Shown: positions 1 to 64,000 of the stretch, piece after piece
Layout: each line of letters starts with the position of its first letter
Position numbering within the stretch: position 1 is the first letter of the stretch
DNA from: Candidatus Poribacteria bacterium
GTDB taxonomy: Bacteria > Poribacteria > WGA-4E > UBA9662
Length of the DNA stretch: 64,000 bases
Direction of reading: 5' to 3'
NCBI GenBank assembly: GCA_046582655.1
Contig: JAYGDX010000089.1
Coordinates: forward strand, 20,129-84,128
Translations under genes and position numbers: made by a program
Notes under the pieces: generated by a model
Seen by the model: the letters and a program-made list of their open reading frames with translations, nothing else
Database searches by the model: none
Told to the model about the DNA's origin: nothing

Positions 1-1443
1 CAATAATTAAACCAATATCATTTTCCTGACTGCTCTGCTTTGAGCTTGGCATATCGATGACTATAGTAAGCTTTTTACCATCAGGCCGGAGTCGAACCCC
101 ATCTTTATCTCGCTTCGTTAATCCCATTTCGTTCAACAAATTGTTTGCTTCTTCAATATTGAAATCTGCGTCTGCTTTCTTCCATCTTTCGAAAAGTTCC
201 TGTCCCATTGCATCAGTAAAGTGCCAACCCTCCTGACTTACCGTTGCTGCTTGTGCTTGCAACAGACCACGCCAAGCGATTTGATTGCACTTGTTCCGAT
301 CAATACCTAGCGCTAGAGCTTTACGGAAACGTTGATCCCGCATCAGTTTACGTAGTACCGGATCTGGATCGGTCCAATTGAGTAAGATCGCTGGTTGTGC
401 TCCAGCAGTGGTTTCCCACCTTAAGACTTTATAGTCCCCACGTTCTTGGCCTTCTATGTACAAGGCCAAGTCTCTTATCTCTGCTCCTCTAAACTGACAG
501 TCAATCTCACCAGCAAGGATTTTTAAGACCCGAACCTGAGGGTCCGGCACAAGACTGGTTTTGACCCTATCAATGTATGGCAGTTGTCGTCCTAGTGAAT
601 CGACCGCATAATAATATGGATTTCGCTCAAATTCGACTCGGTATCCACCTTTTGCGTTCTCAATCATCCTCCATGGCCATAACGTCGGCCGCTTTGGATT
701 CTGATGGTTCAAATCTCGCATTTGGAACTGCTTGAAGTTTTTGTATTCGGAATAATCTGGATGGAATTCAATCATGTAATGCCTGGGAATGTTGTATTTT
801 TCGGAATGCCAAAATCCAGTTCCCAACCATAGCGGTACCAACCAGTTTGGTCCGGCAAATTTCATAACAATAGTATAATCATCTGGCGTTTCAATCTCCA
901 TCGGTTCGCCGTCGACAAGACACCAAACTGGTGGCTCATAACTGTGACGTGTATCCAAACAAAGTTGATAGAAGAAAGCAAATGATTCGGAGGTAAAAGG
1001 GTGACCATCTGACCACCTTATTCCTCGACGCAAATGTATGGTTAATACGGAACCATCTTGGTTAAATTCCCAAGCTTCTGCTGTACCAGGTTCCAAACCT
1101 GAACAATCGAACTTCCAGCGAATCAACGGAGCGTACCCACCAATCATTTTCCAAGATCCAAGTTCGGGATGATTGTGGAACCTGTGCCAGGTACCACCGT
1201 AGATCCCAGGTTGCTCGTAGCCGTCAAAGTCAGTTTTCGCAACCAGTGGGTTTTCAGGAATCCGTTCTGCAAGTGATGGCAGTTTTCCTTCCTCCACCAT
1301 TCTAGTCAGCATCGGCGCTTCTCTGGCCTCTAAACCGTTTGGATAAGCTGATAGATCCTGCTTCCTCGCCGTTTGGTCTGAGCAACCAAAAATAAAAATA
1401 ATGCTACTCAGAAAAATATATCTGATTGTTTTGATCAATTTCA
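1..1443 (-). CDS. ABC transporter substrate-binding lipoprotein, family 5 (peptide/nickel, OppA/DppA-like). The C-terminus runs off the window start.
   Basis: My own minus-strand translation from the ATG at 1443 gives MKLIKTIRYIFLSSIIFIFGCSDQ..., a lipoprotein signal with an IFGC lipobox. The open frame continues to position 1. The composition is typical of SBP family 5. It sits 2 bp downstream of the VTC gene on the same strand. Confidence 0.75.
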
Positions 1444-1445
1444 TA

Positions 1446-2138
1446 TCAGGTTAGTGTTCTCTCGATTCCATTGACATATTTTGAATTCCTGGTCATCCTG
1501 AACGGAAAATGGTTAGTAATTGCATCTGCGCCCGCATCCTTACTGAAATCGTATTTCAGTTCAAGAACGGTGCTGATTTTATCTGAATCCTGTTGAAAAA
1601 GAGTTTGGGAATGTGAGTTTACTGTGTTGCATTCCATACCTGAATCGATAGTGATACGATAGTGCCCATCCCATGATCTATAGTATTTTCGGAGATAACG
1701 ATTCAGCAGATGGGGGTTCAAAGAAGAGACATATGCTTTTATCGAATCCGGAAGATCTGAATTTCTGATCAAACCGTTTATACCTCCCACCCCAATTTGT
1801 TGGTTAATCAAAAATGAGGATAACGGAAACAATTTTTTTGCACCGAGGAATCCTTTCTTAAACTTAAATTCTAACATGGGTTCTTTCACAGACCTAAAAA
1901 AACGACCATACCAGCGAATCCGAATTTTTATCCGATTTCTTAAACCTTCGACGCTGTCACGGTAGTTTCGCATTCCAAAGCTGTCAAGGTAAATATTGTT
2001 TACCCAACGTGGATGATGTATTTCGGAAAACATTGCTGGATGAAATCTAACAATTAGTTCTATCTCCTGTTGTGACAATTTAGACACAGCGAACTTCCGT
2101 TCGTAACGCCAAGTTTTGATATCAAACAGTTCTATCAT
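1446..2138 (-). CDS. VTC-domain (CYTH-like, polyphosphate-polymerase-like) protein
   Basis: The track ORF is 1446..2168. I prefer the internal ATG at 2138, giving MIELFDIKTWRYERKFAVS..., which is the usual start of bacterial VTC-domain proteins (the E-x-K-F CYTH-like N-terminal motif). It is co-located with CotH and DUF4956 genes. Confidence 0.6.
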   Translation of the reverse strand: MIELFDIKTWRYERKFAVSKLSQQEIELIVRFHPAMFSEIHHPRWVNNIYLDSFGMRNYRDSVEGLRNRIKIRIRWYGRFFRSVKEPMLEFKFKKGFLGAKKLFPLSSFLINQQIGVGGINGLIRNSDLPDSIKAYVSSLNPHLLNRYLRKYYRSWDGHYRITIDSGMECNTVNSHSQTLFQQDSDKISTVLELKYDFSKDAGADAITNHFPFRMTRNSKYVNGIERTLT

Positions 2139-2418
2139 GTTGCTTTTTGCCTTACATCTATTACTCAAAACAGATAGGGTGGGAAGAGTGGAAAGTCAAT
2201 TGCCACGAAAATCCAGAACCTAGGGTAACTACATTGGGTGACATTTGTCAGCAGATCTTTATAGAAAAAACGATATCGACGACGAGCAAAAAACATACCT
2301 AGATATCCAGTCAGTTGATTTATATTTTGAGAAATTAACTGGCATAGATCGAATCTCTTTTCTACAAATTAATGATGAGTGGAAAGCAGAAGGCAAACGG
2401 CAAAAAATTAACCAGAGA

Positions 2419-5070
2419 TCACAACATGCTCTTCTCATCTTTAACACCGTACAATATCTTTTTGACATCTTCTTGGTATGTGTTTATTTTCTTCTGATTG
2501 ATAACTATAGCCGACTTTTCTTCAACAAGGTACAATGTCTTTATATTTTCCATCTCAAGGTGTGTTGCCATTATCAGTCCACCGCTAAATTCCGGTTTTT
2601 TTTGAAAGGCTACCAAACCATAGTGGGAATTATCTATCTTGAGTTGATCAACGCTCACTTGAGATAGGTCTTTACTTGCCAAACCGATCTTGGCATTTTT
2701 AATATCCACTCGATGAACAAGCATTTCACTGTTCTCTCCAGCACTAAGTCCTTTATCGCCACATCCATCGATTGTAACATCTTTGACCTGAACTATACTG
2801 CCAGACACATCAATAGCATCATTCCCGCAATGTAAAAAAGATGATTCCATGACCTCACCTTCACAGAAATCGATATCAAGCGCATCAGAAAATGAATGGC
2901 TAAAAACCGTATTTCTAATCATGAATTCCGATCTCATAATATGGAGACTGTCCTCAGATCTTGAGCCAATGAACTGACAGTTGGCAATCTGAACTGGTGA
3001 TTCATAAAATGTAATTGCTCCTGTCAACTCCCAACCATTTTTTGCAGAGGCTGCCAAATTGTGAAACTTGACGAACTTTAGTACCGACTGCTCTGAAGAG
3101 CTCATAACCGTTAAACCCTGTCCCGACGAGTTGTCAGACGAAATGACAATCGGTTCCTCTTCGTTACCGATAAAATAGATCGAAGAGTAAGAAAGGATCG
3201 TAGCGGAATCGATTAAATTGATCTTTACACCTGACGGACAAACTAGATGATAGTCCTCCGGCACTATCAGGTCTTGATCAATCGTCCATGTTCCCCTTTG
3301 AATAGAAATTTGCTTTAATTCTTCGTTGATTTTCAAGAAATCAAATGCATGGATATTAGATGATTGCCGGATAAAATCATGCTTTGCGAAATCATTCCGC
3401 ATGTAAGACCAGGGAAAGACAGTTTCGGACCTTGTCTGATCCGTTCCCAAAATCCGGTAATTAATTTTTAGATTAGATCTCATACTATCATCCCACGCAA
3501 AATCTGCCGGAATCCCAAATTTGATGTTCTGATAATTTGTGAGTTTCCTCGGCACTTTGGCGGGAAGAATGATCTTCCCATTAGCTTGAAATGTAACTGA
3601 GTCCTTGTATGAAACGCTATCGACCTCAATTGGCAGGGGCTGGATGCTTGCTACCTGAAGCTCAATTTCATTTTCATCTACCCTATATTGATAGGCATGC
3701 AGTCCCTTGACAGGATTTAGAATTGCTTTAATGTATTCTTGGTTCTCTCTATACACCTTTTTCGAAAAATGAGGCCGAAAAAATTCACTTTTAAGAATAT
3801 TAAGATTAATAGCGAGATTTACATCTAAAGACGCGAACAGATTATCGAGATAAGCAGGTTCTGAAATCCGATTTAGCGCTTTGACATATCGACGAAAGAA
3901 TGTTTCATCGTAAAAAACCCTTGCATAATAGCTATGTCCAATTTGTGACGCATGGTTTCCAAGGTAATTTCCGTTAATTGTGGCACACAATGACCTAACA
4001 GGTTGACCTGCATTTCCATCAAACCCAATAGGCTGTAATTTCGAGGTTATAGGATTATAATAGAATCTTGCATTATGCCAACGTGAACCGTGTTCAGCTC
4101 CCATTAGATCGGTAAGAGCAAAGAATTTAGCCAGTTTCTCAACATCGAAAACCTGACTGGTCTTTAATTGTCCCCGACGAAATAACTCCAGTAGATGCAC
4201 TGCTTTGAGATACTGTTTGTGATTACTTGGTTTCGAAATCCACTTCGTTGTTTGAAATGTATCGATACCACTTGAGAGGTAAGACCCGCTGCTCATCTTA
4301 GCTTGATTAAATGCACTTTTTTGTGCTATTTCTTTCCAGAAAAATTCTTCATTGAATCTGACGATTGGTCCGTCATGTAACTGGTTATGACCTAAAAGAT
4401 ATTCGTCAAAATGTTCTTCTAAGGCATAAATGCCTAGATCCTCTTGGTTCAAGACAACTCTAATAAACTGATAACGCAACCCCAGAAGACCTTCTCTTCT
4501 CAATGTTTGATGGAAAAGCCATTCATTAAGATAATTCCGTGTTTTGGGATGATGTATGGAAAACCTTTTCATTCCCAAAATAGTGTTATTTCCTTTAACA
4601 ATGATTCGGAATGACCATTTTTTACCTTGAAGATGATCTATGTGGTCGCCTTTTAGGCGAAGTTTGACCTTTATTGCCTCATCTCCATGTTGTATCATCG
4701 CTGGAACATAGTCGGCTTTCGTAACAAACAATTTATCTTTTCTCAAAGCACGTTCTCTTTGAAGAGACAGGCTGCGAAAGTTTTTAGGCTTGATATCTAT
4801 TCGAATCTGATCTGCTTTTTTCGTTTGTCGTATTCGCGAGAAACTGACAGAGACAAAAATTGCAAACGAATCGCGAACCGATTTTATGTTATCCTCGAAT
4901 TCACTATAGCAATGACCTCCATAAATGAATATTAATAAGCTGTATACCATGAATAGAGAACCTATAAACAGGTAGAACGATAGTTTCCAAGATCGGGCAT
5001 TCTTGAGAAGCCAATTTTTTTTGCCCTTTAATGAAATCCAGTGCTGCCCATCGGAATTTTTGATTTCCAA
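2419..5070 (-). CDS. CotH kinase-family protein with an N-terminal membrane anchor and a C-terminal right-handed beta-helix-like region
   Basis: 883-aa ORF with a TTG start and GGAG 9 nt upstream. It has an N-terminal hydrophobic segment (SFYLFIGSLFMVYSLLIFIYGG). The central region has CotH-like motifs (HNQLHDGPIVRFNEEFFWKEIAQ..., GFDGNAG, YYNPITSKLQPIGFD). The C-terminal third resembles beta-helix repeats (NAKIGLASKDLSQVSVDQLKIDNSHYG, GNDAIDVSGS). Confidence 0.65.
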   Translation of the reverse strand: MEIKNSDGQHWISLKGKKNWLLKNARSWKLSFYLFIGSLFMVYSLLIFIYGGHCYSEFEDNIKSVRDSFAIFVSVSFSRIRQTKKADQIRIDIKPKNFRSLSLQRERALRKDKLFVTKADYVPAMIQHGDEAIKVKLRLKGDHIDHLQGKKWSFRIIVKGNNTILGMKRFSIHHPKTRNYLNEWLFHQTLRREGLLGLRYQFIRVVLNQEDLGIYALEEHFDEYLLGHNQLHDGPIVRFNEEFFWKEIAQKSAFNQAKMSSGSYLSSGIDTFQTTKWISKPSNHKQYLKAVHLLELFRRGQLKTSQVFDVEKLAKFFALTDLMGAEHGSRWHNARFYYNPITSKLQPIGFDGNAGQPVRSLCATINGNYLGNHASQIGHSYYARVFYDETFFRRYVKALNRISEPAYLDNLFASLDVNLAINLNILKSEFFRPHFSKKVYRENQEYIKAILNPVKGLHAYQYRVDENEIELQVASIQPLPIEVDSVSYKDSVTFQANGKIILPAKVPRKLTNYQNIKFGIPADFAWDDSMRSNLKINYRILGTDQTRSETVFPWSYMRNDFAKHDFIRQSSNIHAFDFLKINEELKQISIQRGTWTIDQDLIVPEDYHLVCPSGVKINLIDSATILSYSSIYFIGNEEEPIVISSDNSSGQGLTVMSSSEQSVLKFVKFHNLAASAKNGWELTGAITFYESPVQIANCQFIGSRSEDSLHIMRSEFMIRNTVFSHSFSDALDIDFCEGEVMESSFLHCGNDAIDVSGSIVQVKDVTIDGCGDKGLSAGENSEMLVHRVDIKNAKIGLASKDLSQVSVDQLKIDNSHYGLVAFQKKPEFSGGLIMATHLEMENIKTLYLVEEKSAIVINQKKINTYQEDVKKILYGVKDEKSML

Positions 5071-5107
5071 CTAATATGTCTCCATAGATGAGCGCCAGCA
5101 GATGGCG

Positions 5108-5785
5108 TTAGCTATTGTCTATAAATGAGATGCGCATTGAATCATTAAGCCCCTGCAACTCAGATTTACTCATCTCTAGTTGTGAATAATTCTCAAAACC
5201 AACCAGAAATGATGCTTCCAATAAATTCGAGTTTTCGTCAAATCTCTTTAAATTAACATCCGTACAATGCTTCTGAAGCACTTTGATGATAACATTAAGT
5301 TCGTTTCCATCCTGAGTTGGACTTGAAATTGTAAGATATAGGTTTTGGCCATTTTCCATATTATTTTGATTTATATTTCTCAGCCAGATTATCGCAATAA
5401 TTGTTAGTAATGTAACAATTGTGATGATAGCTTGATTTGCTCCAATACCCATCCCAATTGCAATAGTGAGAAACAGATATGAAAGTTCTTCTGGTTCTTT
5501 GATTGCTGTTCGGAACCTAATGATTGAAAGTGCGCCAATTAAGCCTAGCGAAAGTACGAGTGATGATTTTATAATTGTAATGATAAACATTGTTGTCATT
5601 GTAATCGGCAAAAAATTTCGAGCGAATTGTTTTCGGTTGGAGAGTGCTGATCCGTATTTGGCATAAACCCAACCTAAAACTAACGACAGAACTGCGGACA
5701 GAAACAGGTTGAAAATCATGATCCAAACGGAGACTTGTTCGGCCGCGTTAGCTGACAATTCTTGTAAGATCGGTAAATTTCTCAC
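5108..5785 (-). CDS. DUF4956-family integral membrane protein
   Basis: 225 aa, GTG start, several TM helices, and the characteristic IIRFRTAIKEPEE motif. It lies between the ABC ATPase and CotH genes. Confidence 0.6.
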   Translation of the reverse strand: MRNLPILQELSANAAEQVSVWIMIFNLFLSAVLSLVLGWVYAKYGSALSNRKQFARNFLPITMTTMFIITIIKSSLVLSLGLIGALSIIRFRTAIKEPEELSYLFLTIAIGMGIGANQAIITIVTLLTIIAIIWLRNINQNNMENGQNLYLTISSPTQDGNELNVIIKVLQKHCTDVNLKRFDENSNLLEASFLVGFENYSQLEMSKSELQGLNDSMRISFIDNS

Positions 5786-5876
5786 AAAGGAGTTATTAGC
5801 CTCATATCATGAGATCGTGAAATAATTGGATAGAGGGAGATTAATTTAACGTTGGTGATCAGTTGCATCTAACTTG

Positions 5877-6875
5877 CTAGATACCTTGAAGAGACAATTC
5901 ATCATGTAGATGACACGCTACCTCTGATCCTGATGTGGTCGTTTCAAGTCGCAGTTCCTCTCGCGAACATATATCCGTCGCATAGCCACATCGCGGATGG
6001 AAATGACATCCCAATGGGGGATTAGATGGATCTGGAACATCTCCTTCAAGTCTAATTCTTTTTCGTCCCCGTTGTATCTCTGGATCCGGCATTGGAACAG
6101 CCGATATCAGCGCTTCGGTATATGGATGTTTCGGATGATGGTAAACTTCGTGTGCAAGATTAGTTTCCACAATCCGACCAAGGTACATGACAGCAATACG
6201 GTCACTGATATGCTCTACAACACTTAAATCATGGGCGATGAAGATATAAGAAAGCTGAAATTCCTCCTTCAGTTCCTCCAGCAAGTTGAGAATCTGAGCT
6301 TGGATCGAAACATCCAGTGACGAAACTGGTTCATCCGCAATAATCAGTTCTGGTCGTAATGCTAATGCCCGTGCAATTCCAATCCTCTGTCGCTGTCCTC
6401 CGCTGAAAGCGTGTGGATAACGACGCATATCATCTTTCTGTAACCCGACTGATTCAAGCAAGTTAACAACTCGGTCTTCTGTTTCGGACCTATTTGAAAC
6501 TTGATTAACATAGAGGGGCTCAGCAACGATGTCACCAACAGTCATCCGTGGATTAAGAGACGAATATGGATCTTGAAAAATCATCTGTATTCTGCGTCTA
6601 TACGGCTTCAATTCGGCCTGAGTCAGTTGGCAGAAATCAATCTGCTCCTCACCAAACAAAACCTCGCCATCAGTTGGCTCTATTAGCCGCATCAAGCAGC
6701 GACCAGCTGTGGTTTTCCCACAGCCGCTTTCTCCAACCAATCCAAGGGTTTCGCCACGGTGCACATCAAAACTCACGCCATCTACCGCTTTTACATAGCC
6801 AGCCTGCTTTTGCAATATGCCACGTCGAATTGGAAAGTATTTCTTTAGGTTTTTAACTTGAAGAATTTTTCTCAT
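5877..6875 (-). CDS. Oligopeptide/dipeptide ABC transporter ATP-binding protein (OppF/DppF-like)
   Basis: Walker [10 protein letters not shown], the signature FSGGQRQR, Walker B LIIADEP, and a C-terminal oligo-HPY region ([15 protein letters not shown]). Confidence 0.85.
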
Positions 6876-6895
6876 GCTTTAATTTCACATACACT

Positions 6896-7888
<993 letters not shown>

Positions 7889-7938
7889 CTATTAATCCTG
7901 ATATAAATTTTAAATCAACATGACAGAATAGCAAGGAA

Positions 7939-10900
7939 CTAGTTTCCTGCTAATACCTTGAAGTTCCCAACATCCTCAAGAATTAGCAGGCCGAGACTAC
8001 TGGGAGGAACTGACTCAGTATTGGGCATTTGTTCGGCCCAATAAACCGATCGTTCATCTGACCGGTGAATGATGAAATTAAAACCCAGCTTATTGTTTCG
8101 TTTCATTTTTATGGGATCAAATCCTTTAAGTATAGGATAGAAAGGGAGGCGTGCCTCGATCATATAATAATTTTCCTGCTCAGTCACGGCTATTTGTAAT
8201 CCCTTAGCTTCATAATTCGGAACCAGTCTGGGTGCAGACTGTCCGAAATATGGCCGGCTACCATTAAAGCCGCCGCCCTTCGGACAAACCCAAAAAATGA
8301 ACCGATCCGAATCACCTTGGCTGTCGAGGTAATCAGGCCTGTGTTCATGTATCGGGTGGAGGTCAATATGGAGTTCAAGTGCATCAGAACCTTGATAGTA
8401 TCGAATTGGATCACCCACTTCAACTTGATTGTCATAAATTTGTGCTAGAAAGTATAGTGAGTCTTGATCCCATTGTAGCCACAATAGACCTTCATTTTTT
8501 GGAGTCACGATTGCCTTTTCGAGTGGCCATTGATCATCAAGACCATCAATGACGACGGGTTTATTGGTTCTTGCTGCCCAAGCAATCAAATTCGATCGGC
8601 ACATGGTTGTTATCTCAACATTTGTTTCACCAGTCTCAATTAAACGATCATCGTAAATCATGGCAATCATTTCCCCACCGGTCAATCCAAGCTCATTGGA
8701 TTCATTGATATCTCGTCCATATGCTGTTTGAATTGATCCACGAAATATCCGGGAATTTTTACTCTCTTCCAGAAGCACAATATGACTACCTGTTTCCATT
8801 TCATTGACCCGTACTCGCAAATTGGCTGATTCAGTTATAGAAGGGTCAACATTGAGATCCTGATCTTCCAAGCGGAAATAAAGTGTGGCGCCAATATTAA
8901 AATTCCGAAGCACTGAACCGTCTTTACGGGTGACAGTTAAATTGCCACGGATCCCTTTATTAGCGTAGGTAATATCCTCGACAGTTGTTGCGTTGATGGC
9001 ACTAAATTGAGGCGAATAGATGGCAGTTACTGCTTCTTCTCCTTGGACGTCAAGTGTGTCATCTGCGACTGCTGTTCTTCCATAGCGGGTTGGAACGACC
9101 CCCCAAAATACGCCGTTTTGGTTCGGCTTCTTTTCTAGTACTACATCAACCTGATCTTGTGTTCGGTTCCCATAAATAGTGATCGTCACTTCACTTGCGT
9201 CAACGACAGTACTGAGAAGAAGATCTTCAAGCCAGAAGTAAAGCAGATCTCCAGCCATAAAACTGCCGACTTCACTTTCATTGTCATCGGTAATCTTTAG
9301 AATGCCTTCATTACCGCTGAGCACAATAGCCTGCACCTTTGTCATTATTCCGGTTTCACCAGTTGCTGTGAGTGCGTCCAAATAGCTTATAGCAATCACT
9401 TCCTTATCAGTAAGCACCAATCCAATTGGATCGGTATTTGCCTGATTACTAGTTGTGAAGGTTCCTGCAAAGATACCGGAATTTTTGTTTGTTTCGTGCA
9501 GACTAATAACCTTCTCGTTTCCCAGTACATTTCCACGAACAGTTACTTTTGTTGACTCAATTTTTTCAGGAAAGAGATCTAAATCTTTATCAGTTAACCG
9601 AACCAACAGTTGTTCGCTATTATTGAAACTTCCGATACCAACAGAGAAATTGCTGATTAAACGAAGTGATTCGACAGTATAAATTTCAATATCACCGGTT
9701 TCTCCCACCGCTACCATCAGATCAACACGGATTTTCACCTGTGTTGCGCCGGTATCCTGTAAGGCATCAGTATACACAAAGGTGACAATGTCACCGCCTT
9801 GAACCTGCAGGACACCATCATTCACAATTGGGTTCGAGCCGTAATCAGTTTTTAGTCGACCGCGAAAGACACCTGCGTTTCCAAAAACCCCCCACATCGT
9901 TATCCTTATCCTATCACGAACCGTATTTTCGGTAAGATCGGTTTCGAATACCTGAGCCACTACGTTTGTTGTATCCAGATCTGCATCTTTGATTTCAAGG
10001 ATCAGCGTGTCACTCGCACGAAAACGGTTTATTGGAGAATTCAACATGGAATCTGGATTAAAACCTGATTCATTATAAACATGAATATTTCCAGTCGTCC
10101 CAACGTTTGTTTCACAGGTATCAACAATCTCGATATTTGTTTCACCAGTTGCCCTCAAACCATCAAGATAGACAGCCTGAATTTTTTCTGCCCCTTTTAC
10201 CTGAATTACTCCATCATCAATTTGCGCTTCGGTGCTATATAGCGTAGGAATAGAACCGGAAAAGTTCCCTTCGGCAGACGTCGAGAACAACACTAACTTC
10301 TCCCGATCGTTTAGCATATTACCACTAAGAGCAATCGCAATAACATCCTGAACGATGTCCTTATCACGAAGACGCAAGTGAAGCATGTTTCCAGCGTTGA
10401 AATTCTCCAGATCAGTCACCTGATTTGATTGTACAATCCCAATGATCCCATCATAGCCAGTCACGGCCTGAGCGACTCTCGAAATCAAGACTCCAGTCTC
10501 TCCGGAACCCCGAATTTGATCGACGTAACCAACCGTAACTTTTTCACCACCGACTACTTCGAGTTTATTGTTTTTAGTGTCAGCTTTTATTGCATATGTC
10601 GTTTCGACAGAGGCGATAAAAATACTGCTATCAGCATCGGTTTCAGTCAAAGCCAGTCTATATTGATCCTGTAATTGATCCCCTTCAATTATGACATCAA
10701 TGATTTCTTTTTGCGTTAAATCTTGATTGAGATCCGTATCTTGGAGTTCAATTTGTAGTGGAGTTCCTGCTTTGAAAAGCATGTCTCCGGGTATCAGTCT
10801 TCCGTTGATATTTAATTGTGCGGTATCGCCAATTTTTACCGTTTTTTGAGTTTGAATTGTTACATTGGCTTCACCTGTTTCTCGCAGTTGATCCACATAT

Positions 10901-13716
10901 ATGGCACTAATCGTCTGCATCCCAACTGCTTGAAGTATCATGTCATTTGGATCAGAAGTTTCACTGTAGACAGTTGTGAACTGTCCAGAATGATAGTTAT
11001 TTTCTGAATCAAACAAAAGTTTAAGTGATTCACTTTCATCAGTTCCGATTACTGCGAGCTCCACCTCGATCTCGCTACTTTTTGACACGTCGGCATCTTG
11101 AACAATAATATGAAGTTTCGAACCCAGTTCAATCATCTTAGCCGGTCGTTCGACATTATTAATGAAGATTTTACCGTCGTTCCCGCTGGTTGCAACCACT
11201 GTTGCTTCAACCAGCTTGTTTCGTTCGTCACGACTGAAATAGGGATCAATGTAAGTCAATAGAATTTCGTCATTTCCACGTACTTTTAATATATCCAACG
11301 AACTACCTTCTGCATCGGAAGTATCTCGCTCTTTTTCAAAGACTGTTACAACCCGAGTGGTGAACAGAGAACTATTTTCAGATCTATTACCCCTAACATC
11401 ATCAATTAGGGTAGTAAAATCAGTCTCATATAATGCAAGACGCATGGTTTGGCTAGTAGTGGTATTCGTTAATGCGGCTTGAATTGACTCCGACTCTGCG
11501 CGGTCGGTGTTACTATCTGCATCCCACACACATAAGCTAATTACATCACCCGCTGTAAAAGTGAATATGGGCATTAGCAACCGTTCATCCATAAACACAA
11601 CCCGACCGCTAATTTGGCTGACCAGTTCAATTACATTCCAATCACTGGGTGAAGCGTTTACATCACCAGATGCATAAGCAAAACTACGATCTCCCACAGA
11701 ATAGATGTAATTGAATCCAATCGATTTGCCAATGTCGGGAATATAATTCTGAAGAACCAGATCTTTTGGAAGACATACTTCTAGGTTATATCCCTTGTCT
11801 GTCGGCATGATTTTGGCGTCGATATATTTATGGAAGTTAATATTCTTAGGGATGGCATCCATGTGGTGGTGAATCTGGGTGGGATGAACGAAAAGTTGAT
11901 TTGTGTCCGATCCGTAGATTGTCAAAACGAAATGGTGGTCACTTGTTTTGTACATGCCAGTTGAAGCTTTTCTGGTAGAATCGCAAAAGATATGAATGAC
12001 ATCGCGATCCGTACTTTTAAGATCGGCATGTTTGATAGTAGCAGCAATATAAAAATTTTCTTCGTTCCATTGGGTGTAGAGCGTAACTAGATCTTGTATT
12101 GGTTTAGCATCTAAAAAACGGCCAAATTTTTTGGGATCCGGATCAATTTCACGTGCCATGTGTGGATACAAAAGGTGCCAATCTTCTATATAACCATCAA
12201 TTACGATCTCTTGATTCACCTTAATGGCACGACCAATCTGATCGTTTGACAATTGCTGAGACTTTACCATTTCAGAACCAGAGATTTTGATCGGTCGAGC
12301 TTCATATAGCCGTACTTCGGAAACGACTGCATTGGGACCGGCAATTCGATTAAAATGAAGTTCCATACGTCCGTCGGCATAGGCCTCAGAGGGAATGGGA
12401 ATAGTTCTTGTGCTGAAATCTCCTACAGGTATTTCAATTGCCGGATGAAGGATGTGCCCATCAACCAGAAGATCCTGAATACGTGTTCCACCATTCTCTT
12501 GCAGATATTCCACCTCTACCCAATAGAGCATCCAAGGTTTAAGTTGATTGTAGCCAACTTTTACAGCGTTATAATGGTAAGAGAAACTTCTGGCGGAATT
12601 AGGATTACCCGGATTAACTTTGTCAGGCTCTCCACCTTCAGCAAGAAAATATCGATTTTCGCCACTGGTATCCCGATCAAAGGCAAATCCCTGTATCAGG
12701 TGCGGAGCTAAGATGTTATTTGCCTCACCAAGCCGCTCATGTTGCATCTGGATAGCGTTGTAATCCCTAAGTTCCCTCTCTAAACTATTAGGACGATAGT
12801 CTTTAGTATAGACCTCAAATTCGCGAATCTCAGCATAATCACCATGCCAATCACCATTTTCAATTTGTAAACGAATATAACGTCCCTTCATCGGCATATC
12901 AAAGAGATGTTGATCTGCCACAGTCTCATCCGGTAATTCCTGAGATATATAGATATTCTGATAATCCTGTCCATTCGAACTGATAGCAATTGAGTAGGTC
13001 TTAACGTTGTCTCCGGGACCATCAGTAGTCAGCTGAAACCCGTATATCTTTTGAATTTCGCCGATATCTGCGGTAACATAAACAGGTGTTTCCGGCGGTT
13101 TGTATTTTATCTCAACTTCTTCCCCTCCGTCCTCGACTTCAGTTTCTATTCGTTGCGCCGCCGCCCATTTTGAATCTCTGAAAGGAATTAGATCCTTTAG
13201 CATAGACAACTCAACTTCATTATAATTGGAAGTCATCGATTGAATGGGTGTATGGGATTTGTATCTTAATCCAACTTGAAAATCATCGACTTTTAAATTC
13301 GGTCTATTATTAAACCAGTCATTGATCACAACCTGAATCCAACGCGCTTCAGTTGGAAACTGAAAACGCTGCAGCGCGAAATTGTATTCACGTGAACTAC
13401 CAACATAAGAAAAGGCACGTGTAAAACGTGATTTCGATCTGTCCTTTCCTACTAATATATCAAACTGTTTCGGTCCACTTTCATTTGGGTCTTCAAATCG
13501 AACCTTAACTTTGTCAACCAGGTAGACATAACCGAGATCATAGGTGGCAAAGGGAGGGTCGCTCCTGAGCAAATCTGCCGACCGGAGGGATTCATCATCC
13601 ATCTTGCGAACGGGCTTGATGAAGTATTGGTTTGTTCTCAGATTAACTTTATTTCGCGGATAAAACAGAAAACCTAGTAGGATTGCGATACTGCTGAGGA
13701 AAAGATACTTAGCCAC
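7939..13716 (-). CDS. Giant (1925 aa) repetitive cell-surface protein. It has an N-terminal signal anchor, discoidin-like and CBM9/DOMON-like domains, about 12 tandem ~110-aa beta-sandwich repeats, and a C-terminal CBM9-like domain.
   Basis: A single uninterrupted ORF. The N-terminus is MAKYLFLSSIAILLGFLFYP. Internal repeats share the motif ...NSGIF.G.I.T.YG....DDGVLQVQGGE.I.A.Y.D.L..TGET.V.I... at least 12 times. F5/8-C-like segments end in ...IREFEVY. CBM9-like segments include WHLLYPHM and LWLQWDQDSLYFLAQIYD. Confidence 0.85.
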   Translation of the reverse strand: MAKYLFLSSIAILLGFLFYPRNKVNLRTNQYFIKPVRKMDDESLRSADLLRSDPPFATYDLGYVYLVDKVKVRFEDPNESGPKQFDILVGKDRSKSRFTRAFSYVGSSREYNFALQRFQFPTEARWIQVVINDWFNNRPNLKVDDFQVGLRYKSHTPIQSMTSNYNEVELSMLKDLIPFRDSKWAAAQRIETEVEDGGEEVEIKYKPPETPVYVTADIGEIQKIYGFQLTTDGPGDNVKTYSIAISSNGQDYQNIYISQELPDETVADQHLFDMPMKGRYIRLQIENGDWHGDYAEIREFEVYTKDYRPNSLERELRDYNAIQMQHERLGEANNILAPHLIQGFAFDRDTSGENRYFLAEGGEPDKVNPGNPNSARSFSYHYNAVKVGYNQLKPWMLYWVEVEYLQENGGTRIQDLLVDGHILHPAIEIPVGDFSTRTIPIPSEAYADGRMELHFNRIAGPNAVVSEVRLYEARPIKISGSEMVKSQQLSNDQIGRAIKVNQEIVIDGYIEDWHLLYPHMAREIDPDPKKFGRFLDAKPIQDLVTLYTQWNEENFYIAATIKHADLKSTDRDVIHIFCDSTRKASTGMYKTSDHHFVLTIYGSDTNQLFVHPTQIHHHMDAIPKNINFHKYIDAKIMPTDKGYNLEVCLPKDLVLQNYIPDIGKSIGFNYIYSVGDRSFAYASGDVNASPSDWNVIELVSQISGRVVFMDERLLMPIFTFTAGDVISLCVWDADSNTDRAESESIQAALTNTTTSQTMRLALYETDFTTLIDDVRGNRSENSSLFTTRVVTVFEKERDTSDAEGSSLDILKVRGNDEILLTYIDPYFSRDERNKLVEATVVATSGNDGKIFINNVERPAKMIELGSKLHIIVQDADVSKSSEIEVELAVIGTDESESLKLLFDSENNYHSGQFTTVYSETSDPNDMILQAVGMQTISAIYVDQLRETGEANVTIQTQKTVKIGDTAQLNINGRLIPGDMLFKAGTPLQIELQDTDLNQDLTQKEIIDVIIEGDQLQDQYRLALTETDADSSIFIASVETTYAIKADTKNNKLEVVGGEKVTVGYVDQIRGSGETGVLISRVAQAVTGYDGIIGIVQSNQVTDLENFNAGNMLHLRLRDKDIVQDVIAIALSGNMLNDREKLVLFSTSAEGNFSGSIPTLYSTEAQIDDGVIQVKGAEKIQAVYLDGLRATGETNIEIVDTCETNVGTTGNIHVYNESGFNPDSMLNSPINRFRASDTLILEIKDADLDTTNVVAQVFETDLTENTVRDRIRITMWGVFGNAGVFRGRLKTDYGSNPIVNDGVLQVQGGDIVTFVYTDALQDTGATQVKIRVDLMVAVGETGDIEIYTVESLRLISNFSVGIGSFNNSEQLLVRLTDKDLDLFPEKIESTKVTVRGNVLGNEKVISLHETNKNSGIFAGTFTTSNQANTDPIGLVLTDKEVIAISYLDALTATGETGIMTKVQAIVLSGNEGILKITDDNESEVGSFMAGDLLYFWLEDLLLSTVVDASEVTITIYGNRTQDQVDVVLEKKPNQNGVFWGVVPTRYGRTAVADDTLDVQGEEAVTAIYSPQFSAINATTVEDITYANKGIRGNLTVTRKDGSVLRNFNIGATLYFRLEDQDLNVDPSITESANLRVRVNEMETGSHIVLLEESKNSRIFRGSIQTAYGRDINESNELGLTGGEMIAMIYDDRLIETGETNVEITTMCRSNLIAWAARTNKPVVIDGLDDQWPLEKAIVTPKNEGLLWLQWDQDSLYFLAQIYDNQVEVGDPIRYYQGSDALELHIDLHPIHEHRPDYLDSQGDSDRFIFWVCPKGGGFNGSRPYFGQSAPRLVPNYEAKGLQIAVTEQENYYMIEARLPFYPILKGFDPIKMKRNNKLGFNFIIHRSDERSVYWAEQMPNTESVPPSSLGLLILEDVGNFKVLAGN

Positions 13717-13728
13717 AAAGCTAACCCT

Positions 13729-16128
13729 TTATACTATGTCAAGAGAATTTTTTAATTCTTGAAGCCGACGACTAATTTTTTGCTTGTCAATTCGGTTCCC
13801 GTCAACGTATTCCCTTAACTCATGCGGCAAATTTGGTGGAACCATCGACCGGGAATTTGCTTCACGAAGTGCCAAAAGTCCCATAAATTCGTTCATCTCA
13901 GGTGAATGTTCAGGAACATAGTCGTCCATGGTTCGATTTAGATCTTCTTGGGACACAACCTCACGTTCATGCCGTTTGGCAAGGTTATAGCTTCTCAGCA
14001 CAATACGTTCAAGATCTCCACCGCTCAGTCTACGTGTCGCTCGGTTAGCTTGGCTAAAATCAATGCCATCAACGGAAATCTGATGTTTTCTGAAAAGTTT
14101 CTCCAGAATATCAGCACGTTCCTGACCGGTTGGCCGCAGCAAAATTAATCGATGATCAAAGATACCACGTTGTCGAAACACCGGATCAATGGCATCGGGG
14201 CGGTTTGATGCACCAATCCAGAGAATTTTACCGTGGTATTCTGGATCACTGATCATATTGGTCAGTTCAGCGGGCAACATACTGTTTGGTGTTTGCACGC
14301 CATTACTAACATGTGGGTTGCTTACCAAATCGATTTCGTCTACAAAAACAATTACCGGTATTACGGCTTGAACAAAACTAAGTGCCATCCTTAAATCGCT
14401 TTGATACGATTTTCCATCACCCGCCATTGGTCTCTCAATACCAATCCATTCCCGTGGACTTTTAAGTCGAACAAATGTCAATCCACTGTATCTTGCAATC
14501 ATCTGAGCTAACAAGGTCTTACCGGTACCAGGTGGTCCTAGCAACAACAACCCCCGCGGTGCACGCTTCAGATCACCTTGATGGATAGCGGACATGATAT
14601 CTCTCATTATCTCACCAACGTGTCTCATACCACCGACCACTGAGCGATCGTAGGGAGTCGGCACAACTTCTAGTAGACCTCGACTGTGAGTCTCGACATT
14701 CTCACGTCGATACTGAGCAATTAGCGTTGGAGTAATCGGTTCACGCACCTCCTCTGCTCGCAAGGCAACGTCATGGATACCAAAGAGGGTAAGACCTGCG
14801 GTATCTCGGGCAGCTTGTTCAATCGTTAAATCTGGGTGAAGTTTTATCTGTGTCGTAATTTGCGCTCGTGAATCTGGATTGGTCTGAACAGGCAAGCTGA
14901 TCAAGTGATTAATAAATTCAAATCGATCATTGTAATCCGGAAAAGGAATTTCCACTACCGGCACATCACTATTTTTCGTCAATACTGGGTGGACATCGGT
15001 GATATCATGTGCTACCATCAAGAAAAGGTGCTTTTTCAGTCTTATATCGAAGTCCGCTGCCCACCTCTGCAATGTATCCAAAAACGTCGTGGTCTCTTTT
15101 GGGAGTACAGACATTTCCCCACTTGGCGCGACTTTCTCTGTATAGAACATCACCAACCCAACCTTGTATCTTACAGTATTGAAAAGTGTATTAAGCTGAT
15201 TTAACCAATCAGAGGTTATTGGGAGCTTACCAGAGCCAATGAAGGGGTCTTCATGCATCTTCTCGTGAATTACACCGGAGTTGATTTTCGTGCGATGCGG
15301 GTCAACTTCACGTTCAGAAACAATCTCCCACTGAGCATCTTCAATTTCTACCGGATTACCACTCGAGTCCTCGCCAGCAAGTTTGAATTTATAGGGTTCC
15401 CTTGGTTTTATCTCTCTTGGCATTTCCTCAAATTTGATTTTGGTAAGTTCCCCAGGAATAACTACGATCTCATCAGACTCAGCATTCACATTATGTACTT
15501 GAACAGTGATCTTGCCCTTGCCTGCCTTTGAAGCAGTAAAAACACCATCAGGGGTTATGTCACCAATTCCTCCTTCAACTTTCCAGCGCGCCTGTTGAAT
15601 CCCAATTGAACGATTCGATCCGTCAAAACCGGTTAATTTTAGCCGGATTTTTTGACCAGATTCTATTTCAAATTGTTGAGGTGAAATTTCAAGCTGCTCA
15701 ATCTGGTCATCCGTAATACGGAACCGTGGTGATTCGGTACGCACATTGCCAACTGAAGCACGGATTCGCCCTAGCCCCAGTTCCTCTGCTATAAACGTTC
15801 CCTGCCCATCAAATTGACCGACAGAGGGTAAACCCCCCTGCATCTCACCAACCCATTTAACATCCTCACTAACCAACCCAAGTGAACGTTGGATCCATTT
15901 CCAATGGTCTATTTGCGGCCAAATAATTCCTTGTGAAGGTGTATACCCAAGAACAATATCACACCCAACCATATTCAATTGTTCCATGAGATAATAGAAT
16001 ATGGGTAAATACCCATGTTCCGCGTCTTTTGCCAAGTCATATGTATTATAGTGAAGCATAAACATATGGGCAGAACCTGCTTTGTACTCTTTGGCAATCC
16101 TATCAAAAAAGCTGGGCATTTCCCTCAT
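13729..16128 (-). CDS. AAA+ ATPase (classic clade) with an N-terminal domain of unknown function and two bacterial Ig-like (Big_2-like) domains
   Basis: 799 aa with no signal peptide. Walker A LLLGPPGTGKTLLAQ, Walker B VIVFVDEIDLV, and an SRH region NRPDAIDPVFRQRGIFDHRLIL. Ig-like segments include GKGKITVQVHNVNAESDEIVV. It ends 12 bp upstream of the giant-protein gene. Confidence 0.8.
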   Translation of the reverse strand: MREMPSFFDRIAKEYKAGSAHMFMLHYNTYDLAKDAEHGYLPIFYYLMEQLNMVGCDIVLGYTPSQGIIWPQIDHWKWIQRSLGLVSEDVKWVGEMQGGLPSVGQFDGQGTFIAEELGLGRIRASVGNVRTESPRFRITDDQIEQLEISPQQFEIESGQKIRLKLTGFDGSNRSIGIQQARWKVEGGIGDITPDGVFTASKAGKGKITVQVHNVNAESDEIVVIPGELTKIKFEEMPREIKPREPYKFKLAGEDSSGNPVEIEDAQWEIVSEREVDPHRTKINSGVIHEKMHEDPFIGSGKLPITSDWLNQLNTLFNTVRYKVGLVMFYTEKVAPSGEMSVLPKETTTFLDTLQRWAADFDIRLKKHLFLMVAHDITDVHPVLTKNSDVPVVEIPFPDYNDRFEFINHLISLPVQTNPDSRAQITTQIKLHPDLTIEQAARDTAGLTLFGIHDVALRAEEVREPITPTLIAQYRRENVETHSRGLLEVVPTPYDRSVVGGMRHVGEIMRDIMSAIHQGDLKRAPRGLLLLGPPGTGKTLLAQMIARYSGLTFVRLKSPREWIGIERPMAGDGKSYQSDLRMALSFVQAVIPVIVFVDEIDLVSNPHVSNGVQTPNSMLPAELTNMISDPEYHGKILWIGASNRPDAIDPVFRQRGIFDHRLILLRPTGQERADILEKLFRKHQISVDGIDFSQANRATRRLSGGDLERIVLRSYNLAKRHEREVVSQEDLNRTMDDYVPEHSPEMNEFMGLLALREANSRSMVPPNLPHELREYVDGNRIDKQKISRRLQELKNSLDIV

Positions 16129-16544
16129 CTTAATCCTAGGGTTTCATTGTCCTTATCATAATAGCATGGCCACTATCAATTAGCAAGACTTTGCTTACGC
16201 TCGTTTAAAGAGTTTAACCTTCTAAAGTGAGCTAGATTCTGACCAAAGGAATTAGCATACTAAAGAAGAAGATAGAGAGCCTGGATTCGAAGTTGCTAGG
16301 ATTATCCAGCTCGAAAAAATTGCACCTCCGAACCCTGAACTACTCTCCCAAACTCAGGATTCAGGGCAACTGGTGGGTTGGATAACAACTCCAATTCCCT
16401 AAAAGATGATTCAAGAATTACCAATGCCTGGAATGCTACTAGGACTCATTGAGGTTGGGAATAAAGTCCAGAGCATCAAGAAATTGCTGATATCCCCTTT
16501 ATCGGTCCTCGAGCACATTACCTGTCACGAATTAATAGACCTCT

Positions 16545-17376
16545 TGCAAAAGTAGAAAGAAATGCTAGAATGAAAGATGGGATACCAAGAGATAAAAGAT
16601 AAATCAGGATCAGATTATAAGCGATTGACTGGAGTTAGCCCACAGACCTTCCATCAGATGCGACAAATGTTAGAACAGTCCCAACCTCGGAGGGAACGAC
16701 CAGCTAAACTGAGTTGTGCCGATCAATTGTTAATGACCTTGATGTACCGGCATGAATACCAGACTTAGTTTCACCTTGCCCAAAGCTATCGCCCAAGCGG
16801 AGCCACTGTTTGTCGCACCATAGCGAAAGAGGAAGACTGATTGATACAATCAGAACAGTTCCGATTGCCGGGTAAGAAGAAACTGCTAGAGAGTGACAAG
16901 CAAATTTAAGTCTTGTTAGTAGATGCCACCGAGCAACCAATTGAACGGCCGAAAAAAACAAGGACAATATTACAGTGGCAAAAAGCGGCATACGCAGAAA
17001 GCACAATTGGTGATAAATTTAGCCTTCCGACAGATCCTGTTCACCACTTTTGACAGCGGAAGGAAACATGATTTCCAGTTGTTTAAGAACAGCTAGACAA
17101 AGATTTAGAGGACAACTCTGTTGTTTGTCTGATTCAGGTTACCAGGGACTATCCAAGTTGCATAGCAACAGTTGGTTGCCAAAAAAGCAATCCAAACATC
17201 GGCCCCTGAGCCAGAAGGGGGAAGCCTCTAATAGAGATTTAGCCCGAGGCCGTATTTATGTTGAACATGTAATTGGCAAGTTAAAAGTCTTTGGCATCCT
17301 GTGCCAGCGTTATCGAGACCATCGCCGGTGTCTTTCACTACTGCTTTAACCTGATAGCTTCTATCTACAATTTGGA
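16545..17376 (+). mobile_element. Degenerate IS5-family (DDE_Tnp_4 / IS1031-like) insertion sequence remnant
   Basis: Transposase fragments lie in different frames (see the pseudogene entry). Candidate imperfect terminal inverted repeats are ttgcaaaagtagaaagaaatgcta (16545..) and tccaaattgtagatagaagcta (reverse complement of 17355..17376). At about 830 bp it is short for an IS5 element, which fits internal deletions. Confidence 0.45.
16577..17349 (+). pseudogene. IS5-family DDE transposase, disrupted by frameshifts and stops
   Basis: The N-terminal fragment reads MGYQEIKDKSGSDYKRLTGVSPQTFHQMRQMLEQ...LSCADQLLMTLMYRHEYQT. The middle fragment, in another frame, reads LLVDATEQPIERPKKQGQYYSGKKRHTQKAQLV. 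The C-terminal fragment reads DSGYQG...RGRIYVEHVIGKLKVFGILCQRYR. All are typical of DDE_Tnp_4 transposases. Confidence 0.6.
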
Positions 17377-18253
17377 ACTCACCCTTAAATGCTGATTTAG
17401 GCAAGAGGTTAAATGTTGTTTCTTACTGAATTTAGCTAGATGCTTGAAATCTCACCCACGCTTTCAATTCAATTGGATGCATCAGTTGAATTTGGCGAAA
17501 TTATGGCCTCGGCACTTGAAATTTCTCTTAAAAATTTGCCTAATACAGAATTGCGCCCTACAAGAACTTTTCCTACCATGTAACAGATACAGTTGTTGTA
17601 CTAGGTTCGCGAGTTTTCTGCGCACTGATTGAGGATGTACTGATTGTCAGCTTAGGTTAGACTTCACAACTATCAAATCTTAATCGCACACTATCGAATA
17701 AAGCTTCCAATGATTTCCTGCAAATCGTGGACCATGTACATGACCAATCAGTTCCTTGGTGCAGGGTAAGTGGACCTGAGATTGAACTTAAAACTCAAAA
17801 TCGATATCGCCTGTTTATTTATTGTTGCAATTTCCTCGCTTGCTTTAAGTCCATCAGTTGTGCCGATACTCTTAGTGCCCCTACCGCACGACGACGAACA
17901 CCAACAAATTAATCCTGTAATGTTCCGATCAAAGCATAAACAACACCTACTTTATCCTCTTTCTATTTCTGCTGATTACTTAATGCAAAAGTGCCTCTTG
18001 TTTTCCAAAAAAGTGAGGTAGGGAAGGATGCGTGTTAGCAACGATAGCGAAATCAAGATATCAAGATATAGCTCAAAGATACCAAATGTATTGGCAAATC
18101 AGATAGCCACAAGGCGAAACTGGATCAGGATCTTAACGTGCGACTGAAATCAAAACAAAATACACTGTACATTAAGATCTGTAACAGGGAAGACGATTAG
18201 GCGTTTGCAGTCCGTTTCACTAACTCTTCAGGTAGACTAATTAAGTAGATCAG

Positions 18254-19384
18254 TTATGAGGGATCAAGATAGAATTTTTGGAGCAGTTTAAGCTGATGCG
18301 ATGATATTTCGGTTGGCAGTTTAACTCGGAGTGTTACAAGTTGATCTCCAGTATCCGTTCCTGCTTCATTCGGAAGCCCTTTACCAGAAAGTTTAAATTT
18401 ATGATTGGGTTGTGTTCCAGCAGGGACATCAATATGGATAAAATCATCAAGCGTTTGTACCGAGATCTGTGTCCCCAAAATAGCATCAATAAAATCAACC
18501 CCCATTTCACTATGGAGATCGTTTCCGTGTCGCGAGAGGTATGGATGTTCTCGAATCCGGACTTTCAGAAATAAATCGCCGTTTGGACCATTATGTAAAC
18601 CCGGTTCCCCCTTACCAGAAATCTTTAAGCGAGTGCCGTCCTTAATACCTGGTTTTACAGTAGCCATAATTTTGTGTTGTCTCTCAATCCTACCGGTTTC
18701 ACTACAATTGAAGCAGGGAATTCCTTTGTCATCGATGTTATCACAGCAACTGGGACATATACGTTTAACATCAACGTTTCCCATTCTCACCTCGATAGTA
18801 CCAGTTGCTGCACATCTTCGGCACCCCCGCGAGTCAATGGCTCCTTGTCTCCCTATACCATTGCAGCGAATACAGGTTTCGTGAATGGTCACAGGGACCA
18901 TAAACTGTCCACCTTGTAAAACATCTTTTAGGTCTATCTCAAGAATCTGCTGAACGCTTTCACCACGCACGGGTCTTTTTATTTTTGTTTTCTGACTTTC
19001 TGATTCGGTGAAGAAATCATTGAAGAAATCTGAGAAGGAAGCACCCGAGAATTTCCCTCTTGTTCTTGCGCGTGCAGTCGAAGTTGGAGGTTCGTTGGTC
19101 GTTCGTGCTTGTGGCTTTGACCTTGGAGAAGATTGGTAACTATGTTTAGCAGACGGTGGTTTTGCCTTGTTTTTACTAGTAGAATAAGACTGATCGTATT
19201 CTGCTCTTTTTTCCGAGTTTGAAAGAATGGCATACGCTTCTGAGATGCGTTGGAATTTATCTTCAATGCTGAAGTTATTAGGATTTTTGTCGGGATGGAA
19301 TTCAATCGCAAGCTGACGGAATGCTTTTTTGATCTGGTCAAGCGTAGCAGACGTTGAAACCCCTAGAATTTTATAGTAATCCAC
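18254..19384 (-). CDS. DnaJ-class molecular chaperone with a J domain, a low-complexity linker, a CR-type zinc-finger and a C-terminal domain
   Basis: N-terminus MDYYKILGVSTSATLDQIKKAFRQLAIEFHPDKNP (HPD motif). There are four CxxC(x)G repeats: CIRCNGIG, CRRCAATG, CPSCCDNIDDKG and CFNCSETG. I do not assign the dnaJ symbol because the linker is atypical and paralogues may exist. Confidence 0.85.
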   Translation of the reverse strand: MDYYKILGVSTSATLDQIKKAFRQLAIEFHPDKNPNNFSIEDKFQRISEAYAILSNSEKRAEYDQSYSTSKNKAKPPSAKHSYQSSPRSKPQARTTNEPPTSTARARTRGKFSGASFSDFFNDFFTESESQKTKIKRPVRGESVQQILEIDLKDVLQGGQFMVPVTIHETCIRCNGIGRQGAIDSRGCRRCAATGTIEVRMGNVDVKRICPSCCDNIDDKGIPCFNCSETGRIERQHKIMATVKPGIKDGTRLKISGKGEPGLHNGPNGDLFLKVRIREHPYLSRHGNDLHSEMGVDFIDAILGTQISVQTLDDFIHIDVPAGTQPNHKFKLSGKGLPNEAGTDTGDQLVTLRVKLPTEISSHQLKLLQKFYLDPS

Positions 19385-19611
19385 AATTCAAGCATCCATG
19401 TATAGTTACTTTAGTTTTCCAAGGTTGCATAGTATACAAGATTACAGACTAAACATGTAAACGTTATTTGCCTTGCAGCACGGCATACATTAAGGAGATA
19501 TACAAGTCAATTTTTACTATCAATTTTGATTGGCCGTATGCTATCCTTAGAAATATAGACGATTTAAGGTTACGAAAGCATAGTTCACGGAATTAAGGGA
19601 ATATTCGTAAG

Positions 19612-20361
19612 ATGATGTGGCGTACCCAGGCGCGCGCCTTCGCACTCCAGATGCTTTATCAAGTTGAAGTACATCAAGATAGTTCTTCCATCGATTTTAC
19701 ATACTTCTGGAAACAACCAGATATAAATTCGTTAGATGGATTTTATCCGCTTAGTGTATTTCGGTGGTTGCTGTCCGGAAACACAAGTCAGAAGGAGAAA
19801 GGTCAGGAAGATTTCAATCAAAAAGTTATTACCGTTCAAGAAACATTTGAAAATCGGAACAAAGATCGTCATAATCCCAACCAAGAATTGGTTGATCTGT
19901 TCAAGAATTTATTCTGGAATCGAACTGAAAACGGAGAAGACGAAACGGTCGAAATATCGGCTCATCCGTCTGAACAGAAACAGGAAATCTCGCTTAAGGC
20001 ATTTAAAGCGTCAGACGACATCATCGATTTTGCCAATTTATTGGTGCAAGGTACCATTGAACATCTGTCGACCATTGACCAATTGATTGATTCGGCTTCA
20101 GAACATTGGACACGTAATAGGATGCCACTTACCGATTTGTCAGTTTTACGGCTTGCAACCTATGAGATACTATGTCTAGTAGACATTCCTTTTGCCGTCT
20201 CAATTAATGAAGCAGTCGAACTCTCCAAAATCTTTGGCACCGACGATTCCCCCAAATTTGTCAATGGCGTTTTGGATAAAGTTAAGGAACTGAGTTCCAC
20301 AAATCATATCCCACTCAATCGATTGGAAGTTAGTTCCAACCAGAATGAAGAAGAGAGATAA
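19612..20361 (+). CDS. nusB: Transcription antitermination factor NusB carrying a ~100-aa internal insertion
   Basis: The N-terminal [17 protein letters not shown] and C-terminal [56 protein letters not shown] match NusB. The protein is 249 aa against about 140 aa for typical NusB. Confidence 0.7.
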
Positions 20362-20364
20362 AGT

Positions 20365-22281
20365 ATGGTAATATCTCTTCGAAGATTCTTGCCATTAATG
20401 GCTACTGTTTTCTTGTCTGCTAATGTGTTAACCGTCTCTGCCAAAGAGGTGAAATTTGATTTTCAATTTGGAGGCAAAGGAAACAGTGAAGGTAAATTTT
20501 CGGACAAAACGCTGTTTAGCTTTGATCAAGAGGGAGCTATCTACATTGCAGATAACGGCAAGGGAATGAGAAAAATTCAGAAACTTATGCCAGACGGTAC
20601 CCTTGCGTTTACAATTAAGAGCGATCCAAAAAAATTTATCTTCGCAAATATCACCGATATGGCTATTGGTACTGATGGCAAAATCTACGTTTCAGACTGG
20701 AAAATTTCGCCGATTGAAGGTGCAGATGATCCCAAGCTCTTCACCTACGGAGCTTGCATTCACAAATTTAATGCCGAAGGTCAGTTCATCGAGACCTATT
20801 TCGTTCACCGCTTGACCCATTCAGGGATTAGATTTCTTCCGGATTCGCCATTAGGGGCGATTGTCAAGCGCAATTTGACTAATACGTCTCTCCCACTGAA
20901 CCACCAGTCACTTTCTCAGCATTCCCAGTTTTTTGAAACTGCGTTACCCGCTTTAGATCCTGATGGGCACTATGCACTTTTTCTGCCACAAGGAAATACC
21001 AAAAGAACCTTTTTTCTCTCAGTTGATGAACAAGAGAATATGTATGTTTTTGATGACGGCAAAATCCGAAAAATCTCTGCAGAGGGTTTTATACTGTCAA
21101 CATTTACGGTAGATCAACCTGGTGCCGGACAGGTCGCTGAAGCCGCTGACATGGCTATTGATCTGAAGGGACATATTTACATTGTCGATCAAAAATTGCA
21201 TCGCATCCTGAGATACAATGCCAATGGTGAATTCGTTTCGACTTTTGGAAAACAAGGTTACGATGATGGTGAATTGATATCCCCTTATCATCTGGTTGTG
21301 TTAGCGGATAATTCGGTTCTTGTTGCTGATAAATCTCGATACTGGAAACTATCCTCTTCCAAGTTACCAACTCGTATGAATGATCCACTAATGACTCCTA
21401 AGTTTCAGCAACTTGTTAGTGTTGGGCGTACTTTTCAGAGTCGTTTTTTGAGAGTTCAACGATTTAGCTCCGACGGGAATTTTCTCGAAAAGACTCTGGT
21501 TCGTTTTCAACGAGAAGACAAGAGTTTTGCCAATTTAGAATTGAAAGCAATTGATTTAACCGGTAGCCTCTACTTTATCAACACCCAATCGTTGCGAGTA
21601 AGCAAATTTTCACCAGCCTCACCGTTTGTTAGATCTGCATTGCAAACCGAAGTTCAACTCACATACCACCGGAACGATGAGGGAACCTGGATCGACAATG
21701 AAGATGATTTGGATGCTGACGTTCACCAAGGGGCCGATTATGAACAGGATCTGACCGACAACGGCATAGATGCCACTGCTATCTTTACATACGATTTTAA
21801 CGAAGATTTTCGGATTAAGCTAACTAACACTATCGGTTGGAGTGAAACAACCGATGATTTATACTATCGTACGCCTGCCTTCGAAGACTTTCGCGGGAGT
21901 TTCGTGGCTGACGGTCGAACAGTCAAAGATAGCTTGAGAAATAATATTGTGCTGGGCTTTGAACTCATCCGAGATCATAATCCCTATACCTATAGGGAAA
22001 TAGGAGGGGACGTCAACCTGTCAGTCACGAACATGGGGCAGATCAAGTATGCTTTTGACCCAAGTAACAAAAGTTACCTTGATTTCTCGGCTAGGACTGT
22101 TGGCTGGGGTGCCAATGTATACTACGATTTCGGGAGAACCTTTCGACTGAAATTTCAAATCAGAGGATCAAACGGTGGTGGAAGTTACACCTACAATGAT
22201 GAACTCGATATGCTTTACATGACTTTTGCTTCAAATGCTGGGTACACTCAAGTCAAAGTCATGATTGATGGAGTATTCTAA
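20365..22281 (+). CDS. Secreted NHL-repeat beta-propeller protein with a C-terminal beta-rich (possibly outer-membrane barrel-like) domain
   Basis: Signal peptide MVISLRRFLPLMATVFLSANVLTVSA. NHL-type repeats include GKIYVSDW and GHIYIVDQKLHRILRYNANGEFVSTFGKQG. The C-terminal region alternates hydrophobic residues and ends in ...VMIDGVF. Confidence 0.7.
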   Translation: MVISLRRFLPLMATVFLSANVLTVSAKEVKFDFQFGGKGNSEGKFSDKTLFSFDQEGAIYIADNGKGMRKIQKLMPDGTLAFTIKSDPKKFIFANITDMAIGTDGKIYVSDWKISPIEGADDPKLFTYGACIHKFNAEGQFIETYFVHRLTHSGIRFLPDSPLGAIVKRNLTNTSLPLNHQSLSQHSQFFETALPALDPDGHYALFLPQGNTKRTFFLSVDEQENMYVFDDGKIRKISAEGFILSTFTVDQPGAGQVAEAADMAIDLKGHIYIVDQKLHRILRYNANGEFVSTFGKQGYDDGELISPYHLVVLADNSVLVADKSRYWKLSSSKLPTRMNDPLMTPKFQQLVSVGRTFQSRFLRVQRFSSDGNFLEKTLVRFQREDKSFANLELKAIDLTGSLYFINTQSLRVSKFSPASPFVRSALQTEVQLTYHRNDEGTWIDNEDDLDADVHQGADYEQDLTDNGIDATAIFTYDFNEDFRIKLTNTIGWSETTDDLYYRTPAFEDFRGSFVADGRTVKDSLRNNIVLGFELIRDHNPYTYREIGGDVNLSVTNMGQIKYAFDPSNKSYLDFSARTVGWGANVYYDFGRTFRLKFQIRGSNGGGSYTYNDELDMLYMTFASNAGYTQVKVMIDGVF

Positions 22282-22428
22282 GGCTTACAGCACAAGCATA
22301 ATCTCTTTCGCTCGATCTATTGAGTGTCATTTTCGTTTCGGTTTCTGCCTTAGGTCATGGTTAAAAGAGGTCGTGATGTCCGAGAAAACACTTGAAGGCA
22401 GTATACATGTTCCTGATTTCCCCAAGAC

Positions 22429-23010
22429 ATGGAGTGGTTCAATACCGATACTCCAATTTCTCTTCTGAATTTACGGGGTAAAATTGTTTCACTTGATTTC
22501 TGGACTCTCTGTTGTATTAACTGCCTACACACCACCCCTGATCTCAAAAAATTAAAGGAGAAGTTTTCTGATCTTGAAACACTCGAAGCCAAACCTCATG
22601 CAGGAACTGGTCGCGAAGCACGGGTAGACGGCAAGTTACTCAAATCCGCGCTTACACAACCAAGCAGTATTAATAAATGGCGAGAAACTTTATTTCGCTG
22701 ATAGCGAGATTAGTTCAATACGTTCTGCCAATATTAACTCAAATGGTGTCGCAAAAACTATTATCGGAAAGGCCTGTTTGAATTCGATGATGCTGATGGA
22801 TACTTCTCATCTACCCAATTGCCGCATCCGGTTGATGTCGTTTTTAAAGATGGCGCACTTTACATAGCGGATACATACAATTCGAAAATCAAAACGATTG
22901 ATCCAACCAAACGAGTCGGTAATTCATTTGCGGGGACAGGTCTACACGGTTATGCTGATGGGGTCAGATTCGAAAAATTGACCTTGAAACCAACCAAGTT
23001 GAAATCATGA
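22429..23010 (+). pseudogene. NHLRC2-like (thioredoxin-like domain plus NHL repeats) gene remnant
   Basis: A Trx-like fragment ([26 protein letters not shown]) is followed, in two other frames, by NHL-repeat fragments ([23 protein letters not shown]...; PHPVDVVFKDGALYIADTYNSKIKTIDP). Intact homologues are about 700 aa. Only about 190 codons remain here, with frameshifts. Confidence 0.5.
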
Positions 23011-23041
23011 AATTCTTCAATTAATTTGGAATTCAAGAAAA

Positions 23042-23827
23042 ATGGCTCTAAAAGGTAAAAACATCGTTATTGTCGGTGGAACGTCCGGTATGGGGTTGTC
23101 AGCGTGTCAGGCATGTATTCAGGCAGGAGCGAAGGTTTCTACCTTTGGTCGCAATGCCGAGAAAGTTGAGCGATCCAAAAAAATATTAGGCAATCAAGCA
23201 ACTATTGCCGTTGGTAACGCCACAGATCCAAATATGGTTTCGTCTGTGATTGATCGGTTCGTGGCCAAGCAGGGAATAATCCATGGTCTTTATCATGTGG
23301 CAGGCGGTAGCGGCCGCAGTATGGGAGATGCGCCACTGCATGAGGTCACAGACAAAGGGTGGTATAAAACTATAGAACTCAACCTAACTTCCATGTTTTA
23401 CTCAAACCGTGCGGCAGTCCGGCAGTTCCTAAGACAGAAAACCCGCGGCTCGATTTTAAACATGGGATCCGTCCTGGGATTTTCTCCATCCTCTCGTTAT
23501 TTCGGCATGCTTACCTATGCTACTGCCAAATCAGCTATCATCGGGATGACCAAATCCTCTGCCTCCTTTTACGCAGATCAAGGTATTCGGTTCAATGTCA
23601 TTGCGCCTGCTCTCGTTGATACACCAATGGCAGAACGAGCCTCGACCGACCAAAAAATTATGCAGTACATTCAAACCAAGCAACCGTTGGATGGTGGGAG
23701 GATTGGCTTGCCCTCCGATCTAAATCAGGCGGTGGTATTTTTTTTGTCAGATGCTTCAAAATTCGTAACCGGTCAAGTTCTAGCCATTGACGGTGGCTGG
23801 TCGATCTCGGAAGGACAATATCTATGA
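23042..23827 (+). CDS. Short-chain dehydrogenase/reductase (SDR) family oxidoreductase
   Basis: Nucleotide-binding motif IVIVGGTSGMGLS. It has the SDR catalytic region (SxnY...K: MLTYATAKSAIIGMTK) and the PALVDTPM motif. Its stop overlaps the next start (ATGA). Confidence 0.85.
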   Translation: MALKGKNIVIVGGTSGMGLSACQACIQAGAKVSTFGRNAEKVERSKKILGNQATIAVGNATDPNMVSSVIDRFVAKQGIIHGLYHVAGGSGRSMGDAPLHEVTDKGWYKTIELNLTSMFYSNRAAVRQFLRQKTRGSILNMGSVLGFSPSSRYFGMLTYATAKSAIIGMTKSSASFYADQGIRFNVIAPALVDTPMAERASTDQKIMQYIQTKQPLDGGRIGLPSDLNQAVVFFLSDASKFVTGQVLAIDGGWSISEGQYL

Positions 23828-24612
23828 AGCCAAGTCAACAATATATATCTAAGTGCCGCGAAATCATTGATCTCATTGAGCAACAGTATGACCAAATCAA
23901 TCAAGTTGCAGACTGGTTTAGTGAAACAATTTTAGCAGGACGCATGGTTCATCTCTTTGGATCAGGACATAGTCGAATCATGGTGGAAGAGATGTGGCCA
24001 CGTTATGGATCCTTTCCCGGCTTTAACCCCATCGTTGAGTTGTCGCTGACATTCCATAACAATGTTGCCGGCACAAATGGGCAGCGTCAGGCGATGTACC
24101 TCGAAAATGTTAGCGGATTCGCTCAACATATTTTGCGTAATTTTGATTTGTCCGAGATTGACTCCGCCTTAGTTATTTCATCTGGCGGTACAAATATTGT
24201 CCCCATCGAAATAGCACAGGGGTTCAAGGGGGCTGGAATGAAAGTCGTAGGGATGGTAGGTGTGCGACATTCGGAAGCAAGCGAATCTAAACATCCTGAA
24301 AACCTCAAGCTCACAGACACAGTCGATTTGATTCTTGATAATGGTGTTCCTCCGGGGGATTCGATGGTACAAGTTGATGGACTTGACACTCCAGTTTCAC
24401 CCGGATCAACCGTTGGAGGCGTAGCCTTAATTAATGCCGTTAAGGCTGAAGTCGCTGATCGATTGACTAAGGCGGGTCATCCACCAATAGTATTGACAGC
24501 CTCCTGTCTGGTTGGAAGTGAGCGGGCATCACATCTGTTTGAATCAGCCTATGATGAACATGCGCATCGGATAAGTAAACTTTATCAAAAAATAGGAAAA
24601 CTTAAGGAATGA
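23824..24612 (+). CDS. SIS (sugar isomerase) domain protein, UPF0309-like
   Basis: The LFGSGHSRIMVEEMWPRYGSFPGF motif resembles the FGTGHSHMLAEE signature of UPF0309/SIS proteins. It overlaps its neighbours by 4 nt at both ends (ATGA). Confidence 0.55.
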   Translation: MKPSQQYISKCREIIDLIEQQYDQINQVADWFSETILAGRMVHLFGSGHSRIMVEEMWPRYGSFPGFNPIVELSLTFHNNVAGTNGQRQAMYLENVSGFAQHILRNFDLSEIDSALVISSGGTNIVPIEIAQGFKGAGMKVVGMVGVRHSEASESKHPENLKLTDTVDLILDNGVPPGDSMVQVDGLDTPVSPGSTVGGVALINAVKAEVADRLTKAGHPPIVLTASCLVGSERASHLFESAYDEHAHRISKLYQKIGKLKE

Positions 24613-25652
24613 AGGATTTTCCGCTCCGAACTACGGTTATAGGAAGTTATCCATTTCCAGGTTGGCTTGAATTTGCCTCTCAGAACTTAGATCAATTCGG
24701 CTTCAGCGATATAGAAGAAATTCAGGAAGACGCGGTAACTGTTGCTATAGGTGACCAACTTGGTGCTGGTTTAGATGTCATTACTGATGGGGAACAGACA
24801 CGCTTCGACTTTAATTTGTCCTTCTATGGCTACCTGAAAGGGATTGAGACTGAGGCCGAAATTTCTCGACAATTTGGTCCACCAGCACATGATCAGCGAG
24901 GGAAACACAAGATTATTGACCAAATTACTGCTCCAGATGGGCTTGGCGCGGTTGAGGAGTTTGGCCGGCTTCAACGACTGACATCTTACTTAGATCCACG
25001 CCCGGTTTTGAAGTCATCTGTACCTGGACCATACACTATGAGCGGTCGGTTGATTCCGAATGATCAGTACCCCGACCGTTACGCAGTTACAGAAGCATTA
25101 TTGCCGATTGTACAGAATGAATTGATTCTTTTGGTGGAAGCTGGTTGCCAAGAATTAACAGTTGATGAACCTTCAATGAGTTGCTACGCTTACCACGAAA
25201 ATCCAGCCTGGTTTGTCGACATTTTTAATCGTACAATTGAACCCATTCGCGGTAAAGTTCGACTCTCGACGCATTTATGTTTCGGCAATTTCAAGGCACG
25301 TGCAGTTGGGTTGAGGAAATACGCACCAATGTTTCCAGCGTTTCTTGAGATGAACGTTGACGAGATCCATGTCGAAATGGCAAGTCGCCGGTTTTCCGAA
25401 ATTGAGATCGTCGAATTGATTTCCCGAAAAATGGATGTGGCAGTTGGAATAGTTGATGTAAAAAGCTATTATATCGAATCTCCCGAGGATATAGCAGACA
25501 GTGTTCGGCTCTGCTTAAAGCACGCTTCGCCAGAGCGTTTATCATTTTCCCCAGACTGTGGTCTGAGTCAAACTGCACGTTGGGCAGCACGCCAAAAATT
25601 AATAAATATGGTCAAGGGTGTCAAAATTGTTCGCCATGAACTTGGGCTTTAA
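24609..25652 (+). CDS. Cobalamin-independent methionine synthase (MetE) catalytic-domain-like protein
   Basis: N-terminus TTVIGSYPFPGWLEF. Candidate zinc ligands in MetE-like spacing: HLCFGN (His-x-Cys), E at EIHVEMASR, and SPDCGL (Cys). Confidence 0.6.
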   Translation: MKDFPLRTTVIGSYPFPGWLEFASQNLDQFGFSDIEEIQEDAVTVAIGDQLGAGLDVITDGEQTRFDFNLSFYGYLKGIETEAEISRQFGPPAHDQRGKHKIIDQITAPDGLGAVEEFGRLQRLTSYLDPRPVLKSSVPGPYTMSGRLIPNDQYPDRYAVTEALLPIVQNELILLVEAGCQELTVDEPSMSCYAYHENPAWFVDIFNRTIEPIRGKVRLSTHLCFGNFKARAVGLRKYAPMFPAFLEMNVDEIHVEMASRRFSEIEIVELISRKMDVAVGIVDVKSYYIESPEDIADSVRLCLKHASPERLSFSPDCGLSQTARWAARQKLINMVKGVKIVRHELGL

Positions 25653-25746
25653 TCCCCATATTTGTTGAACTTAAGTCAACAACCTTGACTTCACGCAAGA
25701 CATAATGTTAAAGTGAGGTTACAATCTTATCAAGTGAGTAAGTATA

Positions 25747-26835
25747 TTGGGAAATAAAGCGTCTTTTATTCAAAATCTAATTTTCTTTATAGTAGTTTTT
25801 CTCATTATCACCGTCAGTGGTTGTGAAGACGATGCGATAAACGAGGCCAAGCCCAAACTCGGCCAAATTGAAGGTTTGCTAAAACCAGCTGATGCTGCTA
25901 CTGAAATTCAACTGGTACAGGCAGGAAATATTGTGGCAACCACCTATCCGGACGAGAATGGAAAATACATTTTTTCTAATCTGGAATTTGGGGGCTATGA
26001 CATCATTGTTATTGCAGAAGGATACCATGTCGCATCTGAAGTCAACACCATCACACTTGATAAAGAAGTCGCTATCAAGAATTTCCAGCTTGTTCCACTG
26101 ATGGCTTCAATACGGGGAATCGTCATAGATTCTGAAGGTGCTTTTATAGAAAATGCATCAATTACGGTCTCTGCACTTGGTGATGAATTTACAACTCAAA
26201 CAGATCAATTTGGGGTTTTTTCTTTTAATCAATTACCATCAGAAGTTGGGTTGGTATTGGGAATCTTTGCAGATGGAAAGGTTGAACTTCAGGTTACAGT
26301 TGAGCCAATTGAAAAGGGAGGAACAAAAGATCTACAAATCAGTCTCAAAGAAATAGAACAGAAAATTGGTGTCGGTTCACAAGTAGGTGACTTGGCTCCC
26401 AATTTCTCATTATCTGATGTGGATGGTAAAATTGTTTCTTTGAAAGATTTCGCTAGCAAACAAACTGTTCTTCTTACCTTTCACCGTGGCAAGTTGTGAC
26501 CTGTATGCTTACCGCAGTTGGTACAACTGCTACAAAAAAATTATAATAAAATTTTAGATCTCAAAGCTGAAGTCATTGCTATTAGTCATGAATCTGTGGT
26601 CGAAAACAAGAAGATTCATCAGCAACATAAACTGAAATATCTTTCTCTATCGGATCCAACAGCAAAGACAATTCGGGACTACAAGGTGTTAGACTTTGGC
26701 AGATTTCCCAAGGTATCCTTTTTCATTGTTGATAAGCAGGGCATTATTCGTTGGCGTTCCACGCACAGTGGTGCCAATCCTGATGATTTGCCAAAGATTG
26801 ATGACTTGCTTAAGGCAATTCAGTTAGCCCAGTAA
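25747..26835 (+). CDS. Candidate selenoprotein: a lipoprotein with CarboxypepD_reg-like Ig-fold domains fused to an AhpC/TSA-redoxin domain carrying a U-x-x-C motif (in-frame TGA at 26497..26499)
   Basis: TTG start. Lipoprotein signal ...FLIITVSGC. The track ORF ends ...VLLTFHRGKL at the TGA, and the next track ORF (26518..26835) is in the same frame. Reading through gives FHRGKL-U-PVCLPQL, aligned to the FYRGxW-C-PxC redoxin motif with the TGA at the first Cys. A perfect 7-bp hairpin begins 14 nt after the TGA. Confidence 0.6.
26514..26530 (+). promoter_or_regulatory. Candidate bacterial SECIS-like hairpin (gcaguug-gua-caacugc) 14 nt downstream of the in-frame UGA
   Basis: Perfect 7-bp stem with a 3-nt loop, read directly from the sequence. 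Its position and size fit bacterial Sec-insertion elements. It has not been confirmed with a covariance model. Confidence 0.35.
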
Positions 26836-26867
26836 TTCAATTAGCGCTGTAGAGAGGATTTTTCACT

Positions 26868-27378
26868 GAGAGCGTTCATTCTTATCGCTTTATTTTGTTG
26901 CTCTTTCGGTTGTTCAAACGAGACTGACAACGCTGATAATCCCAGTAATCCGGCCCAAGACTCGAATTCTCCCCTGGCGCCGGATTTCACCTTGCTCAGC
27001 ACGGACTTTAAGCTGGTAAGTTTATCCGACTATCAGGGAAAAATCGTTCTTCTTGATTTTTGGGCTACATGGTGCAAATCATGTCAAGAAGAAATCCCAA
27101 TCTTTATTGACCTATATGACCAGTACCGCGATCAAGGATTTGAGATGGTTGGCATTTCGATTGATAGTGAACGTCTTAAGGTAGTCAATCCTTTTATTGA
27201 GAAACTAGGTGTAAACTATACAATTCTCCTGGGTGAACCAAATCTAATGGACAAATACAATATTATGGCGATTCCAACTGCAGTCCTGATCGACCAATCG
27301 GGTAATATCCGTAAAAGGTTTACTGGTGCGCAACTAGACAGACTTATTTACGAAAATGAATTAAAAAAACTGCTATGA
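26868..27378 (+). CDS. TlpA/ResA-like thiol:disulfide oxidoreductase lipoprotein (thioredoxin fold, WCxxC). Start codon uncertain.
   Basis: The track ORF 26992..27378 (TTG) contains VLLDFWATWCKSCQEEIP. The same frame is open upstream back to a TAG stop at 26854..26856, so the first sense codon is 26857. That upstream stretch encodes a lipoprotein signal (LRAFILIALFCCSFGCSNE) but no ATG, GTG or TTG. The only plausible initiator is CTG at about 26868. Confidence 0.65.
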
Positions 27379-27602
27379 AAAAATTGTCGTTGATTATCTT
27401 GGTGGGCGGAATTATCAGCATCGGAGGTTGTTCAACACACTTTACGCAAAACGAACAACTTCAACTTGACCTATCAGGTTCTGTAGCAGAAACACCAGCC
27501 ATTTTAGCCGAATTTGATTCTAGTGGAGGGGAGGAAAACTCTGGAGATATTACGAAGAAATCTGGCAGTAGTTGTGCCAACGGCGTTTGCACAATCTATT
27601 AA
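27375..27602 (+). CDS. Small predicted lipoprotein with a C-terminal CxxxxC pair
   Basis: MKKLSLIILVGGIISIGGCS (lipobox) ... SSCANGVCTIY. Its start overlaps the stop of the upstream gene by 4 nt. Confidence 0.4.
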   Translation: MKKLSLIILVGGIISIGGCSTHFTQNEQLQLDLSGSVAETPAILAEFDSSGGEENSGDITKKSGSSCANGVCTIY

Positions 27603-27615
27603 CAGATCTACAACC

Positions 27616-28746
27616 ATGTTTTCCTTCCTGTTTTTTTTCTTGCTTCTTTCCTTTCCATTTACTTCATTGGCACAATTGCCTTACTTTCAAACCTTCCAAC
27701 AGAATCTCAAAGTCAAATTCCAAACAGAAAGCACCTATGACAATCACATTGAATTGGGTTTGAGTATCGACCCATATACCAGCAACCTTTCGGGTCGTCG
27801 AAACCCACAAATACGAAGCCTTGTTAACCAAGCAAGAATACATCTGCAAGGCTCTTTTCCCGTCAGCCAATTCTTTGGTATAAAAACGCAGTTCAAAACA
27901 CAGTTGGAAGATTACATTGGAAGAGATGATAAACTTGATAATTTTAATGGTTTCAATAACATCTTCTCAACAGAATTTCTACTTCGATTAAGCAATCAGT
28001 TGCCGCATCTTCGTTTCCAGCACCAGATTCAGCGCCTTGACCGAGAAGATGACATTTACGATTACGTTGAAAACCAAATTGGTTTTCAGTTTGGTGAAGT
28101 GTTCAAATATCATCTTCGATTCAGGAACTTTGACGATAATCGAACTCGTCGAGAAGATTTTCTACTTGTAGGTTCTCGTTCACACTTGGGTATTGGGCGA
28201 TTACAATTTGGTATCCTGAAAAACATTTTAGGCCGGTTCGAATACCAAATTGAGCATCAACGTTATAAAAATAACTTGAACAACTTGGTGCTCGGAATTG
28301 CCAAAATCGATCCAGGAGATCTTCGTACCGATTGGAAACACCTTTTTACAACCCAACTAATACAGATTCCAACAAATCAAATCATCATTCAAGAAGATAT
28401 CAGCTTTTTTCAGAATAATTCCGATACATCATTTTACGATTTTGTAAGCCTTGAATTTGGAGGTACCGGTTTCCATCAAATGGCTGATAGACGTTGGATC
28501 AGACTGCGTTTGTTCGCACTCCAACTCAATTTTAAAGATCGAAAACTTATTTTTCAAAATCAATCGCAAAATAGAATAAATCAGCAAATTGGAATTGACT
28601 TCCTAATGCATTGGAAGCTGACTAATAAATTTTCTTTGCTTTTCGGATATCAACTGGTGAAAAATCGTATCAACGAGAAATCCGAAATTCTTGATTTTTT
28701 GAACTATCATCACAACATTATTTCAATCAAGTTGACCTATGACTAA
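27616..28746 (+). CDS. Hypothetical secreted, beta-rich protein, possibly an outer-membrane protein
   Basis: I chose the internal ATG at 27616, which gives the signal peptide MFSFLFFFLLLSFPFTSLAQ. The rest alternates hydrophobic and polar residues, rich in Y, F, Q, N and R. No family was recognised. Confidence 0.55.
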   Translation: MFSFLFFFLLLSFPFTSLAQLPYFQTFQQNLKVKFQTESTYDNHIELGLSIDPYTSNLSGRRNPQIRSLVNQARIHLQGSFPVSQFFGIKTQFKTQLEDYIGRDDKLDNFNGFNNIFSTEFLLRLSNQLPHLRFQHQIQRLDREDDIYDYVENQIGFQFGEVFKYHLRFRNFDDNRTRREDFLLVGSRSHLGIGRLQFGILKNILGRFEYQIEHQRYKNNLNNLVLGIAKIDPGDLRTDWKHLFTTQLIQIPTNQIIIQEDISFFQNNSDTSFYDFVSLEFGGTGFHQMADRRWIRLRLFALQLNFKDRKLIFQNQSQNRINQQIGIDFLMHWKLTNKFSLLFGYQLVKNRINEKSEILDFLNYHHNIISIKLTYD

Positions 28747-29644
28747 ACCAATCTTGCAAGGCAATCAATTTCTGGCCAATGTCAAAGAATATCCCAAAGA
28801 AAATGGACATTTTAACCTATGGTGGCTTGGTCAAAGCGGCTATTTGATTCAGTGGAATCGAGCAAATGGAAATTCAATTATCTCACGGCACTTGCTGATA
28901 GACCCCTATTTATCCAACTCGTTGACAAAAAAATACGCCGATACTGACAAGCCTCATATCCGGATGACAGAGATGGTAATTAACCCTAATCAACTCGATT
29001 TTATTGATGTAGCAACCTCCAGTCATAATCACACGGATCACCTAGACGCAGAAACCCTGATCCCATTGATGAGTGTGAATCCAAAACTAAAAATTGTTGT
29101 ACCTGAGGCAAACCGTGACTTTGCTGCGGATCGATTACAGATTGATGCCGAATCACTAATTGGATCTGATGCAGGAAAGAGCGTGACAATCGCTGATATT
29201 GAAATCAACGGAGTACCCGCAGCACACGAAACGCTGGAGATTAATGCAGACGGACAGCATAAATTTCTCGGCTACGTGTTTCAGTTTGGAGAATGGACAA
29301 TTTATCATAGCGGTGATACAATGCTGTATGGTGGAATGGTTATCCAATTCAAGAGATGGGAGATAGATTTGGCGATCCTGCCGATTAACGGTTCTGATCC
29401 TTCCCGCCGAGTGTCCGGTAACCTGAGCGGTTCCCAAGCAGTCTGGTTAGCTCAACAAATCGGCGCTAAGTTGGTCATTCCATGCCACTATGAGATGTTT
29501 GAATTCAATACGGTTTCACCAGATCAGTTTGTGGCTGAAGCAAAGAAGCAAGGACAAAATTATTGTTTGCTAAAATGCGGCGAAAGATTTAGCAGCAAAG
29601 GGAACGAATTTAGCAATTCCCGAAACGATGGAGGAGAAAATTGA
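28739..29644 (+). CDS. MBL-fold metallo-hydrolase
   Basis: HxHxDH motif ([12 protein letters not shown]) and downstream His/Asp ligands ([14 protein letters not shown]). Confidence 0.75.
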
Positions 29645-30840
29645 TGGCACAATCACATAAAATTACCATGTTAGGTACAGGTTTTATCGCTGATTTTTAC
29701 ACCTTAACGCTTCATAATCAGCGTGGGCCAGAACAGGTCCATATGGTTTATTCGCGATCTGAAGAACGGGCAAAAGGGTTCCAAGACAAATGGGGAGTTC
29801 CTCATGGATCTATCAGTCTTGAAAAAGCTATCAACTGCGCAGAAACTGACACAGTGATTATCGGTTTGCCGAATCATCGTCACGAAGAAGCAGTGATTGC
29901 CGCAGCGAAAGCAGGTAAAGCAGTTCTGTGCACTAAACCTCTGGGACGGAACGCCGACGAAGCCAAACGAATGTTGGATGCCGTTGAAAAAGCTGGTGTC
30001 TTCAATGGTTACTTGGAAGACTTAGTTTATCCTCCCAAGACGTTGAAAGCAATTCAATCCGTCAAAAACGGAGCCCTAGGGAAAATCTTATGGGTCAGAT
30101 CTCGCGAAACACATCCTGGACCTCATAGTGACTGGTTCTGGGATATTGAACAAGCTGGAGGTGGGGCGATTGTCGATATGGGATGCCATTGCGTTGAGAT
30201 CATTCGAAATTTCGTAGGCAAGGGCATCCGGCCTGTTGAAGCGATGTGTTGGGCTGATACACTTGTCCATCCCATTGATGCTGAAGACCACGGAATTGGT
30301 CTAATCCGGTTTGAAAATGGTGCTATGGGTCAATTTGAGGTCAGTTGGGCTTTTCGGGGTGGGATGGATCTTCGCGACGAAATTTCTGGTTCGGAAGGAA
30401 CTATCTGGCTTAATCATTGGCTGAGAACTGGTTACGAGATGTTTACCTCAGTTGGACAGGGCGGCTACGTGGCAGAAAAGGCAGAAGGTGATACAGGCTG
30501 GCTTTTTCCTGTTGGTGATGAAGCGGCAGAACTCGGATATACTGATATGTTTAATGAAATGTTCAACTGCTTGGATAACAGCACCAAACCAACGGAAACT
30601 TTCTATGACGGTTATGTTGTCAATGCCATGATTGATGCCTGCTACAAGTCTGCCAAGTCAAAGCAATGGGAGCCGATCCAACTAGAGGTTTGGCATGGTG
30701 AGGAATCTGTCGAACATCTTAGATCCATAACTGAGATAGATGGAAAGGTTCTATTAAAAACTGAAGTCATGCCAGATGGAAAAACCAAGCAGATCCTCAA
30801 AGACCCGGAAACCGATAAAATAATTGAGCAAATACTGTAA
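29641..30840 (+). CDS. Gfo/Idh/MocA-family NAD(P)-dependent oxidoreductase
   Basis: N-terminal Rossmann motif [13 protein letters not shown], the typical EKPL region ([12 protein letters not shown]), and a C-terminal alpha/beta domain. Confidence 0.8.
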
Positions 30841-30845
30841 CGTGG

Positions 30846-32141
30846 ATGACTAACTTATTTGATATCGGCGACCGCCATGAAATTTATCTGAACAGTTTAA
30901 CCTATTCCAATTCGGCTGTCGGTCGAATTGACAATATCGTAACTTTCGTGGAAGGTGGTGTCGCAGGCGATACTGTTCTAACTGAAATCACAAAAATTAA
31001 GAGGAAAAGTCTCGAAGCCAAGATTATCGAATTTGTTTCGCCATCTCCAGATCGGGTGGATCCTCCCTGTGATTTCTTTCGAGATGGATGTGGTGGATGC
31101 CAATGGCAACACACTGATTACGCCACGCAGATTGATGCCAAAAAGCAGATACTAACCGAGAGTCTCAAGCGAATTTCCAAATTAACATATCTACCGGATA
31201 TTACGCTGCACCCAGCCAATCAAACACTGGGTTATCGAAATTACATTCGTCTAACGGTATCCGAAGTTGAACCGACACTCAAGTTCGGTTTTAAACGGAA
31301 AAACACGCATCAACTTGTTCAAATTAACCAATGTAAAATCGCCGATCCACAGATTAATCTTTCATTACCCCAAGTTATTGATCTAATCCGGGATTTCCAG
31401 ATTTTTTCGGTCAAATCGTTCTCTCTGCGAAGGTCAAAATCCTCTGGTGAAGTCATGTTGATTCTCATCTATCCCAAAAGTAAGAAACCAAACTTAAAAA
31501 TCCAGACTGAAGACTTAAAAAATTATCCGCAGATCAACTCGGTTTATGTCAAGACAGGTGAACGCGGTTCGCCAAGTTGGGTTGCAGGTAAACACTCAAT
31601 GACGGAAGTAATTGGAGGTATCAGCTATGAGATTGGTGCTGACTGTTTCTTTCAAACTAACTTTAGCGGATTAGGAACCCTGATTAAAATTGTTGAGCAC
31701 GGTGTTCAGTTCATCAAACCATTAACAACAATCGACGCGCATTGTGGAGTTGGAACGTTCACGTTGCCGATTGCCAAGTATTCACAACGCATTCTTGGAA
31801 TTGACTTGCACCGGCATTCGGTGAACTCAGCCATTAAAAACGCCAAACGAAATCAGATCAATAATGTCGAGTTTCAAACCGCAAATCTCGCACAGATTAA
31901 GGGTATCAAGGCGGATTTTATTATTCTCAACCCCCCAAGAACCGGGTGCTGGAAAGAGGATTTAGTTGGCATAACCAGAATGCTCCCACCCCACGTTATG
32001 TACGTATCGTGCAATCCAACCACGCTGGCGCGCGATTTAGTCAAACTTAAATCAGTTTACAAAATCGCGAATTTGGATTTGGTCGATCTTTTTCCGATGA
32101 CCTATCATTTTGAAACAATTGCTTGGCTTCAAAAACAATAG
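30846..32141 (+). CDS. TRAM-domain 23S rRNA (uracil-C5)-methyltransferase, RumA/RlmD family
   Basis: N-terminal TRAM-like beta segment, an Fe-S cysteine cluster (CDFFRDGCGGCQWQH), a SAM-binding motif (DAHCGVGTFTL), and the catalytic region near the C-terminus (NPPRTGC). Confidence 0.8.
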   Translation: MTNLFDIGDRHEIYLNSLTYSNSAVGRIDNIVTFVEGGVAGDTVLTEITKIKRKSLEAKIIEFVSPSPDRVDPPCDFFRDGCGGCQWQHTDYATQIDAKKQILTESLKRISKLTYLPDITLHPANQTLGYRNYIRLTVSEVEPTLKFGFKRKNTHQLVQINQCKIADPQINLSLPQVIDLIRDFQIFSVKSFSLRRSKSSGEVMLILIYPKSKKPNLKIQTEDLKNYPQINSVYVKTGERGSPSWVAGKHSMTEVIGGISYEIGADCFFQTNFSGLGTLIKIVEHGVQFIKPLTTIDAHCGVGTFTLPIAKYSQRILGIDLHRHSVNSAIKNAKRNQINNVEFQTANLAQIKGIKADFIILNPPRTGCWKEDLVGITRMLPPHVMYVSCNPTTLARDLVKLKSVYKIANLDLVDLFPMTYHFETIAWLQKQ

Positions 32142-32153
32142 TTGGAGTGAAAA

Positions 32154-33002
32154 ATGAGTCGAAAAATAGAAGTTTGGGAAGTAGCAATTTCCATATTCTT
32201 GGTTACCGGTTTTTTGATGGCGGATGGACAAGCAGATATAGAGGGAAACACGGATCAACTTCGGTTAAGAGCAGAACTGCAACGCCTTGAAAGTGAATTA
32301 AAACGCATCTCCAATCCGGAACAATTAGAGGTTGAAGAAAACTTTCAACAACAAAAAGATACACCTGCGCGTGTCAGAGAAATCCAACAACGGATTGGGA
32401 AAATTCAAGGTATTCAGTCACAGCCAGGAAGGAAGGTATCAGTACCAACTAAAGAACAACTCGACAAAATTATTGCCAATTTACGGGTGGAAATCAACAA
32501 AGCAAACAAACCGATTGAGAAAGTTGCTGAATTGGCACCAGGTTCGGAAGAATTGCGAATGCTTCGCCGACGTTTAAGTCACAAAAAGCGAGTACTGCAC
32601 TGGAGAATTTCGCAGCGAAATTGGCTTGAAACCCAAGAGGAGAAAAAACTTCAACAGTTAGATCCTGAAGGAGAAAAGACATCACCATCGTCAGAACAGA
32701 TTGAAGTTGTTCTTGACGAACTCAGCATTGATCCAACAGAATTCAACCAGTCAGAAGATACGTCATTCCACAACCGCCAACAACTTGAGTTCTTTTCATT
32801 AAACTATGTGTCTGCAGATTATGCATTAGATGTAGTTGAACCATTTCTTACCCCTGGAAATATAGCCGTTTCAGTTGATCTTAACACAAATACCCTGATC
32901 GTAAGAGACGTACCGAAAGTGCTAATTGATATTGACCAGATAATAGCCCATATTGACATTAATACCGATAAACAAAATAAGAGGCAAATACCAGATGATT
33001 GA
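32154..33002 (+). CDS. Hypothetical protein with an N-terminal TM segment, a coiled coil and a secretin/NolW-like N-domain
   Basis: The N-terminus has a TM segment (VAISIFLVTGFLMA). There are long heptad-like stretches (LRLRAELQRLESELKRI...). The C-terminus (...NIAVSVDLNTNTLIVRDVPKVLIDIDQIIAHID) resembles secretin N-terminal domains. Confidence 0.5.
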   Translation: MSRKIEVWEVAISIFLVTGFLMADGQADIEGNTDQLRLRAELQRLESELKRISNPEQLEVEENFQQQKDTPARVREIQQRIGKIQGIQSQPGRKVSVPTKEQLDKIIANLRVEINKANKPIEKVAELAPGSEELRMLRRRLSHKKRVLHWRISQRNWLETQEEKKLQQLDPEGEKTSPSSEQIEVVLDELSIDPTEFNQSEDTSFHNRQQLEFFSLNYVSADYALDVVEPFLTPGNIAVSVDLNTNTLIVRDVPKVLIDIDQIIAHIDINTDKQNKRQIPDD

Positions 33003-33010
33003 TATTTTCC

Positions 33011-33038
33011 TCTTGCGGTTGAGCAGGATTTTTTCTTT
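33011..33038 (+). terminator. Rho-independent terminator candidate for the + strand gene ending at 33002
   Basis: Stem tcttgc / gcagga (one G-U wobble) with loop ggttga, followed by TTTTTTCTTT. Confidence 0.4.
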
Positions 33039-33069
33039 AAAAAAACCTCCTTAAAATCCTTCCAAGGAG
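33039..33069 (-). terminator. Rho-independent terminator candidate for rpsU (minus strand)
   Basis: On the minus strand this reads CTCCTTGGAAGGATTTTAAGGAG, a 6-bp stem, followed by a run of 7 U (the + strand A-run at 33039..33045). It lies just downstream of the rpsU stop at 33087. Confidence 0.5.
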
Positions 33070-33086
33070 TAAAATACATTTTCTCT

Positions 33087-33410
33087 CTAATAACTACGCC
33101 TTGTTGTGTTACTGCTTCCACGGAAGCCTGTATTCCGGTTGAAGCCTGTATTTCGGCTATTGGAATTTCCACGGTTATTGGAATTTCCATGACGGGAACG
33201 ATAATCGCCATTTTGGTTATCCCGAAGAGCCAGTTTCAGTTTACGCTCCCTTTTCAAGGTTATTCTACGTTTTTTCTCACTCGGCTTTTCATAGTAACTT
33301 CTCTTTTTGATTTCTTTGACGATTCCAGCCTTAGTACAATTCTTCTTAAAACGACCGAGAGCCTTTTCAATAGGTTCATCTGGATTAACCTTAACTTGTA
33401 CTTGAACCAT
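33087..33410 (-). CDS. rpsU: 30S ribosomal protein S21 with an Arg/Gly/Asn/Ser-rich C-terminal extension
   Basis: MVQVQVKVNPDEPIEKALGRFKKNCTKAGIVKEIKKRSYYEKPSEKKRR matches the S21 consensus. An extra ~45-aa low-complexity tail (GNSNNRGNSNSRNTGFNRNTGFRGSS) is encoded by short tandem DNA repeats. Confidence 0.85.
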   Translation of the reverse strand: MVQVQVKVNPDEPIEKALGRFKKNCTKAGIVKEIKKRSYYEKPSEKKRRITLKRERKLKLALRDNQNGDYRSRHGNSNNRGNSNSRNTGFNRNTGFRGSSNTTRRSY

Positions 33411-33608
33411 GACTTATTTACTCCTTAAACAACAATTATGGATACTCGAATTATATGGAATTTAAATACTAAAGTACATCAGACTTTTCTGAAATTTGCC
33501 CTAAAACACGCAAAATTACGGTATAATTGCTAACAAGATGCCAGTCGAATTATATCAACTTGACTAGCCATTATCAATAAAAAATTAGATTATAGAGCTA
33601 ATAGTAGT

Positions 33609-34943
33609 GTGATAAGAAAACTTGTTCTCAGATGTTTGGTCCAACTTGAAAGAAGAAATTCACAGATTGCACCTGTAATAGATATGGTTATTCGGCAGAA
33701 TCAATTAAATAATGTAGACCGAGGACTTCTAACTGAAATTGTATATGGTGCAATTCGTTGGCGAGGGCATCTTGACTGGATAATCCGTCAGTTTGTCAAA
33801 CCAGACTTTCAACTCGATTTACAGATGAGAAACATACTGCGGATCGGCGTGTATCAATTACTTTATCTTGATAAGATTCCGGCTCACGCTGCAATTAATG
33901 AAACAGTTAAACTGGCTAATCAAAAAGGACAAAAATCGAAGAATTTTGTCAATGCTATCTTGCGATCAATTCAGCGATCAACCAACAGTTTGACTCCTCC
34001 TCGATTTAAATTAGATCCGATTTCACACATCTCTACGAAACTGTCTTATCCTGGGTGGTTAGTTAAAAAATGGATCAGGCAGTCTAATCCTGAGTGGACG
34101 CTGAAATTCTGTCATGCCAGCAACCAAGTCGCCCCTGTATCGATCCGTACCAACACATTACGAACTGACCGAAAAAAACTTGCCAAGTCACTTCAGGAGG
34201 ATGGTAACCAAGTCGTAGAAAGCCAGATCTCACCCGATGGATTGCTGCTAACCAAGACTAATCCGATCCGTTCACTGAGTGATTTTCAAGCTGGATTGTT
34301 TCAGATCCAAGATGAAGCCGCCCAACTTGTTTCCCACTTGCTTGATCCGCAGGAAAAGTCACAAATTGTTGATCTTTGTGCATCTCCAGGTGGAAAGACA
34401 ACACATCTTGCACAGCTAGTTGGAAATGTTACGAATATCGTCGCAATCGACTTATCGACAAAGAAAATTAAGAGGATTCAGGAAAACTGTAAACGACTCG
34501 GTATCACAAATGTCCGCACGCAAGTAGCCAATGCCACAACAGATGAGATCAAGGCTTTGGCTACAGCAGATTCAATTTTGATTGACGCACCCTGTTCAGG
34601 CACTGGTACTTTGCGACGTCATCCAGATATTCGTTGGAAAAGAACCGCCAAACAGATAGTAGATCTTGCCAATCTGCAACTTGAAATTCTGATTAAAACA
34701 GCAATGCAGATAAAATCTGGTGCAGTCATAATTTACAGTACATGCTCAACTGAAGTTGAAGAAAATCAGGGGGTAATTACTCGGTTTCTTGAAGTATGCC
34801 CACAATTTGCTGTTGAACCAGCACACGATTTCCTGCCATTTTTACCAGCTGATGCAATCACATCTGAGGGACATCTGCAAGTATTTCCACACACGCATAA
34901 AGTTGACGGGACTTTCGCTGTCAGGTTACGCAAAAATGATTAA
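33609..34943 (+). CDS. rsmB: 16S rRNA (cytosine-C5)-methyltransferase RsmB/Sun
   Basis: GTG start. N-terminal NusB-like domain. SAM motif DLCASPGGKTTHLAQL. Catalytic motifs ILIDAPCSGTGTLRRHPD and a C-terminal TCS. Confidence 0.85.
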   Translation: MIRKLVLRCLVQLERRNSQIAPVIDMVIRQNQLNNVDRGLLTEIVYGAIRWRGHLDWIIRQFVKPDFQLDLQMRNILRIGVYQLLYLDKIPAHAAINETVKLANQKGQKSKNFVNAILRSIQRSTNSLTPPRFKLDPISHISTKLSYPGWLVKKWIRQSNPEWTLKFCHASNQVAPVSIRTNTLRTDRKKLAKSLQEDGNQVVESQISPDGLLLTKTNPIRSLSDFQAGLFQIQDEAAQLVSHLLDPQEKSQIVDLCASPGGKTTHLAQLVGNVTNIVAIDLSTKKIKRIQENCKRLGITNVRTQVANATTDEIKALATADSILIDAPCSGTGTLRRHPDIRWKRTAKQIVDLANLQLEILIKTAMQIKSGAVIIYSTCSTEVEENQGVITRFLEVCPQFAVEPAHDFLPFLPADAITSEGHLQVFPHTHKVDGTFAVRLRKND

Positions 34944-36411
34944 TCCATTACTGGAAATGAAATCCATTACCAAAGAATTTCCGGGTGTCCGTGCCCTAGA
35001 TCAAGTGTCATTCGCTGTTGCACACGGTGAAATCCATGCGCTCTGCGGCGAAAATGGGGCGGGAAAATCAACACTCATCAAAATCCTTGGTGGCGTTCAT
35101 CCGTACGGTACTTATCAAGGAACATTACGAATCGAAAAAAGGGATCAACAGTTCCATTCTGTCCGTGATGCAAAAAAATCGGGCGTAGCAATCATTCATC
35201 AGGAATTGACTCTGATTCCCAAGTTGACTGTTGCGGAGAATATCTTCCTCGACAGAGAACAAACCAAACTTGGAATAATTGATCATCATCAACTATATAG
35301 CGATACAAACCGACTTCCCAAAGATTTTGCTCTTGGCATACCTATTCAAACTCCCATTGAGCATCTTGGGATTGACCAATAGCAGATGGTTGAGATCATC
35401 AAAGTCCTGTCGCAGGATGCACGAGTTTTGGTTCTTGACGAACCGACTGCCGCTTTGACGGAGGCTGAAATCAAAGCCTTACTCCAAATCCTGAATCAAC
35501 TTCGAGATAAAGGAATTACCTGTATCTATAATCACCCATAAACTGAAAGAAGTATTTGCTATTGCTCTGATAGGGTAACAGTCCTACGTGATGGACAAAC
35601 TATCAGAACCCTATCAACTGGCAAAGCTAATGAAAGTCAAATTATTCAAATGATGGTTGGTCGTAAGCTGGATTACCAAAGGCAGTCGGATGATGAATTG
35701 AAAAAAGGACAGACTGACAACACCGCAGACTTGGCCTTACAGGTGAATAACCTGAATGCCTACTACGTTGGTCGTCCCCACCAAACTTATTGTTGAAAAA
35801 TATTGATTTTAGCCTTCGATACGGTGAAATCCTCGGCATTGCAGGATTGATGGGGGCAGGCAGAACAGAATTAGTCTTATCGATCTGGGGTGCGTACGAT
35901 GGAAAAGTTAAAGGTCAAATTTTGATCGATGGTATACCAGTTCGGATTAATTCACCACAAGATGCAATATCACGTTGAATAGGATTCGTCAGTGAGGATC
36001 GGAAACGATTCGGCCTGATTCTTGACGCTAATCTCGAAACTAATATGACGCTGGCAAGCCTCGATCAGATGACGCAAATGGGTATCATTGATCGTAATCA
36101 GGCATTTCATCAAACCAGCCATTATGTCGAATCCATGCAAATTAAGTCCCCTTCGCTTGAAACTGCCGCCAAAAAATTAAGCGGTGGGAATCAACAAAAA
36201 ATGGTACGGGGAAAATGGCTGATGACACAACCGAAAATTTTATTTCTTGATGAGCCTGTGGCGATTATTATAACCTCATCAGATGTTACCTGAGACTCTG
36301 GGAGTAAGTAGCAGGATTATTGTCCTTCATGAAGGCGAAATTACTGGCCAATTTACAAACCAGGAAGTGATACAGGAAGATATTCTCCAATGTGCTTCCG
36401 GAAGACATTGA
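34936..36411 (+). pseudogene. Two-domain sugar ABC transporter ATP-binding protein (RbsA/MglA/XylG-like), inactivated by a nonsense codon and several frameshifts
   Basis: The first ABC domain is intact up to ...GIDQ, then an in-frame TAG at 35380 sits where Gln is expected (LSxGxQQ-VEI). Further fragments in shifted frames read [84 protein letters not shown]...LFLDEP and VLHEGEITGQF. Confidence 0.65.
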
Positions 36412-36472
36412 CAAAAGCGTATACTCTCGTTATTATAACTCAATAAAGACAAGCTATTCCTAAGGAAGTTTA

Positions 36473-37681
36473 ATGCCTCTAATTGAACCTGACGGTGGGG
36501 AATTGATTAATCTCATCGTTCCAGAAAATCAAAGATCCGAAAAAAAATCGGAAGCTGAGTCATTGCCAAAAATGGTCATCAACGAATATCATTTGCAATG
36601 GATCCACATATTAAGTGAAGGGTGGGCAAATCCACTTACCGGATTTATGCGTGAGAATCAGTTTTTACAAACAATCCATTTTAATACCATACGGCAACCA
36701 GATGGCACGCTCGTTAATCAATCCGTTCCGATTACGCTCGATATCTCAGATCAGGATTGCGATCGTCTGCAAAACGCCGACGCAATTACACTGGCAAAAT
36801 CAAATGATGAGCCTGTGGCGATTTTACGAGATCCGGAGTTTTATACCAACCCGAAAGAAGAATACGCTGCCCGAACGATTGGATTTACGCATGTCGGCCA
36901 CCCAACGGTCGAACGAATTATGAAAATGAGTACGCAGTTGGTTGGTGGGGATCTCGAGGTCCTCAGACCAATCGTCTATAACGATGGGCTTGATCACTAT
37001 CGTCTGTCACCCGCTGAATTACGTGCAGAATTCGAAAAGCGTGGTGCAGACGCGGTTTATGCTTTTCAACTCCGAAATCCGGTTCATAATGGCCATGCTT
37101 TACTAATGAACGAAACAAAAGAGCAACTAAAAACACAAGGATACAAAAACCCTGTGCTTCTGTTGCATCCGCTTGGAGGATGGACGAAAGAAGACGATGT
37201 TCCTCTAGATGTCAGGATGCGTCAACATGGTGCAGTACTTGAAGATGGGATATTGGATCCGATCTCAACAGTTGTTTCCATTTTTCCCAGCCCCATGCTT
37301 TACGGTGGGCCGACAGAAGTTCAGTGGCACGCCAAAGCCCGAATCAATGCCGGGGTGAGTCACTACATCGTTGGGCGTGATCCCGCGGGGATAACGCATC
37401 CGGAGACGGGTGAACCTGTCTACGACCCGTTTCACGGCATGAAAGTCCTGCAGATGGCTATCGGTCTGGAAAAACTGGAAATCATCGAGTTCAAATTTGC
37501 CGCTTATGACAAGGTTTCCGGCAAGATGGGATTCTTTGACCCTAGCCGAGCTGACGATTTTCTGATGATTTCTGGTTCACAAATGCGGGAATACGCACGA
37601 AACAAAGAGACACCTCCAGATGGATTCATGGGTAAAAAGGCTTGGCAGGTTATTGCAGAATACTATGCCTCAATCAATTAG
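36473..37681 (+). CDS. sat: Sulfate adenylyltransferase (ATP sulfurylase, homo-oligomeric Sat type)
   Basis: N-terminal PUA-like region with ...WANPLTGFM. Catalytic motifs AFQLRNPVHNGHALL and GRDPAG. About 400 aa, consistent with Sat. Confidence 0.8.
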   Translation: MPLIEPDGGELINLIVPENQRSEKKSEAESLPKMVINEYHLQWIHILSEGWANPLTGFMRENQFLQTIHFNTIRQPDGTLVNQSVPITLDISDQDCDRLQNADAITLAKSNDEPVAILRDPEFYTNPKEEYAARTIGFTHVGHPTVERIMKMSTQLVGGDLEVLRPIVYNDGLDHYRLSPAELRAEFEKRGADAVYAFQLRNPVHNGHALLMNETKEQLKTQGYKNPVLLLHPLGGWTKEDDVPLDVRMRQHGAVLEDGILDPISTVVSIFPSPMLYGGPTEVQWHAKARINAGVSHYIVGRDPAGITHPETGEPVYDPFHGMKVLQMAIGLEKLEIIEFKFAAYDKVSGKMGFFDPSRADDFLMISGSQMREYARNKETPPDGFMGKKAWQVIAEYYASIN

Positions 37682-37766
37682 TATTCCAGCTACCAAACCC
37701 TTAAATGCAATTATTAGGTTGGTATTTCGACCACCTGTACTATCTCAGAAATAAGGGGAAGATTAG

Positions 37767-38657
37767 ATGTCAATCAAGCTGAAAAGCAGTTATACTAACA
37801 TTAAAAACTGGTTTCGCGGAAATTTGCACACACACACTACAGAAAGTGACGGTTCACGTCCTCCAGAGATAGTCATCGCCGATTACGAATCTCGAGGCTA
37901 TGATTTCCTTTGCATCTCCGATCACGATATTCTGGTAGATCCAAGTCAATATCAGCAAGATACCTCCATGACACTAATCCCCGCAGTAGAGGTGTCAGCA
38001 CATGGACCGCACATTCAGCAAGTCAATGCCAATAATCGTGTTGCTCCTGATTCAGATCGGCAAGTTGTGGTGAGAGAGATCATTGCAGACCAGTCAATCT
38101 GCATTTTGAATCATCCTAATTGGGGAAGACAATACAACCATTTCCCACATGATTTAATGGAATCATTAGATGGATATCACGGTATCGAAATCTATAATGG
38201 TGTCATCCAACGATTGCACGGGTCAGCGCTAGCCGCGGATCGATGGGATCGTCTACTTTCTGATGGACATCGGCTTTGGGGGTATGGCAATGATGACTCC
38301 CACCAACCGGGAGATGTCGAAATCGCATGGAACATTGTACAAGCTAAAGATTGTACAGTTGACCAAATTGATGCTGGGTTGCGTAACGGCAGTTTTTACG
38401 CCTCAACTGGTGTTACTATCAGTTCAATAGAAACTAGTGGTACAACGATCCATGTCAAAACCAAAGACGCTCAGAGAGTTTGCTTCGTCAGTAAACTAGG
38501 AGTAATTCAGTCAATCGTTGATGAGGCTGAAGTCAGCTACACTTTGCCAGAAGACCCAAACCAAGCACTTAGCTTGAGCTATATCCGTGCGGAATGCTAT
38601 GGATCAGGAGGAAGTGTGGCTTGGACCCAACCAATCTTCATCGAGGAAAATGCATAA
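37767..38657 (+). CDS. PHP-domain metal-dependent phosphoesterase, possibly a 3',5'-bisphosphate nucleotide (pAp) phosphatase of the PHP family
   Basis: The FRGNLHTHTTESDGS...DFLCISDHD motifs are typical of PHP/polymerase-histidinol-phosphatase domains. A pAp-phosphatase role is my inference, from its position next to sat and from known PHP-family pAp phosphatases. Confidence 0.55.
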   Translation: MSIKLKSSYTNIKNWFRGNLHTHTTESDGSRPPEIVIADYESRGYDFLCISDHDILVDPSQYQQDTSMTLIPAVEVSAHGPHIQQVNANNRVAPDSDRQVVVREIIADQSICILNHPNWGRQYNHFPHDLMESLDGYHGIEIYNGVIQRLHGSALAADRWDRLLSDGHRLWGYGNDDSHQPGDVEIAWNIVQAKDCTVDQIDAGLRNGSFYASTGVTISSIETSGTTIHVKTKDAQRVCFVSKLGVIQSIVDEAEVSYTLPEDPNQALSLSYIRAECYGSGGSVAWTQPIFIEENA

Positions 38658-38912
38658 ATCTATACAACGCATCGCGGATTGTTGTATTGGACGATTTGAC
38701 ACTGTAGTATTAAAATGACATAATACTAAAGTTTTAGTATTATAATCTTAGTTCAGATTTCCAAGTTTAATTCTGTAAAGATTAATTGACTTGCTATCGA
38801 TAGAGAACAGCCCTCAATCTTCACATTTTGAGCACATACAATTTCCCTGATTCATAACCGAGGAATCCGATAAAAGAAACCTCGTCTTTACCAATCTAAG
38901 GAAACTGGAGAA

Positions 38913-40100
38913 ATGACAGGAAGATCTCGATTTAGGTTTGCCATCCTATTTTTTATTTCTATTGTTCTAACTTCGTATTATGATGCTGAGGCCTTTATCC
39001 AGAAGGAATATTCACTTCAGGAGGTATTGAGCGAATGTTCCAATGTCCTTTTTGGCACAGTCACTGAAGTCGACCAAAAGCGGATGATGGCAAAGGTGAA
39101 ACCGGAGGAAAACTTAAAGGGAGAAACCAAGTTTAGCCAGATTAAAATTAACATCGGTGTTGGACAAGGGAACTTCCCTCAACAACTAATTCGGAAGTTT
39201 AAGGTTGGAGAACCGATTATCATCTTTTATAAAGACGAAGGTGGCCGGATCGCAAGTGTTGGTCATATTGGTGGAATTTGGTTTCAGATCTTTGCGCCTA
39301 AGCGTTCTGACAGAAATAAGATCTGGTGGAATTTTACGCACATTGAAATTTATATGCACCGTACTTACAAAGGTTCAACAGTTGATTTCCAAAGTCATCT
39401 GCGCCAAGTTTTTGCCGGGAAAATTAAACCCAAAGGGAAAAAAGGATCTCAATCTTATAATCTAGCGGACGCTCCAACAGGAGCCATACGTGTTATGGTA
39501 CTCAATGGTGCTCGTTACGATGTTGAGTTCTCAACCTTAACTGATTTTGATCAAGCCAACAATCACAAAGTTGTTTACCAGCAGACGGAAGACCGTGATC
39601 TACCCGGTATCGAAAAAGCAGACATCTTGTGGATTGGTCAAGGAGTGATTAGTAACGACAAGTACTTTTTAACCTCCAAGCAAGAGAAGAAGATTAAAGC
39701 TTTTGTCAAAAGTGGCGGTGTGGCAATCGTGTCTAGCCAAGACAGCGATGATGAACGTCCATGCGAGGTTGGTTGGATATCTGAGCCAATAAAAGGAATT
39801 GAAAGTATGGGGCGAAGTGACTTCAAAGCGACCGAACACGCTGGATCTCTTTTCGATACTCCTAACCGGATAAGATCAGGGGAGGTTTTTTTGGACGATA
39901 CTTGGTCAGACTGGAGCAGTAAATATATCATGTTGGCAACGACAAATTCAGGCAAAAATGTTGCTGTGGCTATGCTCAAACATGGACGTGGAATATATCT
40001 ATTAACTGGTTTTCAAAATGAAACAACTGCAAATGTATTTGTTAATCGATTAATGATTGAGAATCTTATACACTTTGCCGCTAATTGGCTTAAGGGATGA
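38913..40100 (+). CDS. Hypothetical secreted protein with a C-terminal class-I glutamine-amidotransferase-like/ThuA-like fold suggested
   Basis: Good Shine-Dalgarno (GGAGAAATG) and signal peptide MTGRSRFRFAILFFISIVLTSYYDAEA. The C-terminal region DILWIGQGVISNDKYFLTSKQEKKIKAFVKSGGVAIVSSQD looks like a flavodoxin/GATase-like fold. No firm family assignment. Confidence 0.5.
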   Translation: MTGRSRFRFAILFFISIVLTSYYDAEAFIQKEYSLQEVLSECSNVLFGTVTEVDQKRMMAKVKPEENLKGETKFSQIKINIGVGQGNFPQQLIRKFKVGEPIIIFYKDEGGRIASVGHIGGIWFQIFAPKRSDRNKIWWNFTHIEIYMHRTYKGSTVDFQSHLRQVFAGKIKPKGKKGSQSYNLADAPTGAIRVMVLNGARYDVEFSTLTDFDQANNHKVVYQQTEDRDLPGIEKADILWIGQGVISNDKYFLTSKQEKKIKAFVKSGGVAIVSSQDSDDERPCEVGWISEPIKGIESMGRSDFKATEHAGSLFDTPNRIRSGEVFLDDTWSDWSSKYIMLATTNSGKNVAVAMLKHGRGIYLLTGFQNETTANVFVNRLMIENLIHFAANWLKG

Positions 40101-41599
40101 ACCTAACGGGAAAAACTCTGATGAAAAAGGTTTTGATGTTTACAGCGCTTAGTATTATGCTTGTCAGCCTAGCGGTACCTGCACAGGCAGTTATTCCCGC
40201 ATTGGTCGGCCCGTTAGCAGCACTAATTAGTGTCTTGCCACAGATCCTTGCTTTTGTCGGCATAGGCATGCTAGCGATATTAAAACCCGGAACCTACCGC
40301 GCATTACTCACTATTGCTTGGCAGCATAAAATCATCACAACAATTATACTCTTAAGTGTCACAATCAGTAGTGGATTCTTTATTTATCAGGCTGTATCGC
40401 CAAATGTAAATATAATAGCAACTACATCGAAAGATCTACAATTGAGTAGTATCAGCCAATCATGGGCAACCTTCCGTGGTGGAATCCACCGCACGGGGCA
40501 CCAGGCTAATCATCTCGGTCCGACTGACGCAAATTTACTATGGGCATTTATAGATCGCGAAGCGGCGGTAATGGATTTTTCATCCTCTCCAGCGGTCGTT
40601 GGTAACCGCTTATATATTGGTGCTGGCCGTGGTTCGCTCTTTCGCACAGATGGGTTGGTCTATTGCCTTGATGTGAAGACGGGTAATGTGATTTGGAAAT
40701 CGAAGTCCCCCCAACAAATTTTCTCATCGCCGGCAATTGTAGGAGGGCGGGTTTACATTGGAGAAGGATTGCATTACGACGTTGACTCCAGCCTGCGTTG
40801 TTTGGATGCAAACACGGGGCAGGAAATTTGGAATTTTCAAACGGCAAGTCATGTTGAATCCAGCCCATGTATCGATCGAGGTCGCGTGTATTTTGGGGCT
40901 GGAGACGATGGTGTCTACTGCCTTGACGCACTAGAAGGCAAAGAAATATGGCACTATACCAATCTGCATGTCGACATTTCGCCAATTGTAGTGGATGGAA
41001 AACTCTATTTTGGTACCGGCTACGGTCAACCAAAAATCTACGCTGTTTCCGCTGAAAATGGTTCCGATATCTGGGTAAAATCAGTTGATCTACCCGTCTG
41101 GGGAAGTCCAACGATTAGTGGAGAATTAATCTATTTTGGTCTTGGTAACGGCAATTTTGTTGACAGTCACCAAGTCCCCACCGGAGGAGTAGTTGCACTC
41201 AATCTCAAAACGGGGGAAGAGGTTTGGTCGTTCCAAACAGAAGATGCTGTTTTAACGGCGATATCCTTTCTGAAGGATTACGTCTATTTTGGGTGTCGGG
41301 ACGGATACGTTTACGCGCTTGATGCAAAGACTGGCGACATCTTTTGGAAGTCTTCTATCGATACACCCATTGTTTCTTCACCGGCAGTTACAAAGGATTC
41401 AATCTATTTTGGAGGGACGAATGGTGTAATTTATTGCCTTGAAGCAGAAACCGGTGACATGAATTGGTGGTATAATACCGATGATATTTCAAGCGAAATC
41501 AAAATCTACTCATCACCAGCCGTGGCAAATGGGAAATTGTATATAGGATCATCAAACCGATATCTTTTCTGCTTAGGTGACACTACTCCAACCAATTAG
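40097..41599 (+). CDS. PQQ-like/BamB-like beta-propeller repeat protein with N-terminal hydrophobic segments
   Basis: Repeated motifs V(Y)xG...G.(V/L)YC(L)D..TG...W across at least 7 blades. Three or four N-terminal TM-like helices. Confidence 0.7.
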   Translation: MNLTGKTLMKKVLMFTALSIMLVSLAVPAQAVIPALVGPLAALISVLPQILAFVGIGMLAILKPGTYRALLTIAWQHKIITTIILLSVTISSGFFIYQAVSPNVNIIATTSKDLQLSSISQSWATFRGGIHRTGHQANHLGPTDANLLWAFIDREAAVMDFSSSPAVVGNRLYIGAGRGSLFRTDGLVYCLDVKTGNVIWKSKSPQQIFSSPAIVGGRVYIGEGLHYDVDSSLRCLDANTGQEIWNFQTASHVESSPCIDRGRVYFGAGDDGVYCLDALEGKEIWHYTNLHVDISPIVVDGKLYFGTGYGQPKIYAVSAENGSDIWVKSVDLPVWGSPTISGELIYFGLGNGNFVDSHQVPTGGVVALNLKTGEEVWSFQTEDAVLTAISFLKDYVYFGCRDGYVYALDAKTGDIFWKSSIDTPIVSSPAVTKDSIYFGGTNGVIYCLEAETGDMNWWYNTDDISSEIKIYSSPAVANGKLYIGSSNRYLFCLGDTTPTN

Positions 41600-41702
41600 G
41601 TTAAGAATTACCTATGTATCATCTTCTTTATTTCAGAATAACGAGAATTTGATTGCACTGGGTTCCTGTACCAACCCCTTTTTTCGCCAAGGATCCGAAG
41701 CG

Positions 41703-41737
41703 AAAAAAGCCTTCAACTCCAAAAAGAAGGCTTTTTC
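41703..41737 (+). terminator. Rho-independent terminator
   Basis: Stem aagccttc / gaaggctt (8 bp) with loop aactccaaaaa, followed by TTTTTC. It lies downstream of the PQQ-propeller gene. Confidence 0.55.
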
Positions 41738-41856
41738 AGATTTCCTGCTTTTTAGAAGAGTAGGCATAAACTGTAAGCAGAAATCCAAATTCGTAGATGA
41801 AATCCTGATTGTATAGGAAGAAACAATTTAGGACCGCTTTACAGAATACGATAATT

Positions 41857-42738
41857 ATGTCATTAGAAACAGTCGCAATTCTAAGTCCAGGAGACATGGG
41901 ACACATGGTGGGACGTGTCCTTGCCGAACATGGATTACGTGTTATTACCTGTTTAACGGGAAGAAGCCAGCGGACAAGAGTACTGGCCGAAGATGCTGGA
42001 ATATTGGATGTATCAACGCTTCAAACTTTGGTTAGTGAAGCCGACATCATTTTATCCATTCTAGTACCTGCGCAAGCAACAAGCATAGCAGAAATGGTAT
42101 CAGAAGCTATAATAGAGACACAAGCAAAAGTACTATATGTTGACTGCAATGCCATATCACCCAAAACGACTCGTAGGATATCGGAAACTATCACAAATGC
42201 CGGTGGAAATTACCTTGATGGTTCTATTATTGGTCCACCCCCCAGATCTAAGGGGTTAACACGTTTCTACGTTTCTGGTCCAGAGGTAGATCTATTTAGC
42301 AAACTCAACCAATTCGGGTTGGATATTTGTCCCTTGGGCGATAAGATTGGGAAAGCTTCAGCAATAAAAATGTGTTATGCCGCTTTGACGAAGGGATTGT
42401 CCGCACTTTGTATTGAGTTGTTGACTGCATCAAAACTCTTGGAAGTATCGGAACCATTAGCGAGTGAGTTTCAATTAAGCCAACCCTCCTTATACGAGCG
42501 AATGGAGCGGACCATACCCGGATTGCCATCAAAATCCAGACGTTGGGTTGGTGAGATGAAAGAGATATCGGCAACTTTCGCCGAGGTTGGACTCACGCCG
42601 AAGATCCTGGACGGCGCGGCGGATATGTTTCAATTTGTCGGTGACACTCGGTTAGCGAATCTGCACCCCGAAGATCAGAATTCGTTTTCTGTTATGAAAG
42701 AGGTAATTGCTATTCTCTCCGAGCATCTTGAAACTTAA
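41857..42738 (+). CDS. NAD(P)-binding Rossmann-fold protein (6PGDH-NAD-binding/DUF1932-like)
   Basis: I chose the ATG at 41857 so that the protein begins MSLETVAILSPGDMGHMVG (G-x-G-x-x-G). The track ORF begins at an upstream TTG at 41809. Confidence 0.55.
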   Translation: MSLETVAILSPGDMGHMVGRVLAEHGLRVITCLTGRSQRTRVLAEDAGILDVSTLQTLVSEADIILSILVPAQATSIAEMVSEAIIETQAKVLYVDCNAISPKTTRRISETITNAGGNYLDGSIIGPPPRSKGLTRFYVSGPEVDLFSKLNQFGLDICPLGDKIGKASAIKMCYAALTKGLSALCIELLTASKLLEVSEPLASEFQLSQPSLYERMERTIPGLPSKSRRWVGEMKEISATFAEVGLTPKILDGAADMFQFVGDTRLANLHPEDQNSFSVMKEVIAILSEHLET

Positions 42739-42840
42739 ATAGCCAAAGTGCAGACTCAAGTTGCCTCTTCGCATTTTTCAGCAACCCATTCGACTAACAA
42801 ATTTGCGGAGATAAGTAACTGCCAAGATCCAAGTTAGGCT

Positions 42841-43732
42841 TCATTCAAAAACCATTGTGCGATTACCATGTACTAGAACCTCCCGTTTAAGATGGTACCA
42901 TATCGCTCGTGCCAGAACGACCTTTTCTAAGTCACGTCCCTTTCTAATCAAATCCGTCACCGTATCTTTATGACTGATATTGACAATATCTTGTTCAACA
43001 ATTGGTCCAGCATCTAGGTCAGAAGTCACATAATGGCTAGTAGCACCAATGATCTTAACACTGCGTTCGTAAGCAGAATGATACAGCTGAGCACCAGGAA
43101 AGGTGGGAAGAAAAGAATGGTGAATATTGATAATTTGATTAGGATAGTGTTCAACAAACTCACTAGTCATTATTTGCATGTAGCGAGCAAGGACAATAGA
43201 TTCGATACCATATTCTTTCAAAAGTGCCAACTACTTCTGTTCCTGAGAACGTTTGTTGGTTTGCGTGATAGAAAAGACATAGTAATCAATACCAAATCCC
43301 CTCGCCACTGACTCTAAATCCGAGTGATTGCTAATAATCAAAGGTATTTCAACATCCCATTCCTTGGCTTGGTATCGGGATAAGATATCATACAAGCAGT
43401 GTGATAGCTTTGAGACAAAGACAGCAATGCGAGGTATTTCATCGGAAAAATACAGTTTCCACTGCATTCCAAATTTCTCCGCAATTTCGACTTGAAAACA
43501 AACTCCAAGTTCTTCTACAGGGAGATTAGTGTTTTCCAAATCCCATTCAGCTCGCATGAAAAATATTTGCTTTTGAGAATCAACGTGCTGATCAAGGCGA
43601 ATGATATTACCATTACTTTATATAAATGAATTCAGTTATCGATGCGATTAACCCCTTTCTGTCGGTGCAATGTACCAGCAAAATTGCAGAACGAATCCGA
43701 TTTTGTGTTTTACTCTTGTGGTTCATGGATTG
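42841..43732 (-). pseudogene. purU: Formyltetrahydrofolate deformylase (purU), disrupted by a frameshift in the ACT domain and an in-frame amber codon
   Basis: The minus-strand ATG at about 43732 gives MNHKSKTQNRIRSAILLVHCTDRKGLIASITEFIY, which is the PurU ACT-domain consensus ...ILxxxCPDxxGLIAxIT.... A stop follows, then a frame change to ...GNIIRLDQHVDSQKQIFFMRAEW (the FFMR motif, track ORF 43231..43557). An in-frame TAG at 43228..43230 (...SQEQK*LALLKEYG) precedes the formyltransferase domain (track ORF 42841..43230; HHSFLP, ATSHYVTSDLDAGPII). Confidence 0.65.
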
Positions 43733-44124
43733 ATGTATTCTATTCGTGATATTTTGCATTTATCTATTATCATGTAAGTTCGACTAAGAAACTAAATGAC
43801 AACCGCAGGTAGATCAGCCAAACCCTTGACTCGGGGATTCAATCAGGGTTTCTTCTCTTGGTAAGAGGAGGCAATCAAAGCTGAAATGACATTTAGTAGA
43901 AAGTTAATCTCCCTACCATGCCTGGTATGCTCAAATCTGACAGAAGAGTGGCATGATAGACATCAGGGATATCCTTTCTGTTTTTCAACTGAGTGATTCA
44001 CAGGATGATAGCAGAAAGAGCTCCTGCTCCACTAGAACTCACGTTAATTATTTCAGTTTGGTTAATAAAACGAAAACGCATATGGTACATGCTAAGTTAC
44101 ATTGAGGCAATTTTGAAACCAGCT

Positions 44125-47100
44125 TTAGGCATTCCTAACGATAACAGTTTTCGTTTCAACCATAATTAGGTATACATTACTCACCACGAGAATGCCCTTG
44201 TTATCTCGACCATCCCACCAAAAAACATGATTTCCGCTAAAGAGATTTTTCCCTTCAAAGCTGCGTCGCAAGCGGCCAGCAATATTGTAAATCCCAATTG
44301 TTACGTCGCCGGGTTCATTTAATCGGAAAGAGATTGCTGTTTCTTCGCCTCGATTAGGCGAAAACAGCCGTGGTTGTGAGTTCAATCCGGCTATGGAATT
44401 TTCAGCGTATTCATCAGTGGAATTTGCCAATTACAAGACTGCATATTGACCGAGTTTTGTGATAGTTGTCGATATGGTCCGCTCTTGGTGATTCAGTGTT
44501 CCACCGATTAATCTCCAGGAACTTGAAAGTGATCCATCATCACGGTTATTCTATCTACAAACACCAATTTTCTCGTTTTTACCGTCGACCATAAATTCAA
44601 TTGCTGCCAGCTTGCGTGGGTTAAGTTTGAGATCCCATGGTGCAAACTCATAACCATGAGTCGTAGGATTAATAGTTACGATGGTTTGTTCGGTCAAGCA
44701 GTGCGGTGGAAAAATAATCCTTGCTCGACCATCTAAGCTCTCGACACGCTCAATACGCTGATTATCGACATAATTGTTAAAGGACACCTGAATTTGGTGA
44801 TTACTGGTTTGATCTGCCCGATCTTCTACAGTTAAACGAAGTGTATATTCACCAATGAGATTTGGGGAATTCCATTCTGCCAGGGTTCCCTCTACCACTG
44901 CTTCAAGAAATCCTATTTTTGAGATCGAATACCAAAGAACGGGTGACTTACCGGTTCCATACTCAATGATGTACCTTTTAAAATTAGGGTCGTATGCAGA
45001 TCCAGTAATGCTGATATTTCGTGGAACCTGTTGCCCGGAGCTCGGAGAGGTAATACTCGCTTTTGGTGGTGTGCCATCAACAATGATCCTAACCTGATCT
45101 TGTGAAAATTGGCCAGATTTGTCGAATACTGTAAGCCGAATTTCGTACGTCCCGTCATTCAGTGAGGACAATTTCCAATTGGCCAAGAGCCCTCTTCTTT
45201 TAGTTCATTCGGTCGAGTAACGGCGATCGGGTGCCACTGACTTGTTGAGCCTATAGAGCGAAAGTCAAGCATGTACCGATCGAAGTTCTCATCTGCAGCG
45301 ATTCCGTAAATTTGTACCGAACGGTTAGCATATGTATTAGACTCTGGCCTAGTCAAGGTCGCAATAGCTCTCTTATCATCGAGAACTATTTCAATAGGCG
45401 GTATTGTCTGAGTAAAATTACCTGCTTGATCAACAGCAATTACATGTATCTGGTATCGACCAGCTATAAGCTGAACGGCATTCCAATACCCTAACTTACC
45501 GGAGACAATCGGCACGGAAGATCTTGAGATCTCAATCCACGCGTCATCAGGACCTAAGTGTTCGAGAACATAGTTGTCGAAATTTGGGTCATTTATTGTT
45601 CCGATGATTGGGATGATATCAGTTCGTAAAACATCACCTGTTTTAGGAGAATCAATAACAACCGTCGGAGCAGCATTATCCAATGGAATTTCAATTTCGC
45701 TTTTAGATCTATATTCGTTATGATCGATCGCGGTCAATCGTACAAGATACTTACCATCATCGATTTCAGAGGTATTCCAGCGGAAGATCTCTTCGTTGTT
45801 GAATTGGAGTTGAGACTGGTAAATCAACTGCCAATCTATGTTTCCTATCGCCGGACGAAATTCAACGGAAGCACTCTTCAACCCTTTTTCCTGATTTGAA
45901 CGCATTTTCGCTGTACCATAGATTGCGATCTCACCACGAACAGGTCGATCTATATCGCGCAGTTGTACAATCGGAAGTGCTGAATCATTTTTTAACCTAA
46001 TTGAGATTGCCTGCGATATTCCTATATTTCCAGCCTGATCTATAGCTTTGACACGTTAAAGAAAAATAACCATCAATCTGTGAGGTATCCAATTCAAACG
46101 CTGGGCAACAGCCAACGAGCTGTCAATTGAAAATTCCCCAACTGTTTGCTATTCTTTTCTAATACGCCCATATTCTAATACATAATGTGTAAGATGTTTG
46201 TCCTCTAACGAAACCTCAACTTCAACGCTACCAGATATGACAGCTCCTTGCAAAGGTCGAATTATTTCCACCTCGGGTTCGGTGTTATCAACTTCAATGG
46301 CCAAGATCATTTCACTTTTGTGTTGGCGGTCATAGGAACCATTTATTTGGTCAAATGAAACAAGTTGTATCTGGTATCGACCATCATTGACGGCAAAGGT
46401 ATTCCATCTATACAGTAAATTATTCTCAACGCTATCTTTTCTGCCAAAAACAATATCAGTATCATGCATGAATGCGGATCTCATAATGGGAAAAATCTGT
46501 TGAGTCATTTGATGTTCCCTTGATATCGAAAACACCGTTAATCACTTGATGCCGACTAGGTTGTGATATTTGTGAAATCGGAATTAATGAATCAACGACA
46601 AAATCAGATTTAGCTCCAATCTGATCGATGTTTCCTTCCTGATCTATGGCTTGGACAACAAACCAATGTTGTCCTTCCGCAAGCCTCACTAAAAAGCTCG
46701 ATTGTCAAAACCGTTGTCGTCCGTCAACTTAAAATTACTGTTGTTAATTTGAAACTGGTAGCGAAAATTTGAACTACTGGCATCATCCACCACCTTCAAA
46801 TTTAAAGCTTACACTTGTTTCACCAACAATCTCGCCATTCATTGGTCCACTGATAATGCGTGTAGTTGGCGATATGGCCTCCTGCTTGAATCGGCTCAAA
46901 TTCCCATCATCAAAGCTGCCGAACCAAAAACTCCCATCCAGTGATGCTGTAATGGCAGAGATGTTATTGCTATTAAGCCCGTCACTAACTGTCAGTGTTC
47001 GAAAAAATCGTCCATTTTGAAAGATACTTACGCCATCGTTTGTACCGACCCAAACCCGATTTTCCTCGTCAACATATAATGTCTGAACATGATTATCAAT

Positions 47101-48089
47101 TAAGCCGTTGGCTATGGTGAGTCGGAGCTTTGGTGTTTTTTGCCTTGATTCCAAAATATGAATTCCATTGTCTGAACCAACCCAGATGTCTCCATCCCTT
47201 GTATTAATTATGGTTGAAATTCGTCCCATTTTTTGACCAGATATTTCCTCTAATTCTCCTGTGTCCTGATTATAAATCCAGAGATGACTGGCTACAGTTT
47301 CATTACCGGCCGTCGCCAAGTAAATCCAACCTGAAGGATCAGCAAATAGTCGGGTGATCGTACGGTTAATCGCCTTGAAAATGTTAGCCTGCTGGTGAAA
47401 AATTGTGCCATCGTATCGAATCAGGTCAGGCAAAAAACCAATTGGATCATCCGGTAGTAGAACTCCAGTGCTGATCCAGATGTTGCCATCACCATCCTGC
47501 CCAATAGTCTGAGGCTATTGGGCAACCCATCGTTCAAGCCGAACGTGAGATGATTCGTACCGTTAAAATGACTTAAGAAGTTGGGGGTTGTATTATGTAT
47601 CAACCAGAGATCAGAATCCCCATCCTCGTAGATGATATGTGTTTCCTTGTTTAAAGCTATTTGCCATGATTGCCCATCAAATCGGTTGACACCGAATGAT
47701 GTCCCAACCCATATCTCACCATTTTTGCGTTGAATCATAGTATGTATTCTGTTAGCCAGTAGTCCGTTTTCTGTTGTGTAGTGATCAATCCAGTCGATCT
47801 GACTTAGATCTAGAACACCTTGGTGAATCCCTGTATCTGTCGCAATCCAGATCTCATTTTTATCTACGAAAAGGAGATAAGTAGCTGTATCCGAAACGGA
47901 AACTGTCGACCAGAATCCGTTAAAAAAATTTAGGCTATGGTCTGTGACAGTCCAAATCCTCCCAAATTGATCTTCAGCAACTAAGCGAATGTTGTTACTG
48001 CTTATATTGTTGCCAGCCTGTGTAAAGTTTCGGAAATTGAAATTTTGTTGTGAATTGATGGACTGGCACACAATAAGCAATAGAAACAC
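44125..48089 (-). pseudogene. Large surface protein with a two-component-regulator-propeller (Reg_prop) beta-propeller, Ig/fibronectin-like domains and a C-terminal FlgD-Ig-like domain, fragmented into at least six ORFs
   Basis: The track shows consecutive minus-strand ORFs at 47421..48089, 46783..47433, 46462..46689, 46149..46535, 45159..45905, 44551..45186 and 44125..44430. They overlap or abut in different frames. Propeller repeats include IWVGTSFGVNRFDGQSW, DIWVGSDNGIHILE and RVWVGTNDGVSIFQNGRFF. The C-terminal fragment ends with the FlgD-Ig-type motif ...IGIYNIAGRLRRSF...GNHVFWWDGRDNKGILVVSNVYLI. Stops are scattered through the 45906..46148 and 44431..44550 linkers. Confidence 0.55.
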
Positions 48090-48276
48090 AAATGAAATGG
48101 GTATATATACATTTCAAACTTTTCCGCTTCTGATCGTTAGGATAAGTTTGCTTCATTTGATGAAATCTTGTACCATTTGTCAGTGGAGGTTTATAAACAT
48201 GATACCCAAAATTTTAGTGAGTATATTTGTGGCTTTTATAATAGCCACTCTAGACATCAGAACTGAGGAAGATAGA

Positions 48277-49182
48277 ATGAAAAATTTGAAAATTGGGATG
48301 GTTGCACCAGACTTCACTCTGATGGGAGATGACGGACAAAAGCATAAAATATCTCAGCACCTCGGCAAGAAAAACGTTGTTCTGGCTTTTTATCCTAAAG
48401 ATTTTACTGGTGGCTGAACGGCTGAACTTCGATCGCTCCGTGACGAGTTAAGTAGAATTGAGGCTACCGGGACCGTTGTTTACGGTATCAGCACAGATGA
48501 TCAGGAATCACATAAAAAGTTTAGCCAAGCTGAAGAGTTTGGGTTCTCGCTTTTGGCTGATGTAGATCATGCTGTTAGTCAACAGTATAGCGGATTGCGA
48601 GGTCAGTCTCTATCCAACCGTGTTACTTTTGTCATCGATCATGCTGGTTATATTCGTGTTATTGACAAAGAAGTTGATGTGCAAAATCACGGTTCCGATT
48701 TGGTGAAGATAATTGAGGGTACAACCCAGTACCAGATAAAAGTTGGACAACCCGCACCAGATTTTATTGCACACGATCAAGACGGCAAAACGCATCAAAT
48801 TAGTAATCTCAAAGGCAAGAAGAACGTAATCCTTGCGTTTTATCCGGCAGACATGACACCTGGCTGAACGATGGAAGTCTGTTCACTCCGGGATGAGTTG
48901 AATAATTTTGAAACTCTTGAAGTTGCCGTTTATGGTGTTAGTGTACAAAATCAAAAATCACATAAGAAATTTGCTGATAAACACAGTCTCGGATTTCCTC
49001 TGCTGGTTGATACAGGTCGTAACATCAGTTTGCTTTACCATGCAATATCAAAACCGGAAGGCAATTGCAAGCGAATCACGATTTTGATTGGGAAAAACGG
49101 TGACATTGTTCAAATTGATGACAAGGTTAGTGTTCGAAAACATGGCAGAGACCTAATTGATTTTATCAAATCTCTAAATTAA
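48277..49182 (+). CDS. Candidate double-selenocysteine tandem peroxiredoxin (two fused PrxQ/BCP-like domains; in-frame TGA at 48415..48417 and 48865..48867)
   Basis: ATG at 48277 with GAGGAAG 6 nt upstream. The read-through translation is [82 protein letters not shown]...[82 protein letters not shown]...DFIKSLN. All three track ORFs (ending at 48417 and 48867; the next ones starting at 48553 and 48871) share one frame. Both TGAs sit at the peroxidatic-Cys column of FYPxDFTPG-C-TxE. Confidence 0.65.
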
Positions 49183-49187
49183 GTGGA

Positions 49188-49781
49188 TCAACTATTTTCA
49201 AAATGGACAAAATCAATTAGAAAGACCGCGCCTAAAAGCACGCTTTTTTGATTAGGATCTGCATCCGGCGGAAATGTGATGCCGAAATTGTCGGAGTCAG
49301 TGAAGGTTTCTTTCAAAAGCCCGCTCCACTTTTTGGTAATGTGCCCAATCTCTCTTTCATCTCGGTAGATATTGAAAGTCCACGGATGAAGCAGAGGGCC
49401 AAAGAGCTGATATATTTCCTGTCCTGATGAATCTTTTACAGAGTATATTCGACGCAAAATTGAAAATTGCCTTTTAACTGTTCCGACTAACTTTCCTTGA
49501 TTATCGAAGATCTCAGCAACATGAAAATAAAATCGGAATGGTCGGTACAGTGAAAGAACACTTTCGCCTTGCATGTCCAAAATACGCATCCTGAAAGGCC
49601 GCAGTGCCTTCAAAAACCACCTCAGGAGAAAAAAGCCACCCTCTTCTGCGGCCAGGAATAGCTCTTCTCCGGATGAACTCATAACCACATAACGGTTTTT
49701 AGTTTCGAAGTTGGTAATAATTTCTCCCCATTCTTTCTTTTGCTGGATAGCGAGTGCGTTGAGCGATTCAAGCCTCTCCAT
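49188..49781 (-). CDS. Phospholipid scramblase-family / LURP-one-related-like protein
   Basis: 197 aa. It resembles bacterial scramblase-family (PF03803-like) proteins: 12-stranded barrel sequence periodicity and a C-terminal hydrophobic helix (VLLGAVFLIDFV). Weak, recall-based assignment. Confidence 0.45.
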   Translation of the reverse strand: MERLESLNALAIQQKKEWGEIITNFETKNRYVVMSSSGEELFLAAEEGGFFLLRWFLKALRPFRMRILDMQGESVLSLYRPFRFYFHVAEIFDNQGKLVGTVKRQFSILRRIYSVKDSSGQEIYQLFGPLLHPWTFNIYRDEREIGHITKKWSGLLKETFTDSDNFGITFPPDADPNQKSVLLGAVFLIDFVHFENS

Positions 49782-49833
49782 AAATAACCTCCGATTGACT
49801 CGATTTAGGTAATGCTTTATTTAAGTGCCATTC

Positions 49834-50982
<1,149 letters not shown>

Positions 50983-50986
50983 TCAC

Positions 50987-51577
50987 TCAAAGTGTTAACA
51001 ATTTTTTTAACTGTGCTGCAGATTGGTTGGCGGGATCCGATTTCAGGACAGTTCGAATGGTAGAACTGGCTTGCGTTTTTTTGCCAAGGTGATAATAACA
51101 AAGTGCCTTCAGAATATAGATATCAGCAATCGAATCGTAATCATGACGAAAAAAGTAGTCTCGGTCAGCAGCCAGTGCGTTATCGATAGCTCGAATTGCT
51201 GTCTCAAAATCGGCAAGCTTTTGACGCCGAAGGAAAAGAGCATTGGCAAGTCCTATCCAAGCATCCGCATTTTGGGTGTCGGTAAGAATTGCATCCTGAA
51301 ATGATCTCTGTGCCTTGGAAATTATCTGCGAATTAGCACTGGGTATCTGCGACATGCTGAGATGTGTCCATCCCAAGCCATTATGCGCATCAGCCAGACT
51401 GGGATCGAGACTAACTGCCCGTTCAAATGCCAAGAGTGCTTGCGAAAAATCGTTTTGATTGTATTCAATCCAGCCGTCCTCCTGATTTTTGAAAGACAGG
51501 TCAGAATCAAAATCGCGATCCGTTCCACAACTTAAAAGGAGGCTTAGACAGACCAAAGTAATTGCAAATTTGTGCAT
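50987..51577 (-). CDS. TPR-repeat lipoprotein
   Basis: Signal and lipobox MHKFAITLVCLSLLLSCG, followed by TPR-like repeats (AxxxLGWxxL, AWIGLANALF). Confidence 0.6.
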   Translation of the reverse strand: MHKFAITLVCLSLLLSCGTDRDFDSDLSFKNQEDGWIEYNQNDFSQALLAFERAVSLDPSLADAHNGLGWTHLSMSQIPSANSQIISKAQRSFQDAILTDTQNADAWIGLANALFLRRQKLADFETAIRAIDNALAADRDYFFRHDYDSIADIYILKALCYYHLGKKTQASSTIRTVLKSDPANQSAAQLKKLLTL

Positions 51578-51601
51578 GATAGAAACTCTGAATTTATCTT
51601 A

Positions 51602-51635
51602 ATATTCATGGTTATTTTATATTCATGGTTATTTT
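51602..51635. repeat. Perfect tandem duplication of a 17-bp unit (atattcatggttatttt, two copies) in a divergent promoter region
   Basis: Read directly at 51602..51618 and 51619..51635. It lies between the minus-strand TPR-lipoprotein gene and the plus-strand PhyH-family gene. Confidence 0.6.
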
Positions 51636-51762
51636 TTAATTCTATCAGAGTCACGAATGATTTGCAAAAGGGTTTTCCCTTTAAGTTTAACTATGGATTG
51701 TAATATAATAGACTATGTGTTTGTGCTCTATATAAACCATAGAAGTTCAAGGTTAAAACCTG

Positions 51763-52548
51763 ATGAAACTGAGTTCCGAAGAACTTGAACATCAAGAACT
51801 GAAACCTGAAACGCTTGATCTGGCAATTCAGCAAGTAAGAGTAAACGGTTACGTTGTTTTCGAGTCAGTTCTTGATGAAAACCTTGTTGATACGCTTCGT
51901 TTCCACTTTATGGAACTTCTAAATGAATATGTGGCTAAAACCGATTCTAATCGCGGTAAAAACCGTTATCAGATGCATCTTCCTTTCGATAAGCCATTTA
52001 TTAATCCACAAGTTATTACCAACCCAATTGCCTTGTCGGTGACTGACGCTATTATTGGATCTGATTGTATCTGTCACTATCTGGCTTCTGACACACCGCT
52101 GCCCAAATCAGAATACCAGCACGTGCACTCCGACATCCATCGACTCTTTCCAAACGGAGAAACCACTCCACCATATAGCATTTCCATGAATATTCCGCTT
52201 GTGGACTTCAATCAGGAGAACGGTGCCATGGAAGTTTGGCCAGGAGGCACGCATTTGATGCCGACCGGCATTAATATGAGTCAATTATCAAAAACAATGC
52301 ATTCCGAGTTAGTCCTAATGCCAGTCGGATCTTTGCTAATTCGTGATATGCGGATGTGGCACCGTGGAACGCCGAATCGGTCTGATGCTGCCCGTCCAAA
52401 CATGGCGTTTATTTTTTCTCGTTATTGGTTCAAGACATCTTATCCGCCAATTGAAATCTCTCAGGAAACTTACGATTCGCTTTCAGATCGTGCTAAGCAG
52501 CTTTTCCGGCATGAACAGATTGGTAATGGATCGGATCCGCGTTTCTAA
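51763..52548 (+). CDS. Phytanoyl-CoA dioxygenase (PhyH) family Fe(II)/2-oxoglutarate-dependent oxygenase
   Basis: HxD...H iron triad candidates (HVHSD; WHRGTPN) and the PhyH-like N-terminal region. Confidence 0.7.
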   Translation: MKLSSEELEHQELKPETLDLAIQQVRVNGYVVFESVLDENLVDTLRFHFMELLNEYVAKTDSNRGKNRYQMHLPFDKPFINPQVITNPIALSVTDAIIGSDCICHYLASDTPLPKSEYQHVHSDIHRLFPNGETTPPYSISMNIPLVDFNQENGAMEVWPGGTHLMPTGINMSQLSKTMHSELVLMPVGSLLIRDMRMWHRGTPNRSDAARPNMAFIFSRYWFKTSYPPIEISQETYDSLSDRAKQLFRHEQIGNGSDPRF

Positions 52549-52598
52549 AAGTAATTTATTATTGCCTAAATGAAGATCGCCTGAGCTGTGTAAATCCA

Positions 52599-53861
52599 AT
52601 GAAAATTATGCTGACAACTTGGGGGACTACTGGTGATGTTCGGCCTTTTCTGGCTTTGGCCAAGAGTTTAAAAGTTTCCGGTCATCAAGTTCAAGTTTGT
52701 ACTTCAAGCGTTTACAGCCAGCAGTTTGAGAAAATTGGCGTTGAATTTTGTCCGGTTGGCATGCCATTCGAGCAAGACCAATTCAATCAGATCATGGACA
52801 GGATCATCAATATCCGGAATCCGCTCAAATCTGCTCTGGTGATTGCCAAAGAAGGAATTCTCAACCAGGCTAAACGGTGGTATAATGACTGTCTTGAAGC
52901 CATGACAGATTGCGACATAGTAGTCTGTCACTCGGCTGATATGCCAGGACAGGAAGCGGCTATTAAAAAGAATCTACCTTGGATGACAGTCAGCTACTGT
53001 CCCGGATTCATCAAGTCTCTGTGTACTTCTCCTTCACCGGCACCAAATTTGGGAAGGTATAGCAATTACCTACTGTGGAAGATAGTCGAATTGATGATGC
53101 GTTATCAGGCAGATCCGCTGTTTAACGCATTTTTTGACTCTATCGGTGGAAACAAAAGGAGTTTGATCGGAATTGAAGGCATGTATTCACCCCATCTGAA
53201 CTTAGTGGCTTCATCGTCTTACATTACTAAACCGCCGTCGGATCTGCCATCTTATCATAAATTTACTGGAGCTTGGTTTTTAGAAGAACCGGATTATGAA
53301 CTTCCGTTAAACTTACGGAAGTTCTTAGACCAAGGTACTTCACCAATTATTGTTTCCTTCGGCTCTATGGGAGGGACCAAAGGGCTGGAGACAACCCGGA
53401 CTATCGTTGATGCTATTCAGCTGACCGATCAAAGAGCAATAATCCAGGAAGGTTGGGGAAAGTTAGGCAGCGAGTCATGCGGATGGGATGATAACATTTT
53501 TTCCGTCGGTCATGTCCCGCACGATTTTCTGTTTCGGCAGGGAATATGCGTGATTCATCACGGTGGTGCTGGTACTACCCACGCAGCTTGTCGTGCTGGT
53601 GTCCCGTCTATTGTAATACCGCACTTAGCTGATCAGCCATATTGGGGAAGCAGGCTACAAAAACTTGGCGTTGCTCCTAAGATTCTCCATCGGAAACAGA
53701 TGACTGCTAAGAGTTTAACAAATCGAATCCTCCAAGTCATTAACTCCGAATCGATGGCGATCAAAGCCAAAGAACTTGGACAGAAGATTGAGACTGAAGA
53801 CGGTTTAGGTAAAGCTGTAGAACTTGTTGAAACCTTTGGGTACAATTTTCAGAATAATTAA
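52599..53861 (+). CDS. Family 1 glycosyltransferase (UDP-glycosyltransferase/MGT-like, GT-B fold)
   Basis: N-terminus MKIMLTTWGTTGDVRPFLALAKSLKVSGHQV. C-terminal nucleotide-sugar binding region HHGGAGTTHAACRAGVPSIVIPHLADQPYW. Confidence 0.75.
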   Translation: MKIMLTTWGTTGDVRPFLALAKSLKVSGHQVQVCTSSVYSQQFEKIGVEFCPVGMPFEQDQFNQIMDRIINIRNPLKSALVIAKEGILNQAKRWYNDCLEAMTDCDIVVCHSADMPGQEAAIKKNLPWMTVSYCPGFIKSLCTSPSPAPNLGRYSNYLLWKIVELMMRYQADPLFNAFFDSIGGNKRSLIGIEGMYSPHLNLVASSSYITKPPSDLPSYHKFTGAWFLEEPDYELPLNLRKFLDQGTSPIIVSFGSMGGTKGLETTRTIVDAIQLTDQRAIIQEGWGKLGSESCGWDDNIFSVGHVPHDFLFRQGICVIHHGGAGTTHAACRAGVPSIVIPHLADQPYWGSRLQKLGVAPKILHRKQMTAKSLTNRILQVINSESMAIKAKELGQKIETEDGLGKAVELVETFGYNFQNN

Positions 53862-53891
53862 CAAAATCTTATAAAGTGCAGGAGAAATTTT

Positions 53892-54794
53892 ATGATTACG
53901 GAAGTTAACCCCTCACAGACAAAAATCGGTTGGGTTGGTACAGGTGTCATGGGACGTTGGATGTGTCAACATGTGATGGATCTTGGTTATACAGCCATGA
54001 TATTTACACGTACCAAATCCAAAGCTGATCCTCTGCTGAAAGCAGGCGCAACCTGGGCTGATTCACCAGCTGAGGTAGCAGAAAACTCAGATATTATCTT
54101 CACCATTGTTGGTTTCCCAGAAGATGTACGCCATGTATATTTAGGTGAAAATGGTATTTTAACGACAGCAAAATCGGGAAGTATTATTGTTGACATGACG
54201 ACAACCGAGCCATCACTGGCTATCGAGGTCTACCAGACAGCGCAGGCTCAAGGTATTTCGTCAATCGACGCTCCGGTTTCAGGCGGTGATGTTGGAGCTC
54301 GTGAGGCGCGTTTGGCAATCATGATTGGTGGTGACCAAAAGGCTGTTGACGCCATTCATCCTCTCTTTGAAGCCATGGGCCAAAATATTGTCTATCAAGG
54401 GAAAGCAGGATCCGGTCAGCATACTAAAATGTGTAATCAAATTACCATTTCCGGCACCATGATAGGTGTCTGTGAAGCATTACTTTACGGTGCGAAAGCT
54501 GGGCTTGATCTTGAAATTATGTTGTCAACAATCAGCAAAGGTGCGGCCGCTTGCTGGTCACTAGACAATCTTGCTCCGCGCGTTTTAAAACGTAACTTTG
54601 ATCCTGGTTTTTTTGTTGAACATTTTATCAAGGATATGGGGATTGCATTGGATGAAGCCAAACGTATGGGTATTAGCCTTCCCGGGCTTTCGCTTGTACA
54701 TCAACTTTATCTGGCTACCCAAGCACAAGGTCATGGTCGTCTCGGTACGCATGCCTTGATGCTGGCACTTGAACAATTATCAAGTGTAAGCTAA
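53892..54794 (+). CDS. NAD(P)-dependent 3-hydroxyisobutyrate dehydrogenase-family oxidoreductase (HIBADH/GarR-like)
   Basis: Rossmann motif IGWVGTGVMGRWM, the catalytic Lys region (GSGQHTKMCNQI), and a C-terminal 6PGDH-like helical domain. Confidence 0.8.
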   Translation: MITEVNPSQTKIGWVGTGVMGRWMCQHVMDLGYTAMIFTRTKSKADPLLKAGATWADSPAEVAENSDIIFTIVGFPEDVRHVYLGENGILTTAKSGSIIVDMTTTEPSLAIEVYQTAQAQGISSIDAPVSGGDVGAREARLAIMIGGDQKAVDAIHPLFEAMGQNIVYQGKAGSGQHTKMCNQITISGTMIGVCEALLYGAKAGLDLEIMLSTISKGAAACWSLDNLAPRVLKRNFDPGFFVEHFIKDMGIALDEAKRMGISLPGLSLVHQLYLATQAQGHGRLGTHALMLALEQLSSVS

Positions 54795-56623
54795 TGTTCG
54801 GTAAGATGGCATCCCAGAAGATTAGAGATAATCTGACAAAATTCCCGATTGATCCCGGCATCTACATGATGAAGAGTAAGTCGGGTAAGATCCTGTATAT
54901 TGGAAAGGCAAAGTCGATTCGGCATCGTGTTCGGTCCTACTTTCTACCGTCGGCTAAGCCTCATGGTAAGACAGAGGGCATGCTGCGGCACGTTGAAGAT
55001 GTGGAGTATATTGTCACCGCAAACGTTATTGAAGCACTGGTTCTTGAAAACAATCTGATCAAGAAACATCTGCCACGTTACAACATCAAGCTGAAAGATA
55101 ACGGACATTATCCATATCTTAAAATTACTGTTGGTGAACCGTTTCCTTCATTGCAGGTTGTGCGAAGCGTTGAAAAAGATGGCGCAAAATATTTTGGTCC
55201 GTACATAAAACCACGTGCCATGCGCCAGACAATCAAACTGTTAACGAAAGTTTTCCCCATTCGCACATGTGAACTCCAACTTGATAAAACAGGAAACAAA
55301 CACCGACCATGCCTTGATTATCACATTAAGTGTTGTGATGCTCCATGTGCGGATTATATCGATATTTCCGCTTATAAGACCACCGTCAAGAACGTGGTTC
55401 GATTTCTAAGCGGAGATATTGATCAAGTTATTGCTGATATTCGTGTCAAGATGGAGTTAGCCGTGGAAAAACTCGACTTTGAATTGGCGGCTAAATACCG
55501 GGATCAGATTAGCATGGTCGAAGATGCGGTAGCTAAACAGAACATTGATACACCATCGGCTGTAGATGAAGATGTAATCGGTATTGCTTATCGTGACAGC
55601 AAAGCATGTGTTCAGGTAATGATGGTTCGTGACGGAAAATTACTTGACCGTGAACACTATTTCTTAACCAATGTTGAGTCAGACCTCAAAATCGAAGCGT
55701 TGACGGCATTCATTCAGCAATATTACGAAAACACCTCTTTTGTACCCAAAACTATTCTCCTTCCGAATTCTATCGAGATACCAAATACAATCGAAAATTG
55801 GTTGTCTAAAAAACGTGGTAATCGAATCACTATTCATATCCCACAGCGTGGTCGAAAATATCAACTTGTTGAGATGGCAATCAAAAACGCACAGTTGATC
55901 CTTGAACAGAAAAACTTTAACTTGACTGTTGTCAACGGAGAGAATCCAGCCTTGCTCAATCTCCAACAGTTGCTTGATCTACCACGTCCACCCCAACGCA
56001 TTGAAGGATTCGATATCTCCAATCTTGGTGAGTGTTTTACCGTTGCCTCAATGGTTGTAATGGAAGATGGCGAGCCGGAAAAGTCAGAGTATCGTCGTTT
56101 CAAGATTCGGGGTGTTGACGGCCAAAATGATTATGCGGCAATGCAAGAAGTAATCACTCGGAGGTTTCGGCAAGGAGCAACAGAAAACCATTTTCCGGAT
56201 TTGATTTTAATTGATGGAGGAAAAGGCCAATTGAATTCTGCTTATCGAATACTAAAACAGCTTGAGCTGGCAAATCTTCCCATCATCGGATTGGCCAAAC
56301 GGTTTGAACGTATTTTCCTACCTGAACAGAAAAATCCGATTGTTCTATCTAAAGATAATCCAACGCTCCACCTCATCCAACGCATACGTGATGAAGCACA
56401 CCGTTTTGCTCTCCACTACCATCGAAAACTGCGTAGCCACAATTTGACACATTCTGTTTTGGACGATATCCCGCTTGTTGGACAGAAACGAAAAAAGGTT
56501 TTACTACAGCATTTCAGGTCGATTGATGAGATTCGTAACGCAACCATAGAAAAACTTCTTGCTGTCGAAACGATCAACCGTCAAGTTGCTGAAAACATTC
56601 ATAAACATCTGAGCTTTCTGTGA
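54794..56623 (+). CDS. uvrC: Excinuclease ABC subunit C
   Basis: GIY-YIG domain (GIYMMKSKSGKILYIGKAKSIRHRVRSYF), a UvrBC-interaction region, an RNase H-like endonuclease domain and a C-terminal HhH (LLAVETINRQVAENIHKHL). 609 aa. Confidence 0.9.
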   Translation: MFGKMASQKIRDNLTKFPIDPGIYMMKSKSGKILYIGKAKSIRHRVRSYFLPSAKPHGKTEGMLRHVEDVEYIVTANVIEALVLENNLIKKHLPRYNIKLKDNGHYPYLKITVGEPFPSLQVVRSVEKDGAKYFGPYIKPRAMRQTIKLLTKVFPIRTCELQLDKTGNKHRPCLDYHIKCCDAPCADYIDISAYKTTVKNVVRFLSGDIDQVIADIRVKMELAVEKLDFELAAKYRDQISMVEDAVAKQNIDTPSAVDEDVIGIAYRDSKACVQVMMVRDGKLLDREHYFLTNVESDLKIEALTAFIQQYYENTSFVPKTILLPNSIEIPNTIENWLSKKRGNRITIHIPQRGRKYQLVEMAIKNAQLILEQKNFNLTVVNGENPALLNLQQLLDLPRPPQRIEGFDISNLGECFTVASMVVMEDGEPEKSEYRRFKIRGVDGQNDYAAMQEVITRRFRQGATENHFPDLILIDGGKGQLNSAYRILKQLELANLPIIGLAKRFERIFLPEQKNPIVLSKDNPTLHLIQRIRDEAHRFALHYHRKLRSHNLTHSVLDDIPLVGQKRKKVLLQHFRSIDEIRNATIEKLLAVETINRQVAENIHKHLSFL

Positions 56624-56632
56624 AAGTATCCA

Positions 56633-59011
56633 ATGACTGAATGGCGACTTAAATTTTTTGGGTGTGTGGTGGTCCTATTGATAGTTTTTTCCCTACATGT
56701 CACACTTCTCCGATTTTCCCAGACCGTTTATCACGGTGCCCTTGAAACAATTGTTTGTGTTGGTCAGGTTACGAAACTTGATACCAACGAATCGGTTGAT
56801 CAAATTGTAACTTTCCAGATTCTGTCCGGTCAATTTCGTGGTCAGACAGTGAAAGTTGACAACATCTGGATCGGTCGCGCTTATAGCGATCGTAAGCTGT
56901 ATATCGGAGATCGGCTCTTTCTTGAGATTCCTCTTCGCCGATCTGATCAGAAATCGATCGATACTGTCCGGATGCTGGAGTATTTCCGAACGCCTTATTT
57001 ACTGTACCTGACAGGACTTCTGGCTTTATTGATGATTATAGTCGGGGGATCTAAAGGAATTCGTGCGATTGTAACCATGTTCTTGTCTGGACTGATCGTT
57101 TTCTATCTGCTGATTCCTCTCTTAGTCAAAGGTTATAATCCAATTCTTGTTTCTGTATCAATCTCAGCACTTTTAACCTTGTTGACTTTTGTTGTTATTA
57201 CTGGTTTTAGCCGAAAGGTAATTTCGGGTGTGATTGGCACACTTGGAGGATTAATCGTGGTTGCTGTACTGTCAGTCATTGGACAGAGGGCGATGTATCT
57301 CACCGGACTGGCTGAGGAATTCGGGTTTCTTGAACTGGGAATCGCACTTTGGCGAACACCGGGAGCATATTCGTGGAACTTCACTGATCTGCTGTCAGCC
57401 GGAATAATCTTGGGATCGGTTGGAGCCATGATGGATGTAGGAATGTCGATATCCTCTTCCGTCCATGAAGTCAAAGAGGTGAACCCCAATGTTAGCGTGC
57501 GTCAAGCGATTCGTACCGGCTTTAACGTTGGGCGGGACGTGATGGGCACCATGGCAGACACCCTGATCTTTGCCTATCTTGGTGCTGAAATCATAACCAT
57601 GCTACTGCCGCGTATAGATTTTCCGGAAGTTGGTGTCTCTTATCCCTTTCTGCGAATTGTCAATGATGAAGCAACTGCCGCAGCAATTCTTCAAGCCATT
57701 ATCGGAACAATCGGGTTGGTCATGACTGTTCCTATTACGTCAGTTGTAGCTGGAATTCTGACCAAATATGCGAAAGTTGATCATGACAGTGTGGCCAAAA
57801 ATATCCCCTCCACTAAAGAACTAGAAACGATGCATCGCCAGGAAAAAGAGAAAAAGTCCCAGTATCTGGTACCAATCGGGCTGGTGGTTGTTATTTGTAG
57901 TACTTTTGGGTTACAGAATCACGTTAATCACTCGGCAGCCACCATTGTGAGACAGGAAGATAGTAGTGGCAAACTGGTTTCGGTTTCTGAGTATGCGAAA
58001 GGAAAAGTTATCCGCCGGCTTGAACGTAATGCCGACACCGAATCAACAGCACACGATATTCTGGAGATCGAATTACTATCTGGAGTCTATAAGGGGCAGA
58101 GCCTTATCTTGCGAAATGTGATTCAGAAAAAAATGCCGCTACTAACGATTCCCGCCAAACCGGGAGATATCGTCCTCTGCCGTGTCGGTGGATCTCTCGA
58201 TCAGATTGGTCTAGTCAACCTGGTACAGGAGTATGGGCGAGACCGATTTCTGATTTGGATGTTCGGGGTAATGCTGGTTGTCATCATCTTAGTTGGGCGA
58301 AACGAAGGAGTACGAACAGTTATTGCAATGATTGGTTCGGGGCTGATTATTTATTTTTTTATGCTACCATTGATCGCAAGTGGCAACCCGCCCGTTCTAA
58401 TTGTGGTCTTAAGCAGTGGGATGATTGCCTTCTGCTCGTTGGTTTTTGTCATTGGCCCCAGTCGCAAGACGTTTTCAGCTGTTATTAGTACAATGGCTGG
58501 GGTAACGATTGCCGGCTTGATTGTCGTGATTTCACAGCATTATCTGCACTTCACAGGTATGGAAAATGCGATCTCTGCTGATATCGTCGAGGCGGTTGGG
58601 ATCCCCTTCGATTTTCGCCAGTTGCTATTGGCTGGAATGTTAATCGGCTTATTAGGTGTTGCCGTTGATGGGGCTATTGAAGTTTCGTCATCAATGGAGG
58701 AAGTTCGCCGGGCAAACCCACAGATGCCATCGTGGCAATTGATTTCTTCTGGGATGAACGTTGGTACAGATATTTTGGGTACCATGGTTAACACACTTTT
58801 ATTCGCATATCTTGGCGTGCGGTTACTACTTTTAATGGCAATAATAGCACCGGATTTAAGAGATAGTCTATTTGCTTCACCAGCAGTTGAGTTGCTCAGC
58901 ATTGGGATTACATCTGCGGAGATTCTCAGGCTCCTTGCTGGTACACTTGGACTGGTTTTAGTGATTCCGATTACCGCCATAATTTCTGCGTTCTGGCATC
59001 GGAGAAGTTAA
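56633..59011 (+). CDS. Tandem-duplicated YibE/F-family integral membrane protein (two complete YibE/F-like units fused)
   Basis: Each half has a TM anchor, a soluble beta-rich segment and about 7 TM helices. Motifs repeat between halves: LIPLLVKGYNPILVSVSISAL versus MLPLIASGNPPVLIVVLSSGM, and DTLIFAYLGAEI versus NTLLFAYLGVRL. Confidence 0.6.
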   Translation: MTEWRLKFFGCVVVLLIVFSLHVTLLRFSQTVYHGALETIVCVGQVTKLDTNESVDQIVTFQILSGQFRGQTVKVDNIWIGRAYSDRKLYIGDRLFLEIPLRRSDQKSIDTVRMLEYFRTPYLLYLTGLLALLMIIVGGSKGIRAIVTMFLSGLIVFYLLIPLLVKGYNPILVSVSISALLTLLTFVVITGFSRKVISGVIGTLGGLIVVAVLSVIGQRAMYLTGLAEEFGFLELGIALWRTPGAYSWNFTDLLSAGIILGSVGAMMDVGMSISSSVHEVKEVNPNVSVRQAIRTGFNVGRDVMGTMADTLIFAYLGAEIITMLLPRIDFPEVGVSYPFLRIVNDEATAAAILQAIIGTIGLVMTVPITSVVAGILTKYAKVDHDSVAKNIPSTKELETMHRQEKEKKSQYLVPIGLVVVICSTFGLQNHVNHSAATIVRQEDSSGKLVSVSEYAKGKVIRRLERNADTESTAHDILEIELLSGVYKGQSLILRNVIQKKMPLLTIPAKPGDIVLCRVGGSLDQIGLVNLVQEYGRDRFLIWMFGVMLVVIILVGRNEGVRTVIAMIGSGLIIYFFMLPLIASGNPPVLIVVLSSGMIAFCSLVFVIGPSRKTFSAVISTMAGVTIAGLIVVISQHYLHFTGMENAISADIVEAVGIPFDFRQLLLAGMLIGLLGVAVDGAIEVSSSMEEVRRANPQMPSWQLISSGMNVGTDILGTMVNTLLFAYLGVRLLLLMAIIAPDLRDSLFASPAVELLSIGITSAEILRLLAGTLGLVLVIPITAIISAFWHRRS

Positions 59012-59793
59012 GCTTTTTCTTGTTGTTTGACTTGTTCCCAAATCTGATCAAGTCCAGAGAGGTCGTAGTCTTTGAACGTCTTACTGGTTCTTTCAAGTTT
59101 AGTTTCCATCCGTTGAAACCGATCTACAAATTTGCGGTTAGACTTTCGCAACGCTTCTTCGGGCTGTACATTTAGGAATCGGCATAAATTCACAACTGAG
59201 AAAAGTAGATCACCGATTTCCATTTCTATTTCGGTAATTTCGTTGTTTCTGATACTTTCCTCAATTTCAACAATTTCTTCTTGAAGTTTGGGTAAAACAT
59301 CCTCTGTTTGGTTCCAGTCAAACCCGACTCTTGACGCTTTTTTCTGGATCTTCTCCGCTCTTTGCAGACTTGGCAGTGAATTTGGAATACCATCTAGCGA
59401 CGACTTCCGGTCTTTGTTTCCATCTTCGCTACGTTTAATCTCTTCCCAATTCTTTAGCACCTCGCTTTCGTCTTTAGCAACAGCTTCACCGAAAACATGT
59501 GGGTGTCTCCGGATCAGTTTCTCTGTCAAGTTTCCGATGACGTCGTCAACACTGAAGTCATTTTGATCTGTGGCAATCTGGGAATGTAACATAACTTGCA
59601 TCAGTAGATCCCCAAGTTCATCACAGATTTTATCCGGAACGTTGGCATCAATGGCTTCAATAAGCTCGTACGCTTCCTCAATTAAATCCGTCTTCAGCGA
59701 TTCATGGGTTTGAGCCAGATCCCAAGGACATCCGTTTTCGCTTCGCAGCATAGCAACGACATCCACCAGACGATCAAAGGATATGCTTTTCAT
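59008..59793 (-). CDS. mazG: Nucleoside triphosphate pyrophosphohydrolase MazG (two MazG domains)
   Basis: EEAYELIEAID...ELGDLLMQVMLHSQIA, and a second EExxE...EIGDLLFSVVNL motif. Confidence 0.85.
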   Translation of the reverse strand: MKSISFDRLVDVVAMLRSENGCPWDLAQTHESLKTDLIEEAYELIEAIDANVPDKICDELGDLLMQVMLHSQIATDQNDFSVDDVIGNLTEKLIRRHPHVFGEAVAKDESEVLKNWEEIKRSEDGNKDRKSSLDGIPNSLPSLQRAEKIQKKASRVGFDWNQTEDVLPKLQEEIVEIEESIRNNEITEIEMEIGDLLFSVVNLCRFLNVQPEEALRKSNRKFVDRFQRMETKLERTSKTFKDYDLSGLDQIWEQVKQQEKA

Positions 59794-59799
59794 AGTTGT

Positions 59800-61014
59800 T
59801 TAAGCCCATCCTTGGCTTTCGCCGCCAACTCGAGCTTTGCTGATCCGCTCAAAGTATCCGCTTTTACGATAGGCAGTGAGGGGGTCGGGATCCAGATTCA
59901 TCTCCAATCGAACCTGTTCCAGCAAGGGGCGAACATCAGTCTCTACCGCACGTTGCAGAATTTGCTCAGCATCAATAATTTCACCCGCTGCTTGCGCTTC
60001 AGCCAATGATTGGCGATCAACAATTAAAGCCTTAGCATAAGCAGTCTGGAGATTACAAACTGATTGGAGACTTGCCTCGACCTTTGGCTTAAGGTTGTGG
60101 CTCTGGTCGATCATATAGGCAATATCGGTTTCTACCTCTGGATCAAGTTCCGCTGCTACAAGCTCATTATAGATCAAAAAAAGCTCCTGTGGATTGATGG
60201 AACCAACGGTTAAGTCATCATCGGCAAATTTTTTGCAGTTAAAATGAAAACCACCAAGTTTATCTTCGTCAATTAGATAAGCAACGATAAACTCGATATT
60301 GATGCCGAGTGGATGATGCCCCAGATCAATCAGTACCTGCGCTTTATCACCCAATTTTTTAGCCATTACGTAGGCAGTTCCCCAGTCGGTTAAGTCCGTA
60401 TGATAAAATCCGGGCTCAAAGAATTTATATTCGATTAGCATCCGTTGGTTATCATTTAACGCGCCGAAAACCTCTCTTAACGCTTCTTCCATCCAATGTT
60501 TTCTCTGTCGAAAATTGCCTTGCCCCGGAAAGTTGGTACCATCAGCAAACCATAGGCTCAAATCTTGTGATCCAGTTATACTCATTATATCAACACACTC
60601 AAGCATATGGTCAATAGCTACTCGACGGACCGATGAATCAGGGTTGCAAACGCTACCCAGTTTGTAAATCTGATCCTGAAAAACATTTGGATTGATAGCA
60701 CCAATACCAATGTTAAGGTCGGCAGCATACTGCTGGAGACTGTCCCAATCGTCTGTTTGATCCCACGGAATATGGAGAGCAACTGTTGGAGATACACCTG
60801 TGTACTTGTGTACAGTTGCTGCATCCTCAAGTCGTTCCGCCGCATTCCGTGCCGCACCTTCCTGATGAAAAACACCGAAACGTGTTCCGGAGTTGCCATA
60901 TCCCCACGAAGGCGTTTCGATATGTTGTTTTTTTAGATTATTTCTAATTTTGTCTACGTTGTGTCCCTGTTTTGTCAAATCATCTGCCAAAATATCATAT
61001 TTGATATTACTCAT
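59800..61014 (-). CDS. L-rhamnose isomerase of the xylose-isomerase-like TIM-barrel type (Pseudomonas stutzeri L-RhI-like)
   Basis: [25 protein letters not shown]...[14 protein letters not shown] matches, as I recall it, the P. stutzeri L-RhI N-terminal region (PSWGVGTGGTRFARF...PNVSLHIPWD). About 400 aa. Confidence 0.5.
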
Positions 61015-61047
61015 AACTTATCTCCTTTTTTGTGTTGCGTAAGATAT

Positions 61048-62817
61048 TTATGCATCAATTTTGATTGATAATTCTTCGAGTTGGAAATCAGTGACGTCGG
61101 AAGGTGCTCCGGTCATCAGACAAGCGCCACGTTGTGTTTTTGGAAAAGCGATGACTTCACGAATATTTTCTTCTCCTAGCATCAGCATCACCAATCGGTC
61201 TAACCCCGGGGCAATTCCTGCGTGCGGCGGGGTGCCATATTGCAATGCTTCAATAAAGTATCCGAATCTCGATTCCACTTCTTCTGGAGAAATGTTCAGG
61301 TTGTTTAAAATCTTTTGCTGAATCTCCCATCTGTGAATTCTAACACTACCGCTGGCAACCTCATTTCCATTGATCACCAAATCGTAGTGTTGTGATCGGG
61401 CATTACCTGGATCAGTGTCAAGTAGTTGGATACTGTCATCAGTGGGTGCCGTGAAAAGATGGTGAGCTGGTTCATAACGATCTTCGTCTTCATTCCACTC
61501 AAATAACGGAAAATCAACAATCCATAGAAAGTCATATCGATTCTGATCAATCAGACTGAGTTTTCGACCAAGATGTAGGCGTAAATTGGAGAGGGAATCG
61601 GCAACGATCTTGGGGTTATCAGCAACAAATAACATTAAATCCCCCTGTTTCGCTCTCATTCGTTCTGCCATGGCGTTAAGAGTTTCCCCAGTAAAAAACT
61701 TGACAATTCCAGAATCAAAACCGTTCTCCATAACCTTAATCCAAGCTAGTCCTTTGGCCTGGTAAACAGCTACTAGATTCGTGAGTTCATCGATATCCCG
61801 ACGTGAGAATTGATTGGCACCATCTGGAACTGCGATCCCTTTCACTTGACCACCACTGCTTGCCACGTTTGAGAAAACTTTAAAATCACAATCGACAACC
61901 AGATCAGAGAGATCATAAAGTTCCATATCGAAGCGTGTATCAGGCTTATCTGATCCAAATCTAGACATTGCTTCTGCATATGACATTCTTTTAAATGGAA
62001 CTCCGATAGGAATATCGGCAGCTTCTTTAAAGATCCGTTTCATTAATCCTTCAGTAACCTCAATGACATCATCTTGAGTTGCGAACGACATTTCGTAATC
62101 AATTTGTGTGAATTCCAGCTGGCGGTCAGCACGAGTATCCTCATCTCGAAAACACTTGGGAATTTGAAAATACCGATCAATCCCACTCATCATTAGAATC
62201 TGCTTAAATTGCTGTGGCGACTGTGGTAAGGCATAGAATTTACCGTGATTCAACCGACTTGGTACAAGTACATCGCGGGCACCTTCTGGTGTACTGTTCA
62301 TTAGGATCGGTGTCTCGACTTCTATAAAACCTCGCTCGCTCATATAGTTTCTGCATGCCAACATGGCTTTATGTCGTGTTATCAGGATCTTCTGCATTTT
62401 GGGCCGGCGTAAATCAAGATATCTGTGCTTAAGCCGAACTTCTTCAGCAACGTTAATATCATCTTCGATAAGGAAGGGTGGGGTTTGGGCAGTATTTAGG
62501 ATTTCAAGTTGATCTACAGCGATTTCAATTTCACCCGTTGGTAAATTTGGGTTTGTCGCTCCTTCACCCCGTCCGCGGATTTTCCCGCTAACACATAATA
62601 CGAATTCATTCCGAATTTGGTTAGCCCGTTCGTGAGCCACCTGATCAATCATCGGATCAAACACAACCTGTGTGATTCCTGTTCTATCTCGGAGATCAAC
62701 GAAAATCACCCCCCCGTGGTCACGACGACGCATAACCCACCCGGTCAATCTTGCCGTTTTCCCTGCGTCAGCGAGTCGCAACTCGCCACAATAATGTGAT
62801 CGTCTCATTTCTTGCAT
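61048..62817 (-). CDS. aspS: Aspartate--tRNA ligase
   Basis: N-terminal anticodon-binding OB fold (RSHYCGELRLADAGKTARLTGWVMRRRDHGGVIFVDLRDRTGITQVV). Class II motifs FRDEDTRADRQLEFTQID, GGSVRIH and GLDRLVML. 589 aa. Confidence 0.9.
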   Translation of the reverse strand: MQEMRRSHYCGELRLADAGKTARLTGWVMRRRDHGGVIFVDLRDRTGITQVVFDPMIDQVAHERANQIRNEFVLCVSGKIRGRGEGATNPNLPTGEIEIAVDQLEILNTAQTPPFLIEDDINVAEEVRLKHRYLDLRRPKMQKILITRHKAMLACRNYMSERGFIEVETPILMNSTPEGARDVLVPSRLNHGKFYALPQSPQQFKQILMMSGIDRYFQIPKCFRDEDTRADRQLEFTQIDYEMSFATQDDVIEVTEGLMKRIFKEAADIPIGVPFKRMSYAEAMSRFGSDKPDTRFDMELYDLSDLVVDCDFKVFSNVASSGGQVKGIAVPDGANQFSRRDIDELTNLVAVYQAKGLAWIKVMENGFDSGIVKFFTGETLNAMAERMRAKQGDLMLFVADNPKIVADSLSNLRLHLGRKLSLIDQNRYDFLWIVDFPLFEWNEDEDRYEPAHHLFTAPTDDSIQLLDTDPGNARSQHYDLVINGNEVASGSVRIHRWEIQQKILNNLNISPEEVESRFGYFIEALQYGTPPHAGIAPGLDRLVMLMLGEENIREVIAFPKTQRGACLMTGAPSDVTDFQLEELSIKIDA

Positions 62818-62864
62818 TTGTCTTTTGTTTCCCTCCTAAATTTGAAACATAGAAAAATTTTCCT

Positions 62865-64000
62865 TTACATAGCACTCCAGATTTGTTGACGAAATTCTTT
62901 CAATTCCTGATCTCCTGGAACTAGCTTTATGGCTTGATTTATAGATTGCAAAGCCTGATCATATTGTTGTAGTGAGAAATGCAGTTGGGCTAAACTTATC
63001 AGAGGCTGTACAACATCAGGGGCTAACTCAATGGCCTTACGATAAAACTGAATTGCCTTTCCCTCTTGATTTTGATCAACGTGGATCGTACCAAGCAGAT
63101 AATTTACTTTCCAAGAGTCAGGTGCAGACGCAAACGCATCTTCGGCATATTTGGTCGCTTTATCTTGAAGGCCTTTCATCTGGTAAATAGAAGCCATAAC
63201 GCCCAATATCTCTGGTGGCAACTCGTTGGCAATTGCTTCAAGCCGTTCATAAGTTCCCAATGCCCGATCGATTTTTTCCTGCCGTTCATATAACGGACCA
63301 AGAAAAAGATAAAGTTCCAGTCGGTTTGGATTATACTTGAGCGATTCTTCTGCCGCATCCGATGATTTGTTCAGTTTTCCCTGCATTTCATAGATAATAG
63401 CCAGTTGGAAGTGCGTTTCTGAATCTTGTGGATTCTGCCTTAGTTTTTGCTTTAATTGCTTTTCAAGCTGCTTTATTTCTTCTTGCTGGCTTTCCTGCGT
63501 CAGGCCAAGTACCACCTGCAGGTTGTACCGAATGGTCATATCATCCTTATTAAAAGAAAATGCTTCTCCAAGTACTTGACCCGCTTTAGTATAATCCCGA
63601 CCAGTATAGGCGACCTGGCCTTCGATCAACTTTTGCGTTGCTGAAAAGTAGCGGTTAATCTGTTCGCGGATCTGCTTCTTTTCATCAAATGTTTGCCCAT
63701 AATTGGTTAACCATGATGTAACTCGTTGTCGGTATTCTGACAGCCCTTCAACATTCCTCTGCGTGGTGTTAATCAAACTTTTGGCATTGAAAAACTCAAG
63801 GTAAGGTCGATCATCTGTATGTATTTTTCCTTCCCCAGCATAGTTGCGAACTGCTTCTTCGCCCATCATGAAAGAGTCCAGCAACGACATCCCGTCAAGG
63901 TTATCGGCCTCCAATCCCTGCTGAATGCTCGGGATATTTGATCTGGCCATAAAATCTTTATAATTAATTTTCAACCGTTGTTTTGTACCAATGAGGATAA
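62865..64000 (-). CDS. TPR-repeat protein. Its N-terminus is outside the window, and the visible N-terminal part resembles the C-terminal region of spermidine-synthase-like/TPR fusion proteins.
   Basis: The frame stays open upstream of the track start to the window edge (...ILIGTKQRLKINYKDF...). It contains HTDDRPYLEF and then at least 7 TPR repeats (AxxYxxALxxxP pattern). Confidence 0.6.
   Translation of the reverse strand, partial: ILIGTKQRLKINYKDFMARSNIPSIQQGLEADNLDGMSLLDSFMMGEEAVRNYAGEGKIHTDDRPYLEFFNAKSLINTTQRNVEGLSEYRQRVTSWLTNYGQTFDEKKQIREQINRYFSATQKLIEGQVAYTGRDYTKAGQVLGEAFSFNKDDMTIRYNLQVVLGLTQESQQEEIKQLEKQLKQKLRQNPQDSETHFQLAIIYEMQGKLNKSSDAAEESLKYNPNRLELYLFLGPLYERQEKIDRALGTYERLEAIANELPPEILGVMASIYQMKGLQDKATKYAEDAFASAPDSWKVNYLLGTIHVDQNQEGKAIQFYRKAIELAPDVVQPLISLAQLHFSLQQYDQALQSINQAIKLVPGDQELKEFRQQIWSAM

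Follow-up and report, generated by a model that had tools for sequence, protein, structure and literature searches.

A DUF4956-CotH-VTC cassette between oppF and oppA in a Candidatus Poribacteria lineage: a probable insertion into a conserved importer operon

In the eukaryotic VTC complex, the tunnel domain of Vtc4 is coupled to a membrane channel. Bacterial sets of cotH, a polyphosphate polymerase gene (VTC) and a DUF4956 gene have been described beside pel operons in Streptococci, Clostridia and Bifidobacteria (Whitfield et al., bioRxiv 10.1101/768473). The window studied here, the whole stretch of 64,000 nucleotides of Candidatus Poribacteria DNA that was analysed, carries the same three protein families in a contiguous and co-directional cassette (5785..1446). 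The cassettes of the relatives examined lie mostly in surface-polysaccharide clusters, whereas that of the window interrupts an ABC-importer operon and has no glycosyltransferase in its vicinity; its CotH is anchored in the membrane at the N-terminus and carries a beta-helix at the C-terminus, and the optional partner gene in cassettes of the window type is a gene here called X, not DUF4832. Like the eukaryotic VTC complex, the cassette pairs a VTC catalytic domain with a polytopic membrane protein, but the two are separate polypeptides, DUF4956 takes the place of the DUF202-type VTC transmembrane domain, and there is no SPX domain. The position of the VTC gene beside a gene for a polytopic membrane protein suggests that a putative synthesis step may be coupled to a membrane step. 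The surrounding transporter shares with Opp/Dpp importers (peptide/nickel/opine, solute-binding protein family 5) its two oligo_HPY ATPases, an SBP_bac_5 lipoprotein and OppB/OppC-type permeases, but departs from the Opp/Dpp model in its order, D-F-A-B-C instead of A-B-C-D-F, and in an interruption of 4.3 kb.

ORF calls and a Pfam search bear out the earlier note's description of eight co-directional minus-strand genes and their domains (Table 1). The gaps between neighbouring ORFs are as it listed them (12, 50, 20, 91, 37 and 250 bp), except that VTC and oppA are separated by 1 bp and not 2 bp. Tight co-directional gene strings are common in bacteria, so this spacing is unsurprising by itself. 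The VTC start appears better placed at the conserved ATG at 2138 than at the TTG at 2168, because the region around the TTG is deleted in a diverged relative (L092), and the CotH-VTC spacer is therefore 280 bp when measured from the conserved ATG. The OppA ORF (N-terminus MKLIKTIRYIFLSSIIFIFGC) is cut by the window edge and comprises codons 1-481 of 646. On contigs identical to the window, the sequence beyond position 1 encodes the full OppA (646 aa), OppB (328 aa) and OppC (372 aa), where the earlier note had supposed that the permeases might lie, followed by a PotA/MalK-type ATPase with a TOBE_2 domain. An assembly chimera is excluded by the recurrence of this arrangement: at least six independent assemblies have it (L001-L006), as do three diverged lineages (L007/L091, L092).

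Table 1 Features of the gene string and its upstream flank, in window coordinates.
Feature	Coordinates	Strand	Domains and remarks
AAA+ ATPase, 799 aa	16128..13729	-	Pfam AAA, E 1e-19
Giant protein, membrane-anchored, 1925 aa	13716..7939	-	Pfam F5/8 type C + CBM9, ~11 repeated modules
OppD-type ABC ATPase	7888..6896	-	ABC_tran + oligo_HPY
OppF-type ABC ATPase	6875..5877	-	ABC_tran + oligo_HPY
DUF4956 polytopic membrane protein	5785..5108	-	Pfam DUF4956, E 1e-17
CotH kinase-like domain + C-terminal right-handed beta-helix, membrane-anchored	5070..2419	-	Pfam CotH, Beta_helix
Non-coding CotH-VTC spacer	2139..2418	-	Conserved core of ~84 nt at 2242-2325
VTC (triphosphate-tunnel, polyphosphate-polymerase-like) protein	2138..1446 (TTG start: 2168)	-	Pfam VTC, E 7e-22
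OppA-type family-5 solute-binding lipoprotein	1444..1	-	SBP_bac_5, E 4e-45
Decayed IS element, frameshifted DDE transposase	16560..17349	+	

The Opp/Dpp component set is thus complete, with SBP_bac_5 in the window and the OppB/OppC permeases past its edge on the identical contigs. Both ATPases combine ABC_tran and oligo_HPY (E 1e-17 and 2e-19); the best NCBIfam match of OppD is OppD/DppD, and OppF, of DppF/OppF type, matched the NCBIfam dipeptide ATPase subfamily model over its cut-off. The orthologous transporter has the contiguous D-F-A-B-C order at 25 further loci, which span five or more phyla (Poribacteria, Gemmatimonadota, Latescibacterota, Armatimonadota and others), and the same order is seen in a more distant Planctomycetota relative. 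Across the 25 loci OppA is 51-77% identical (71-77% in sponge Poribacteria), and OppD orthologues of 58-71% identity stand at the start of the operon. The order in the window, D-F-(cassette)-A-B-C, does not match the A-B-C-D-F order of E. coli/Salmonella that the earlier note had taken as its baseline; given the 25 loci, D-F-A-B-C is a trait of this transporter family, and the interruption alone is lineage-specific. Judged by this conserved order, the cassette alone is misplaced, and no permease is missing.

What the transporter carries is less certain than its family. Full-length matches of OppA include Thermotoga maritima 5ipw (E 1e-80) and SPH1118 (E 8e-70); among solved structures these two, together with an alpha-galactoside-binding protein, are its nearest. 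SPH1118, from Sphingomonas sp. A1, binds pectin oligosaccharides and hardly any peptide mixtures (PMC9314435), and because this closest characterised relative is an oligosaccharide binder, the label "peptide" is not safe for the transporter. None of the window opp proteins reached the cut-off of an NCBIfam equivalog. The opp orthologues of sponge Poribacteria lie near an aminopeptidase P gene. The evidence on substrate is conflicting, and the assignment uncertain.

We then compared the junction at which the window operon is split by 4.3 kb of unrelated genes, whose upstream edge is the 3' end of oppF. In relatives, oppF is followed directly by oppA or, in sponge Poribacteria, by an intervening NTase-HepT gene (8 loci; L009 retains the scar of a deletion). 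The NTase-HepT insert is toxin-antitoxin-like and unrelated to the cassette. DUF4956-CotH-VTC occupies the junction only in the window lineage (L001-L007, L091 and L092), in three species-level variants; the D-F/(DUF4956-CotH-VTC)/A arrangement, whose recurrence the earlier note had raised as a question, is thus found again within this lineage and is absent from the 25 other opp loci. The 1-bp VTC-oppA junction is common to L007, L091 and L092. No flanking direct or inverted repeats, no adjoining integrase or transposase and no plasmid homologues were found for the cassette; its composition is not deviant (GC3 of 0.34-0.39 versus 0.35-0.40 for opp), and dS within the lineage is similar for cassette and opp genes. 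The sole IS remnant lies 11 kb from the cassette, upstream of the AAA gene.

Outside the window lineage, the cassette occurs without orthologous opp genes in ~80 loci. The order DUF4956-CotH-(X)-VTC is the same in more than 50 other loci that lack the orthologous opp flank, and in most cassettes CotH directly follows DUF4956. Three of the four Pfam-annotated loci (L087, L089 and L142) have GT2/GT4, sulfotransferase, deacetylase, Wzx flippase, CapD and DegT genes in their flanks, while the fourth (L086) has radical-SAM neighbours; the polysaccharide-cluster setting was seen in another Poribacteria MAG as well as in other phyla. The window cassette, flanked by oppF and oppA, has no such exopolysaccharide-gene setting. 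Outside the lineage even its nearest relatives share no more than 49-54% identity with it, and dN/dS within the lineage is 0.12-0.17 for DUF4956, 0.13-0.18 for CotH and 0.20-0.31 for VTC. Old as it is, the cassette remains under purifying selection.

The third component is the AAA ATPase and giant-protein pair, of which the AAA ATPase belongs to a small family (~40 homologues of 39-52% identity). In one locus (L171), a 50%-identical AAA orthologue is followed by an orthologue of the giant protein, a 2000-aa protein that is 50% identical over its full length, and then by BamA/TamB on the opposite strand, with no opp genes; a giant protein upstream of OppD occurs only in the window lineage (L007, L091, L092). 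By this comparison the pair is a separately conserved two-gene unit outside the opp unit, and not the head of the opp operon that the earlier note had made of it. The IS remnant, some 430 bp from the AAA gene on its upstream side, contains an ORF at 17050-17349 that matches DDE_Tnp_4 (E 1e-8) and DDE_Tnp_1. The remnant shows that a rearrangement boundary lies where the gene string begins. On reading the sequence by eye, the remainder of the IS continues in upstream frames broken by stops.

Because the AAA-giant pair, the opp genes and the cassette are each found apart elsewhere, we consider it likely that the string is a mosaic of three independently conserved units, with the cassette inserted into the oppF-oppA junction. 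Of the two readings that the earlier note had offered for the split operon, it is nested insertion that the contiguous opp loci and the opp-free cassettes support.

The cassette proteins themselves are recognizable members of their families. CotH scores 38.3 bits against PF08757 (cut-off 23.8), and sequence-only searches of the PDB gave no match for it. In its AlphaFold model (pLDDT 83), residues ~90-450 have the Bacillus cereus spore-coat kinase structures 5jda/5jd9 as top Foldseek match (E 1e-10, probability 1.0; TM 0.63 on the target 5jda at 15% sequence identity), and the C-terminal half matches polysaccharide-active beta-helix enzymes, so that the predicted structure confirmed a CotH kinase fold joined to a polysaccharide-type beta-helix. 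The window protein thus shares with Bacillus CotH the Pfam domain and the predicted fold, but it is membrane-anchored and fused to the beta-helix, and its host phylum is not known as a spore-former; the locus showed no sporulation genes. The polysaccharide-cluster context of its relatives and the beta-helix fusion argue for a putative substrate other than spore-coat proteins. VTC scores 78.5 bits against PF09359 (cut-off 23) over profile positions 2-232 of 235, with no solved relative detectable by sequence.

Between CotH and VTC, ~14 loci carry gene X (~356 aa). X shows metallophosphoesterase-like motifs by eye and has no Pfam match. A tblastn comparison of X with the window spacer gave 26.9 bits, a score reached by none of 1000 shuffles, and an X profile HMM gave a weak signal of 3.7 bits, which 6 of 500 shuffles attained. 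The spacer measures 280, 183 and 117 bp in the three lineages and may be what remains of this optional fourth cassette gene. Between lineages its 84-nt core (2242-2325) is 74-88% identical, compared with 64-74% for CotH four-fold degenerate sites, and the core could act as an internal promoter. No fold signal was found in the spacer. The earlier note had considered that this gap might divide two units; consensus scans found in it no terminator match and, on the coding strand, no sigma-70-type promoter match, strong or otherwise.

Transcription of the string was assessed from spacing and consensus scans. No terminator match or terminator-like hairpin was found in any intergenic gap by sequence scan, and since VTC abuts oppA by 1 bp, the cassette is probably co-transcribed with opp. 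Read-through from oppDF to oppABC is favoured by the fact that the ATPases, permeases and binding protein of an ABC importer are needed together. VTC-oppABC, and probably the whole of oppDF-cassette-oppABC, are most likely read as one transcript. It is possible, if on the unlikely side, that the string is instead no single operon and comprises several transcription units with their own promoters, for example AAA-giant, oppDF (with or without DUF4956-CotH) and VTC-oppABC-ATPase. Consistent with such a division, the giant-oppD spacer (50-57 bp) contains a conserved -10-like TATAAT/TAAAAT and an AGGA ribosome-binding motif, the core of the CotH-VTC spacer is conserved above the CotH four-fold degenerate sites, and the AAA-giant pair is autonomous elsewhere. 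The lack of hairpins in the gaps and of a sigma-70-type match in the CotH-VTC spacer speak against it, as does the number of promoter-like matches over the region, 46 versus 41.6 +/- 6.5 in shuffles and thus no commoner than chance, although the consensus may not suit Poribacteria promoters.

A second alternative, also put forward in the earlier note, is that cassette and transporter, perhaps with the giant surface protein, form one system, in which for example CotH would phosphorylate the giant protein, OppA or a surface glycan by means of VTC/DUF4956 polyphosphate and the importer would take up the products. Close spacing, the 1-bp VTC-oppA junction kept in three lineages and purifying selection on all parts would fit such coupling, as would carbohydrate-related features common to several parts (the CBM9 and F5/8C domains of the giant protein, the polysaccharide-type CotH beta-helix and an OppA resembling a pectin-oligosaccharide binder). 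The association is, however, limited to one lineage: the 25 orthologous opp operons have no cassette, the ~80 cassette loci outside the lineage have no orthologous opp genes, and the AAA-giant pair is found without either. The unrelated toxin-antitoxin-like gene at the same junction in sister lineages, moreover, indicates that the slot tolerates unrelated cargo. With nothing in favour of coupling beyond probable co-transcription, we regard it as improbable.

That the cassette's position is ancestral, the remnant of an old opp-cassette operon lost in all other lineages, is very hard to credit: although the cassette borders bear no insertion scars or mobile-element genes and its GC3 and dS cannot be told apart from the values of the adjoining opp genes, this would need many independent precise losses at the 25 loci in at least five phyla, each leaving D-F-A-B-C intact, and it is at odds both with the low identity of cassette relatives outside the lineage (49-54%, versus 71-77% for OppA of sponge Poribacteria) and with the different home context of the cassette in polysaccharide clusters of another Poribacteria MAG and other phyla.

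Under the mosaic reading, three units came to stand in line in this free-living (pelagic, marine) lineage of Candidatus Poribacteria: an AAA ATPase with a giant carbohydrate-binding surface protein, an Opp/Dpp-family ABC importer whose native oppD-F-A-B-C order is widely conserved, and the DUF4956-CotH-VTC cassette, placed into the oppF-oppA junction of the second. This junction would simply be a permissive slot, because sponge Poribacteria carry the unrelated NTase-HepT gene there. The insertion would be older than the split of the three sampled species-level lineages, and the cassette would have stayed functional, its fourth gene probably lost with a spacer of 117-280 bp left behind. We infer that VTC, a cytoplasmic tunnel enzyme, and the membrane protein DUF4956 could supply phosphate or polyphosphate chemistry to CotH, and that the membrane-anchored, outward-facing CotH kinase/beta-helix protein might act on a surface glycan, while the transporter would import an oligosaccharide or peptide independently of the cassette. 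The presence of the cassette within the opp operon would then be a case of ordinary operon mosaicism, and not proof that kinase and transporter cooperate.

Eight co-directional open reading frames (ORFs) occupy the minus strand between positions 1 and 16128 (see the table), and their Pfam assignments agree with the domain labels that the earlier note had read from the sequence. Its intergenic distances were also reproduced, except that VTC and oppA are separated by 1 bp rather than 2 bp, and CotH and VTC by 280 bp when measured, as we do here, from the conserved VTC start at ATG 2138 (the region of the alternative TTG at 2168 is deleted in the relative L092). An exact-protein look-up found this ATG-start form of VTC on record and led to several hydrothermal-plume assemblies and MAGs that contain this contig (L001-L006) and whose proteins are annotated by NCBI as Candidatus Poribacteria. 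On these contigs, which are identical to the window, the order downstream of VTC is OppA (646 aa), OppB (BPD_transp_1), OppC (OppC_N and BPD_transp_1), a PotA/MalK-type ATPase carrying TOBE_2, and a NUDIX gene. The permeases suspected to lie beyond position 1 are thus present, and the transporter is therefore complete, with the layout oppD-F-[DUF4956-CotH-VTC]-A-B-C. A chimeric assembly was ruled out, as at least six assemblies and three diverged lineages share the layout. A plus-strand ORF at 2245..2667 (140 aa, no Pfam hit), running antisense over the 3' end of CotH into the adjoining spacer, was treated as probably spurious.

Coordinates of the eight minus-strand genes in the window
Feature	Position	Strand	Basis
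AAA ATPase	16128..13729	-	Pfam
1925-aa giant protein, F5/8 type C and CBM9 domains	13716..7939	-	Pfam
ABC ATPase (OppD-like) with C-terminal oligo_HPY region	7888..6896	-	Pfam
ABC ATPase (OppF-like) with C-terminal oligo_HPY region	6875..5877	-	Pfam
DUF4956 protein	5785..5108	-	Pfam
CotH with right-handed beta-helix	5070..2419	-	Pfam
VTC protein	2168/2138..1446	-	Pfam
SBP_bac_5 protein (OppA), lipoprotein-type N-terminus, cut by window edge	1444..1	-	Pfam

One genome per GTDB species was scanned with an alignment of OppA, an unusually conserved protein (50-77% identity across several phyla), and each of the eleven proteins was then run against the loci by tblastn. The operon is contiguous, in the order D-F-A-B-C, in 25 loci whose OppA is 51-77% identical, drawn from sponge-associated Poribacteria, Gemmatimonadota, Latescibacterota, Chthonomonadales/Armatimonadota and unclassified MAGs. 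This order was also found in Poriferisphaera (Planctomycetota; 39% identity) and in many alphaproteobacterial relatives (~33% identity), while Chloroflexi relatives have A-B-C-D-F. Since the orthologues share D-F-A-B-C, this is the native order of the transporter family, and the A-B-C-D-F arrangement that the earlier note had taken as its baseline is inapplicable here. The window's interrupted layout, together with the giant gene upstream of oppD, was found at only one locus of the OppA-based scan, L007 (Poribacteria MAG NP41, OppA 87% identical). Within ±10 kb of the 25 orthologous loci, we found neither the AAA ATPase-giant protein gene pair, nor the DUF4956-CotH-VTC cassette, nor the PotA/MalK-like gene. 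Sponge Poribacteria have a conserved neighbourhood of their own (AstE-type deacylase, aminopeptidase P, ECF sigma factor, oppDFABC, SDR), and none of these four non-opp neighbours occurs in the 64-kb window; the whole opp neighbourhood is rearranged in the pelagic lineage.

Two further observations concern this transporter block. The PotA/UgpC/MalK-type ABC ATPase gene (TOBE_2; L001:14787-15878, operon strand) lies 57 bp after oppC with no cognate permease or binding protein gene adjoining, and it is kept in L007, L091 and L092 and absent from all other orthologous opp loci. Separately, OppA and OppB are 60-77% identical across Poribacteria, Gemmatimonadota, Latescibacterota and others (L008-L039), which is unusually high between phyla, and the opp loci of Poribacteria and those of Gemmatimonadota type repeatedly have an ECF sigma factor on the upstream side and an SDR on the downstream side. 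The shared flanks and the high identity suggest that a larger block has spread horizontally.

Metagenomes commonly contain homologues of the CotH protein (883 aa), with only 49-54% identity outside the window lineage (the window with L001-L006, L007/L091, and L092). Scanning metagenomes with an alignment of CotH yielded 80 loci, which were then typed by tblastn, and in more than 50 of these the order DUF4956-CotH-[X]-VTC was kept, X being an optional fourth gene. Flanking opp and giant genes were found at two of the 80 loci, L091 and L092, which belong to the window lineage because their CotH is 80-85% identical to that of the window. Elsewhere the surroundings differ: in a KSB1 MAG (L087/L088) and in L089/L090, DUF4956-CotH-(X)-VTC stands amid GT2/GT4 glycosyltransferases, a sulfotransferase and a polysaccharide deacetylase, and in a different Poribacteria MAG (L086) DUF4956 (identified by tblastn)-CotH-X-VTC is followed by radical-SAM genes. 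Using glycosyltransferase and polysaccharide-enzyme queries in tblastn, we found polysaccharide-related neighbours in 13 of 32 long cassette loci; this is a lower bound, as L142, without tblastn glycosyltransferase hits, is still a polysaccharide cluster by Pfam (Wzx flippase, CapD-like, DegT and nucleotidyltransferase neighbours). The cassette is widespread and usually linked to surface-polysaccharide loci, in agreement with the published finding that cotH, a polyphosphate polymerase gene and DUF4956 directly adjoin the pel operons of Gram-positive bacteria as a set of accessory genes (bioRxiv 10.1101/768473). The cassette has thus already been noted in the literature, and the gene string adds one more case of operon mosaicism, a familiar process. 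Between the two explanations offered for the split operon, a nested insertion is supported, with opp contiguous in the 25 orthologous loci and the cassette found elsewhere without opp flanks, while functional coupling is not, given that the association of cassette and opp is limited to the window lineage.

The junction that received the cassette has been occupied in sister lineages as well. In eight sponge-Poribacteria loci (L008:8944-9888, L026:8992-9951, L010, L012, L013, L014, L028 and L038), a 315-320-aa gene with fused nucleotidyltransferase (Polbeta) and HepT-like domains, a combination as in toxin-antitoxin systems, lies between oppF and oppA. At L009:9896-9960 only the first ~20 codons of this gene are left, fused in frame to the OppA signal peptide as a deletion scar, and in L011, L016, L025 and L037 the junction carries no insert. 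That sister lineages carry two unrelated inserts at one junction speaks for a permissive slot, and not for cooperation between its cargo and the transporter. An intra-operon site of a widely shared D-F-A-B-C operon, independently hit twice, offers a neat example of such permissiveness.

Values of dN/dS, dS and GC3 were compared between the window lineage and both L007/L091 and L092. The dN/dS ratio was 0.06-0.14 for the opp genes, 0.12-0.17 for DUF4956, 0.13-0.18 for CotH and 0.20-0.31 for VTC, and all genes had similar dS; it follows that the cassette is functional and older than the split of the three lineages. A GC dip (0.36-0.39 versus 0.42-0.46) was rejected as a signature of foreign DNA or recent transfer, because it stems from codon positions 1-2 and vanishes at third positions (GC3 of 0.34-0.39 in the cassette versus 0.35-0.40 in opp). 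Around the cassette there are no flanking repeats beyond chance-length matches, and PLSDB returned no DNA or protein match indicating plasmid carriage.

The CotH/VTC spacer measures 280, 183 or 117 bp within the window lineage and lies exactly where X stands in other loci; in relatives without X, CotH and VTC are usually within ~50 bp or overlap. Comparing X with the spacer by tblastn gave 26.9 bits at X residues ~196-249, a score reached by 0 of 1000 dinucleotide shuffles, and a profile of 15 X homologues gave a weak 3.7 bits (reached by 6 of 500 shuffles), so that the spacer is a possible relic of X. An 84-nt core (2242-2325) is 74-88% identical between the three lineages, which exceeds the identity at four-fold degenerate sites of the flanking genes (64-74% in CotH), and could reflect a regulatory element. 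The spacer shows no significant RNA fold (z-score -1.09), and no Rfam family matched anywhere in the window. Gene X itself encodes ~356 aa with a signal peptide and a C-terminal transmembrane helix, and is found between CotH and VTC in ~14 loci (for example L089:9588-10658 and L086:2902-3996, with four tandem copies in L130:10598-14497); GDN...GNHD metallophosphoesterase-like motifs were seen by eye, with no Pfam hit.

A strong terminator and promoter in the CotH/VTC spacer, separating the units, would have counted for the earlier note as a refutation, and they were not found: the spacer has no terminator or sigma-70-type promoter match on the coding strand. None of the intergenic gaps holds a terminator-like hairpin, and promoter-like matches are no commoner than in shuffled sequence. 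VTC and oppA are 1 bp apart in all lineages, oppA/B and oppB/C overlap, and an ABC importer needs all its parts expressed together; from these features we infer that transcription runs through the cassette, from oppD as far as oppC. The giant/oppD spacer holds a conserved -10-like motif and an AGGA ribosome-binding motif, which suggest that transcription of opp may begin there, independently of the AAA-giant pair.

The AAA-giant pair had been read as the head of the opp operon, and it is instead a unit of its own. The AAA protein belongs to a very small family. In L171:10001-18479, on a 6.27-Mb contig, a gap of 86 bp separates a 50% identical orthologue from the next gene, whose 2000-aa product and the giant protein of the window share 50% identity along the full length, with BamA (Omp85/POTRA) and TamB genes next on the opposite strand. 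Recurrence of the pair here and its absence near the 25 opp loci establish this independence. Two further AAA homologues stand alone, and the family includes shorter 615-aa forms without a giant partner. About 430 bp upstream of the AAA gene lies a decayed IS element (16560-17349, plus strand), whose ORF at 17050-17349 matches DDE_Tnp_4 and DDE_Tnp_1 and whose upstream part is broken by frameshifts and stops; AT skew is unusual (+0.13 to +0.16) at 16000-17500.

The label of peptide importer holds for the importer part, and the peptide part is doubtful. Among solved structures, the best relatives of OppA include T. maritima 5ipw, SPH1118, which binds pectin oligosaccharides, and a protein that binds alpha-galactosides; 5ipw is without a known peptide complex and SPH1118 barely binds peptide mixtures (PMC9314435). 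An aminopeptidase P gene, on the other hand, lies within the opp neighbourhood of the sponge lineage, and both oligosaccharides and peptides are candidate substrates of this very conserved protein.

For CotH, sequence and profile searches against PDB gave no match (nor did they for VTC), and CotH was recovered by fold search only: its AlphaFold model (pLDDT 83) best matched the B. cereus CotH kinase (E 1e-10), and its C-terminal half matched polysaccharide-active beta-helix enzymes, including a GH87 glucanase, alginate epimerases, polygalacturonases and phage depolymerases. Near its N-terminus, basic residues precede a membrane helix, and most of the protein is therefore probably outward-facing. 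With this beta-helix fold and the polysaccharide-cluster context, modification of a surface glycan is our best guess for what the cassette does, and the combination of a polysaccharide-type beta-helix on a kinase with polysaccharide-locus linkage gives the hypothesis of action on glycans a sharper form. VTC and the membrane protein DUF4956 would supply phosphate or polyphosphate chemistry, if the eukaryotic VTC complex is taken as a model.

The gene string combines three units, each conserved independently, in a mosaic specific to this lineage. It cautions annotators that a tight co-directional string of eight genes can comprise three unrelated units, and guilt by association of the CotH/VTC/DUF4956 cassette with peptide transport would be wrong here. 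We consider it very improbable that the insertion is adaptive and a true functional unit in pelagic Poribacteria, in which a polyphosphate-fed, outward CotH/beta-helix enzyme with expression tied to the importer would modify either a glycan of the surface or the giant CBM-bearing protein encoded nearby. If so, surface-glycan remodelling would be coupled to oligosaccharide uptake during life on marine particles.

What the first reader, a model, noticed from the sequence alone, without database searches (positions are those of the whole stretch)
1446..5785. DUF4956 membrane protein, membrane-anchored CotH-family kinase with beta-helix, and VTC (polyphosphate-polymerase-like) domain protein as a three-gene module
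Seen in sequence: three consecutive minus-strand genes. The first is a multi-TM DUF4956 protein with the IIRFRTAIKEPEE motif. The second is an 883-aa CotH-family protein with an N-terminal TM anchor and a C-terminal parallel beta-helix-like region. The third is a VTC/CYTH-like domain protein starting MIELFDIKTWRYERKFAV. Established knowledge, from my recollection of Pfam genome-context notes rather than anything verified here: CotH proteins are atypical protein kinases, and VTC-domain and DUF4956 genes frequently neighbour CotH genes in bacteria. The function of the trio is unknown. Inference: VTC tunnel domains synthesise polyphosphate, and in eukaryotes this is coupled to membrane translocation. 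A DUF4956 (membrane) plus VTC (catalytic) pair could therefore synthesise and export polyP to the compartment where the anchored CotH kinase domain sits. That would make an extracytoplasmic phosphorylation system whose phosphodonor is not ATP. This is speculative but testable.
Basis: partly seen in the sequence, partly recalled or inferred. Interest (0 to 1): 0.6.

Follow-up and report, generated by a model that had tools for sequence, protein, structure and literature searches.

The report
CotH–VTC–DUF4956 cell-envelope gene cassette
Three adjacent genes in a marine Poribacteria genome form a cassette, found intact in hundreds of bacterial and archaeal species, that pairs a polyphosphate-polymerase-like enzyme and a membrane protein with a surface-anchored kinase-like protein. 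Its chemistry is untested, but it may carry phosphate chemistry to the outside of the cell.

Summary
Window 5785..1446 (minus strand) encodes three proteins. One is a DUF4956 membrane protein. One is an 883-aa protein with a TM anchor, a CotH domain and a beta-helix. One is a 230-aa VTC (triphosphate-tunnel) protein. All three pass Pfam thresholds.

The trio is a strongly conserved unit. At least 555 species genomes encode the same CotH architecture. Of 42 well-flanked loci, 35 carry both partners, and 29 have the same order D-C-V. Hosts span about 20 phyla, including archaea, CPR and Prochlorococcus.

The VTC protein keeps the Vtc4 catalytic-tunnel residues. Charge bias places the CotH/beta-helix part outside the cell. 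About 18 of 80 loci add an exported metallophosphoesterase.

The whole clade lacks the canonical CotH catalytic Asp (G/A/S instead, with an invariant His next to it). DUF4956 is a distant MgtC relative, not a VTC-type channel.

The trio's co-occurrence is already published for Pel loci of Gram-positives. The non-Pel, cross-domain beta-helix form and its altered active site are not. Polyphosphate export feeding an ecto-phosphotransferase remains plausible and testable, but unproven.

The parts
5108..5785 (-). Gene D: DUF4956 membrane protein (225 aa). It has five predicted helices and a C-terminal beta-alpha-beta-beta-alpha-beta (ACT-like) domain. It is a distant MgtC/YhiD relative.
   Evidence: Pfam PF16316 E=1.2e-17. 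NCBIfam MgtC/SapB E=4e-4, far below its cut-off. 33 of 45 family members weakly match Pfam MgtC and 3 match ACT_4. Secondary structure comes from a low-confidence model. Identical protein P0121 is annotated as a DUF4956 protein.
5486..5518 (-). Conserved motif R90-F-R92-T-A-I-K96-E-P-E99-E100 of DUF4956. It is predicted to lie at the cytoplasmic end of helices 3 and 4.
   Evidence: R90, F91, R92, A94, E99 and E100 are invariant and K96 is at least 90% conserved in 45 sequences. The side of the membrane is inferred from the positive-inside rule and helix positions.
2419..5070 (-). Gene C: 883-aa type-II-anchored protein. Order of parts: short cytoplasmic tail, TM, CotH-like domain, beta-sandwich, right-handed beta-helix.
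   Evidence: Pfam CotH and Beta_helix. AlphaFold model pLDDT 90, pTM 0.76. Foldseek against B. cereus CotH 5jda gives E=1.2e-11, TM 0.68. 3363 cluster representatives match at E<=1e-30.
4915..4983 (-). Single TM anchor (L30-G52) of the CotH protein. Predicted orientation is N-terminus in, C-terminus out.
   Evidence: Best 19-mer hydropathy in the family averages 2.4, and there is no second hydrophobic segment beyond residue 100. K+R is 4.2 on the N flank and 2.5 on the C flank.
3718..4812 (-). CotH-like (protein-kinase-like) domain, residues 87-451.
   Evidence: A profile of 43 relatives hits 5jd9 at E=1.9e-10 over residues 25-348 of 359. Fold match.
4018..4092 (-). Active-site stretch H327-G328-S-R-W-H-N333-A-R335 ... 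D351. Asn and the metal-binding Asp are kept. The canonical catalytic Asp is replaced by Gly, with an invariant His before it.
   Evidence: Gap-free HMM alignment to 5jd9 (FDGFVHN...WDYD). Column counts in 88 relatives: H327 84 of 84 aligned; position 328 is G36/A26/S17 and never D; N333 79; D351 83. The roles of Bsu D228 and D251 are taken from PMC7821199.
3346..3717 (-). Beta-sandwich linker domain, residues 452-575.
   Evidence: Model secondary structure. This is the least conserved folded part, at 42% mean pairwise identity.
2476..3345 (-). Right-handed parallel beta-helix, residues 576-865. It carries a ladder of invariant acidic and basic residues: D707, D729, D732, D734, D751, D754, D772, K773, E779, K800, D801, K825, E827, E850.
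   Evidence: Pfam Beta_helix. Invariant columns. Fold matches to GH87, tailspikes, AlgG/AlgE4, PL6, GH28 and NosD. It is as conserved as the CotH domain (53% against 54% identity).
2139..2418 (-). Intergenic gap between genes C and V. It is unusually long (280 nt) and contains a block of about 80 nt conserved in related Poribacteria. In most other lineages C and V abut or overlap.
   Evidence: Sequence. Alignment with L001 and L002. Gene spacing elsewhere. No terminator-like site on the minus strand.
1446..2138 (-). Gene V: 230-aa stand-alone VTC (triphosphate tunnel metalloenzyme) domain protein. It has no signal peptide or TM, so it is cytoplasmic.
   Evidence: Pfam PF09359 E=6.4e-22. A profile of 50 relatives hits yeast Vtc2 (3g3o, 2.2e-8) and Vtc4 (3g3q, 4.1e-7), with catalytic residues aligned. 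Invariant R11, E13, K15, K71, R73, R75, E90, K92, K101, R150, Y152, R161, T163, D165, E193, K195, S219, K220.
5877..7888 (-). Flanking context, not part of the cassette: two Opp-type ABC ATPase genes immediately upstream (7888..6896 and 6875..5877).
   Evidence: Pfam ABC_tran and oligo_HPY. The same arrangement is seen in Poribacteria locus L001.
1..1441 (-). Flanking context, not part of the cassette: a family-5 solute-binding lipoprotein gene starts 4 nt after the VTC stop codon and runs off the window.
   Evidence: Translation. Pfam SBP_bac_5 E=4e-45.

Best explanation
D-C-V is a self-contained, horizontally mobile envelope module that moves phosphoanhydride chemistry to the outer face of the cytoplasmic membrane.

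Shown:
- The three genes are inherited together across bacteria and archaea.
- V is a cytoplasmic Vtc4-like tunnel enzyme with its catalytic residues intact.
- D is a polytopic membrane protein whose most conserved feature is a basic/acidic motif, together with an ACT-like domain.
- C is anchored by one N-terminal helix, and its CotH-like and beta-helix domains are predicted to lie outside.

Inferred:
- V polymerises polyphosphate from ATP while docked on D.
- D anchors V and passes the chain across the membrane.
- C receives the chain outside. Its CotH-like domain keeps the metal-binding Asp and Asn but uses a non-canonical catalytic arrangement (His327 in place of the usual Asp). It uses polyphosphate rather than ATP as the substrate for phosphoryl transfer.
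- The equally conserved acidic/basic beta-helix holds the polyanion (possibly through bound cations) or the acceptor polymer.
- The acceptor is most likely a surface glycan or surface protein.
- The optional exported metallophosphoesterase trims or recycles the product.
For: Co-conservation:
- 555 or more species genomes encode the same CotH architecture.
- 35 of 42 well-flanked loci carry both partners, and 29 are strictly D-C-V.
- Independent Pfam gene calls show 1-nt gaps or overlaps between the genes.
- Pairwise-identity matrices correlate: V-D r=0.76, C-D 0.55, C-V 0.48. None of 500 permutations reached these values.

Individual proteins:
- V: Vtc4 catalytic equivalents are invariant, and there is no export signal.
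- C: one TM segment with a positive-inside bias; CotH fold; D351 and N333 are kept and several extra invariant Arg/Lys are present.
- The beta-helix is as conserved as the catalytic domain even though host envelopes share no common polymer. This points to a ligand that the cassette itself supplies.

Context:
- An exported metallophosphoesterase with GD/GNHD motifs and Sec- or Tat-like N-termini sits inside the cassette in about 18 of 80 loci.
- The cassette recurs inside surface-glycan clusters: Wzx, Wzy, GT2/GT4, deacetylase, sulfotransferases.
- In S. intermedius, deleting the D and C homologues changes Pel level and aggregation.
- From established knowledge: ATP is not available outside the cytoplasmic membrane, so an ecto-phosphotransferase needs another donor.
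Against: - No biochemical data exist for any prokaryotic VTC-domain or DUF4956 protein in the literature I could search.
- DUF4956 resembles MgtC, a regulatory protein, not a channel. Its model is poor (pLDDT 56).
- The canonical catalytic Asp is absent, so C could be catalytically dead or could do different chemistry.
- No CotH-family enzyme is known to use polyphosphate.
- Five of 42 well-flanked loci have C without D or V nearby, and two more have D but no V (also L085).
- Deleting the VTC homologue in S. intermedius gave no aggregation phenotype.
- The nearest neighbours of the cassette are highly variable, so a link to glycans is recurrent but not general. In this window there is no glycan cluster nearby.
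- Topology rests on hydropathy and charge bias only.
Confidence: 0.33

Rival explanations
1. Polyphosphate is the end product, not a donor. D+V deposit polyphosphate in the periplasm or on the cell surface, where it could serve as a phosphorus or cation store, a matrix cross-linker, or a partner for cationic polymers such as Pel. C is a non-kinase polyphosphate-binding, anchoring or length-controlling scaffold. The metallophosphoesterase is the matching polyphosphatase.
For: - The catalytic Asp is missing in the whole clade.
- The beta-helix has an invariant charged ladder and a universal distribution.
- An exported metallophosphoesterase is an optional member. From my own knowledge, yeast vacuoles pair VTC with a metallophosphatase-type endopolyphosphatase, Ppn2.
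- Phosphodiesterase, alkaline-phosphatase and phytase-like genes lie next to the cassette in some loci.
- Hosts include phosphorus-limited marine plankton: Poribacteria and Prochlorococcus.
Against: - The invariant metal-binding Asp351 and Asn333, and 18% of CotH-domain columns conserved at 95% or more, look like a live active site rather than a decayed one.
- C occurs without D or V in some loci.
- There is no measurement of surface polyphosphate in any host.
Confidence: 0.2
2. C is primarily a polysaccharide-active enzyme. The beta-helix would be a lyase, hydrolase or epimerase, or a glycan-binding module, that remodels an exopolysaccharide. The CotH-like domain is an accessory binding domain. 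V and D act separately in the cytoplasm and membrane, as an MgtC-like regulator plus a tunnel enzyme, to tune phosphate or energy state during matrix production.
For: - The beta-helix matches GH87 glucanases, tailspike depolymerases, AlgG/AlgE4 epimerases and PL6/PL9 lyases.
- The cassette is often embedded in glycosyltransferase/Wzx/Wzy clusters.
- It is Pel-linked in Gram-positives.
- DUF4956 is distantly related to MgtC.
Against: - Fold matches to carbohydrate enzymes are weak (E 1e-5 to 1e-2, TM 0.2-0.4). No known catalytic motif (GH28 NTD/DD/GHG/RIK, AlgG DPHD) is present, judged by my inspection of the invariant residues.
- A lineage-specific glycan substrate does not fit a beta-helix that is 53% identical across phyla and domains.
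- This reading does not explain tight D-C-V translational coupling or the V-D co-variation.
Confidence: 0.15
3. This is the reading in the Pel literature. C is a conventional ATP-dependent Ser/Thr protein kinase that regulates polysaccharide production by phosphorylating proteins. V and D are general phosphate-metabolism genes.
For: - CotH of B. subtilis is a protein kinase, and its D228Q and D251A mutants are inactive (PMC7821199).
- This suggestion is made in 10.1101/768473 and PMC12345266.
- The fold and the metal-binding Asp are conserved.
Against: - The catalytic domain is predicted to be outside the membrane, where ATP is lacking.
- The Asp equivalent to D228, whose mutation inactivates CotH, is absent.
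- The cassette occurs far from any polysaccharide genes, including in this window.
Confidence: 0.08

Closest known systems
Accessory gene set cotH / polyphosphate polymerase (VTC) / DUF4956 (+DUF4832) next to pelDEADAFG in Streptococcus, Clostridium and Bifidobacterium (Whitfield et al. 2020; S. intermedius SIR_1592-1594, mBio 2025). Probably also VTC-'tubulin'-CotH in C. perfringens NELoc-2.
   Same: The same three protein families are encoded side by side. CotH is predicted to be secreted or extracytoplasmic. DUF4956 is described as an MgtC-like TM domain with an ACT domain. Function is unknown.
   Different: There are no pel genes anywhere in this window. Gene order is D-C-V rather than C-V-D. 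CotH is TM-anchored and fused to a beta-helix rather than to FN3. There is no DUF4832 hydrolase. The distribution spans about 20 phyla and archaea, which contradicts the published remark that the trio is not found outside Pel loci.
Eukaryotic VTC complex (Vtc4 polyphosphate polymerase coupled to a membrane channel of Vtc1/2/3/4 TM domains)
   Same: It has a VTC-type triphosphate tunnel domain with the catalytic Arg/Lys/Tyr/Ser residues conserved. The catalytic unit is genetically coupled to a membrane protein. The proposed logic is the same: synthesis on the cytoplasmic side coupled to translocation.
   Different: The tunnel domain stands alone (230 aa) with no SPX domain and no fused TM domain. 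The membrane partner is DUF4956/MgtC-like, and no DUF202/VTC-type TM family appears among the listed Pfam matches. Neither polymerase activity nor translocation has been shown for any prokaryotic member.
Bacillus CotH spore-coat protein kinase (PDB 5JD9/5JDA)
   Same: It has the same Pfam family and the same atypical kinase-like fold. The equivalents of Asn233 and the metal-binding Asp251 are conserved.
   Different: Bacillus CotH acts in the mother-cell cytoplasm on coat proteins with ATP. Here the domain is predicted to be an ectodomain. It lacks the Asp228 equivalent, has an invariant His one residue earlier, and carries a beta-sandwich and a beta-helix.
Secretory-pathway kinases Fam20B/Fam20C and POMK (works-like comparison only; from my own knowledge)
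   Same: These are kinase-fold enzymes that act in an extracytoplasmic compartment. Some phosphorylate glycans, and some lack canonical kinase motifs yet are active.
   Different: They use ATP imported into the Golgi or ER. No homology beyond the general kinase-like fold was tested here, and they have no polyphosphate partner.
MgtC/SapB/YhiD family
   Same: It shares a five-helix membrane domain followed by a small cytoplasmic ACT-like domain. There are weak sequence matches, and JGI names homologues YhiD-like.
   Different: All matches are far below family thresholds. The signature motif RFRxAIKEPEE is specific to DUF4956. MgtC is known as a regulator of the F1Fo ATPase and PhoR (as cited in PMC12345266), not as a partner of a tunnel enzyme.

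Membership tests
CotH family (Pfam PF08757; atypical protein kinase) | Sequence match to the family model above the curated threshold | tested here: met
   38.3 bits against a cut-off of 23.8, E=1.5e-9, residues 137-403. A profile of relatives hits 5jd9 at E=1.9e-10.
CotH family (Pfam PF08757; atypical protein kinase) | Kinase-like fold of B. cereus CotH | tested here: met
   Foldseek against 5jda gives E=1.2e-11 and target-normalised TM 0.68, using a model with pLDDT 90.
CotH family (Pfam PF08757; atypical protein kinase) | Catalytic Asp (B. subtilis D228; the D228Q mutant is inactive) | tested here: not met
   This position aligns with Gly328. It is G/A/S and never Asp in 88 relatives, with an invariant His327 adjacent. 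The role of D228 is taken from PMC7821199.
CotH family (Pfam PF08757; atypical protein kinase) | Metal-binding Asp (B. subtilis D251) and catalytic-loop Asn | tested here: met
   D351 is present in 83 of 88 and N333 in 79 of 88. The N-to-D spacing of 18 residues is the same as in 5jd9.
CotH family (Pfam PF08757; atypical protein kinase) | ATP-dependent Ser/Thr phosphorylation | not testable with these tools
   This needs biochemistry.
VTC / Vtc4-type polyphosphate polymerase (Pfam PF09359, triphosphate tunnel metalloenzyme) | Full-length match to the VTC domain model | tested here: met
   78.7 bits against a cut-off of 23, covering profile positions 2-232 of 235. The family profile hits Vtc2 (3g3o, 2.2e-8) and Vtc4 (3g3q, 4.1e-7).
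VTC / Vtc4-type polyphosphate polymerase (Pfam PF09359, triphosphate tunnel metalloenzyme) | Tunnel residues of Vtc4: R264, R266, K281, Y359, R361, R373, S457, K458, and the catalytic K200 | tested here: inconclusive
   R73/R75, K92, Y148/R150 and R161 align in the significant stretch. S219/K220 align with ...SKF... only in a weak second stretch. All are invariant or nearly so in 50 relatives. Assigning K15 in RYERKF to K200 is an inference, because the N-terminus was outside the local alignment. The Vtc4 residue numbers come from my knowledge of Hothorn et al. 2009.
VTC / Vtc4-type polyphosphate polymerase (Pfam PF09359, triphosphate tunnel metalloenzyme) | SPX domain and C-terminal VTC-type TM domain in the same polypeptide or complex | tested here: not met
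   Only the VTC domain is found in the 230-aa protein. The partner membrane protein is DUF4956, and no VTC-type TM family appears among its listed Pfam matches.
VTC / Vtc4-type polyphosphate polymerase (Pfam PF09359, triphosphate tunnel metalloenzyme) | Polyphosphate synthesis from ATP | not testable with these tools
   This needs an enzyme assay. No report for a prokaryotic member was found.
DUF4956 (Pfam PF16316) | Match above the curated threshold | tested here: met
   64.6 bits against 30.6. All 45 neighbours of CotH genes that were tested match.
MgtC/SapB family (Pfam PF02308) | Match above the curated threshold | tested here: not met
   12.8 bits against 31.4 for the window protein. 33 of 45 relatives give sub-threshold hits, the best at E=6.9e-4. 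NCBIfam gives 20.1 bits against 214. This is a distant relationship only.
Pel-locus accessory module (cotH-PPP-DUF4956 contiguous with pelDEADAFG) | Contiguity with pel biosynthesis genes | tested here: not met
   Most window ORFs of at least 150 aa were scanned against Pfam, including all within about 20 kb of the trio. None is a pel gene or a glycosyltransferase near the trio. The flanks are Opp-type ABC genes.
Anti-phage defence systems (PADLOC) | Match to any known or candidate defence protein model | tested here: not met
   No hit for D, C, V or the optional phosphoesterase. The cassette is also absent from viral contigs and plasmids.

The most novel reading that the evidence does not exclude
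The cassette is a prokaryotic polyphosphate synthase-translocase. A Vtc4-like tunnel enzyme is docked on an MgtC-like membrane protein. It feeds a membrane-anchored ecto-enzyme of the kinase fold that uses polyphosphate instead of ATP. Catalysis may run through the invariant His327 that replaces the usual catalytic Asp, possibly as a phospho-histidine intermediate. The enzyme would phosphorylate or polyphosphorylate surface polymers. This would be an ATP-independent extracytoplasmic phosphorylation system shared by bacteria and archaea.
Probability: 0.22. Interest if true: 0.88.

Novelty: new variant of a known kind. Interest (0 to 1): 0.6.

Why it matters
How bacteria and archaea could carry out phosphoryl transfer outside the cytoplasmic membrane, where there is no ATP, is an open question. 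So is the purpose of the many secreted CotH-like 'kinases'. Prokaryotic VTC-domain proteins would also be a third, unstudied route to polyphosphate besides PPK1 and PPK2.

This cassette puts all the candidate parts in one tightly coupled operon. It occurs in thousands of protein clusters and in cultured hosts: Methanogenium marinum DSM 15558 and Prochlorococcus MIT 9314. The hypothesis is therefore directly testable. The work here also corrects a published statement that the trio is confined to Pel loci. It warns that the 'kinase' label does not transfer, because the catalytic Asp is missing.

Tried and rejected
- PDB sequence searches with the full-length CotH profile and with single sequences found nothing. 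Only domain-restricted or family profiles worked. The DUF4956 profile has no solved relative.
- The AlphaFold model of DUF4956 was too poor (pLDDT 56) for a fold search, so none was run.
- Model coordinates are not exposed, so I could not inspect the geometry around His327.
- Nguyen et al. 2016 (the CotH structure paper) is not held. The D228 and D251 roles were taken from PMC7821199.
- I looked for gene fusions among V, D, C and the phosphoesterase as Rosetta-stone evidence and found none.
- I looked for a fixed fourth partner or a dominant neighbouring family. There is none apart from the optional metallophosphoesterase.
- A defence-system reading was rejected. Phage or plasmid carriage was not found.
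- No Rfam family and no internal terminators were found.
- The overlapping plus-strand ORFs (2245-2667, 4687-4935, 5466-5666) were treated as shadows of the three genes.
- The TTG start at 2168 for the VTC gene was rejected in favour of ATG 2138, because homologues are 230 aa and conservation begins at RYERKF.

Full report
**What is there.** On the minus strand the window carries three consecutive ORFs. D is at 5785..5108 (225 aa), C at 5070..2419 (883 aa) and V at 2138..1446 (230 aa from the ATG).
- Pfam assigns D to DUF4956 (E=1.2e-17) and V to the VTC domain (E=6.4e-22, full-length match).
- Pfam assigns C to CotH (E=1.5e-9, residues 137-403) plus Beta_helix (E=1e-7, residues 714-825). All four matches are above the curated cut-offs.
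- Identical proteins are annotated in a Candidatus Poribacteria MAG.

The trio lies between two Opp-type ABC ATPase genes (7888..5877) and a family-5 solute-binding lipoprotein gene that starts 4 nt after the V stop codon. The same arrangement is seen in related Poribacteria. G+C over 2-6 kb is 0.38, against 0.43-0.45 in the flanks. No pel gene or glycosyltransferase cluster lies near the trio.

**It is a conserved unit, not a chance adjacency.** The 883-aa architecture (TM, CotH, beta-sandwich, beta-helix) is conserved end to end at 35-54% identity.
- Hosts include Poribacteria, KSB1, Anaerolineae, Planctomycetota, Gemmatimonadota, Omnitrophota, Bacteroidota, Proteobacteria, Clostridia and CPR lineages. 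They also include Prochlorococcus MIT 9314 and archaea (Methanogenium marinum DSM 15558, Methanosarcinales, Woesearchaeota, Nanoarchaeia).
- An exhaustive HMMER search finds 3363 cluster representatives at E<=1e-30.

In the 80 best loci I called ORFs and searched them iteratively with the window's V and D proteins.
- Of 42 loci with at least 4.5 kb on both sides, 35 have both V and D within 7 kb on the same strand, and 29 are strictly D-C-V. Two have D only and five have neither.
- Independent gene calls with precomputed Pfam labels show the same D-C-V order, with 1-nt gaps or overlaps.
- Pairwise-identity matrices of the three proteins across 58 loci are correlated. The correlation is strongest for V against D (r=0.76), then C-D (0.55) and C-V (0.48). 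None of 500 label permutations reached these values. Shared ancestry contributes to these correlations.
- The cassette is absent from viral contigs, plasmids and defence-system models.

**What each part looks like: V.** V has no signal peptide or TM segment.
- A profile of 50 relatives matches yeast Vtc2 and Vtc4 tunnel domains (2.2e-8 and 4.1e-7).
- R73/R75 align with Vtc4 R264/R266, K92 with K281, Y148/R150 with Y359/R361, and R161 with R373 in the significant stretch. S219/K220 align with S457/K458 only in a weak second stretch.
- These residues are invariant or nearly so in the family, as are E13 and K15 in the N-terminal RYERKF strand.
- V is thus a credible active triphosphate-tunnel enzyme of the Vtc4 type. 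It has no SPX or TM domain.

**What each part looks like: D.** D has five predicted helices and a C-terminal beta-alpha-beta-beta-alpha-beta domain. The model confidence is low (pLDDT 56).
- Its most conserved element is G81..G84ALS..R90FR92xAIK96EPE99E100.
- By the positive-inside rule this motif and the C-terminal domain face the cytoplasm.
- D is a distant MgtC/YhiD relative. 33 of 45 members give sub-threshold MgtC hits, and there is an NCBIfam hit at 4e-4. It has no solved relative.

**What each part looks like: C.** C has one hydrophobic segment (L30-G52).
- Across 101 homologues the 15 residues before the TM carry 4.2 K+R on average, against 2.5 after it. The N flank is richer in 76% of homologues and equal in 17%.
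- This predicts N-terminus in and C-terminus out, so the catalytic part lies outside.
- The AlphaFold model is confident (pLDDT 90, pTM 0.76).
- Its CotH domain matches B. cereus CotH (E=1.2e-11, TM 0.68).
- Its beta-helix resembles carbohydrate-active beta-helices only weakly.

**Two findings that change the picture.** The first concerns the active site.
- The gap-free alignment to 5jd9 (FDGFVHN...WDYD) places the catalytic Asp at Gly328. This is B. subtilis D228, whose D228Q mutant is inactive (PMC7821199).
- In 88 relatives this column is G, A or S and never Asp.
- The preceding His327 is present in all 84 aligned sequences. Asn333 (79 of 88) and the metal-binding Asp351 (83 of 88) are kept.
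- The clade therefore has a conserved but non-canonical active site. 'CotH = protein kinase' should not be assumed.

The second concerns the beta-helix.
- It is as conserved as the CotH domain (53% against 54% mean pairwise identity, with 18% of columns conserved at 95% or more).
- It carries an invariant ladder of Asp/Glu and Lys residues.
- The hosts range from diderm and monoderm bacteria to archaea, and their envelopes share no common polymer. This argues that the beta-helix ligand is universal. The simplest candidate is something the cassette itself makes.

**A facultative fourth gene.** In about 18 of 80 loci a gene of 290-400 aa sits inside the cassette, as C-M-V, M-D-C-V or C-D-M-V.
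- It matches the calcineurin-like metallophosphoesterase family and has GD and GNHD motifs.
- It has Sec- or Tat-like N-termini, so it is exported.
- It is absent from this window.

**Genomic context.**
- Four of five Pfam-annotated metagenomic contigs place the CotH gene, with or without D and V, in the middle of surface-glycan clusters. These include Wzx, Wzy_C, GT2, GT4, polysaccharide deacetylase, and sulfotransferases with ATP sulfurylase.
- The fifth contig (L082), and also L083, place the cassette next to phosphodiesterase, alkaline-phosphatase and phytase-like genes.
- The Prochlorococcus copy sits among sugar-modification genes.
- A census of the two nearest genes on each side in 24 genome loci found no dominant family: GDSL 4 of 93, GT2 3, Wzy_C 3.
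- The Methanogenium and Poribacteria copies have unrelated neighbours.
- The glycan link is therefore recurrent but not obligatory, and the cassette looks self-sufficient.

**Literature.**
- The co-occurrence of cotH, a 'polyphosphate polymerase' and DUF4956 was described as an accessory set next to pelDEADAFG in Streptococcus, Clostridium and Bifidobacterium (10.1101/768473).
- A similar run appears in C. perfringens NELoc-2 (PMC2879425).
- In S. intermedius, deleting the DUF4956 and CotH genes lowered aggregation by more than 50% and changed Pel levels. Deleting the VTC gene had no clear effect. The authors state that they could not find the trio outside Pel loci (PMC12345266). The present data contradict that statement.
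- I found no paper on the biochemistry of a prokaryotic VTC-domain or DUF4956 protein, and none proposing polyphosphate as a CotH substrate. Subscription-journal papers are largely not searchable here.

**Interpretation.**
- V makes polyphosphate at the inner face while docked on D.
- D anchors V and passes the chain outward.
- C handles the chain outside with a modified kinase-fold active site and a conserved polyanion- or acceptor-binding beta-helix, and transfers phosphate to a surface polymer.
- The exported phosphoesterase trims the product.
- Shown: co-inheritance, intact tunnel residues, predicted topology, conserved non-canonical site.
- Inferred: polymerase activity, docking, translocation, donor identity, acceptor.

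The main rivals are these.
- Polyphosphate is the product and C is a non-catalytic scaffold.
- C is chiefly a glycan-active enzyme, and V and D act as regulators.
- C is a conventional ATP-dependent regulatory kinase. This last is the least likely, given the topology and the missing Asp.

**Verdict.** The kind of gene set is already known, but this is a distinct and far more widespread variant, with features (active-site change, beta-helix fusion, optional phosphoesterase, cross-domain spread) that had not been reported in the literature I could search.

Noticed in passing
L004, L007, L010, L015, L019, L023, L029-L031, L042, L045, L053, L056, L058 (strong); L009, L012, L016, L018 (weaker). Example: L019:12686-13771 (+): An exported calcineurin-like metallophosphoesterase gene (GD/GNHD motifs, Sec- or Tat-like N-terminus) is inserted inside the D-C-V cassette in about 18 of 80 loci. 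It is absent from this window.
   Followed up: partly
window 2139-2418, conserved core about 2255-2335 (minus strand): The gap between the CotH and VTC genes is 280 nt here, whereas these genes abut or overlap in most other lineages. It contains a block of about 80 nt conserved in two other Poribacteria (L001, L002). This could be an internal promoter or regulatory element. There is no Rfam hit.
   Followed up: partly
window 1-7888 (minus strand): The cassette interrupts an Opp-type ABC transporter operon (two ATPase genes upstream, a family-5 binding-protein gene downstream). Its G+C is lower (0.38) than that of the flanks (0.43-0.45), which suggests insertion by horizontal transfer. The arrangement is shared with related Poribacteria.
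   Followed up: partly
window 5058-5070 (first residues of the CotH protein) and homologues in alignment A5: The short cytoplasmic tail of the CotH protein starts with a conserved M-x-[I/L]-K motif (M1 and K4 at 90% or more in 101 sequences), although the rest of the N-terminus is only 22% identical. This could be a contact point for the cytoplasmic partners.
   Followed up: no
L012:1-1463 (-) and L012:3325-5001 (+): One gammaproteobacterial locus carries two extra CotH-only paralogues (487 and 558 aa) that lack the beta-helix and also lack His327. They lie beside a full-length copy and a DUF4956 gene on the opposite strand.
   Followed up: no
window 7939-13716 (-) and 13729-16128 (-): A 1925-aa predicted surface protein with an F5/8 type C (discoidin) domain, a long internal repeat-like region and a C-terminal CBM9-like domain lies upstream on the same strand. 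It is preceded by a 799-aa AAA ATPase.
   Followed up: no
window 49188-49781 (-): A 197-aa protein gives a strong full-length match to the phospholipid Scramblase family (PF03803, E=6.6e-51). To my knowledge this family is mainly eukaryotic.
   Followed up: no
window 36473-37681 (+); L083:1297-8882, L084:1605-4990: ATP sulfurylase and sulfotransferase genes recur next to the cassette in other organisms, which suggests sulfated surface glycans. The window has an ATP sulfurylase gene about 30 kb away, probably unrelated to the cassette.
   Followed up: no
window 44551-48089 (-): There is a run of short adjacent or overlapping ORFs with fragments of the same domain types (PKD/Big, Glucodextranase_B, and Reg_prop twice). 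It looks like one large surface or sensor gene split by frameshifts or sequencing errors.
   Followed up: no

What the first reader, a model, noticed from the sequence alone, without database searches (positions are those of the whole stretch)
7939..16128. Cytoplasmic AAA+ ATPase carrying Ig-like domains, 12 bp upstream of a 1925-aa repetitive surface protein
Seen in sequence: the 799-aa protein has no signal peptide. It has one classic-clade AAA module (GPPGTGKT, VFVDEIDL, SRH with Arg fingers), an unrecognised ~110-aa N-terminal domain, and two Big_2-like Ig domains. Ig domains are unusual in a cytoplasmic ATPase. Its stop is 12 bp from the start of a single 5.8 kb ORF. That ORF encodes a signal-anchored protein with discoidin-like, CBM9/DOMON-like and about 12 tandem ~110-aa beta-sandwich repeats (recurring ...NSGIF.G.I.T.YG...DDGVLQVQGGE...Y.D.L..TGET motif). 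The pairing suggests a dedicated partner for this giant adhesin or S-layer-like protein, acting as an unfoldase or a secretion or assembly chaperone. I do not recognise either protein as a member of a described system.
Basis: partly seen in the sequence, partly recalled or inferred. Interest (0 to 1): 0.65.

Follow-up and report, generated by a model that had tools for sequence, protein, structure and literature searches.

The report
Ig-bearing AAA+ ATPase beside S-layer-like giant
In some uncultivated Poribacteria, a cytoplasmic ATP-driven motor protein with built-in immunoglobulin-like domains is encoded directly upstream of a conserved 216-kDa surface-layer-like envelope protein, which suggests, but does not prove, that the motor helps make or maintain that protein.

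Summary
Both ORFs are real. They lie on the minus strand of a Candidatus Poribacteria genome, 12 nt apart.

**AAA protein.** It is not "N-domain + Ig + one AAA". A degenerate, P-loop-less AAA-like D1 module is split by two Big_2-like Ig domains, one of them circularly split. An intact classic-clade AAA module follows. The Ig-less architecture belongs to a broad, unnamed family whose closest labelled relatives are phage proteins auto-named ycf46.

**Giant protein.** It has exactly 8 (not about 12) 120-aa beta-sandwich repeats, 2 discoidin domains, 2 CBM9-like domains and a conserved N-terminal anchor. The same architecture recurs across Poribacteria. The repeats best match the Nitrosopumilus S-layer structure, and weakly the anammox Kustd1514 S-layer family.

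**Linkage.** AAA-then-giant adjacency recurs in four independent flanking contexts besides the window's own, with giant identity as low as 33%. However, 7 of 12 sampled giant loci lack it. Every adjacent AAA carries the Ig insert; none of about 68 Ig-less paralogues is adjacent. Only the main adjacent clade keeps an aromatic pore loop together with both Walker motifs.

**Verdict.** A dedicated-partner role is plausible (about 0.4) and unproven. I class it as a new variant of a known kind, of moderate interest.

The parts
16158..16186 (-). Promoter-like site (TTGCTA-17-TATTAT with TG) 30 nt upstream of the AAA start. An AGGA ribosome-binding site lies 5 nt before the ATG.
   Evidence: This is a consensus match only; the number of such sites in the region equals chance expectation.
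13729..16128 (-). Gene for the 799-aa cytoplasmic AAA+ protein (D1-degenerate, Ig-insert-bearing, Ycf46-like architecture).
15844..16128 (-). AAA protein aa 1-95: first half of the degenerate AAA-like D1 module (beta1-alpha1-beta2-alpha2). 'FMLHYNTYD' stands where a P-loop would be.
   Evidence: Residues H21, L25, H26, N28 and D31 are invariant in 33 homologues.
15274..15843 (-). AAA protein aa 96-285: inserted Ig region. It consists of a Big_2-like C-half (aa 98-142), a full Big_2-like domain (aa 143-226) and an N-half (aa 226-272).
   Evidence: The insert is absent from about 70 paralogues.
14629..15273 (-). AAA protein aa 286-500: second half of D1 (beta3-beta5 plus helical lid). It has no Walker B acidic pair.
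   Evidence: a profile of this domain finds 652 representative proteins.
13909..14628 (-). AAA protein aa 501-740: intact classic-clade AAA module. Key residues are K537, W561-I562-G563 (pore loop 1), D597/E598, N642 and R652/R654.
13732..13908 (-). AAA protein aa 741-799: conserved helical C-terminal tail (SPEMNEFMGLLALREANSRSM..P).
   Evidence: The match to phrog_8638 extends to aa 767.
13717..13728 (-). 12-nt intergenic spacer (agggttagcttt) containing a weak AGGG Shine-Dalgarno-like element. No terminator is present.
7939..13716 (-). Gene for the 1925-aa, 216-kDa, acidic (pI 4.7) S-layer-like envelope protein.
13657..13707 (-). Giant protein aa 4-20: the single N-terminal hydrophobic anchor or signal, with the family-wide motif LLGFLFYPR.
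13303..13575 (-). Giant protein aa 48-138: discoidin (F5/8 type C)-like domain 1. This is a weak match.
   Evidence: 22-25 bits, below the Pfam cut-off when scanned alone.
12817..13092 (-). Giant protein aa 209-300: discoidin (F5/8 type C) domain 2.
   Evidence: 48 bits.
11701..12072 (-). Giant protein aa 549-672: CBM9/DOMON-like domain 1. This is a weak match.
   Evidence: 19.3 bits against a cut-off of 23.4.
8599..11610 (-). Giant protein aa 703-1706: eight tandem beta-sandwich repeats of about 120 aa.
8053..8478 (-). Giant protein aa 1747-1888: CBM9/DOMON-like domain 2.
   Evidence: 34.4 bits.

Best explanation
The two genes form one transcription unit in a free-living-type Poribacteria genome.

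**Downstream gene.** It encodes a phylum-conserved, acidic, 216-kDa envelope protein.
- Its N-terminal hydrophobic segment takes it through Sec and probably keeps it anchored.
- Its eight Ig-like beta-sandwiches, two discoidin domains and two CBM9-like domains lie outside the cytoplasmic membrane.
- There they form an S-layer-like or glycan-binding coat.

**Upstream gene.** It encodes a cytoplasmic ring ATPase of a Ycf46-like, type-II-like design.
- It has a catalytically dead D1 tier and a live D2 tier with an aromatic pore loop.
- Its two Ig domains, inserted in D1, take the place that the N-domain has in p97/Cdc48 as the substrate- or adaptor-binding module.

**Proposed mechanism.** I propose that the ATPase recognises the giant pre-protein with its Ig domains. 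It then threads or unfolds prematurely folded beta-sandwich domains so that the 1925-residue chain stays competent for export, or clears failed copies.

**Shown**
- The gene pair, its spacing and its recurrence.
- The domain architectures.
- Intact motor motifs in the main adjacent clade only.
- The association between the Ig insert and adjacency.

**Inferred**
- Co-transcription.
- Hexamer formation.
- Export of the giant.
- Any physical or functional contact between the two proteins.
For: **Operon-like layout**
- The 12-nt gap has a weak ribosome-binding site and no terminator-like site. A promoter-like site lies upstream of the AAA gene.
- The order AAA-then-giant recurs on one strand with gaps of 11-130 nt in L001, L002, L004, L006 and L084/L085.
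- The other neighbours in those loci are unrelated:
  - DnaJ and ABC ATPases;
  - an epimerase;
  - an O-methyltransferase;
  - GFO_IDH and the Pup-proteasome genes.

**Association with the Ig insert**
- Six of 8 informative Ig-bearing loci are adjacent to a giant, against 0 of about 68 Ig-less loci. Fisher p = 1.3e-7, not corrected for phylogeny.

**Motor motifs**
- Only clade A (window, L001, L084, L004, L006), whose members are all adjacent, keeps all of the following together: the Walker A lysine, the Walker B motif, E-W-[ITV]-G in pore loop 1, and SRH arginines.
- Other clades show GTGR, GNGN, ID-MD, IE-AD or a lost aromatic residue.

**Architecture of the ATPase**
- The AAA module is classic-clade and closest to VAT/p97/PAN/FtsH.
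- The whole model aligns over about 500 columns to the p97/Cdc48 D1-D2 tandem.

**Nature of the giant**
- In 116 homologues the charges flanking the anchor favour an N-in/C-out topology.
- The best structural matches of the repeats are the Nitrosopumilus S-layer entries 8c8k/8c8o/8c8r, at E = 8e-12 to 6e-9. Generic Ig folds score about 1e-5 to 1e-4.
- The only NCBIfam hit is the Kustd1514 S-layer family, E = 4.6e-15.
- The architecture is fixed at 8 repeats across the phylum.
Against: **Linkage**
- Seven of 12 sampled giant loci have no AAA neighbour: L081-L083 and L088-L091. The giant can therefore be made without an adjacent partner.
It is Ig-less and has GTGR and ID-LD in place of the Walker motifs.
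- L002, although adjacent, has GTGR and no pore-loop aromatic residue.
- Ig-bearing AAAs also occur away from the giant. One group lies beside an Rce1-like protease (L005, L086, L087, L093, L094). Another lies beside UPF0182 (L007).

**Contact between the two proteins**
- The Ig insert and the giant's repeats show no sequence relationship.
- The mature giant would expose only about 3 residues to the cytoplasm.
- No interaction test was possible.

**Topology in this protein**
- In the window protein itself the charge flanks (+1 on the N side, +4 on the C side) do not favour export.

**Limits of the statistics**
- The association counts are not phylogenetically independent.
Confidence: 0.4

Rival explanations
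1. The AAA is a general-purpose remodelling or regulatory ATPase of the Ycf46-like family. Its targets would be proteostasis, signalling or some unrelated substrate. Its position upstream of the giant would then be inherited synteny or simple co-regulation, with no direct action on the giant.
For: - The D1+AAA architecture is widespread outside Poribacteria and in phage-like contexts, with no link to surface proteins.
- Poribacterial paralogues lie beside housekeeping genes such as polA, topA, accD and ftsEX, near HSP20 genes, or beside unrelated genes.
- Most sampled giant loci lack the AAA.
- In the window's lineage a DnaJ paralogue lies just upstream on the same strand, which fits a general chaperone neighbourhood.
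Against: - Only the AAA-giant pair is kept across four otherwise unrelated flanking contexts besides the window's own, down to 33% giant identity.
- The Ig insert is found only in the lineages that are, or are close to, the adjacent ones.
- Full motor motifs persist specifically in the adjacent clade.
Confidence: 0.3
2. The AAA acts on the giant after membrane insertion rather than before export. It would extract or turn over the anchored protein, or hand it to a protease, as Cdc48/p97, Msp1 or FtsH do for membrane proteins.
For: - The AAA module is closest to FtsH/PAN/Cdc48.
- The two-tier p97-like model.
- The strongly conserved anchor motif LLGFLFYPR in the giant suggests specific recognition in or at the membrane.
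- A related Ig-bearing lineage is paired with an Rce1-like intramembrane protease.
Against: - The giant's cytoplasmic N-terminus is only about 3-4 residues long, which gives a cytoplasmic ring little to grip.
- The AAA has no membrane segment and no protease domain.
- No protease gene is conserved beside the adjacent pairs.
Confidence: 0.1
3. The giant is not an S-layer protein. It would be a glycan-binding adhesin or matrix-binding stalk: discoidin and CBM9-like lectin modules held away from the cell by an Ig-repeat spacer. The AAA question is independent of this.
For: - It has two F5/8-type-C and two CBM9-like carbohydrate-binding-type domains.
- Tandem Ig arrays also occur in adhesins; SiiE is among the fold hits (rank 40).
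- No S-layer has been described for Poribacteria in the searched literature.
- The score for the Kustd1514 family is 54 bits against a cut-off of 1400.
Against: - The repeat number is fixed at 8 and the whole architecture is conserved at 33-84% identity across the phylum. This is unlike length-variable adhesins.
- The best fold matches by 3-7 orders of magnitude in E-value are a solved S-layer.
- The protein is acidic (pI 4.7), as is typical of S-layer proteins.
Confidence: 0.3
4. The pair is a mobile, phage-derived or anti-phage defence module.
For: - The closest labelled structural relatives of the AAA are phage proteins.
- phrog_8638 matches the AAA.
- An IS (DDE_Tnp_4) remnant lies just upstream.
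- There are weak PADLOC IetA/TRIP13 hits.
Against: - The PADLOC hits cover only the generic AAA module.
- The giant has no PHROG or PADLOC hit.
- G+C content is even across the region.
- The giant is conserved phylum-wide in differing chromosomal contexts.
- The IS remnant is missing from the 93%-identical locus L001.
Confidence: 0.03

Closest known systems
p97/Cdc48/VAT type-II classic-clade AAA+ unfoldases
   Same: - The AAA module scores best against VAT, p97, NVL and Cdc48 chains.
- The full model aligns over about 480-530 columns to the D1-D2 tandem.
- The active tier has Walker A, Walker B, an aromatic pore loop and SRH arginines.
   Different: - D1 has no P-loop or Walker B and shows no detectable sequence similarity to D2.
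- There is no double-psi-barrel N-domain. Instead, two Ig domains are inserted inside D1.
- The TIGR01243 score is 81 bits against a cut-off of 803.
Ycf46-type AAA proteins (cyanobacteria and plastids; phage proteins auto-named ycf46; phrog_8638)
   Same: - The size and layout of the Ig-less relatives match: an N-domain of about 300 aa plus one AAA module.
- The best viral fold matches are three phage 'ycf46' proteins, with TM 0.56-0.60 over about 440-500 columns.
- There is a sequence match to phrog_8638 over aa 382-767.
- JGI labels some homologues SpoVK/Ycf46/Vps4.
   Different: - Bona fide cyanobacterial Ycf46 was not compared.
- Ycf46 is linked to KaiC and to carbon-concentrating regulation (10.1101/2025.07.21.665879), not to envelope proteins.
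- The Ig insert and the giant neighbour have no counterpart there.
S-layer proteins built of tandem Ig-like domains: Nitrosopumilus maritimus NmSLP (PDB 8c8k/8c8o/8c8r) and Kuenenia stuttgartiensis Kustd1514
   Same: - Size class: NmSLP is 1734 aa with ten Ig-like domains (PMC11153153); Kustd1514 is 1576 aa (PMC5088730).
- Both are arrays of Ig-like sandwiches.
- The window protein is acidic, and acidic residues of NmSLP mediate its cation binding.
- The repeats give the top fold hits and the only NCBIfam hit.
   Different: - Sequence identity in the fold matches is only 13-15%.
- The score is far below the Kustd1514 family cut-off.
- The extra discoidin and CBM9-like domains and the N-terminal anchor were detected here and were not compared with those proteins.
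- No lattice, abundance or glycosylation data exist for Poribacteria.
- I found no dedicated AAA partner mentioned for either protein in the passages I read; I did not search for one systematically.
Secretion-coupled cytoplasmic ATPases or chaperones that keep or make substrates export-competent (T3SS ATPase, T7SS EccA, SecB/SecA). This is a functional analogy drawn from my own knowledge.
   Same: A cytoplasmic ATPase is encoded next to its exported substrate and is presumed to deliver it unfolded.
   Different: - There is no homology beyond the P-loop fold. EccA scores 20 bits.
- No dedicated secretion channel genes lie beside the pair.
- The adjacent ABC ATPases look like oligopeptide-importer subunits. 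This is my reading of the sequence and was not tested.

Membership tests
Classic-clade AAA (Pfam PF00004) | HMM score above the gathering threshold, with Walker A GxxGxGK[ST], Walker B hhhhDE, a sensor-1 Asn and SRH arginines. | tested here: met
   71.5 bits against a cut-off of 21.2. Residues K537, D597/E598, N642 and R652/R654 are present.
Cdc48/p97/VAT (NCBIfam TIGR01243) | Two nucleotide-binding AAA modules plus an N-terminal double-psi-barrel domain. Curated cut-off 802 bits. | tested here: not met
   81.4 bits, with one matched stretch. D1 lacks a P-loop. No N-domain was found.
FtsH (NCBIfam TIGR01241) | N-terminal membrane helices, an AAA module and an M41 zinc protease domain. Cut-off 600 bits. 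| tested here: not met
   89.5 bits, covering the AAA module only. There is no hydrophobic N-terminus and no Peptidase_M41 hit.
Ycf46 | A protein of about 500 aa with a characteristic N-domain followed by one AAA module, and sequence membership with cyanobacterial or plastid Ycf46. | tested here: inconclusive
   Fold matches to phage proteins auto-named ycf46 and a match to phrog_8638. No curated Ycf46 model or genuine Ycf46 sequence was available to compare.
Big_2 (Pfam PF02368) for the Ig insert | HMM score at or above 22.8 bits. | tested here: inconclusive
   16.1 bits, E = 0.011. Homologue P0014 has a precomputed PF02368 hit. Internal half/full/half repeat similarity gives z 8.3 and 8.6.
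Kustd1514-family S-layer glycoprotein (NCBIfam NF052345) | Full-length match at or above 1400 bits. | tested here: not met
   54.1 bits, E = 4.6e-15, with four stretches in the repeat region only. The repeats appear related, but the protein is not a family member.
S-layer protein (functional class) | Forms a regular two-dimensional lattice as the outermost envelope layer and is a very abundant protein. | not testable with these tools
   Only indirect evidence exists: the fold match to NmSLP, the acidic pI and the fixed architecture.
Giant RTX/T1SS or T9SS/PEP-CTERM-sorted adhesins | A C-terminal secretion or sorting signal and adjacent dedicated transport genes. | tested here: not met
   The C-terminus is a CBM9-like domain ending in a conserved PSxLGxLxLE, with no following hydrophobic or basic tail. 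No such Pfam or NCBIfam domains were found. The judgement that the motif is absent was made by eye.

The most novel reading that the evidence does not exclude
The Ig-bearing, D1-dead AAA+ ring is a dedicated biogenesis factor for a previously unrecognised Poribacteria S-layer. It would be a cytoplasmic unfoldase that uses built-in Ig domains to recognise a 216-kDa all-beta envelope protein and feeds it to the export machinery. To my knowledge, no ATPase-plus-S-layer pairing of this kind has been described for any organism.
Probability: 0.2. Interest if true: 0.75.

Novelty: new variant of a known kind. Interest (0 to 1): 0.5.

Why it matters
Poribacteria are uncultivated and their envelope is essentially unknown. 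A phylum-wide, fixed-architecture, S-layer-like protein is a concrete candidate for their surface coat. It gives cryo-ET and proteomics work something specific to look for.

The AAA belongs to a large family of two-tier, D1-dead ATPases that no database names. Here it offers a rare genomic hint at a substrate, because the Ig insert, the intact motor motifs and the neighbouring giant travel together. If the link is real, it would be a new way of handling very large beta-rich exported proteins. It would also be a first functional handle on Ycf46-like ATPases.

Tried and rejected
1. **Sequence test of D1 as a duplicated AAA.** hhalign of D1 against D2 profiles was not significant (P about 0.4). 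The best PDB hit of the D1 profile was PCH-2, at E = 0.17. The D1 assignment therefore rests on the predicted fold only.
2. **Ig insert related to the giant's repeats?** No.
3. **A third conserved gene beside the pair?** No. The upstream neighbours differ: DnaJ, an O-methyltransferase, an epimerase, GFO_IDH. The Rce1-like protease accompanies only the non-adjacent L005-type AAA.
4. **The 759-aa ORF upstream of the giant in L089 as a divergent AAA?** No similarity.
5. **Defence-system or phage-module reading.** Only generic AAA hits were found.
6. **Giant against PDB by sequence.** Nothing was found.
7. **Rfam and tRNA scans of the window.** Nothing was found.
8. **The tandem ORFs of about 630 aa next to short AAAs.** I first took these for AAA paralogue arrays. 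They are secreted WD40-repeat proteins.
10. **Metagenome scan with the single protein.** It returned only near-identical loci.
11. **Literature searches.** Searches for Poribacteria plus S-layer or AAA found nothing relevant.

Full report
**1. What is there**

The finding spans two adjacent minus-strand ORFs:
- 13729..16128, 799 aa, ATG start;
- 7939..13716, 1925 aa, GTG start.

The stop of the first and the start of the second are 12 nt apart (TAA-agggttagcttt-GTG). The spacer holds a weak AGGG element, and no terminator-like site lies between the genes. A promoter-like site (16186-16158) and an AGGA ribosome-binding site precede the first gene. The number of promoter-like sites in the region is no higher than chance, so this is weak evidence. 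The 799-aa protein is 100% identical to an NCBI entry named 'AAA family ATPase [Candidatus Poribacteria bacterium]'. G+C content is even across the window.

**2. The AAA protein**

*The active module.*
- Pfam finds only PF00004, at aa 527-661.
- NCBIfam places the module nearest FtsH, PAN and Cdc48, but far below every curated cut-off, for example 89.5 against 600 bits and 81 against 803 bits.
- A profile of 16 homologues hits VAT, p97, NVL and Cdc48 chains best.
- The active module is complete. It has Walker A K537, Walker B D597/E598, pore loop 1 W561-I562-G563, sensor-1 N642 and SRH arginines R652/R654.

*The region upstream of the module is not a free-standing N-domain.* An alignment of homologues shows four parts:
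- a conserved aa 1-95;
- an optional insert at aa 96-285, present only in the members of about 800 aa;
- a conserved aa 286-500;
- a conserved C-terminal tail.

*Evidence that aa 1-95 and aa 286-500 form a degenerate D1 module.*
- In the AF2 model (pLDDT 77.7), aa 1-85 and aa 300-480 together give the strand-helix order of an AAA module followed by a helical lid.
- Foldseek aligns about 480-530 columns with D1-D2 chains of p97/Cdc48, with TM up to 0.56 per target.
- 'FMLHYNTYD' stands where a P-loop would be. D1 is therefore degenerate.
- Sequence alone does not prove the duplication. hhalign of D1 against D2 is not significant, and the best PDB hit of a D1 profile is PCH-2 at E = 0.17.

*The insert.*
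- Pfam gives a sub-threshold Big_2 hit (16.1 bits).
- Pairwise alignment shows that aa 98-142 matches the C-half of the central domain (aa 143-226), and aa 226-272 matches its N-half. The z-scores are 8.3 and 8.6, and the crossed controls are below 0.
- The insert is therefore two Ig domains, one of them split or circularly permuted. This is plausible because both ends of an insertion lie close together.
- The protein has no membrane segment and no signal peptide.

**3. The wider AAA family**
- In one genome per species (GTDB), 159 relatives were found. All of the best 80 are from Poribacteria.
- A tree of these shows a small group of Ig-bearing proteins and about 60 Ig-less ones of about 615 aa.
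- Many Ig-less members have lost catalytic residues, showing GNGN or GTSK in place of GTGK, or ID-MD and IE-AD in place of the Walker B motif.
- A profile of the D1 domain, scored against 1.84 billion representative proteins, finds 652 proteins at E <= 1e-3.
- Most of these are 570-650 aa, with D1 at the N-terminus and one AAA module.
- The few named ones are 'ATP-binding protein' or 'AAA family ATPase' from Actinomycetota, Verrucomicrobiae, Chloroflexota and Gammaproteobacteria.
- Pfam has no model for their N-domain.
- One sits in a phage-like context.
- phrog_8638, of unknown function, matches aa 382-767 of the window protein.
- The best viral fold matches are phage proteins auto-named 'AAA domain-containing protein ycf46'.
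- The AAA is therefore an Ig-bearing offshoot of a broad, uncharacterised, Ycf46-like family. Genuine Ycf46 could not be compared. Its described links are to KaiC and carbon concentration.

**4. The giant protein**

Its basic properties are 216 kDa, pI 4.7 and a single hydrophobic segment at aa 4-20. Its layout is:
- discoidin domains at aa 48-138 (weak) and 209-300;
- an unassigned stretch at aa 305-490;
- CBM9-like domains at aa 549-672 (weak) and 1747-1888;
- eight repeats of about 120 aa between them, at aa 703-1706, not about 12.

*Conservation.*
- More than 120 homologue clusters of about 2000 aa exist at 33-84% identity. All named ones are from Poribacteria.
- 117 of 120 clusters fit eight repeats; 22 of those scored nine hits, and the one I inspected owed this to a split repeat.
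- This is a fixed architecture, not a length-variable adhesin.

*Topology.*
- The anchor motif LLGFLFYPR is nearly invariant.
- Across 116 homologues the N-flank averages +0.8 and the C-flank -1.5, which favours an N-in/C-out topology.
- The window protein itself is an exception, at +1 and +4.

*Fold of the repeats.*
- An AF2 model of repeats 3-4 (pLDDT 91.5) shows two beta-sandwiches.
- Its best PDB matches are the Nitrosopumilus maritimus S-layer entries 8c8k/8c8o/8c8r, at E = 8e-12 to 6e-9. Generic Ig folds and the adhesin SiiE follow at 1e-5 to 1e-3.
- The only NCBIfam hit is the Kustd1514 anammox S-layer family. It is significant (E = 4.6e-15) but lies far below the family cut-off.
- NmSLP has ten Ig-like domains in 1734 aa (PMC11153153). 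Kustd1514 has 1576 aa (PMC5088730).
- I saw no known C-terminal sorting signal.
- No Poribacteria S-layer appears in the searched literature.

**5. Is the pair conserved?**

*From the AAA side.*
- A giant homologue follows directly on the same strand in L001, L002, L004 and L006.
- It does not in L005 or L007.

*From the giant side.*
- L084/L085, whose giant is only 33% identical, has an 816-aa AAA upstream.
- L081, L082, L083, L088, L089, L090 and L091 have none. The 759-aa ORF in L089 is unrelated.

*Details of the pairs.*
- Gaps are 11-130 nt.
- The pairs share no other neighbour. The pair is therefore kept across four unrelated flanking contexts besides the window's own.

*Association with the Ig insert.*
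- All adjacent AAAs carry the Ig insert.
- No Ig-less AAA is adjacent: 6 of 8 against 0 of 68, Fisher p = 1.3e-7, uncorrected for shared ancestry.
- Clade A, whose members are all adjacent, is the only one that keeps an aromatic pore loop together with both Walker motifs and the SRH arginines.

*Exceptions.*
- L002 is adjacent but has GTGR and no pore-loop aromatic residue.
- The L005 type is Ig-bearing but sits beside an Rce1-like protease and has degenerate motifs.
- L007 and L042 sit beside a UPF0182 membrane protein.

**6. Interpretation**

The best-supported reading is an operon for an exported, S-layer-like envelope protein and a cytoplasmic two-tier AAA+ ring. The Ig insert would serve as the ring's substrate-binding module. 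The ring would act on the giant's precursor, either unfolding or holding it for export or carrying out quality control.

The gene-level facts are shown. Hexamer formation, export and any contact between the two proteins are inferred.

The main rival is that the AAA has a general role and the adjacency is inherited. That most giant loci lack the AAA keeps this rival strong. A further open point is whether the giant is an S-layer or a lectin-type adhesin.

**7. Verdict**
- The partner idea is partly supported.
- Neither protein belongs to a characterised family. Both are recognisable variants of known kinds: a Ycf46/p97-like AAA+ and an Ig-array surface protein.
- Interest is moderate, at 0.5.

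Noticed in passing
window 16577-17349 (+), within the 2.1-kb ORF-poor gap 16129-18253: There are frameshifted fragments of a DDE_Tnp_4 / IS5-like transposase between the DnaJ gene and the AAA gene. The 93%-identical locus L001 has DnaJ only about 355 nt upstream of the AAA, so this is a recent IS insertion that has since decayed.
   Followed up: partly
window 18254-19384 (-): A DnaJ paralogue (J-domain, zinc-finger region and C-terminal domain) lies upstream of the AAA on the same strand. It is not next to dnaK or grpE. The same arrangement occurs in L001 only.
   Followed up: partly
window 1446-5785 (-): A cluster comprises a VTC-domain protein (240 aa), a CotH-kinase plus beta-helix protein (883 aa) and DUF4956 (225 aa). 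It lies downstream of two oligopeptide-type ABC ATPase genes that follow the giant with a 50-nt gap.
   Followed up: no
L013-L031 and similar loci (AAA at about 10001-11848): A large clade of 616-aa paralogues has 'GPTGNGN' where Walker A should be, with no lysine, yet is well conserved. It always lies convergent with polA and a few genes from 2-3 tandem HSP20-like genes. These look like conserved pseudo-ATPases.
   Followed up: partly
L046, L050, L055, L057 (flanks of the AAA): Arrays of 4-8 tandem genes for WD40-repeat proteins of about 630 aa, each with an N-terminal signal-like segment, flank a short AAA paralogue. In L043-type loci the short AAA is instead bracketed by two Laminin_G_3 proteins (262 and 258 aa).
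   Followed up: partly
L005, L086, L087, L093, L094: An Ig-bearing AAA with a degenerate Walker B (VCIE-AD) and no SRH arginines always follows a 191-aa Rce1-like (CPBP) intramembrane protease gene by about 30 nt. An enolase-superfamily gene comes next.
   Followed up: partly
L007 and L042: The two deepest branches next to the giant-adjacent clade are each followed by a UPF0182 large membrane protein gene. In L007 that gene is split into 283 and 1079 aa.
   Followed up: partly
giant homologues P0120-P0239, N-terminus (window 13657-13707): The hydrophobic anchor carries a nearly invariant motif, LLGFLFYPR(G/S). That is unusually conserved for a plain signal or anchor and hints at a specific processing or recognition step.
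   Followed up: partly
P0278 (Chloroflexota; found with the D1 profile): A member of the wider D1+AAA family carries an intein with a LAGLIDADG homing endonuclease just after the start of its AAA module.
   Followed up: no
L081 and L091 (giant loci without an AAA): These loci share a different conserved neighbourhood. A CTP_transf_like gene lies directly upstream of the giant. Small proteins (Laminin_G_3 in L081) and a 444-457-aa VWA-like protein lie downstream. In L091 a BatD/VWA/TPR operon lies further upstream.
   Followed up: no

What the first reader, a model, noticed from the sequence alone, without database searches (positions are those of the whole stretch)
25747..26835. Lipoprotein redoxin with a U-x-x-C motif and a perfect hairpin 14 nt downstream of the in-frame TGA
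Seen in sequence: the ORF encoding a lipoprotein (signal ...LIITVSGC) with CarboxypepD_reg-like domains ends ...LLTFHRGKL at TGA (26497..26499). The same frame continues with PVCLPQLVQLLQKNYNKILDLKAEVIAISHESV... through a complete thioredoxin-fold redoxin domain. Against the AhpC/TSA-redoxin motif FYRGxW-C-PxC, the TGA falls on the first Cys, giving U-P-V-C. UxxC is the classic selenoprotein counterpart of CxxC. Immediately downstream (26514..26530) the sequence gcagttg-gta-caactgc forms a perfect 7-bp stem with a 3-nt loop. That position and size fit a bacterial SECIS. A second redox lipoprotein (TlpA-like WCKSC) and a small Cys-containing lipoprotein follow, which suggests a periplasmic or surface thiol-redox module with a selenoprotein component.
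Basis: partly seen in the sequence, partly recalled or inferred. Interest (0 to 1): 0.7.

Follow-up and report, generated by a model that had tools for sequence, protein, structure and literature searches.

The report
Selenocysteine redoxin lipoprotein gene, Poribacteria
The "stop" codon inside this gene almost certainly encodes selenocysteine, so the gene makes one membrane-anchored redox protein of a selenoprotein type already well known from marine metagenomes, which makes it a correct call but an ordinary find.

Summary
Confirmed. The ORF 25747..26499 ends at TGA 26497-26499, and the same frame stays open for 111 more codons to TAA 26833-26835. With Cys placed at the TGA, one AhpC/TSA redoxin domain spans it (Pfam E=1e-25).

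The TGA sits in the same column in 28 related loci from independent assemblies, forming six clades that go down to about 45% identity. The downstream frame is always 111 codons and is under purifying selection. The nearest full-domain homologues carry Cys there (RGDW-C-PxC).

The hairpin 26514-26530 keeps its position in all clades. Three of its seven pairs show compensatory changes, and it meets all four published bacterial SECIS criteria.

TGA is an ordinary stop for 10 of 35 other long ORFs in the window, so the genetic code is not reassigned.

A second, unreported selenoprotein gene lies at 48199..49182: a tandem BCP peroxiredoxin with two in-frame TGAs at the peroxidatic-Cys positions.

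The related genomes are pelagic Candidatus Poribacteria MAGs.

The gene heads a conserved four-gene envelope module: Sec-redoxin lipoprotein, TlpA-like lipoprotein, a small Cys-pair lipoprotein and a porin-like barrel.

No selA/B/C/D genes were found in the DNA available.

Verdict: a genuine new member of the known "Prx-like (PF00578, UxxC)" selenoprotein class.

The parts
25747..26835 (+). Complete selenoprotein gene: 362 codons including Sec251. TTG start, TAA stop at 26833-26835. It encodes a lipoprotein with two beta-sandwich domains and a C-terminal Prx-like redoxin.
   Evidence: full-length homologues
25747..25824 (+). Lipoprotein signal peptide MGNKASFIQNLIFFIVVFLIITVSG|C. The lipobox Cys26 codon is at 25822-25824.
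   Evidence: Read directly from the sequence. Lipoboxes are kept in clades A-E: VSGC, LGC/FGC, FSC, LSC.
25864..26346 (+). Two CarboxypepD_reg / transthyretin-like beta-sandwich domains. The second covers aa 121-200; the boundaries of the first are approximate.
   Evidence: Pfam PF13620 E=1.9e-16, 2 stretches. AlphaFold pLDDT is about 85-95 over this part.
26380..26811 (+). AhpC/TSA-Redoxin (thioredoxin-fold) domain, aa 212-355, interrupted by the TGA.
   Evidence: Pfam PF00578 E=1.1e-25 and PF08534 E=3.7e-17. Best PDB matches are the Bcp peroxiredoxins 3drn and 2ywn, E about 1e-11.
26497..26508 (+). U-P-V-C redox motif. TGA 26497-26499 is Sec251 and TGC 26506-26508 is Cys254.
   Evidence: TGA is conserved in 28 related loci. 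The column aligns with the first Cys of RGDW-C-PxC homologues, and with Thr of TxxC in Bcp-type peroxiredoxins.
26514..26530 (+). Candidate bacterial SECIS hairpin GCAGUUG-GUA-CAACUGC. The loop starts 21 nt after the UGA.
   Evidence: Folding gives -8.8 kcal/mol in a 60-nt context. 94% of cells are paired over 15 distinct sequences, and 3 of 7 pairs show compensatory change. All four bSECIS criteria from PMC13188914 are met.
26866..27378 (+). TlpA/ResA-like thiol:disulfide oxidoreductase lipoprotein (WCKSC). It probably starts at CTG 26866, behind the SD sequence AGAGAGGA; the signal reads MRAFILIALFCCSFG|C.
   Evidence: Pfam and NCBIfam hits. The SD plus CTG is conserved in clades A and B, clade C uses ATG, and clade D has an ATGA overlap with the stop of the Sec gene.
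27375..27602 (+). Small lipoprotein (75 aa) with the conserved C-terminal motif C-A-N-G-[VI]-C-T-I-Y. No known family.
27613..28746 (+). Secreted protein (377 aa) predicted to form a 16-strand beta-barrel of the outer-membrane porin type. It is the fourth gene of the conserved module.
   Evidence: AlphaFold pTM 0.69. Foldseek matches OprD/Occ and OmpC/F porins at E about 1e-7, TM about 0.5. Synteny.
48199..49182 (+). Second selenoprotein gene in the window, outside the finding. It has an N-terminal hydrophobic segment and two tandem BCP/PrxQ peroxiredoxin domains. TGA replaces the peroxidatic Cys in both (48415-48417 and 48865-48867), giving T-x-x-U motifs.
   Evidence: NCBIfam NF006960 scores 181 bits against a cutoff of 140, with 2 stretches. 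Homologues carry 'W' at both sites or are truncated there, and Cys forms read [11 protein letters not shown]. Candidate hairpins have their loop 21 nt after each UGA.

Best explanation
The TGA at 26497-26499 is a selenocysteine codon. The ORF called as 250 aa and the 111 codons after it form one gene, 25747..26835.

Inferred mechanism: the hairpin 26514-26530 (7 bp, GUA loop starting 21 nt after the UGA) acts as the bacterial SECIS. It would bind SelB-GTP-Sec-tRNA(Sec) on the translating ribosome, so that Sec is inserted instead of the chain being released.

The product is a 362-residue lipoprotein. It has a signal peptide with a lipobox, two transthyretin-like beta-sandwich spacer domains, and a C-terminal thioredoxin-fold domain of the AhpC/TSA (Prx-like) type with the active site U251-P-V-C254.

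Sec occupies the N-terminal position of the CxxC-type motif, which is the attacking position. The peroxiredoxin Thr and Arg are both missing. The domain is therefore most likely a selenol/thiol:disulfide oxidoreductase of the cell envelope, cycling through a Se-S bond with Cys254. That functional step is inferred, with about 0.55 confidence; a peroxidase role is the main alternative.

It probably works with the co-transcribed TlpA-like WCxxC lipoprotein, the small C-x4-C lipoprotein and the porin-like barrel that follow it in every clade.

The organism is a pelagic member of Candidatus Poribacteria.
For: Shown:
- One AhpC/TSA domain spans the TGA.
- The TGA lies in the same column, followed by exactly 111 open codons, in 28 related loci. 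These fall into six clades down to 39-47% identity and come from independent assemblies.
- Two database proteins were called full-length only because the gene caller used code 4 ('W'); their DNA has TGA.
- The downstream frame is under purifying selection as strong as the upstream one. The residues between the TGA and any possible restart codon (P-V-C-x-P/V-Q-L) are conserved.
- In clade D the next gene's ATG overlaps the stop of the downstream part (ATGA), which implies that ribosomes reach that stop.
- The closest full-domain homologues (37-42% identity) have Cys at the column: RGDW-C-P[FYNT]-C.
- The inner 5 bp of the hairpin pair in all 15 distinct sequences and the sixth in 14 of 15. G-C/A-U, C-G/U-A and G-C/G-U/A-U exchanges occur at three pairs. 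Slid controls pair at only 13-65%.
- A divergent homologue with a different peptide (VQLGELL) keeps a 6-bp stem at the same offset, with loop AGGUG.
- All four bSECIS criteria quoted in PMC13188914 are met: loop of 3-9 nt, stem of 4-16 bp, G in the first two loop positions, 16-37 nt spacing, and MFE at or below -7.5 kcal/mol.
- The chance frequency of such a hairpin after a TGA trinucleotide is 0.65%.
- TGA ends 10 of 35 other long ORFs, and TGG is used 179 times, so there is no code 4/25.
- A second gene in the window has two TGAs exactly at peroxidatic-Cys positions.

From the literature:
- Prx-like PF00578 UxxC selenoproteins are a recognised and abundant marine family (PMC13188914; PMC2398784).
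- Sec-containing hydrogenases are reported from Poribacteria MAGs (PMC13582414).
- SelA, SelB and SelD COGs are counted in Ca. Poribacteria WGA-3G (PMC5649159 Table S4).
Against: - No selA, selB, selC (tRNA-Sec) or selD was found in the 64-kb window or in any fetched locus. The rest of the source genome could not be searched.
- The hairpin is thermodynamically unremarkable: z = -1.3 against shuffles. Cys-homologue mRNAs fold with similar energy.
- In clade F the conserved hairpin is not the MFE structure. In clade D the outermost pair is U-U.
- The Q-L-x-Q-L peptide partly forces a palindrome at the DNA level. The +3 slid control reaches a similar covariation score, though only 65% pairing.
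- No Rfam SECIS family matches.
- The number of independent compensatory events is small, roughly 4-5.
- There is no expression or protein-level evidence.
- The AlphaFold model of the redoxin part is poor, with pLDDT about 50-60.
Confidence: 0.87

Rival explanations
1. The UGA is a true stop. The cell makes a 250-aa lipoprotein (beta-sandwich domains plus a stump of the redoxin domain). The downstream 111 codons are either a separately initiated small protein or a decaying gene remnant.
For: Most gene callers annotated it this way: 250-263-aa products plus a separate 105-aa ORF starting at TTG 26518. Some termination at UGA is expected to compete with Sec insertion in any selenoprotein gene.
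Against: - A split would cut a single thioredoxin fold after its first strands and remove the active site.
- The candidate restart TTG is CTG in clades B-E.
- Codons between the TGA and that site are invariant at the protein level.
- The 111-codon frame has been kept intact, with dN well below dS, across six clades. A remnant would not be.
- Every homologue has TGA at this column, never TAA or TAG.
Confidence: 0.04
2. The UGA is read through as a standard amino acid. This could be Trp or Gly by a reassigned code, Cys via a tRNA-Cys(UCA)/SelB route, or near-cognate read-through. The protein would then be full-length but would contain no selenium.
For: Gene callers translated two homologues with code 4. 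SelB-dependent Cys insertion at UGA by a non-canonical tRNA-Cys is cited in PMC13582414. No Sec machinery was seen directly.
Against: - TGA terminates 10 of 35 long ORFs in the window, and Trp is encoded 179 times by TGG, so there is no global reassignment.
- Trp or Gly at the first position of a CxxC-type motif would destroy the redox site. Homologues have Cys there.
- A conserved, covarying hairpin at the SECIS position is not needed for simple read-through.
- The second gene puts TGA exactly at two peroxidatic-Cys positions. That is the signature of Sec.
Confidence: 0.05
3. This rival concerns function only. The gene is a genuine selenoprotein, but it works as a peroxidase of the GPx or Prx type (Sec oxidised by peroxide, resolved by Cys254) rather than as a thiol:disulfide oxidoreductase.
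For: The best solved-structure and NCBIfam neighbours include BCP/PrxQ thiol peroxidases. U-x-x-[C/T] with Sec in the first position is also the GPx arrangement (established knowledge). The same genome invests Sec in a tandem BCP.
Against: - The Prx catalytic Thr is replaced by Sec itself, and the catalytic Arg column holds Val or Ile.
- The closest Cys homologues are the RGDW-CPxC (PRX_like2 / SelL-related) type, not TxxC peroxiredoxins.
- The gene is always paired with a TlpA/ResA-type reductase and a Cys-pair lipoprotein. That points to protein-thiol chemistry.
Confidence: 0.3

Closest known systems
Prx-like thiol:disulfide oxidoreductase selenoproteins. These are 'Prx-like 1' (pfam00578, UxxC) in the GOS selenoproteome (PMC2398784), and are listed as predicted with high confidence in PMC13188914.
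   Same: The domain is PF00578. Sec takes the first position of a CxxC-type motif (UxxC). Cys homologues are abundant. The setting is marine metagenomic. The SECIS-like hairpin lies just downstream of the UGA.
   Different: This protein carries a lipoprotein signal and two CarboxypepD_reg beta-sandwich domains in front of the redoxin. Its motif context is RGK[LFI]-U-PVC rather than RGxW-C-PxC. It sits in a conserved four-gene envelope cluster, and its lineage is Poribacteria. I could not compare it directly with the family's reference sequence (WP_010940744.1).
SelL-related redox proteins (NCBIfam NF040769) / PRX_like2 (cd02970) CxxC proteins
   Same: This is the best NCBIfam hit. Both share the F-x-R-G-x-x-[C/U]-P-x-C motif, and in both the second Cys corresponds to the Prx peroxidatic Cys.
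   Different: The score is 49 bits against a curated cutoff of 120, so this protein is not a member of that curated family. Identity to the nearest CxxC forms is only 37-42%.
BCP/PrxQ peroxiredoxins, including Sec-containing Prx (TxxU, PrxU)
   Same: Same fold, and the best solved-structure matches (3drn, 2ywn). The second gene in the window (48199..49182) does belong to this class.
   Different: In the target gene Sec replaces the Thr of TxxC, not the peroxidatic Cys, and the catalytic Arg is absent.
E. coli fdhF-type bacterial SECIS / the bSECISearch consensus
   Same: The hairpin lies inside the coding region directly 3' of the UGA. It has a small apical loop beginning G-U, and the spacing is 21 nt (allowed range 16-37).
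   Different: The structure is much shorter (17 nt). It has no bulged U and no conserved lower stem; a lower helix appears only in clades C-E, and in different registers. SelB binding has not been tested.
TlpA/ResA/DsbE periplasmic reductant systems
   Same: The neighbouring gene is a lipoprotein with a WCxxC redoxin domain. Its best NCBIfam hit is ResA at 113 bits, and TlpA scores 66 bits.
   Different: Both scores are below the curated cutoffs. No CcdA/DsbD, cytochrome-maturation or Sco/Cox genes lie nearby, so the physiological substrate is unknown.

Membership tests
Bacterial selenoprotein gene (SelB/SECIS-dependent UGA recoding) | In-frame UGA conserved among orthologues, with a conserved coding frame downstream | tested here: met
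   All 28 related loci in 6 clades have TGA in the same column followed by 111 open codons. pN is far below pS downstream.
Bacterial selenoprotein gene (SelB/SECIS-dependent UGA recoding) | The Sec column aligns with a redox-active Cys in homologues (Sec/Cys pair) | tested here: met
   P0015, P0016, P0019, P0021, P0031, P0047 and P0150 read RG[DT][WF]-C-Px-C at the column.
Bacterial selenoprotein gene (SelB/SECIS-dependent UGA recoding) | [quoted passage not shown] | tested here: met
   The loop is GUA, the stem is 7 bp, the spacing is 21 nt and the MFE is -8.8 kcal/mol (criteria from PMC13188914). No Rfam model matched. Clade D and F variants are weaker when folded alone (-6.4 and -5.5 kcal/mol).
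Bacterial selenoprotein gene (SelB/SECIS-dependent UGA recoding) | selA, selB, selC (tRNA-Sec) and selD present in the same genome | not testable with these tools
Indirect support comes from the second Sec gene in the window, from SelA/B/D COGs in Ca. Poribacteria WGA-3G, and from Sec hydrogenases in Poribacteria MAGs.
Bacterial selenoprotein gene (SelB/SECIS-dependent UGA recoding) | UGA is otherwise a stop codon in the organism (no global reassignment) | tested here: met
   10 of 35 long ORFs end in TGA, and there are 179 TGG Trp codons.
Prx-like thiol:disulfide oxidoreductase selenoprotein (PF00578, UxxC) | AhpC/TSA (PF00578) domain above the Pfam gathering score | tested here: met
   90.4 bits against a cutoff of 26, E=1.1e-25.
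Prx-like thiol:disulfide oxidoreductase selenoprotein (PF00578, UxxC) | A U-x-x-C motif in place of CxxC, rather than the T-x-x-U of true Sec-peroxiredoxins | tested here: met
   The motif is U251-P-V-C254. Sec aligns with the Thr of TxxC, and Cys254 aligns with the peroxidatic Cys.
SelL-related redox protein (NCBIfam NF040769) | Score at or above the curated cutoff (120 bits) | tested here: not met
   49 bits, E=5e-13. The protein is related to this family but not a member.
Peroxiredoxin BCP/PrxQ | A PxxxTxxC active site with the conserved catalytic Arg | tested here: not met
   The Thr position is occupied by Sec. The Arg column holds Val (window) or Ile (clade F). NF006960 scores 46 bits against a cutoff of 140.
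Bacterial lipoprotein | A signal peptide ending in a lipobox [LVI][ASTVI][GAS]C | tested here: met
   The lipobox is ...LIITVSG|C. Equivalent lipoboxes occur in clades A-E. Judged by eye; no dedicated predictor was available.

The most novel reading that the evidence does not exclude
The four conserved genes would form a dedicated, selenium-dependent redox system of the outer envelope of pelagic Poribacteria, and not just a chance neighbourhood. The genes are the Sec-redoxin lipoprotein held away from the membrane on beta-sandwich stalks, the TlpA-like lipoprotein, the small lipoprotein ending in C-A-N-G-V-C-T-I-Y, and the porin-like 16-strand barrel. One possibility is a relay that passes electrons to, or repairs, a surface-exposed Cys-loop lipoprotein, or that detoxifies oxidants at the cell surface. 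A system of this composition has not been described.
Probability: 0.2. Interest if true: 0.6.

Novelty: new member of a known kind. Interest (0 to 1): 0.36.

Why it matters
The practical consequence is an annotation fix. Across public databases this gene is split into a 250-aa "CarboxypepD_reg lipoprotein" and a 105-aa "AhpC fragment", or it is mistranslated with Trp at the active site. The tandem BCP gene at 48.2-49.2 kb is missed or mistranslated in the same way.

Reading both genes correctly shows that free-living marine Poribacteria use selenocysteine at three or more codons within 64 kb, and that they place at least one selenoprotein in the cell envelope as a lipoprotein.

It also supplies a compact natural SECIS (17 nt, loop starting 21 nt after the UGA), with covariation data. 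This could be useful for SECIS models in little-studied phyla.

It does not change what is known about how Sec is decoded, or about which protein classes use it.

Tried and rejected
- **Rfam.** The whole window at gathering scores gave nothing. The region 26440-26620 at E<=10 gave three chance-level hits and no SECIS family.
- **tRNA-Sec.** ARAGORN found no tRNA in the window or in 18 loci.
- **Sec machinery.** Pfam scans of 39 of the 45 ORFs of at least 150 aa, plus the module genes, found no SelA, SelB or SelD.
- **Thermodynamics.** Hairpin z-scores are only -1.1 to -1.7, and Cys-homologue mRNAs fold equally well. Energy alone does not discriminate, so I relied on position and covariation.
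- **Lower SECIS stem.** A lower helix appears in clades C-E in different registers and is absent in A and B. I rejected it as a conserved feature.
- **Global TGA reassignment (code 4/25).** Rejected.
- **Structure of the selenoprotein.** The redoxin half was modelled poorly because only two full-length rows were available and both have W at the active site. It was not used for fold search.
- **Sequence hand-in limits.** I used the P0010 domain (W at the site) instead.
- **Gene 4 as an obligatory partner.** Its homologues in sponge Poribacteria stand alone next to thiG, so the link holds only within the pelagic clades.
- **Odd N-termini.** L004 has a GST_N fusion and L010 has an unrelated N-terminus. 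Sister contigs have the normal lipobox, so I treated both as probable assembly chimeras or rare variants.
- **Chance pattern hits.** L011 and L017 from the metagenome pattern scan are chance matches and were discarded.
- **Orthologues of the second selenoprotein gene.** None were found in the fetched loci.
Full report
**1. The observation**

The sequence is as described.
- An ORF starts at TTG 25747. It encodes a signal peptide ending in the lipobox VSG|C, then about 185 residues that Pfam assigns to two CarboxypepD_reg-like beta-sandwich domains, and then the start of a redoxin domain. It stops at TGA 26497-26499, after ...LLTFHRGKL.
- The same frame runs on for 111 codons (PVCLPQLVQLLQKNYNK...) to TAA 26833-26835.
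- With Cys written at the TGA, one uninterrupted AhpC-TSA domain (E=1.1e-25, aa 213-336) and one Redoxin domain (aa 212-355) cover residue 251.
- The hairpin GCAGTTG-GTA-CAACTGC lies at 26514-26530, 14 nt after the TGA.
- On the + strand of the window, only 9 of 1393 TGA trinucleotides (0.65%) are followed at SECIS distance by a perfect 7-bp hairpin with G in the first two loop positions.

**2. Is the TGA real and conserved?**

A database search found 11 relatives. Nine are 250-357-aa products that end exactly at ...RGKL. Two, P0001 (98% identical) and P0010 (45%), are full-length but have 'W' at the site. Their DNA has TGA there; the gene caller had used code 4 on those short contigs.

I then gathered more relatives from several sources:
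- contig look-ups;
- a scan of one genome per species;
- one metagenome scan with a degenerate pattern around the site.

Together these gave 28 homologous loci from ENA, JGI, NCBI, Tara and Logan assemblies. They fall into six clades (A-F), down to 39-47% protein identity. Every one has TGA in the same column, followed by an open frame of exactly 111 codons. This excludes a sequencing error or a strain-specific pseudogene.

**3. Is the downstream frame translated?**

- Between clades, synonymous sites in the 111 codons are near saturation (pS 0.74-0.95), while pN is 0.18-0.30. This is the same as, or lower than, in the 45 codons before the TGA.
- Within clades dN/dS is 0.10-0.34.
- P252, V253, C254, Q257 and L258, which lie between the TGA and any possible restart codon, are invariant; P256 changes only in clade F.
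- The candidate restart TTG 26518 is CTG in most clades.
- In clade D the start codon of the next gene overlaps the stop of this frame (ATGA), a translational-coupling arrangement.

**4. Sec/Cys pair and fold**

An exhaustive HMMER search of 1.84 billion representatives with the domain found two kinds of hit: fragments of this same family split at the TGA, and full domains at 42% identity or less.
- The nearest full domains read F[YFV]RG[DT][WF]-C-P-x-C. Their first Cys aligns with the TGA.
- More distant hits are BCP/PrxQ peroxiredoxins (TPVC). There the Thr aligns with the TGA and the peroxidatic Cys aligns with C254.
- The same register is seen against the solved Bcp structures 3drn and 2ywn.
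- The peroxiredoxin catalytic Arg column holds Val or Ile in this family.

So the site is U-P-V-C in a CxxC-type redoxin, not a peroxiredoxin site. The best NCBIfam model is 'SelL-related redox protein' (NF040769), but at 49 bits against a cutoff of 120.

**5. The hairpin**

Fifteen distinct sequences of the region were aligned without gaps.
- The inner five pairs are standard in all 15 sequences and the sixth in 14 of 15.
- Pair 27-37 is G-C in 9 and A-U in 6.
- Pair 28-36 is C-G in 13 and U-A in 2.
- The closing pair is G-C, G-U or A-U, except in clade D, where it is U-U.
- Overall 94% of cells pair, against 13-65% when the partner is slid.
- All the changes are synonymous, so they are invisible to selection on the protein.
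- In clade F the peptide itself differs (VQLGELL). A 6-bp stem GCAGUU/AACUGC with loop AGGUG is still kept at the same offset.

The published bacterial SECIS criteria are all met (PMC13188914):

| Criterion | Required | Observed |
|---|---|---|
| Apical loop | 3-9 nt | GUA (3 nt) |
| Upper stem | 4-16 bp | 7 bp |
| G in the first two loop positions | yes, usually followed by G or U | G then U |
| Spacing from UGA to loop | 16-37 nt | 21 nt |
| MFE | at or below -7.5 kcal/mol | -8.8 kcal/mol |

Caveats:
- The energy z-score is only about -1.3.
- Cys-homologue mRNAs fold with similar energy, though not into this hairpin.
- The Q-L-x-Q-L peptide partly imposes a palindrome, and the +3 slid control reaches a similar covariation score.
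- Only about 4-5 compensatory events are independent.
- No Rfam SECIS model matches.

**6. Not a reassigned code; a second selenoprotein gene**

TGA ends 10 of 35 other long ORFs in the window, and Trp is encoded by TGG 179 times.

I scanned the window for other TGA-interrupted frames and found a gene at 48199..49182 that no ORF list showed, because two TGAs cut it into three pieces. It has an SD sequence plus ATG, an N-terminal hydrophobic segment, and two tandem BCP/PrxQ domains. These read FYPKDFTGG-[TGA][11 protein letters not shown] and FYPADMTPG-[TGA][11 protein letters not shown], so Sec sits at both peroxidatic-Cys positions.
- With Cys at both sites it passes NCBIfam's cutoff for thiol peroxidase BCP (181 bits against 140, two stretches).
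- Homologues at 51-60% identity carry 'W' at both sites. By analogy with P0001 and P0010 these are code-4 calls of TGA. This is inferred, not checked.
- Other homologues end at ...FYPKDFTSG, and Armatimonadota homologues have Cys.
- Each UGA is followed by a small hairpin whose loop (CGUGAC and CGGGAU) starts 21 nt downstream, the same spacing as in the target. These hairpins are weak and were not tested by covariation.

The organism therefore appears to decode UGA as Sec at three or more positions within 64 kb.

**7. Organism and Sec machinery**

The two genome hits are MAGs named Candidatus Poribacteria bacterium: SP142 (81% identity) and SAT10 (44%). Homologues of the fourth module gene are also named Poribacteria.

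No selA/B/C/D was found in the window or in any locus. I could not search the rest of the genome.

Literature support exists only at phylum level:
- Sec-type group 4 hydrogenases come from Poribacteria MAGs (PMC13582414).
- In Table S4 of PMC5649159 the column for Ca. Poribacteria WGA-3G shows SelA 2, SelB 1 and SelD 1 (my column count).

**8. Surroundings and likely function**

The order Sec-redoxin gene, TlpA/ResA-like lipoprotein (WC[KQ][SP]C), small lipoprotein ending S-x-C-A-N-G-[VI]-C-T-I-Y, and a protein of about 380 aa is kept in clades A-D. Clade E keeps the redoxin, TlpA-like and barrel genes. The flanking genes change between clades.
- The TlpA-like gene in the window most likely starts at CTG 26866, behind AGAGAGGA. 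That is why callers truncate it.
- The fourth protein has a signal peptide and is predicted to be a 16-strand barrel (pTM 0.69). It matches OprD/Occ and OmpC/F porins at fold level.
- Its homologues in sponge Poribacteria are not next to redoxins.
- All clades keep the lipobox.

Inference: this is an extracytoplasmic thiol/selenol redox module. Sec251 would be the attacking nucleophile and Cys254 the resolving residue. The beta-sandwich domains would act as a stalk. The TlpA-like protein is the likely redox partner, and the Cys-loop lipoprotein is a candidate substrate. A peroxidase role is the main functional alternative.

**9. Comparison with what is known; novelty**

'Prx-like thiol:disulfide oxidoreductase' (PF00578; UxxC/UxxU) is in the current table of prokaryotic selenoproteins as 'predicted with high confidence' (PMC13188914). 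'Prx-like 1 (pfam00578, UxxC)' was among the most abundant selenoprotein families in the Global Ocean Sampling data, with 225 Sec sequences and 2,740 Cys homologues. Fusions of such domains to other domains were noted there as well (PMC2398784).

The present gene is therefore a new member of a known kind. What is particular to it:
- the lipoprotein plus CarboxypepD_reg architecture;
- the RGK[LFI]-U-PVC context, with no Cys-containing orthologue found above about 42% identity;
- the conserved four-gene envelope cluster;
- the Poribacteria lineage.

**10. Verdict**

Confidence that this is a genuine Sec codon with a functional SECIS-type hairpin is about 0.87. Confidence in the thiol:disulfide oxidoreductase role specifically is about 0.55. 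Interest is moderate to low, because the class is well known; the main value lies in correcting the annotation and in the extra selenoprotein gene found at 48.2-49.2 kb.

Noticed in passing
window 48199..49182 (+); TGAs at 48415-48417 and 48865-48867: An unannotated second selenoprotein gene. It is a membrane-anchored or secreted tandem BCP/PrxQ peroxiredoxin with Sec (TGA) at the peroxidatic-Cys position of both domains (T-x-x-U twice). The two TGAs split it into three short ORFs. Candidate hairpins have their loop 21 nt after each UGA.
   Followed up: partly
window 26845..26992 (+): The TlpA-like lipoprotein gene has no ATG, GTG or TTG before residue 43. A CTG at 26866, 7 nt behind the SD sequence AGAGAGGA, gives a proper lipoprotein signal (MRAFILIALFCCSFG|C). 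The SD plus CTG is conserved in clades A and B, while clade C uses ATG. Public gene calls truncate the protein to 77-128 aa.
   Followed up: yes
window 27375..27602 (+): A small lipoprotein (75 aa) with a conserved C-terminal motif S-x-C-A-N-G-[VI]-C-T-I-Y. It has no Pfam or NCBIfam family and is kept next to the redoxins in clades A-D. It could be the substrate of the redoxins, or a metal or redox carrier.
   Followed up: partly
window 27613..28746 (+); L030-L032: A Poribacteria-wide protein family with no Pfam model (437 database homologues). It is predicted to be a 16-strand porin-like outer-membrane barrel. In sponge-associated Poribacteria it sits next to thiG rather than next to redoxins.
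   Followed up: partly
P0001, P0010, P0282-P0290 (database proteins); L001, L002: On short metagenome contigs, gene callers switched to genetic code 4 and wrote Trp at Sec codons. This produced full-length 'W' versions of selenoproteins. It is a systematic artefact that can be used to find Sec genes. In L002 a spurious N-terminal extension through another TGA was also created.
   Followed up: yes
L004 1..1593; L010 1..1062: In two short contigs the lipoprotein signal of the Sec-redoxin is replaced, by a GST_N domain in L004 and by an unrelated Cys-rich region in L010. Sister contigs of the same clade have the normal lipobox. These are probably assembly chimeras, though rare fusions are possible.
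   Followed up: partly
window 44551..48089 (-): A run of adjacent, partly overlapping ORFs of 211-248 aa with PKD/Big_7, Glucodextran_B and Reg_prop (two-component regulator propeller) matches. It looks like one large surface or sensor protein broken by frameshifts or stops.
   Followed up: no
window 7939..13716 (-): A 1925-aa ORF, the largest in the window. It was not scanned against any family library.
   Followed up: no
window 36473..37681 (+): ATP sulfurylase (PUA_2 plus ATP-sulfurylase domains) about 10 kb downstream of the module. Enzymes of this type can also activate selenate. No link to the selenoprotein genes was tested.
   Followed up: no
L001, L004, L015 and relatives, +5..+48 nt after the TGA: In clades C-E an extra lower helix (GGUUU.../...AAACC) can enclose the conserved hairpin, but in different registers. 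It is absent in clades A and B, where an A-rich tract follows the hairpin.
   Followed up: partly
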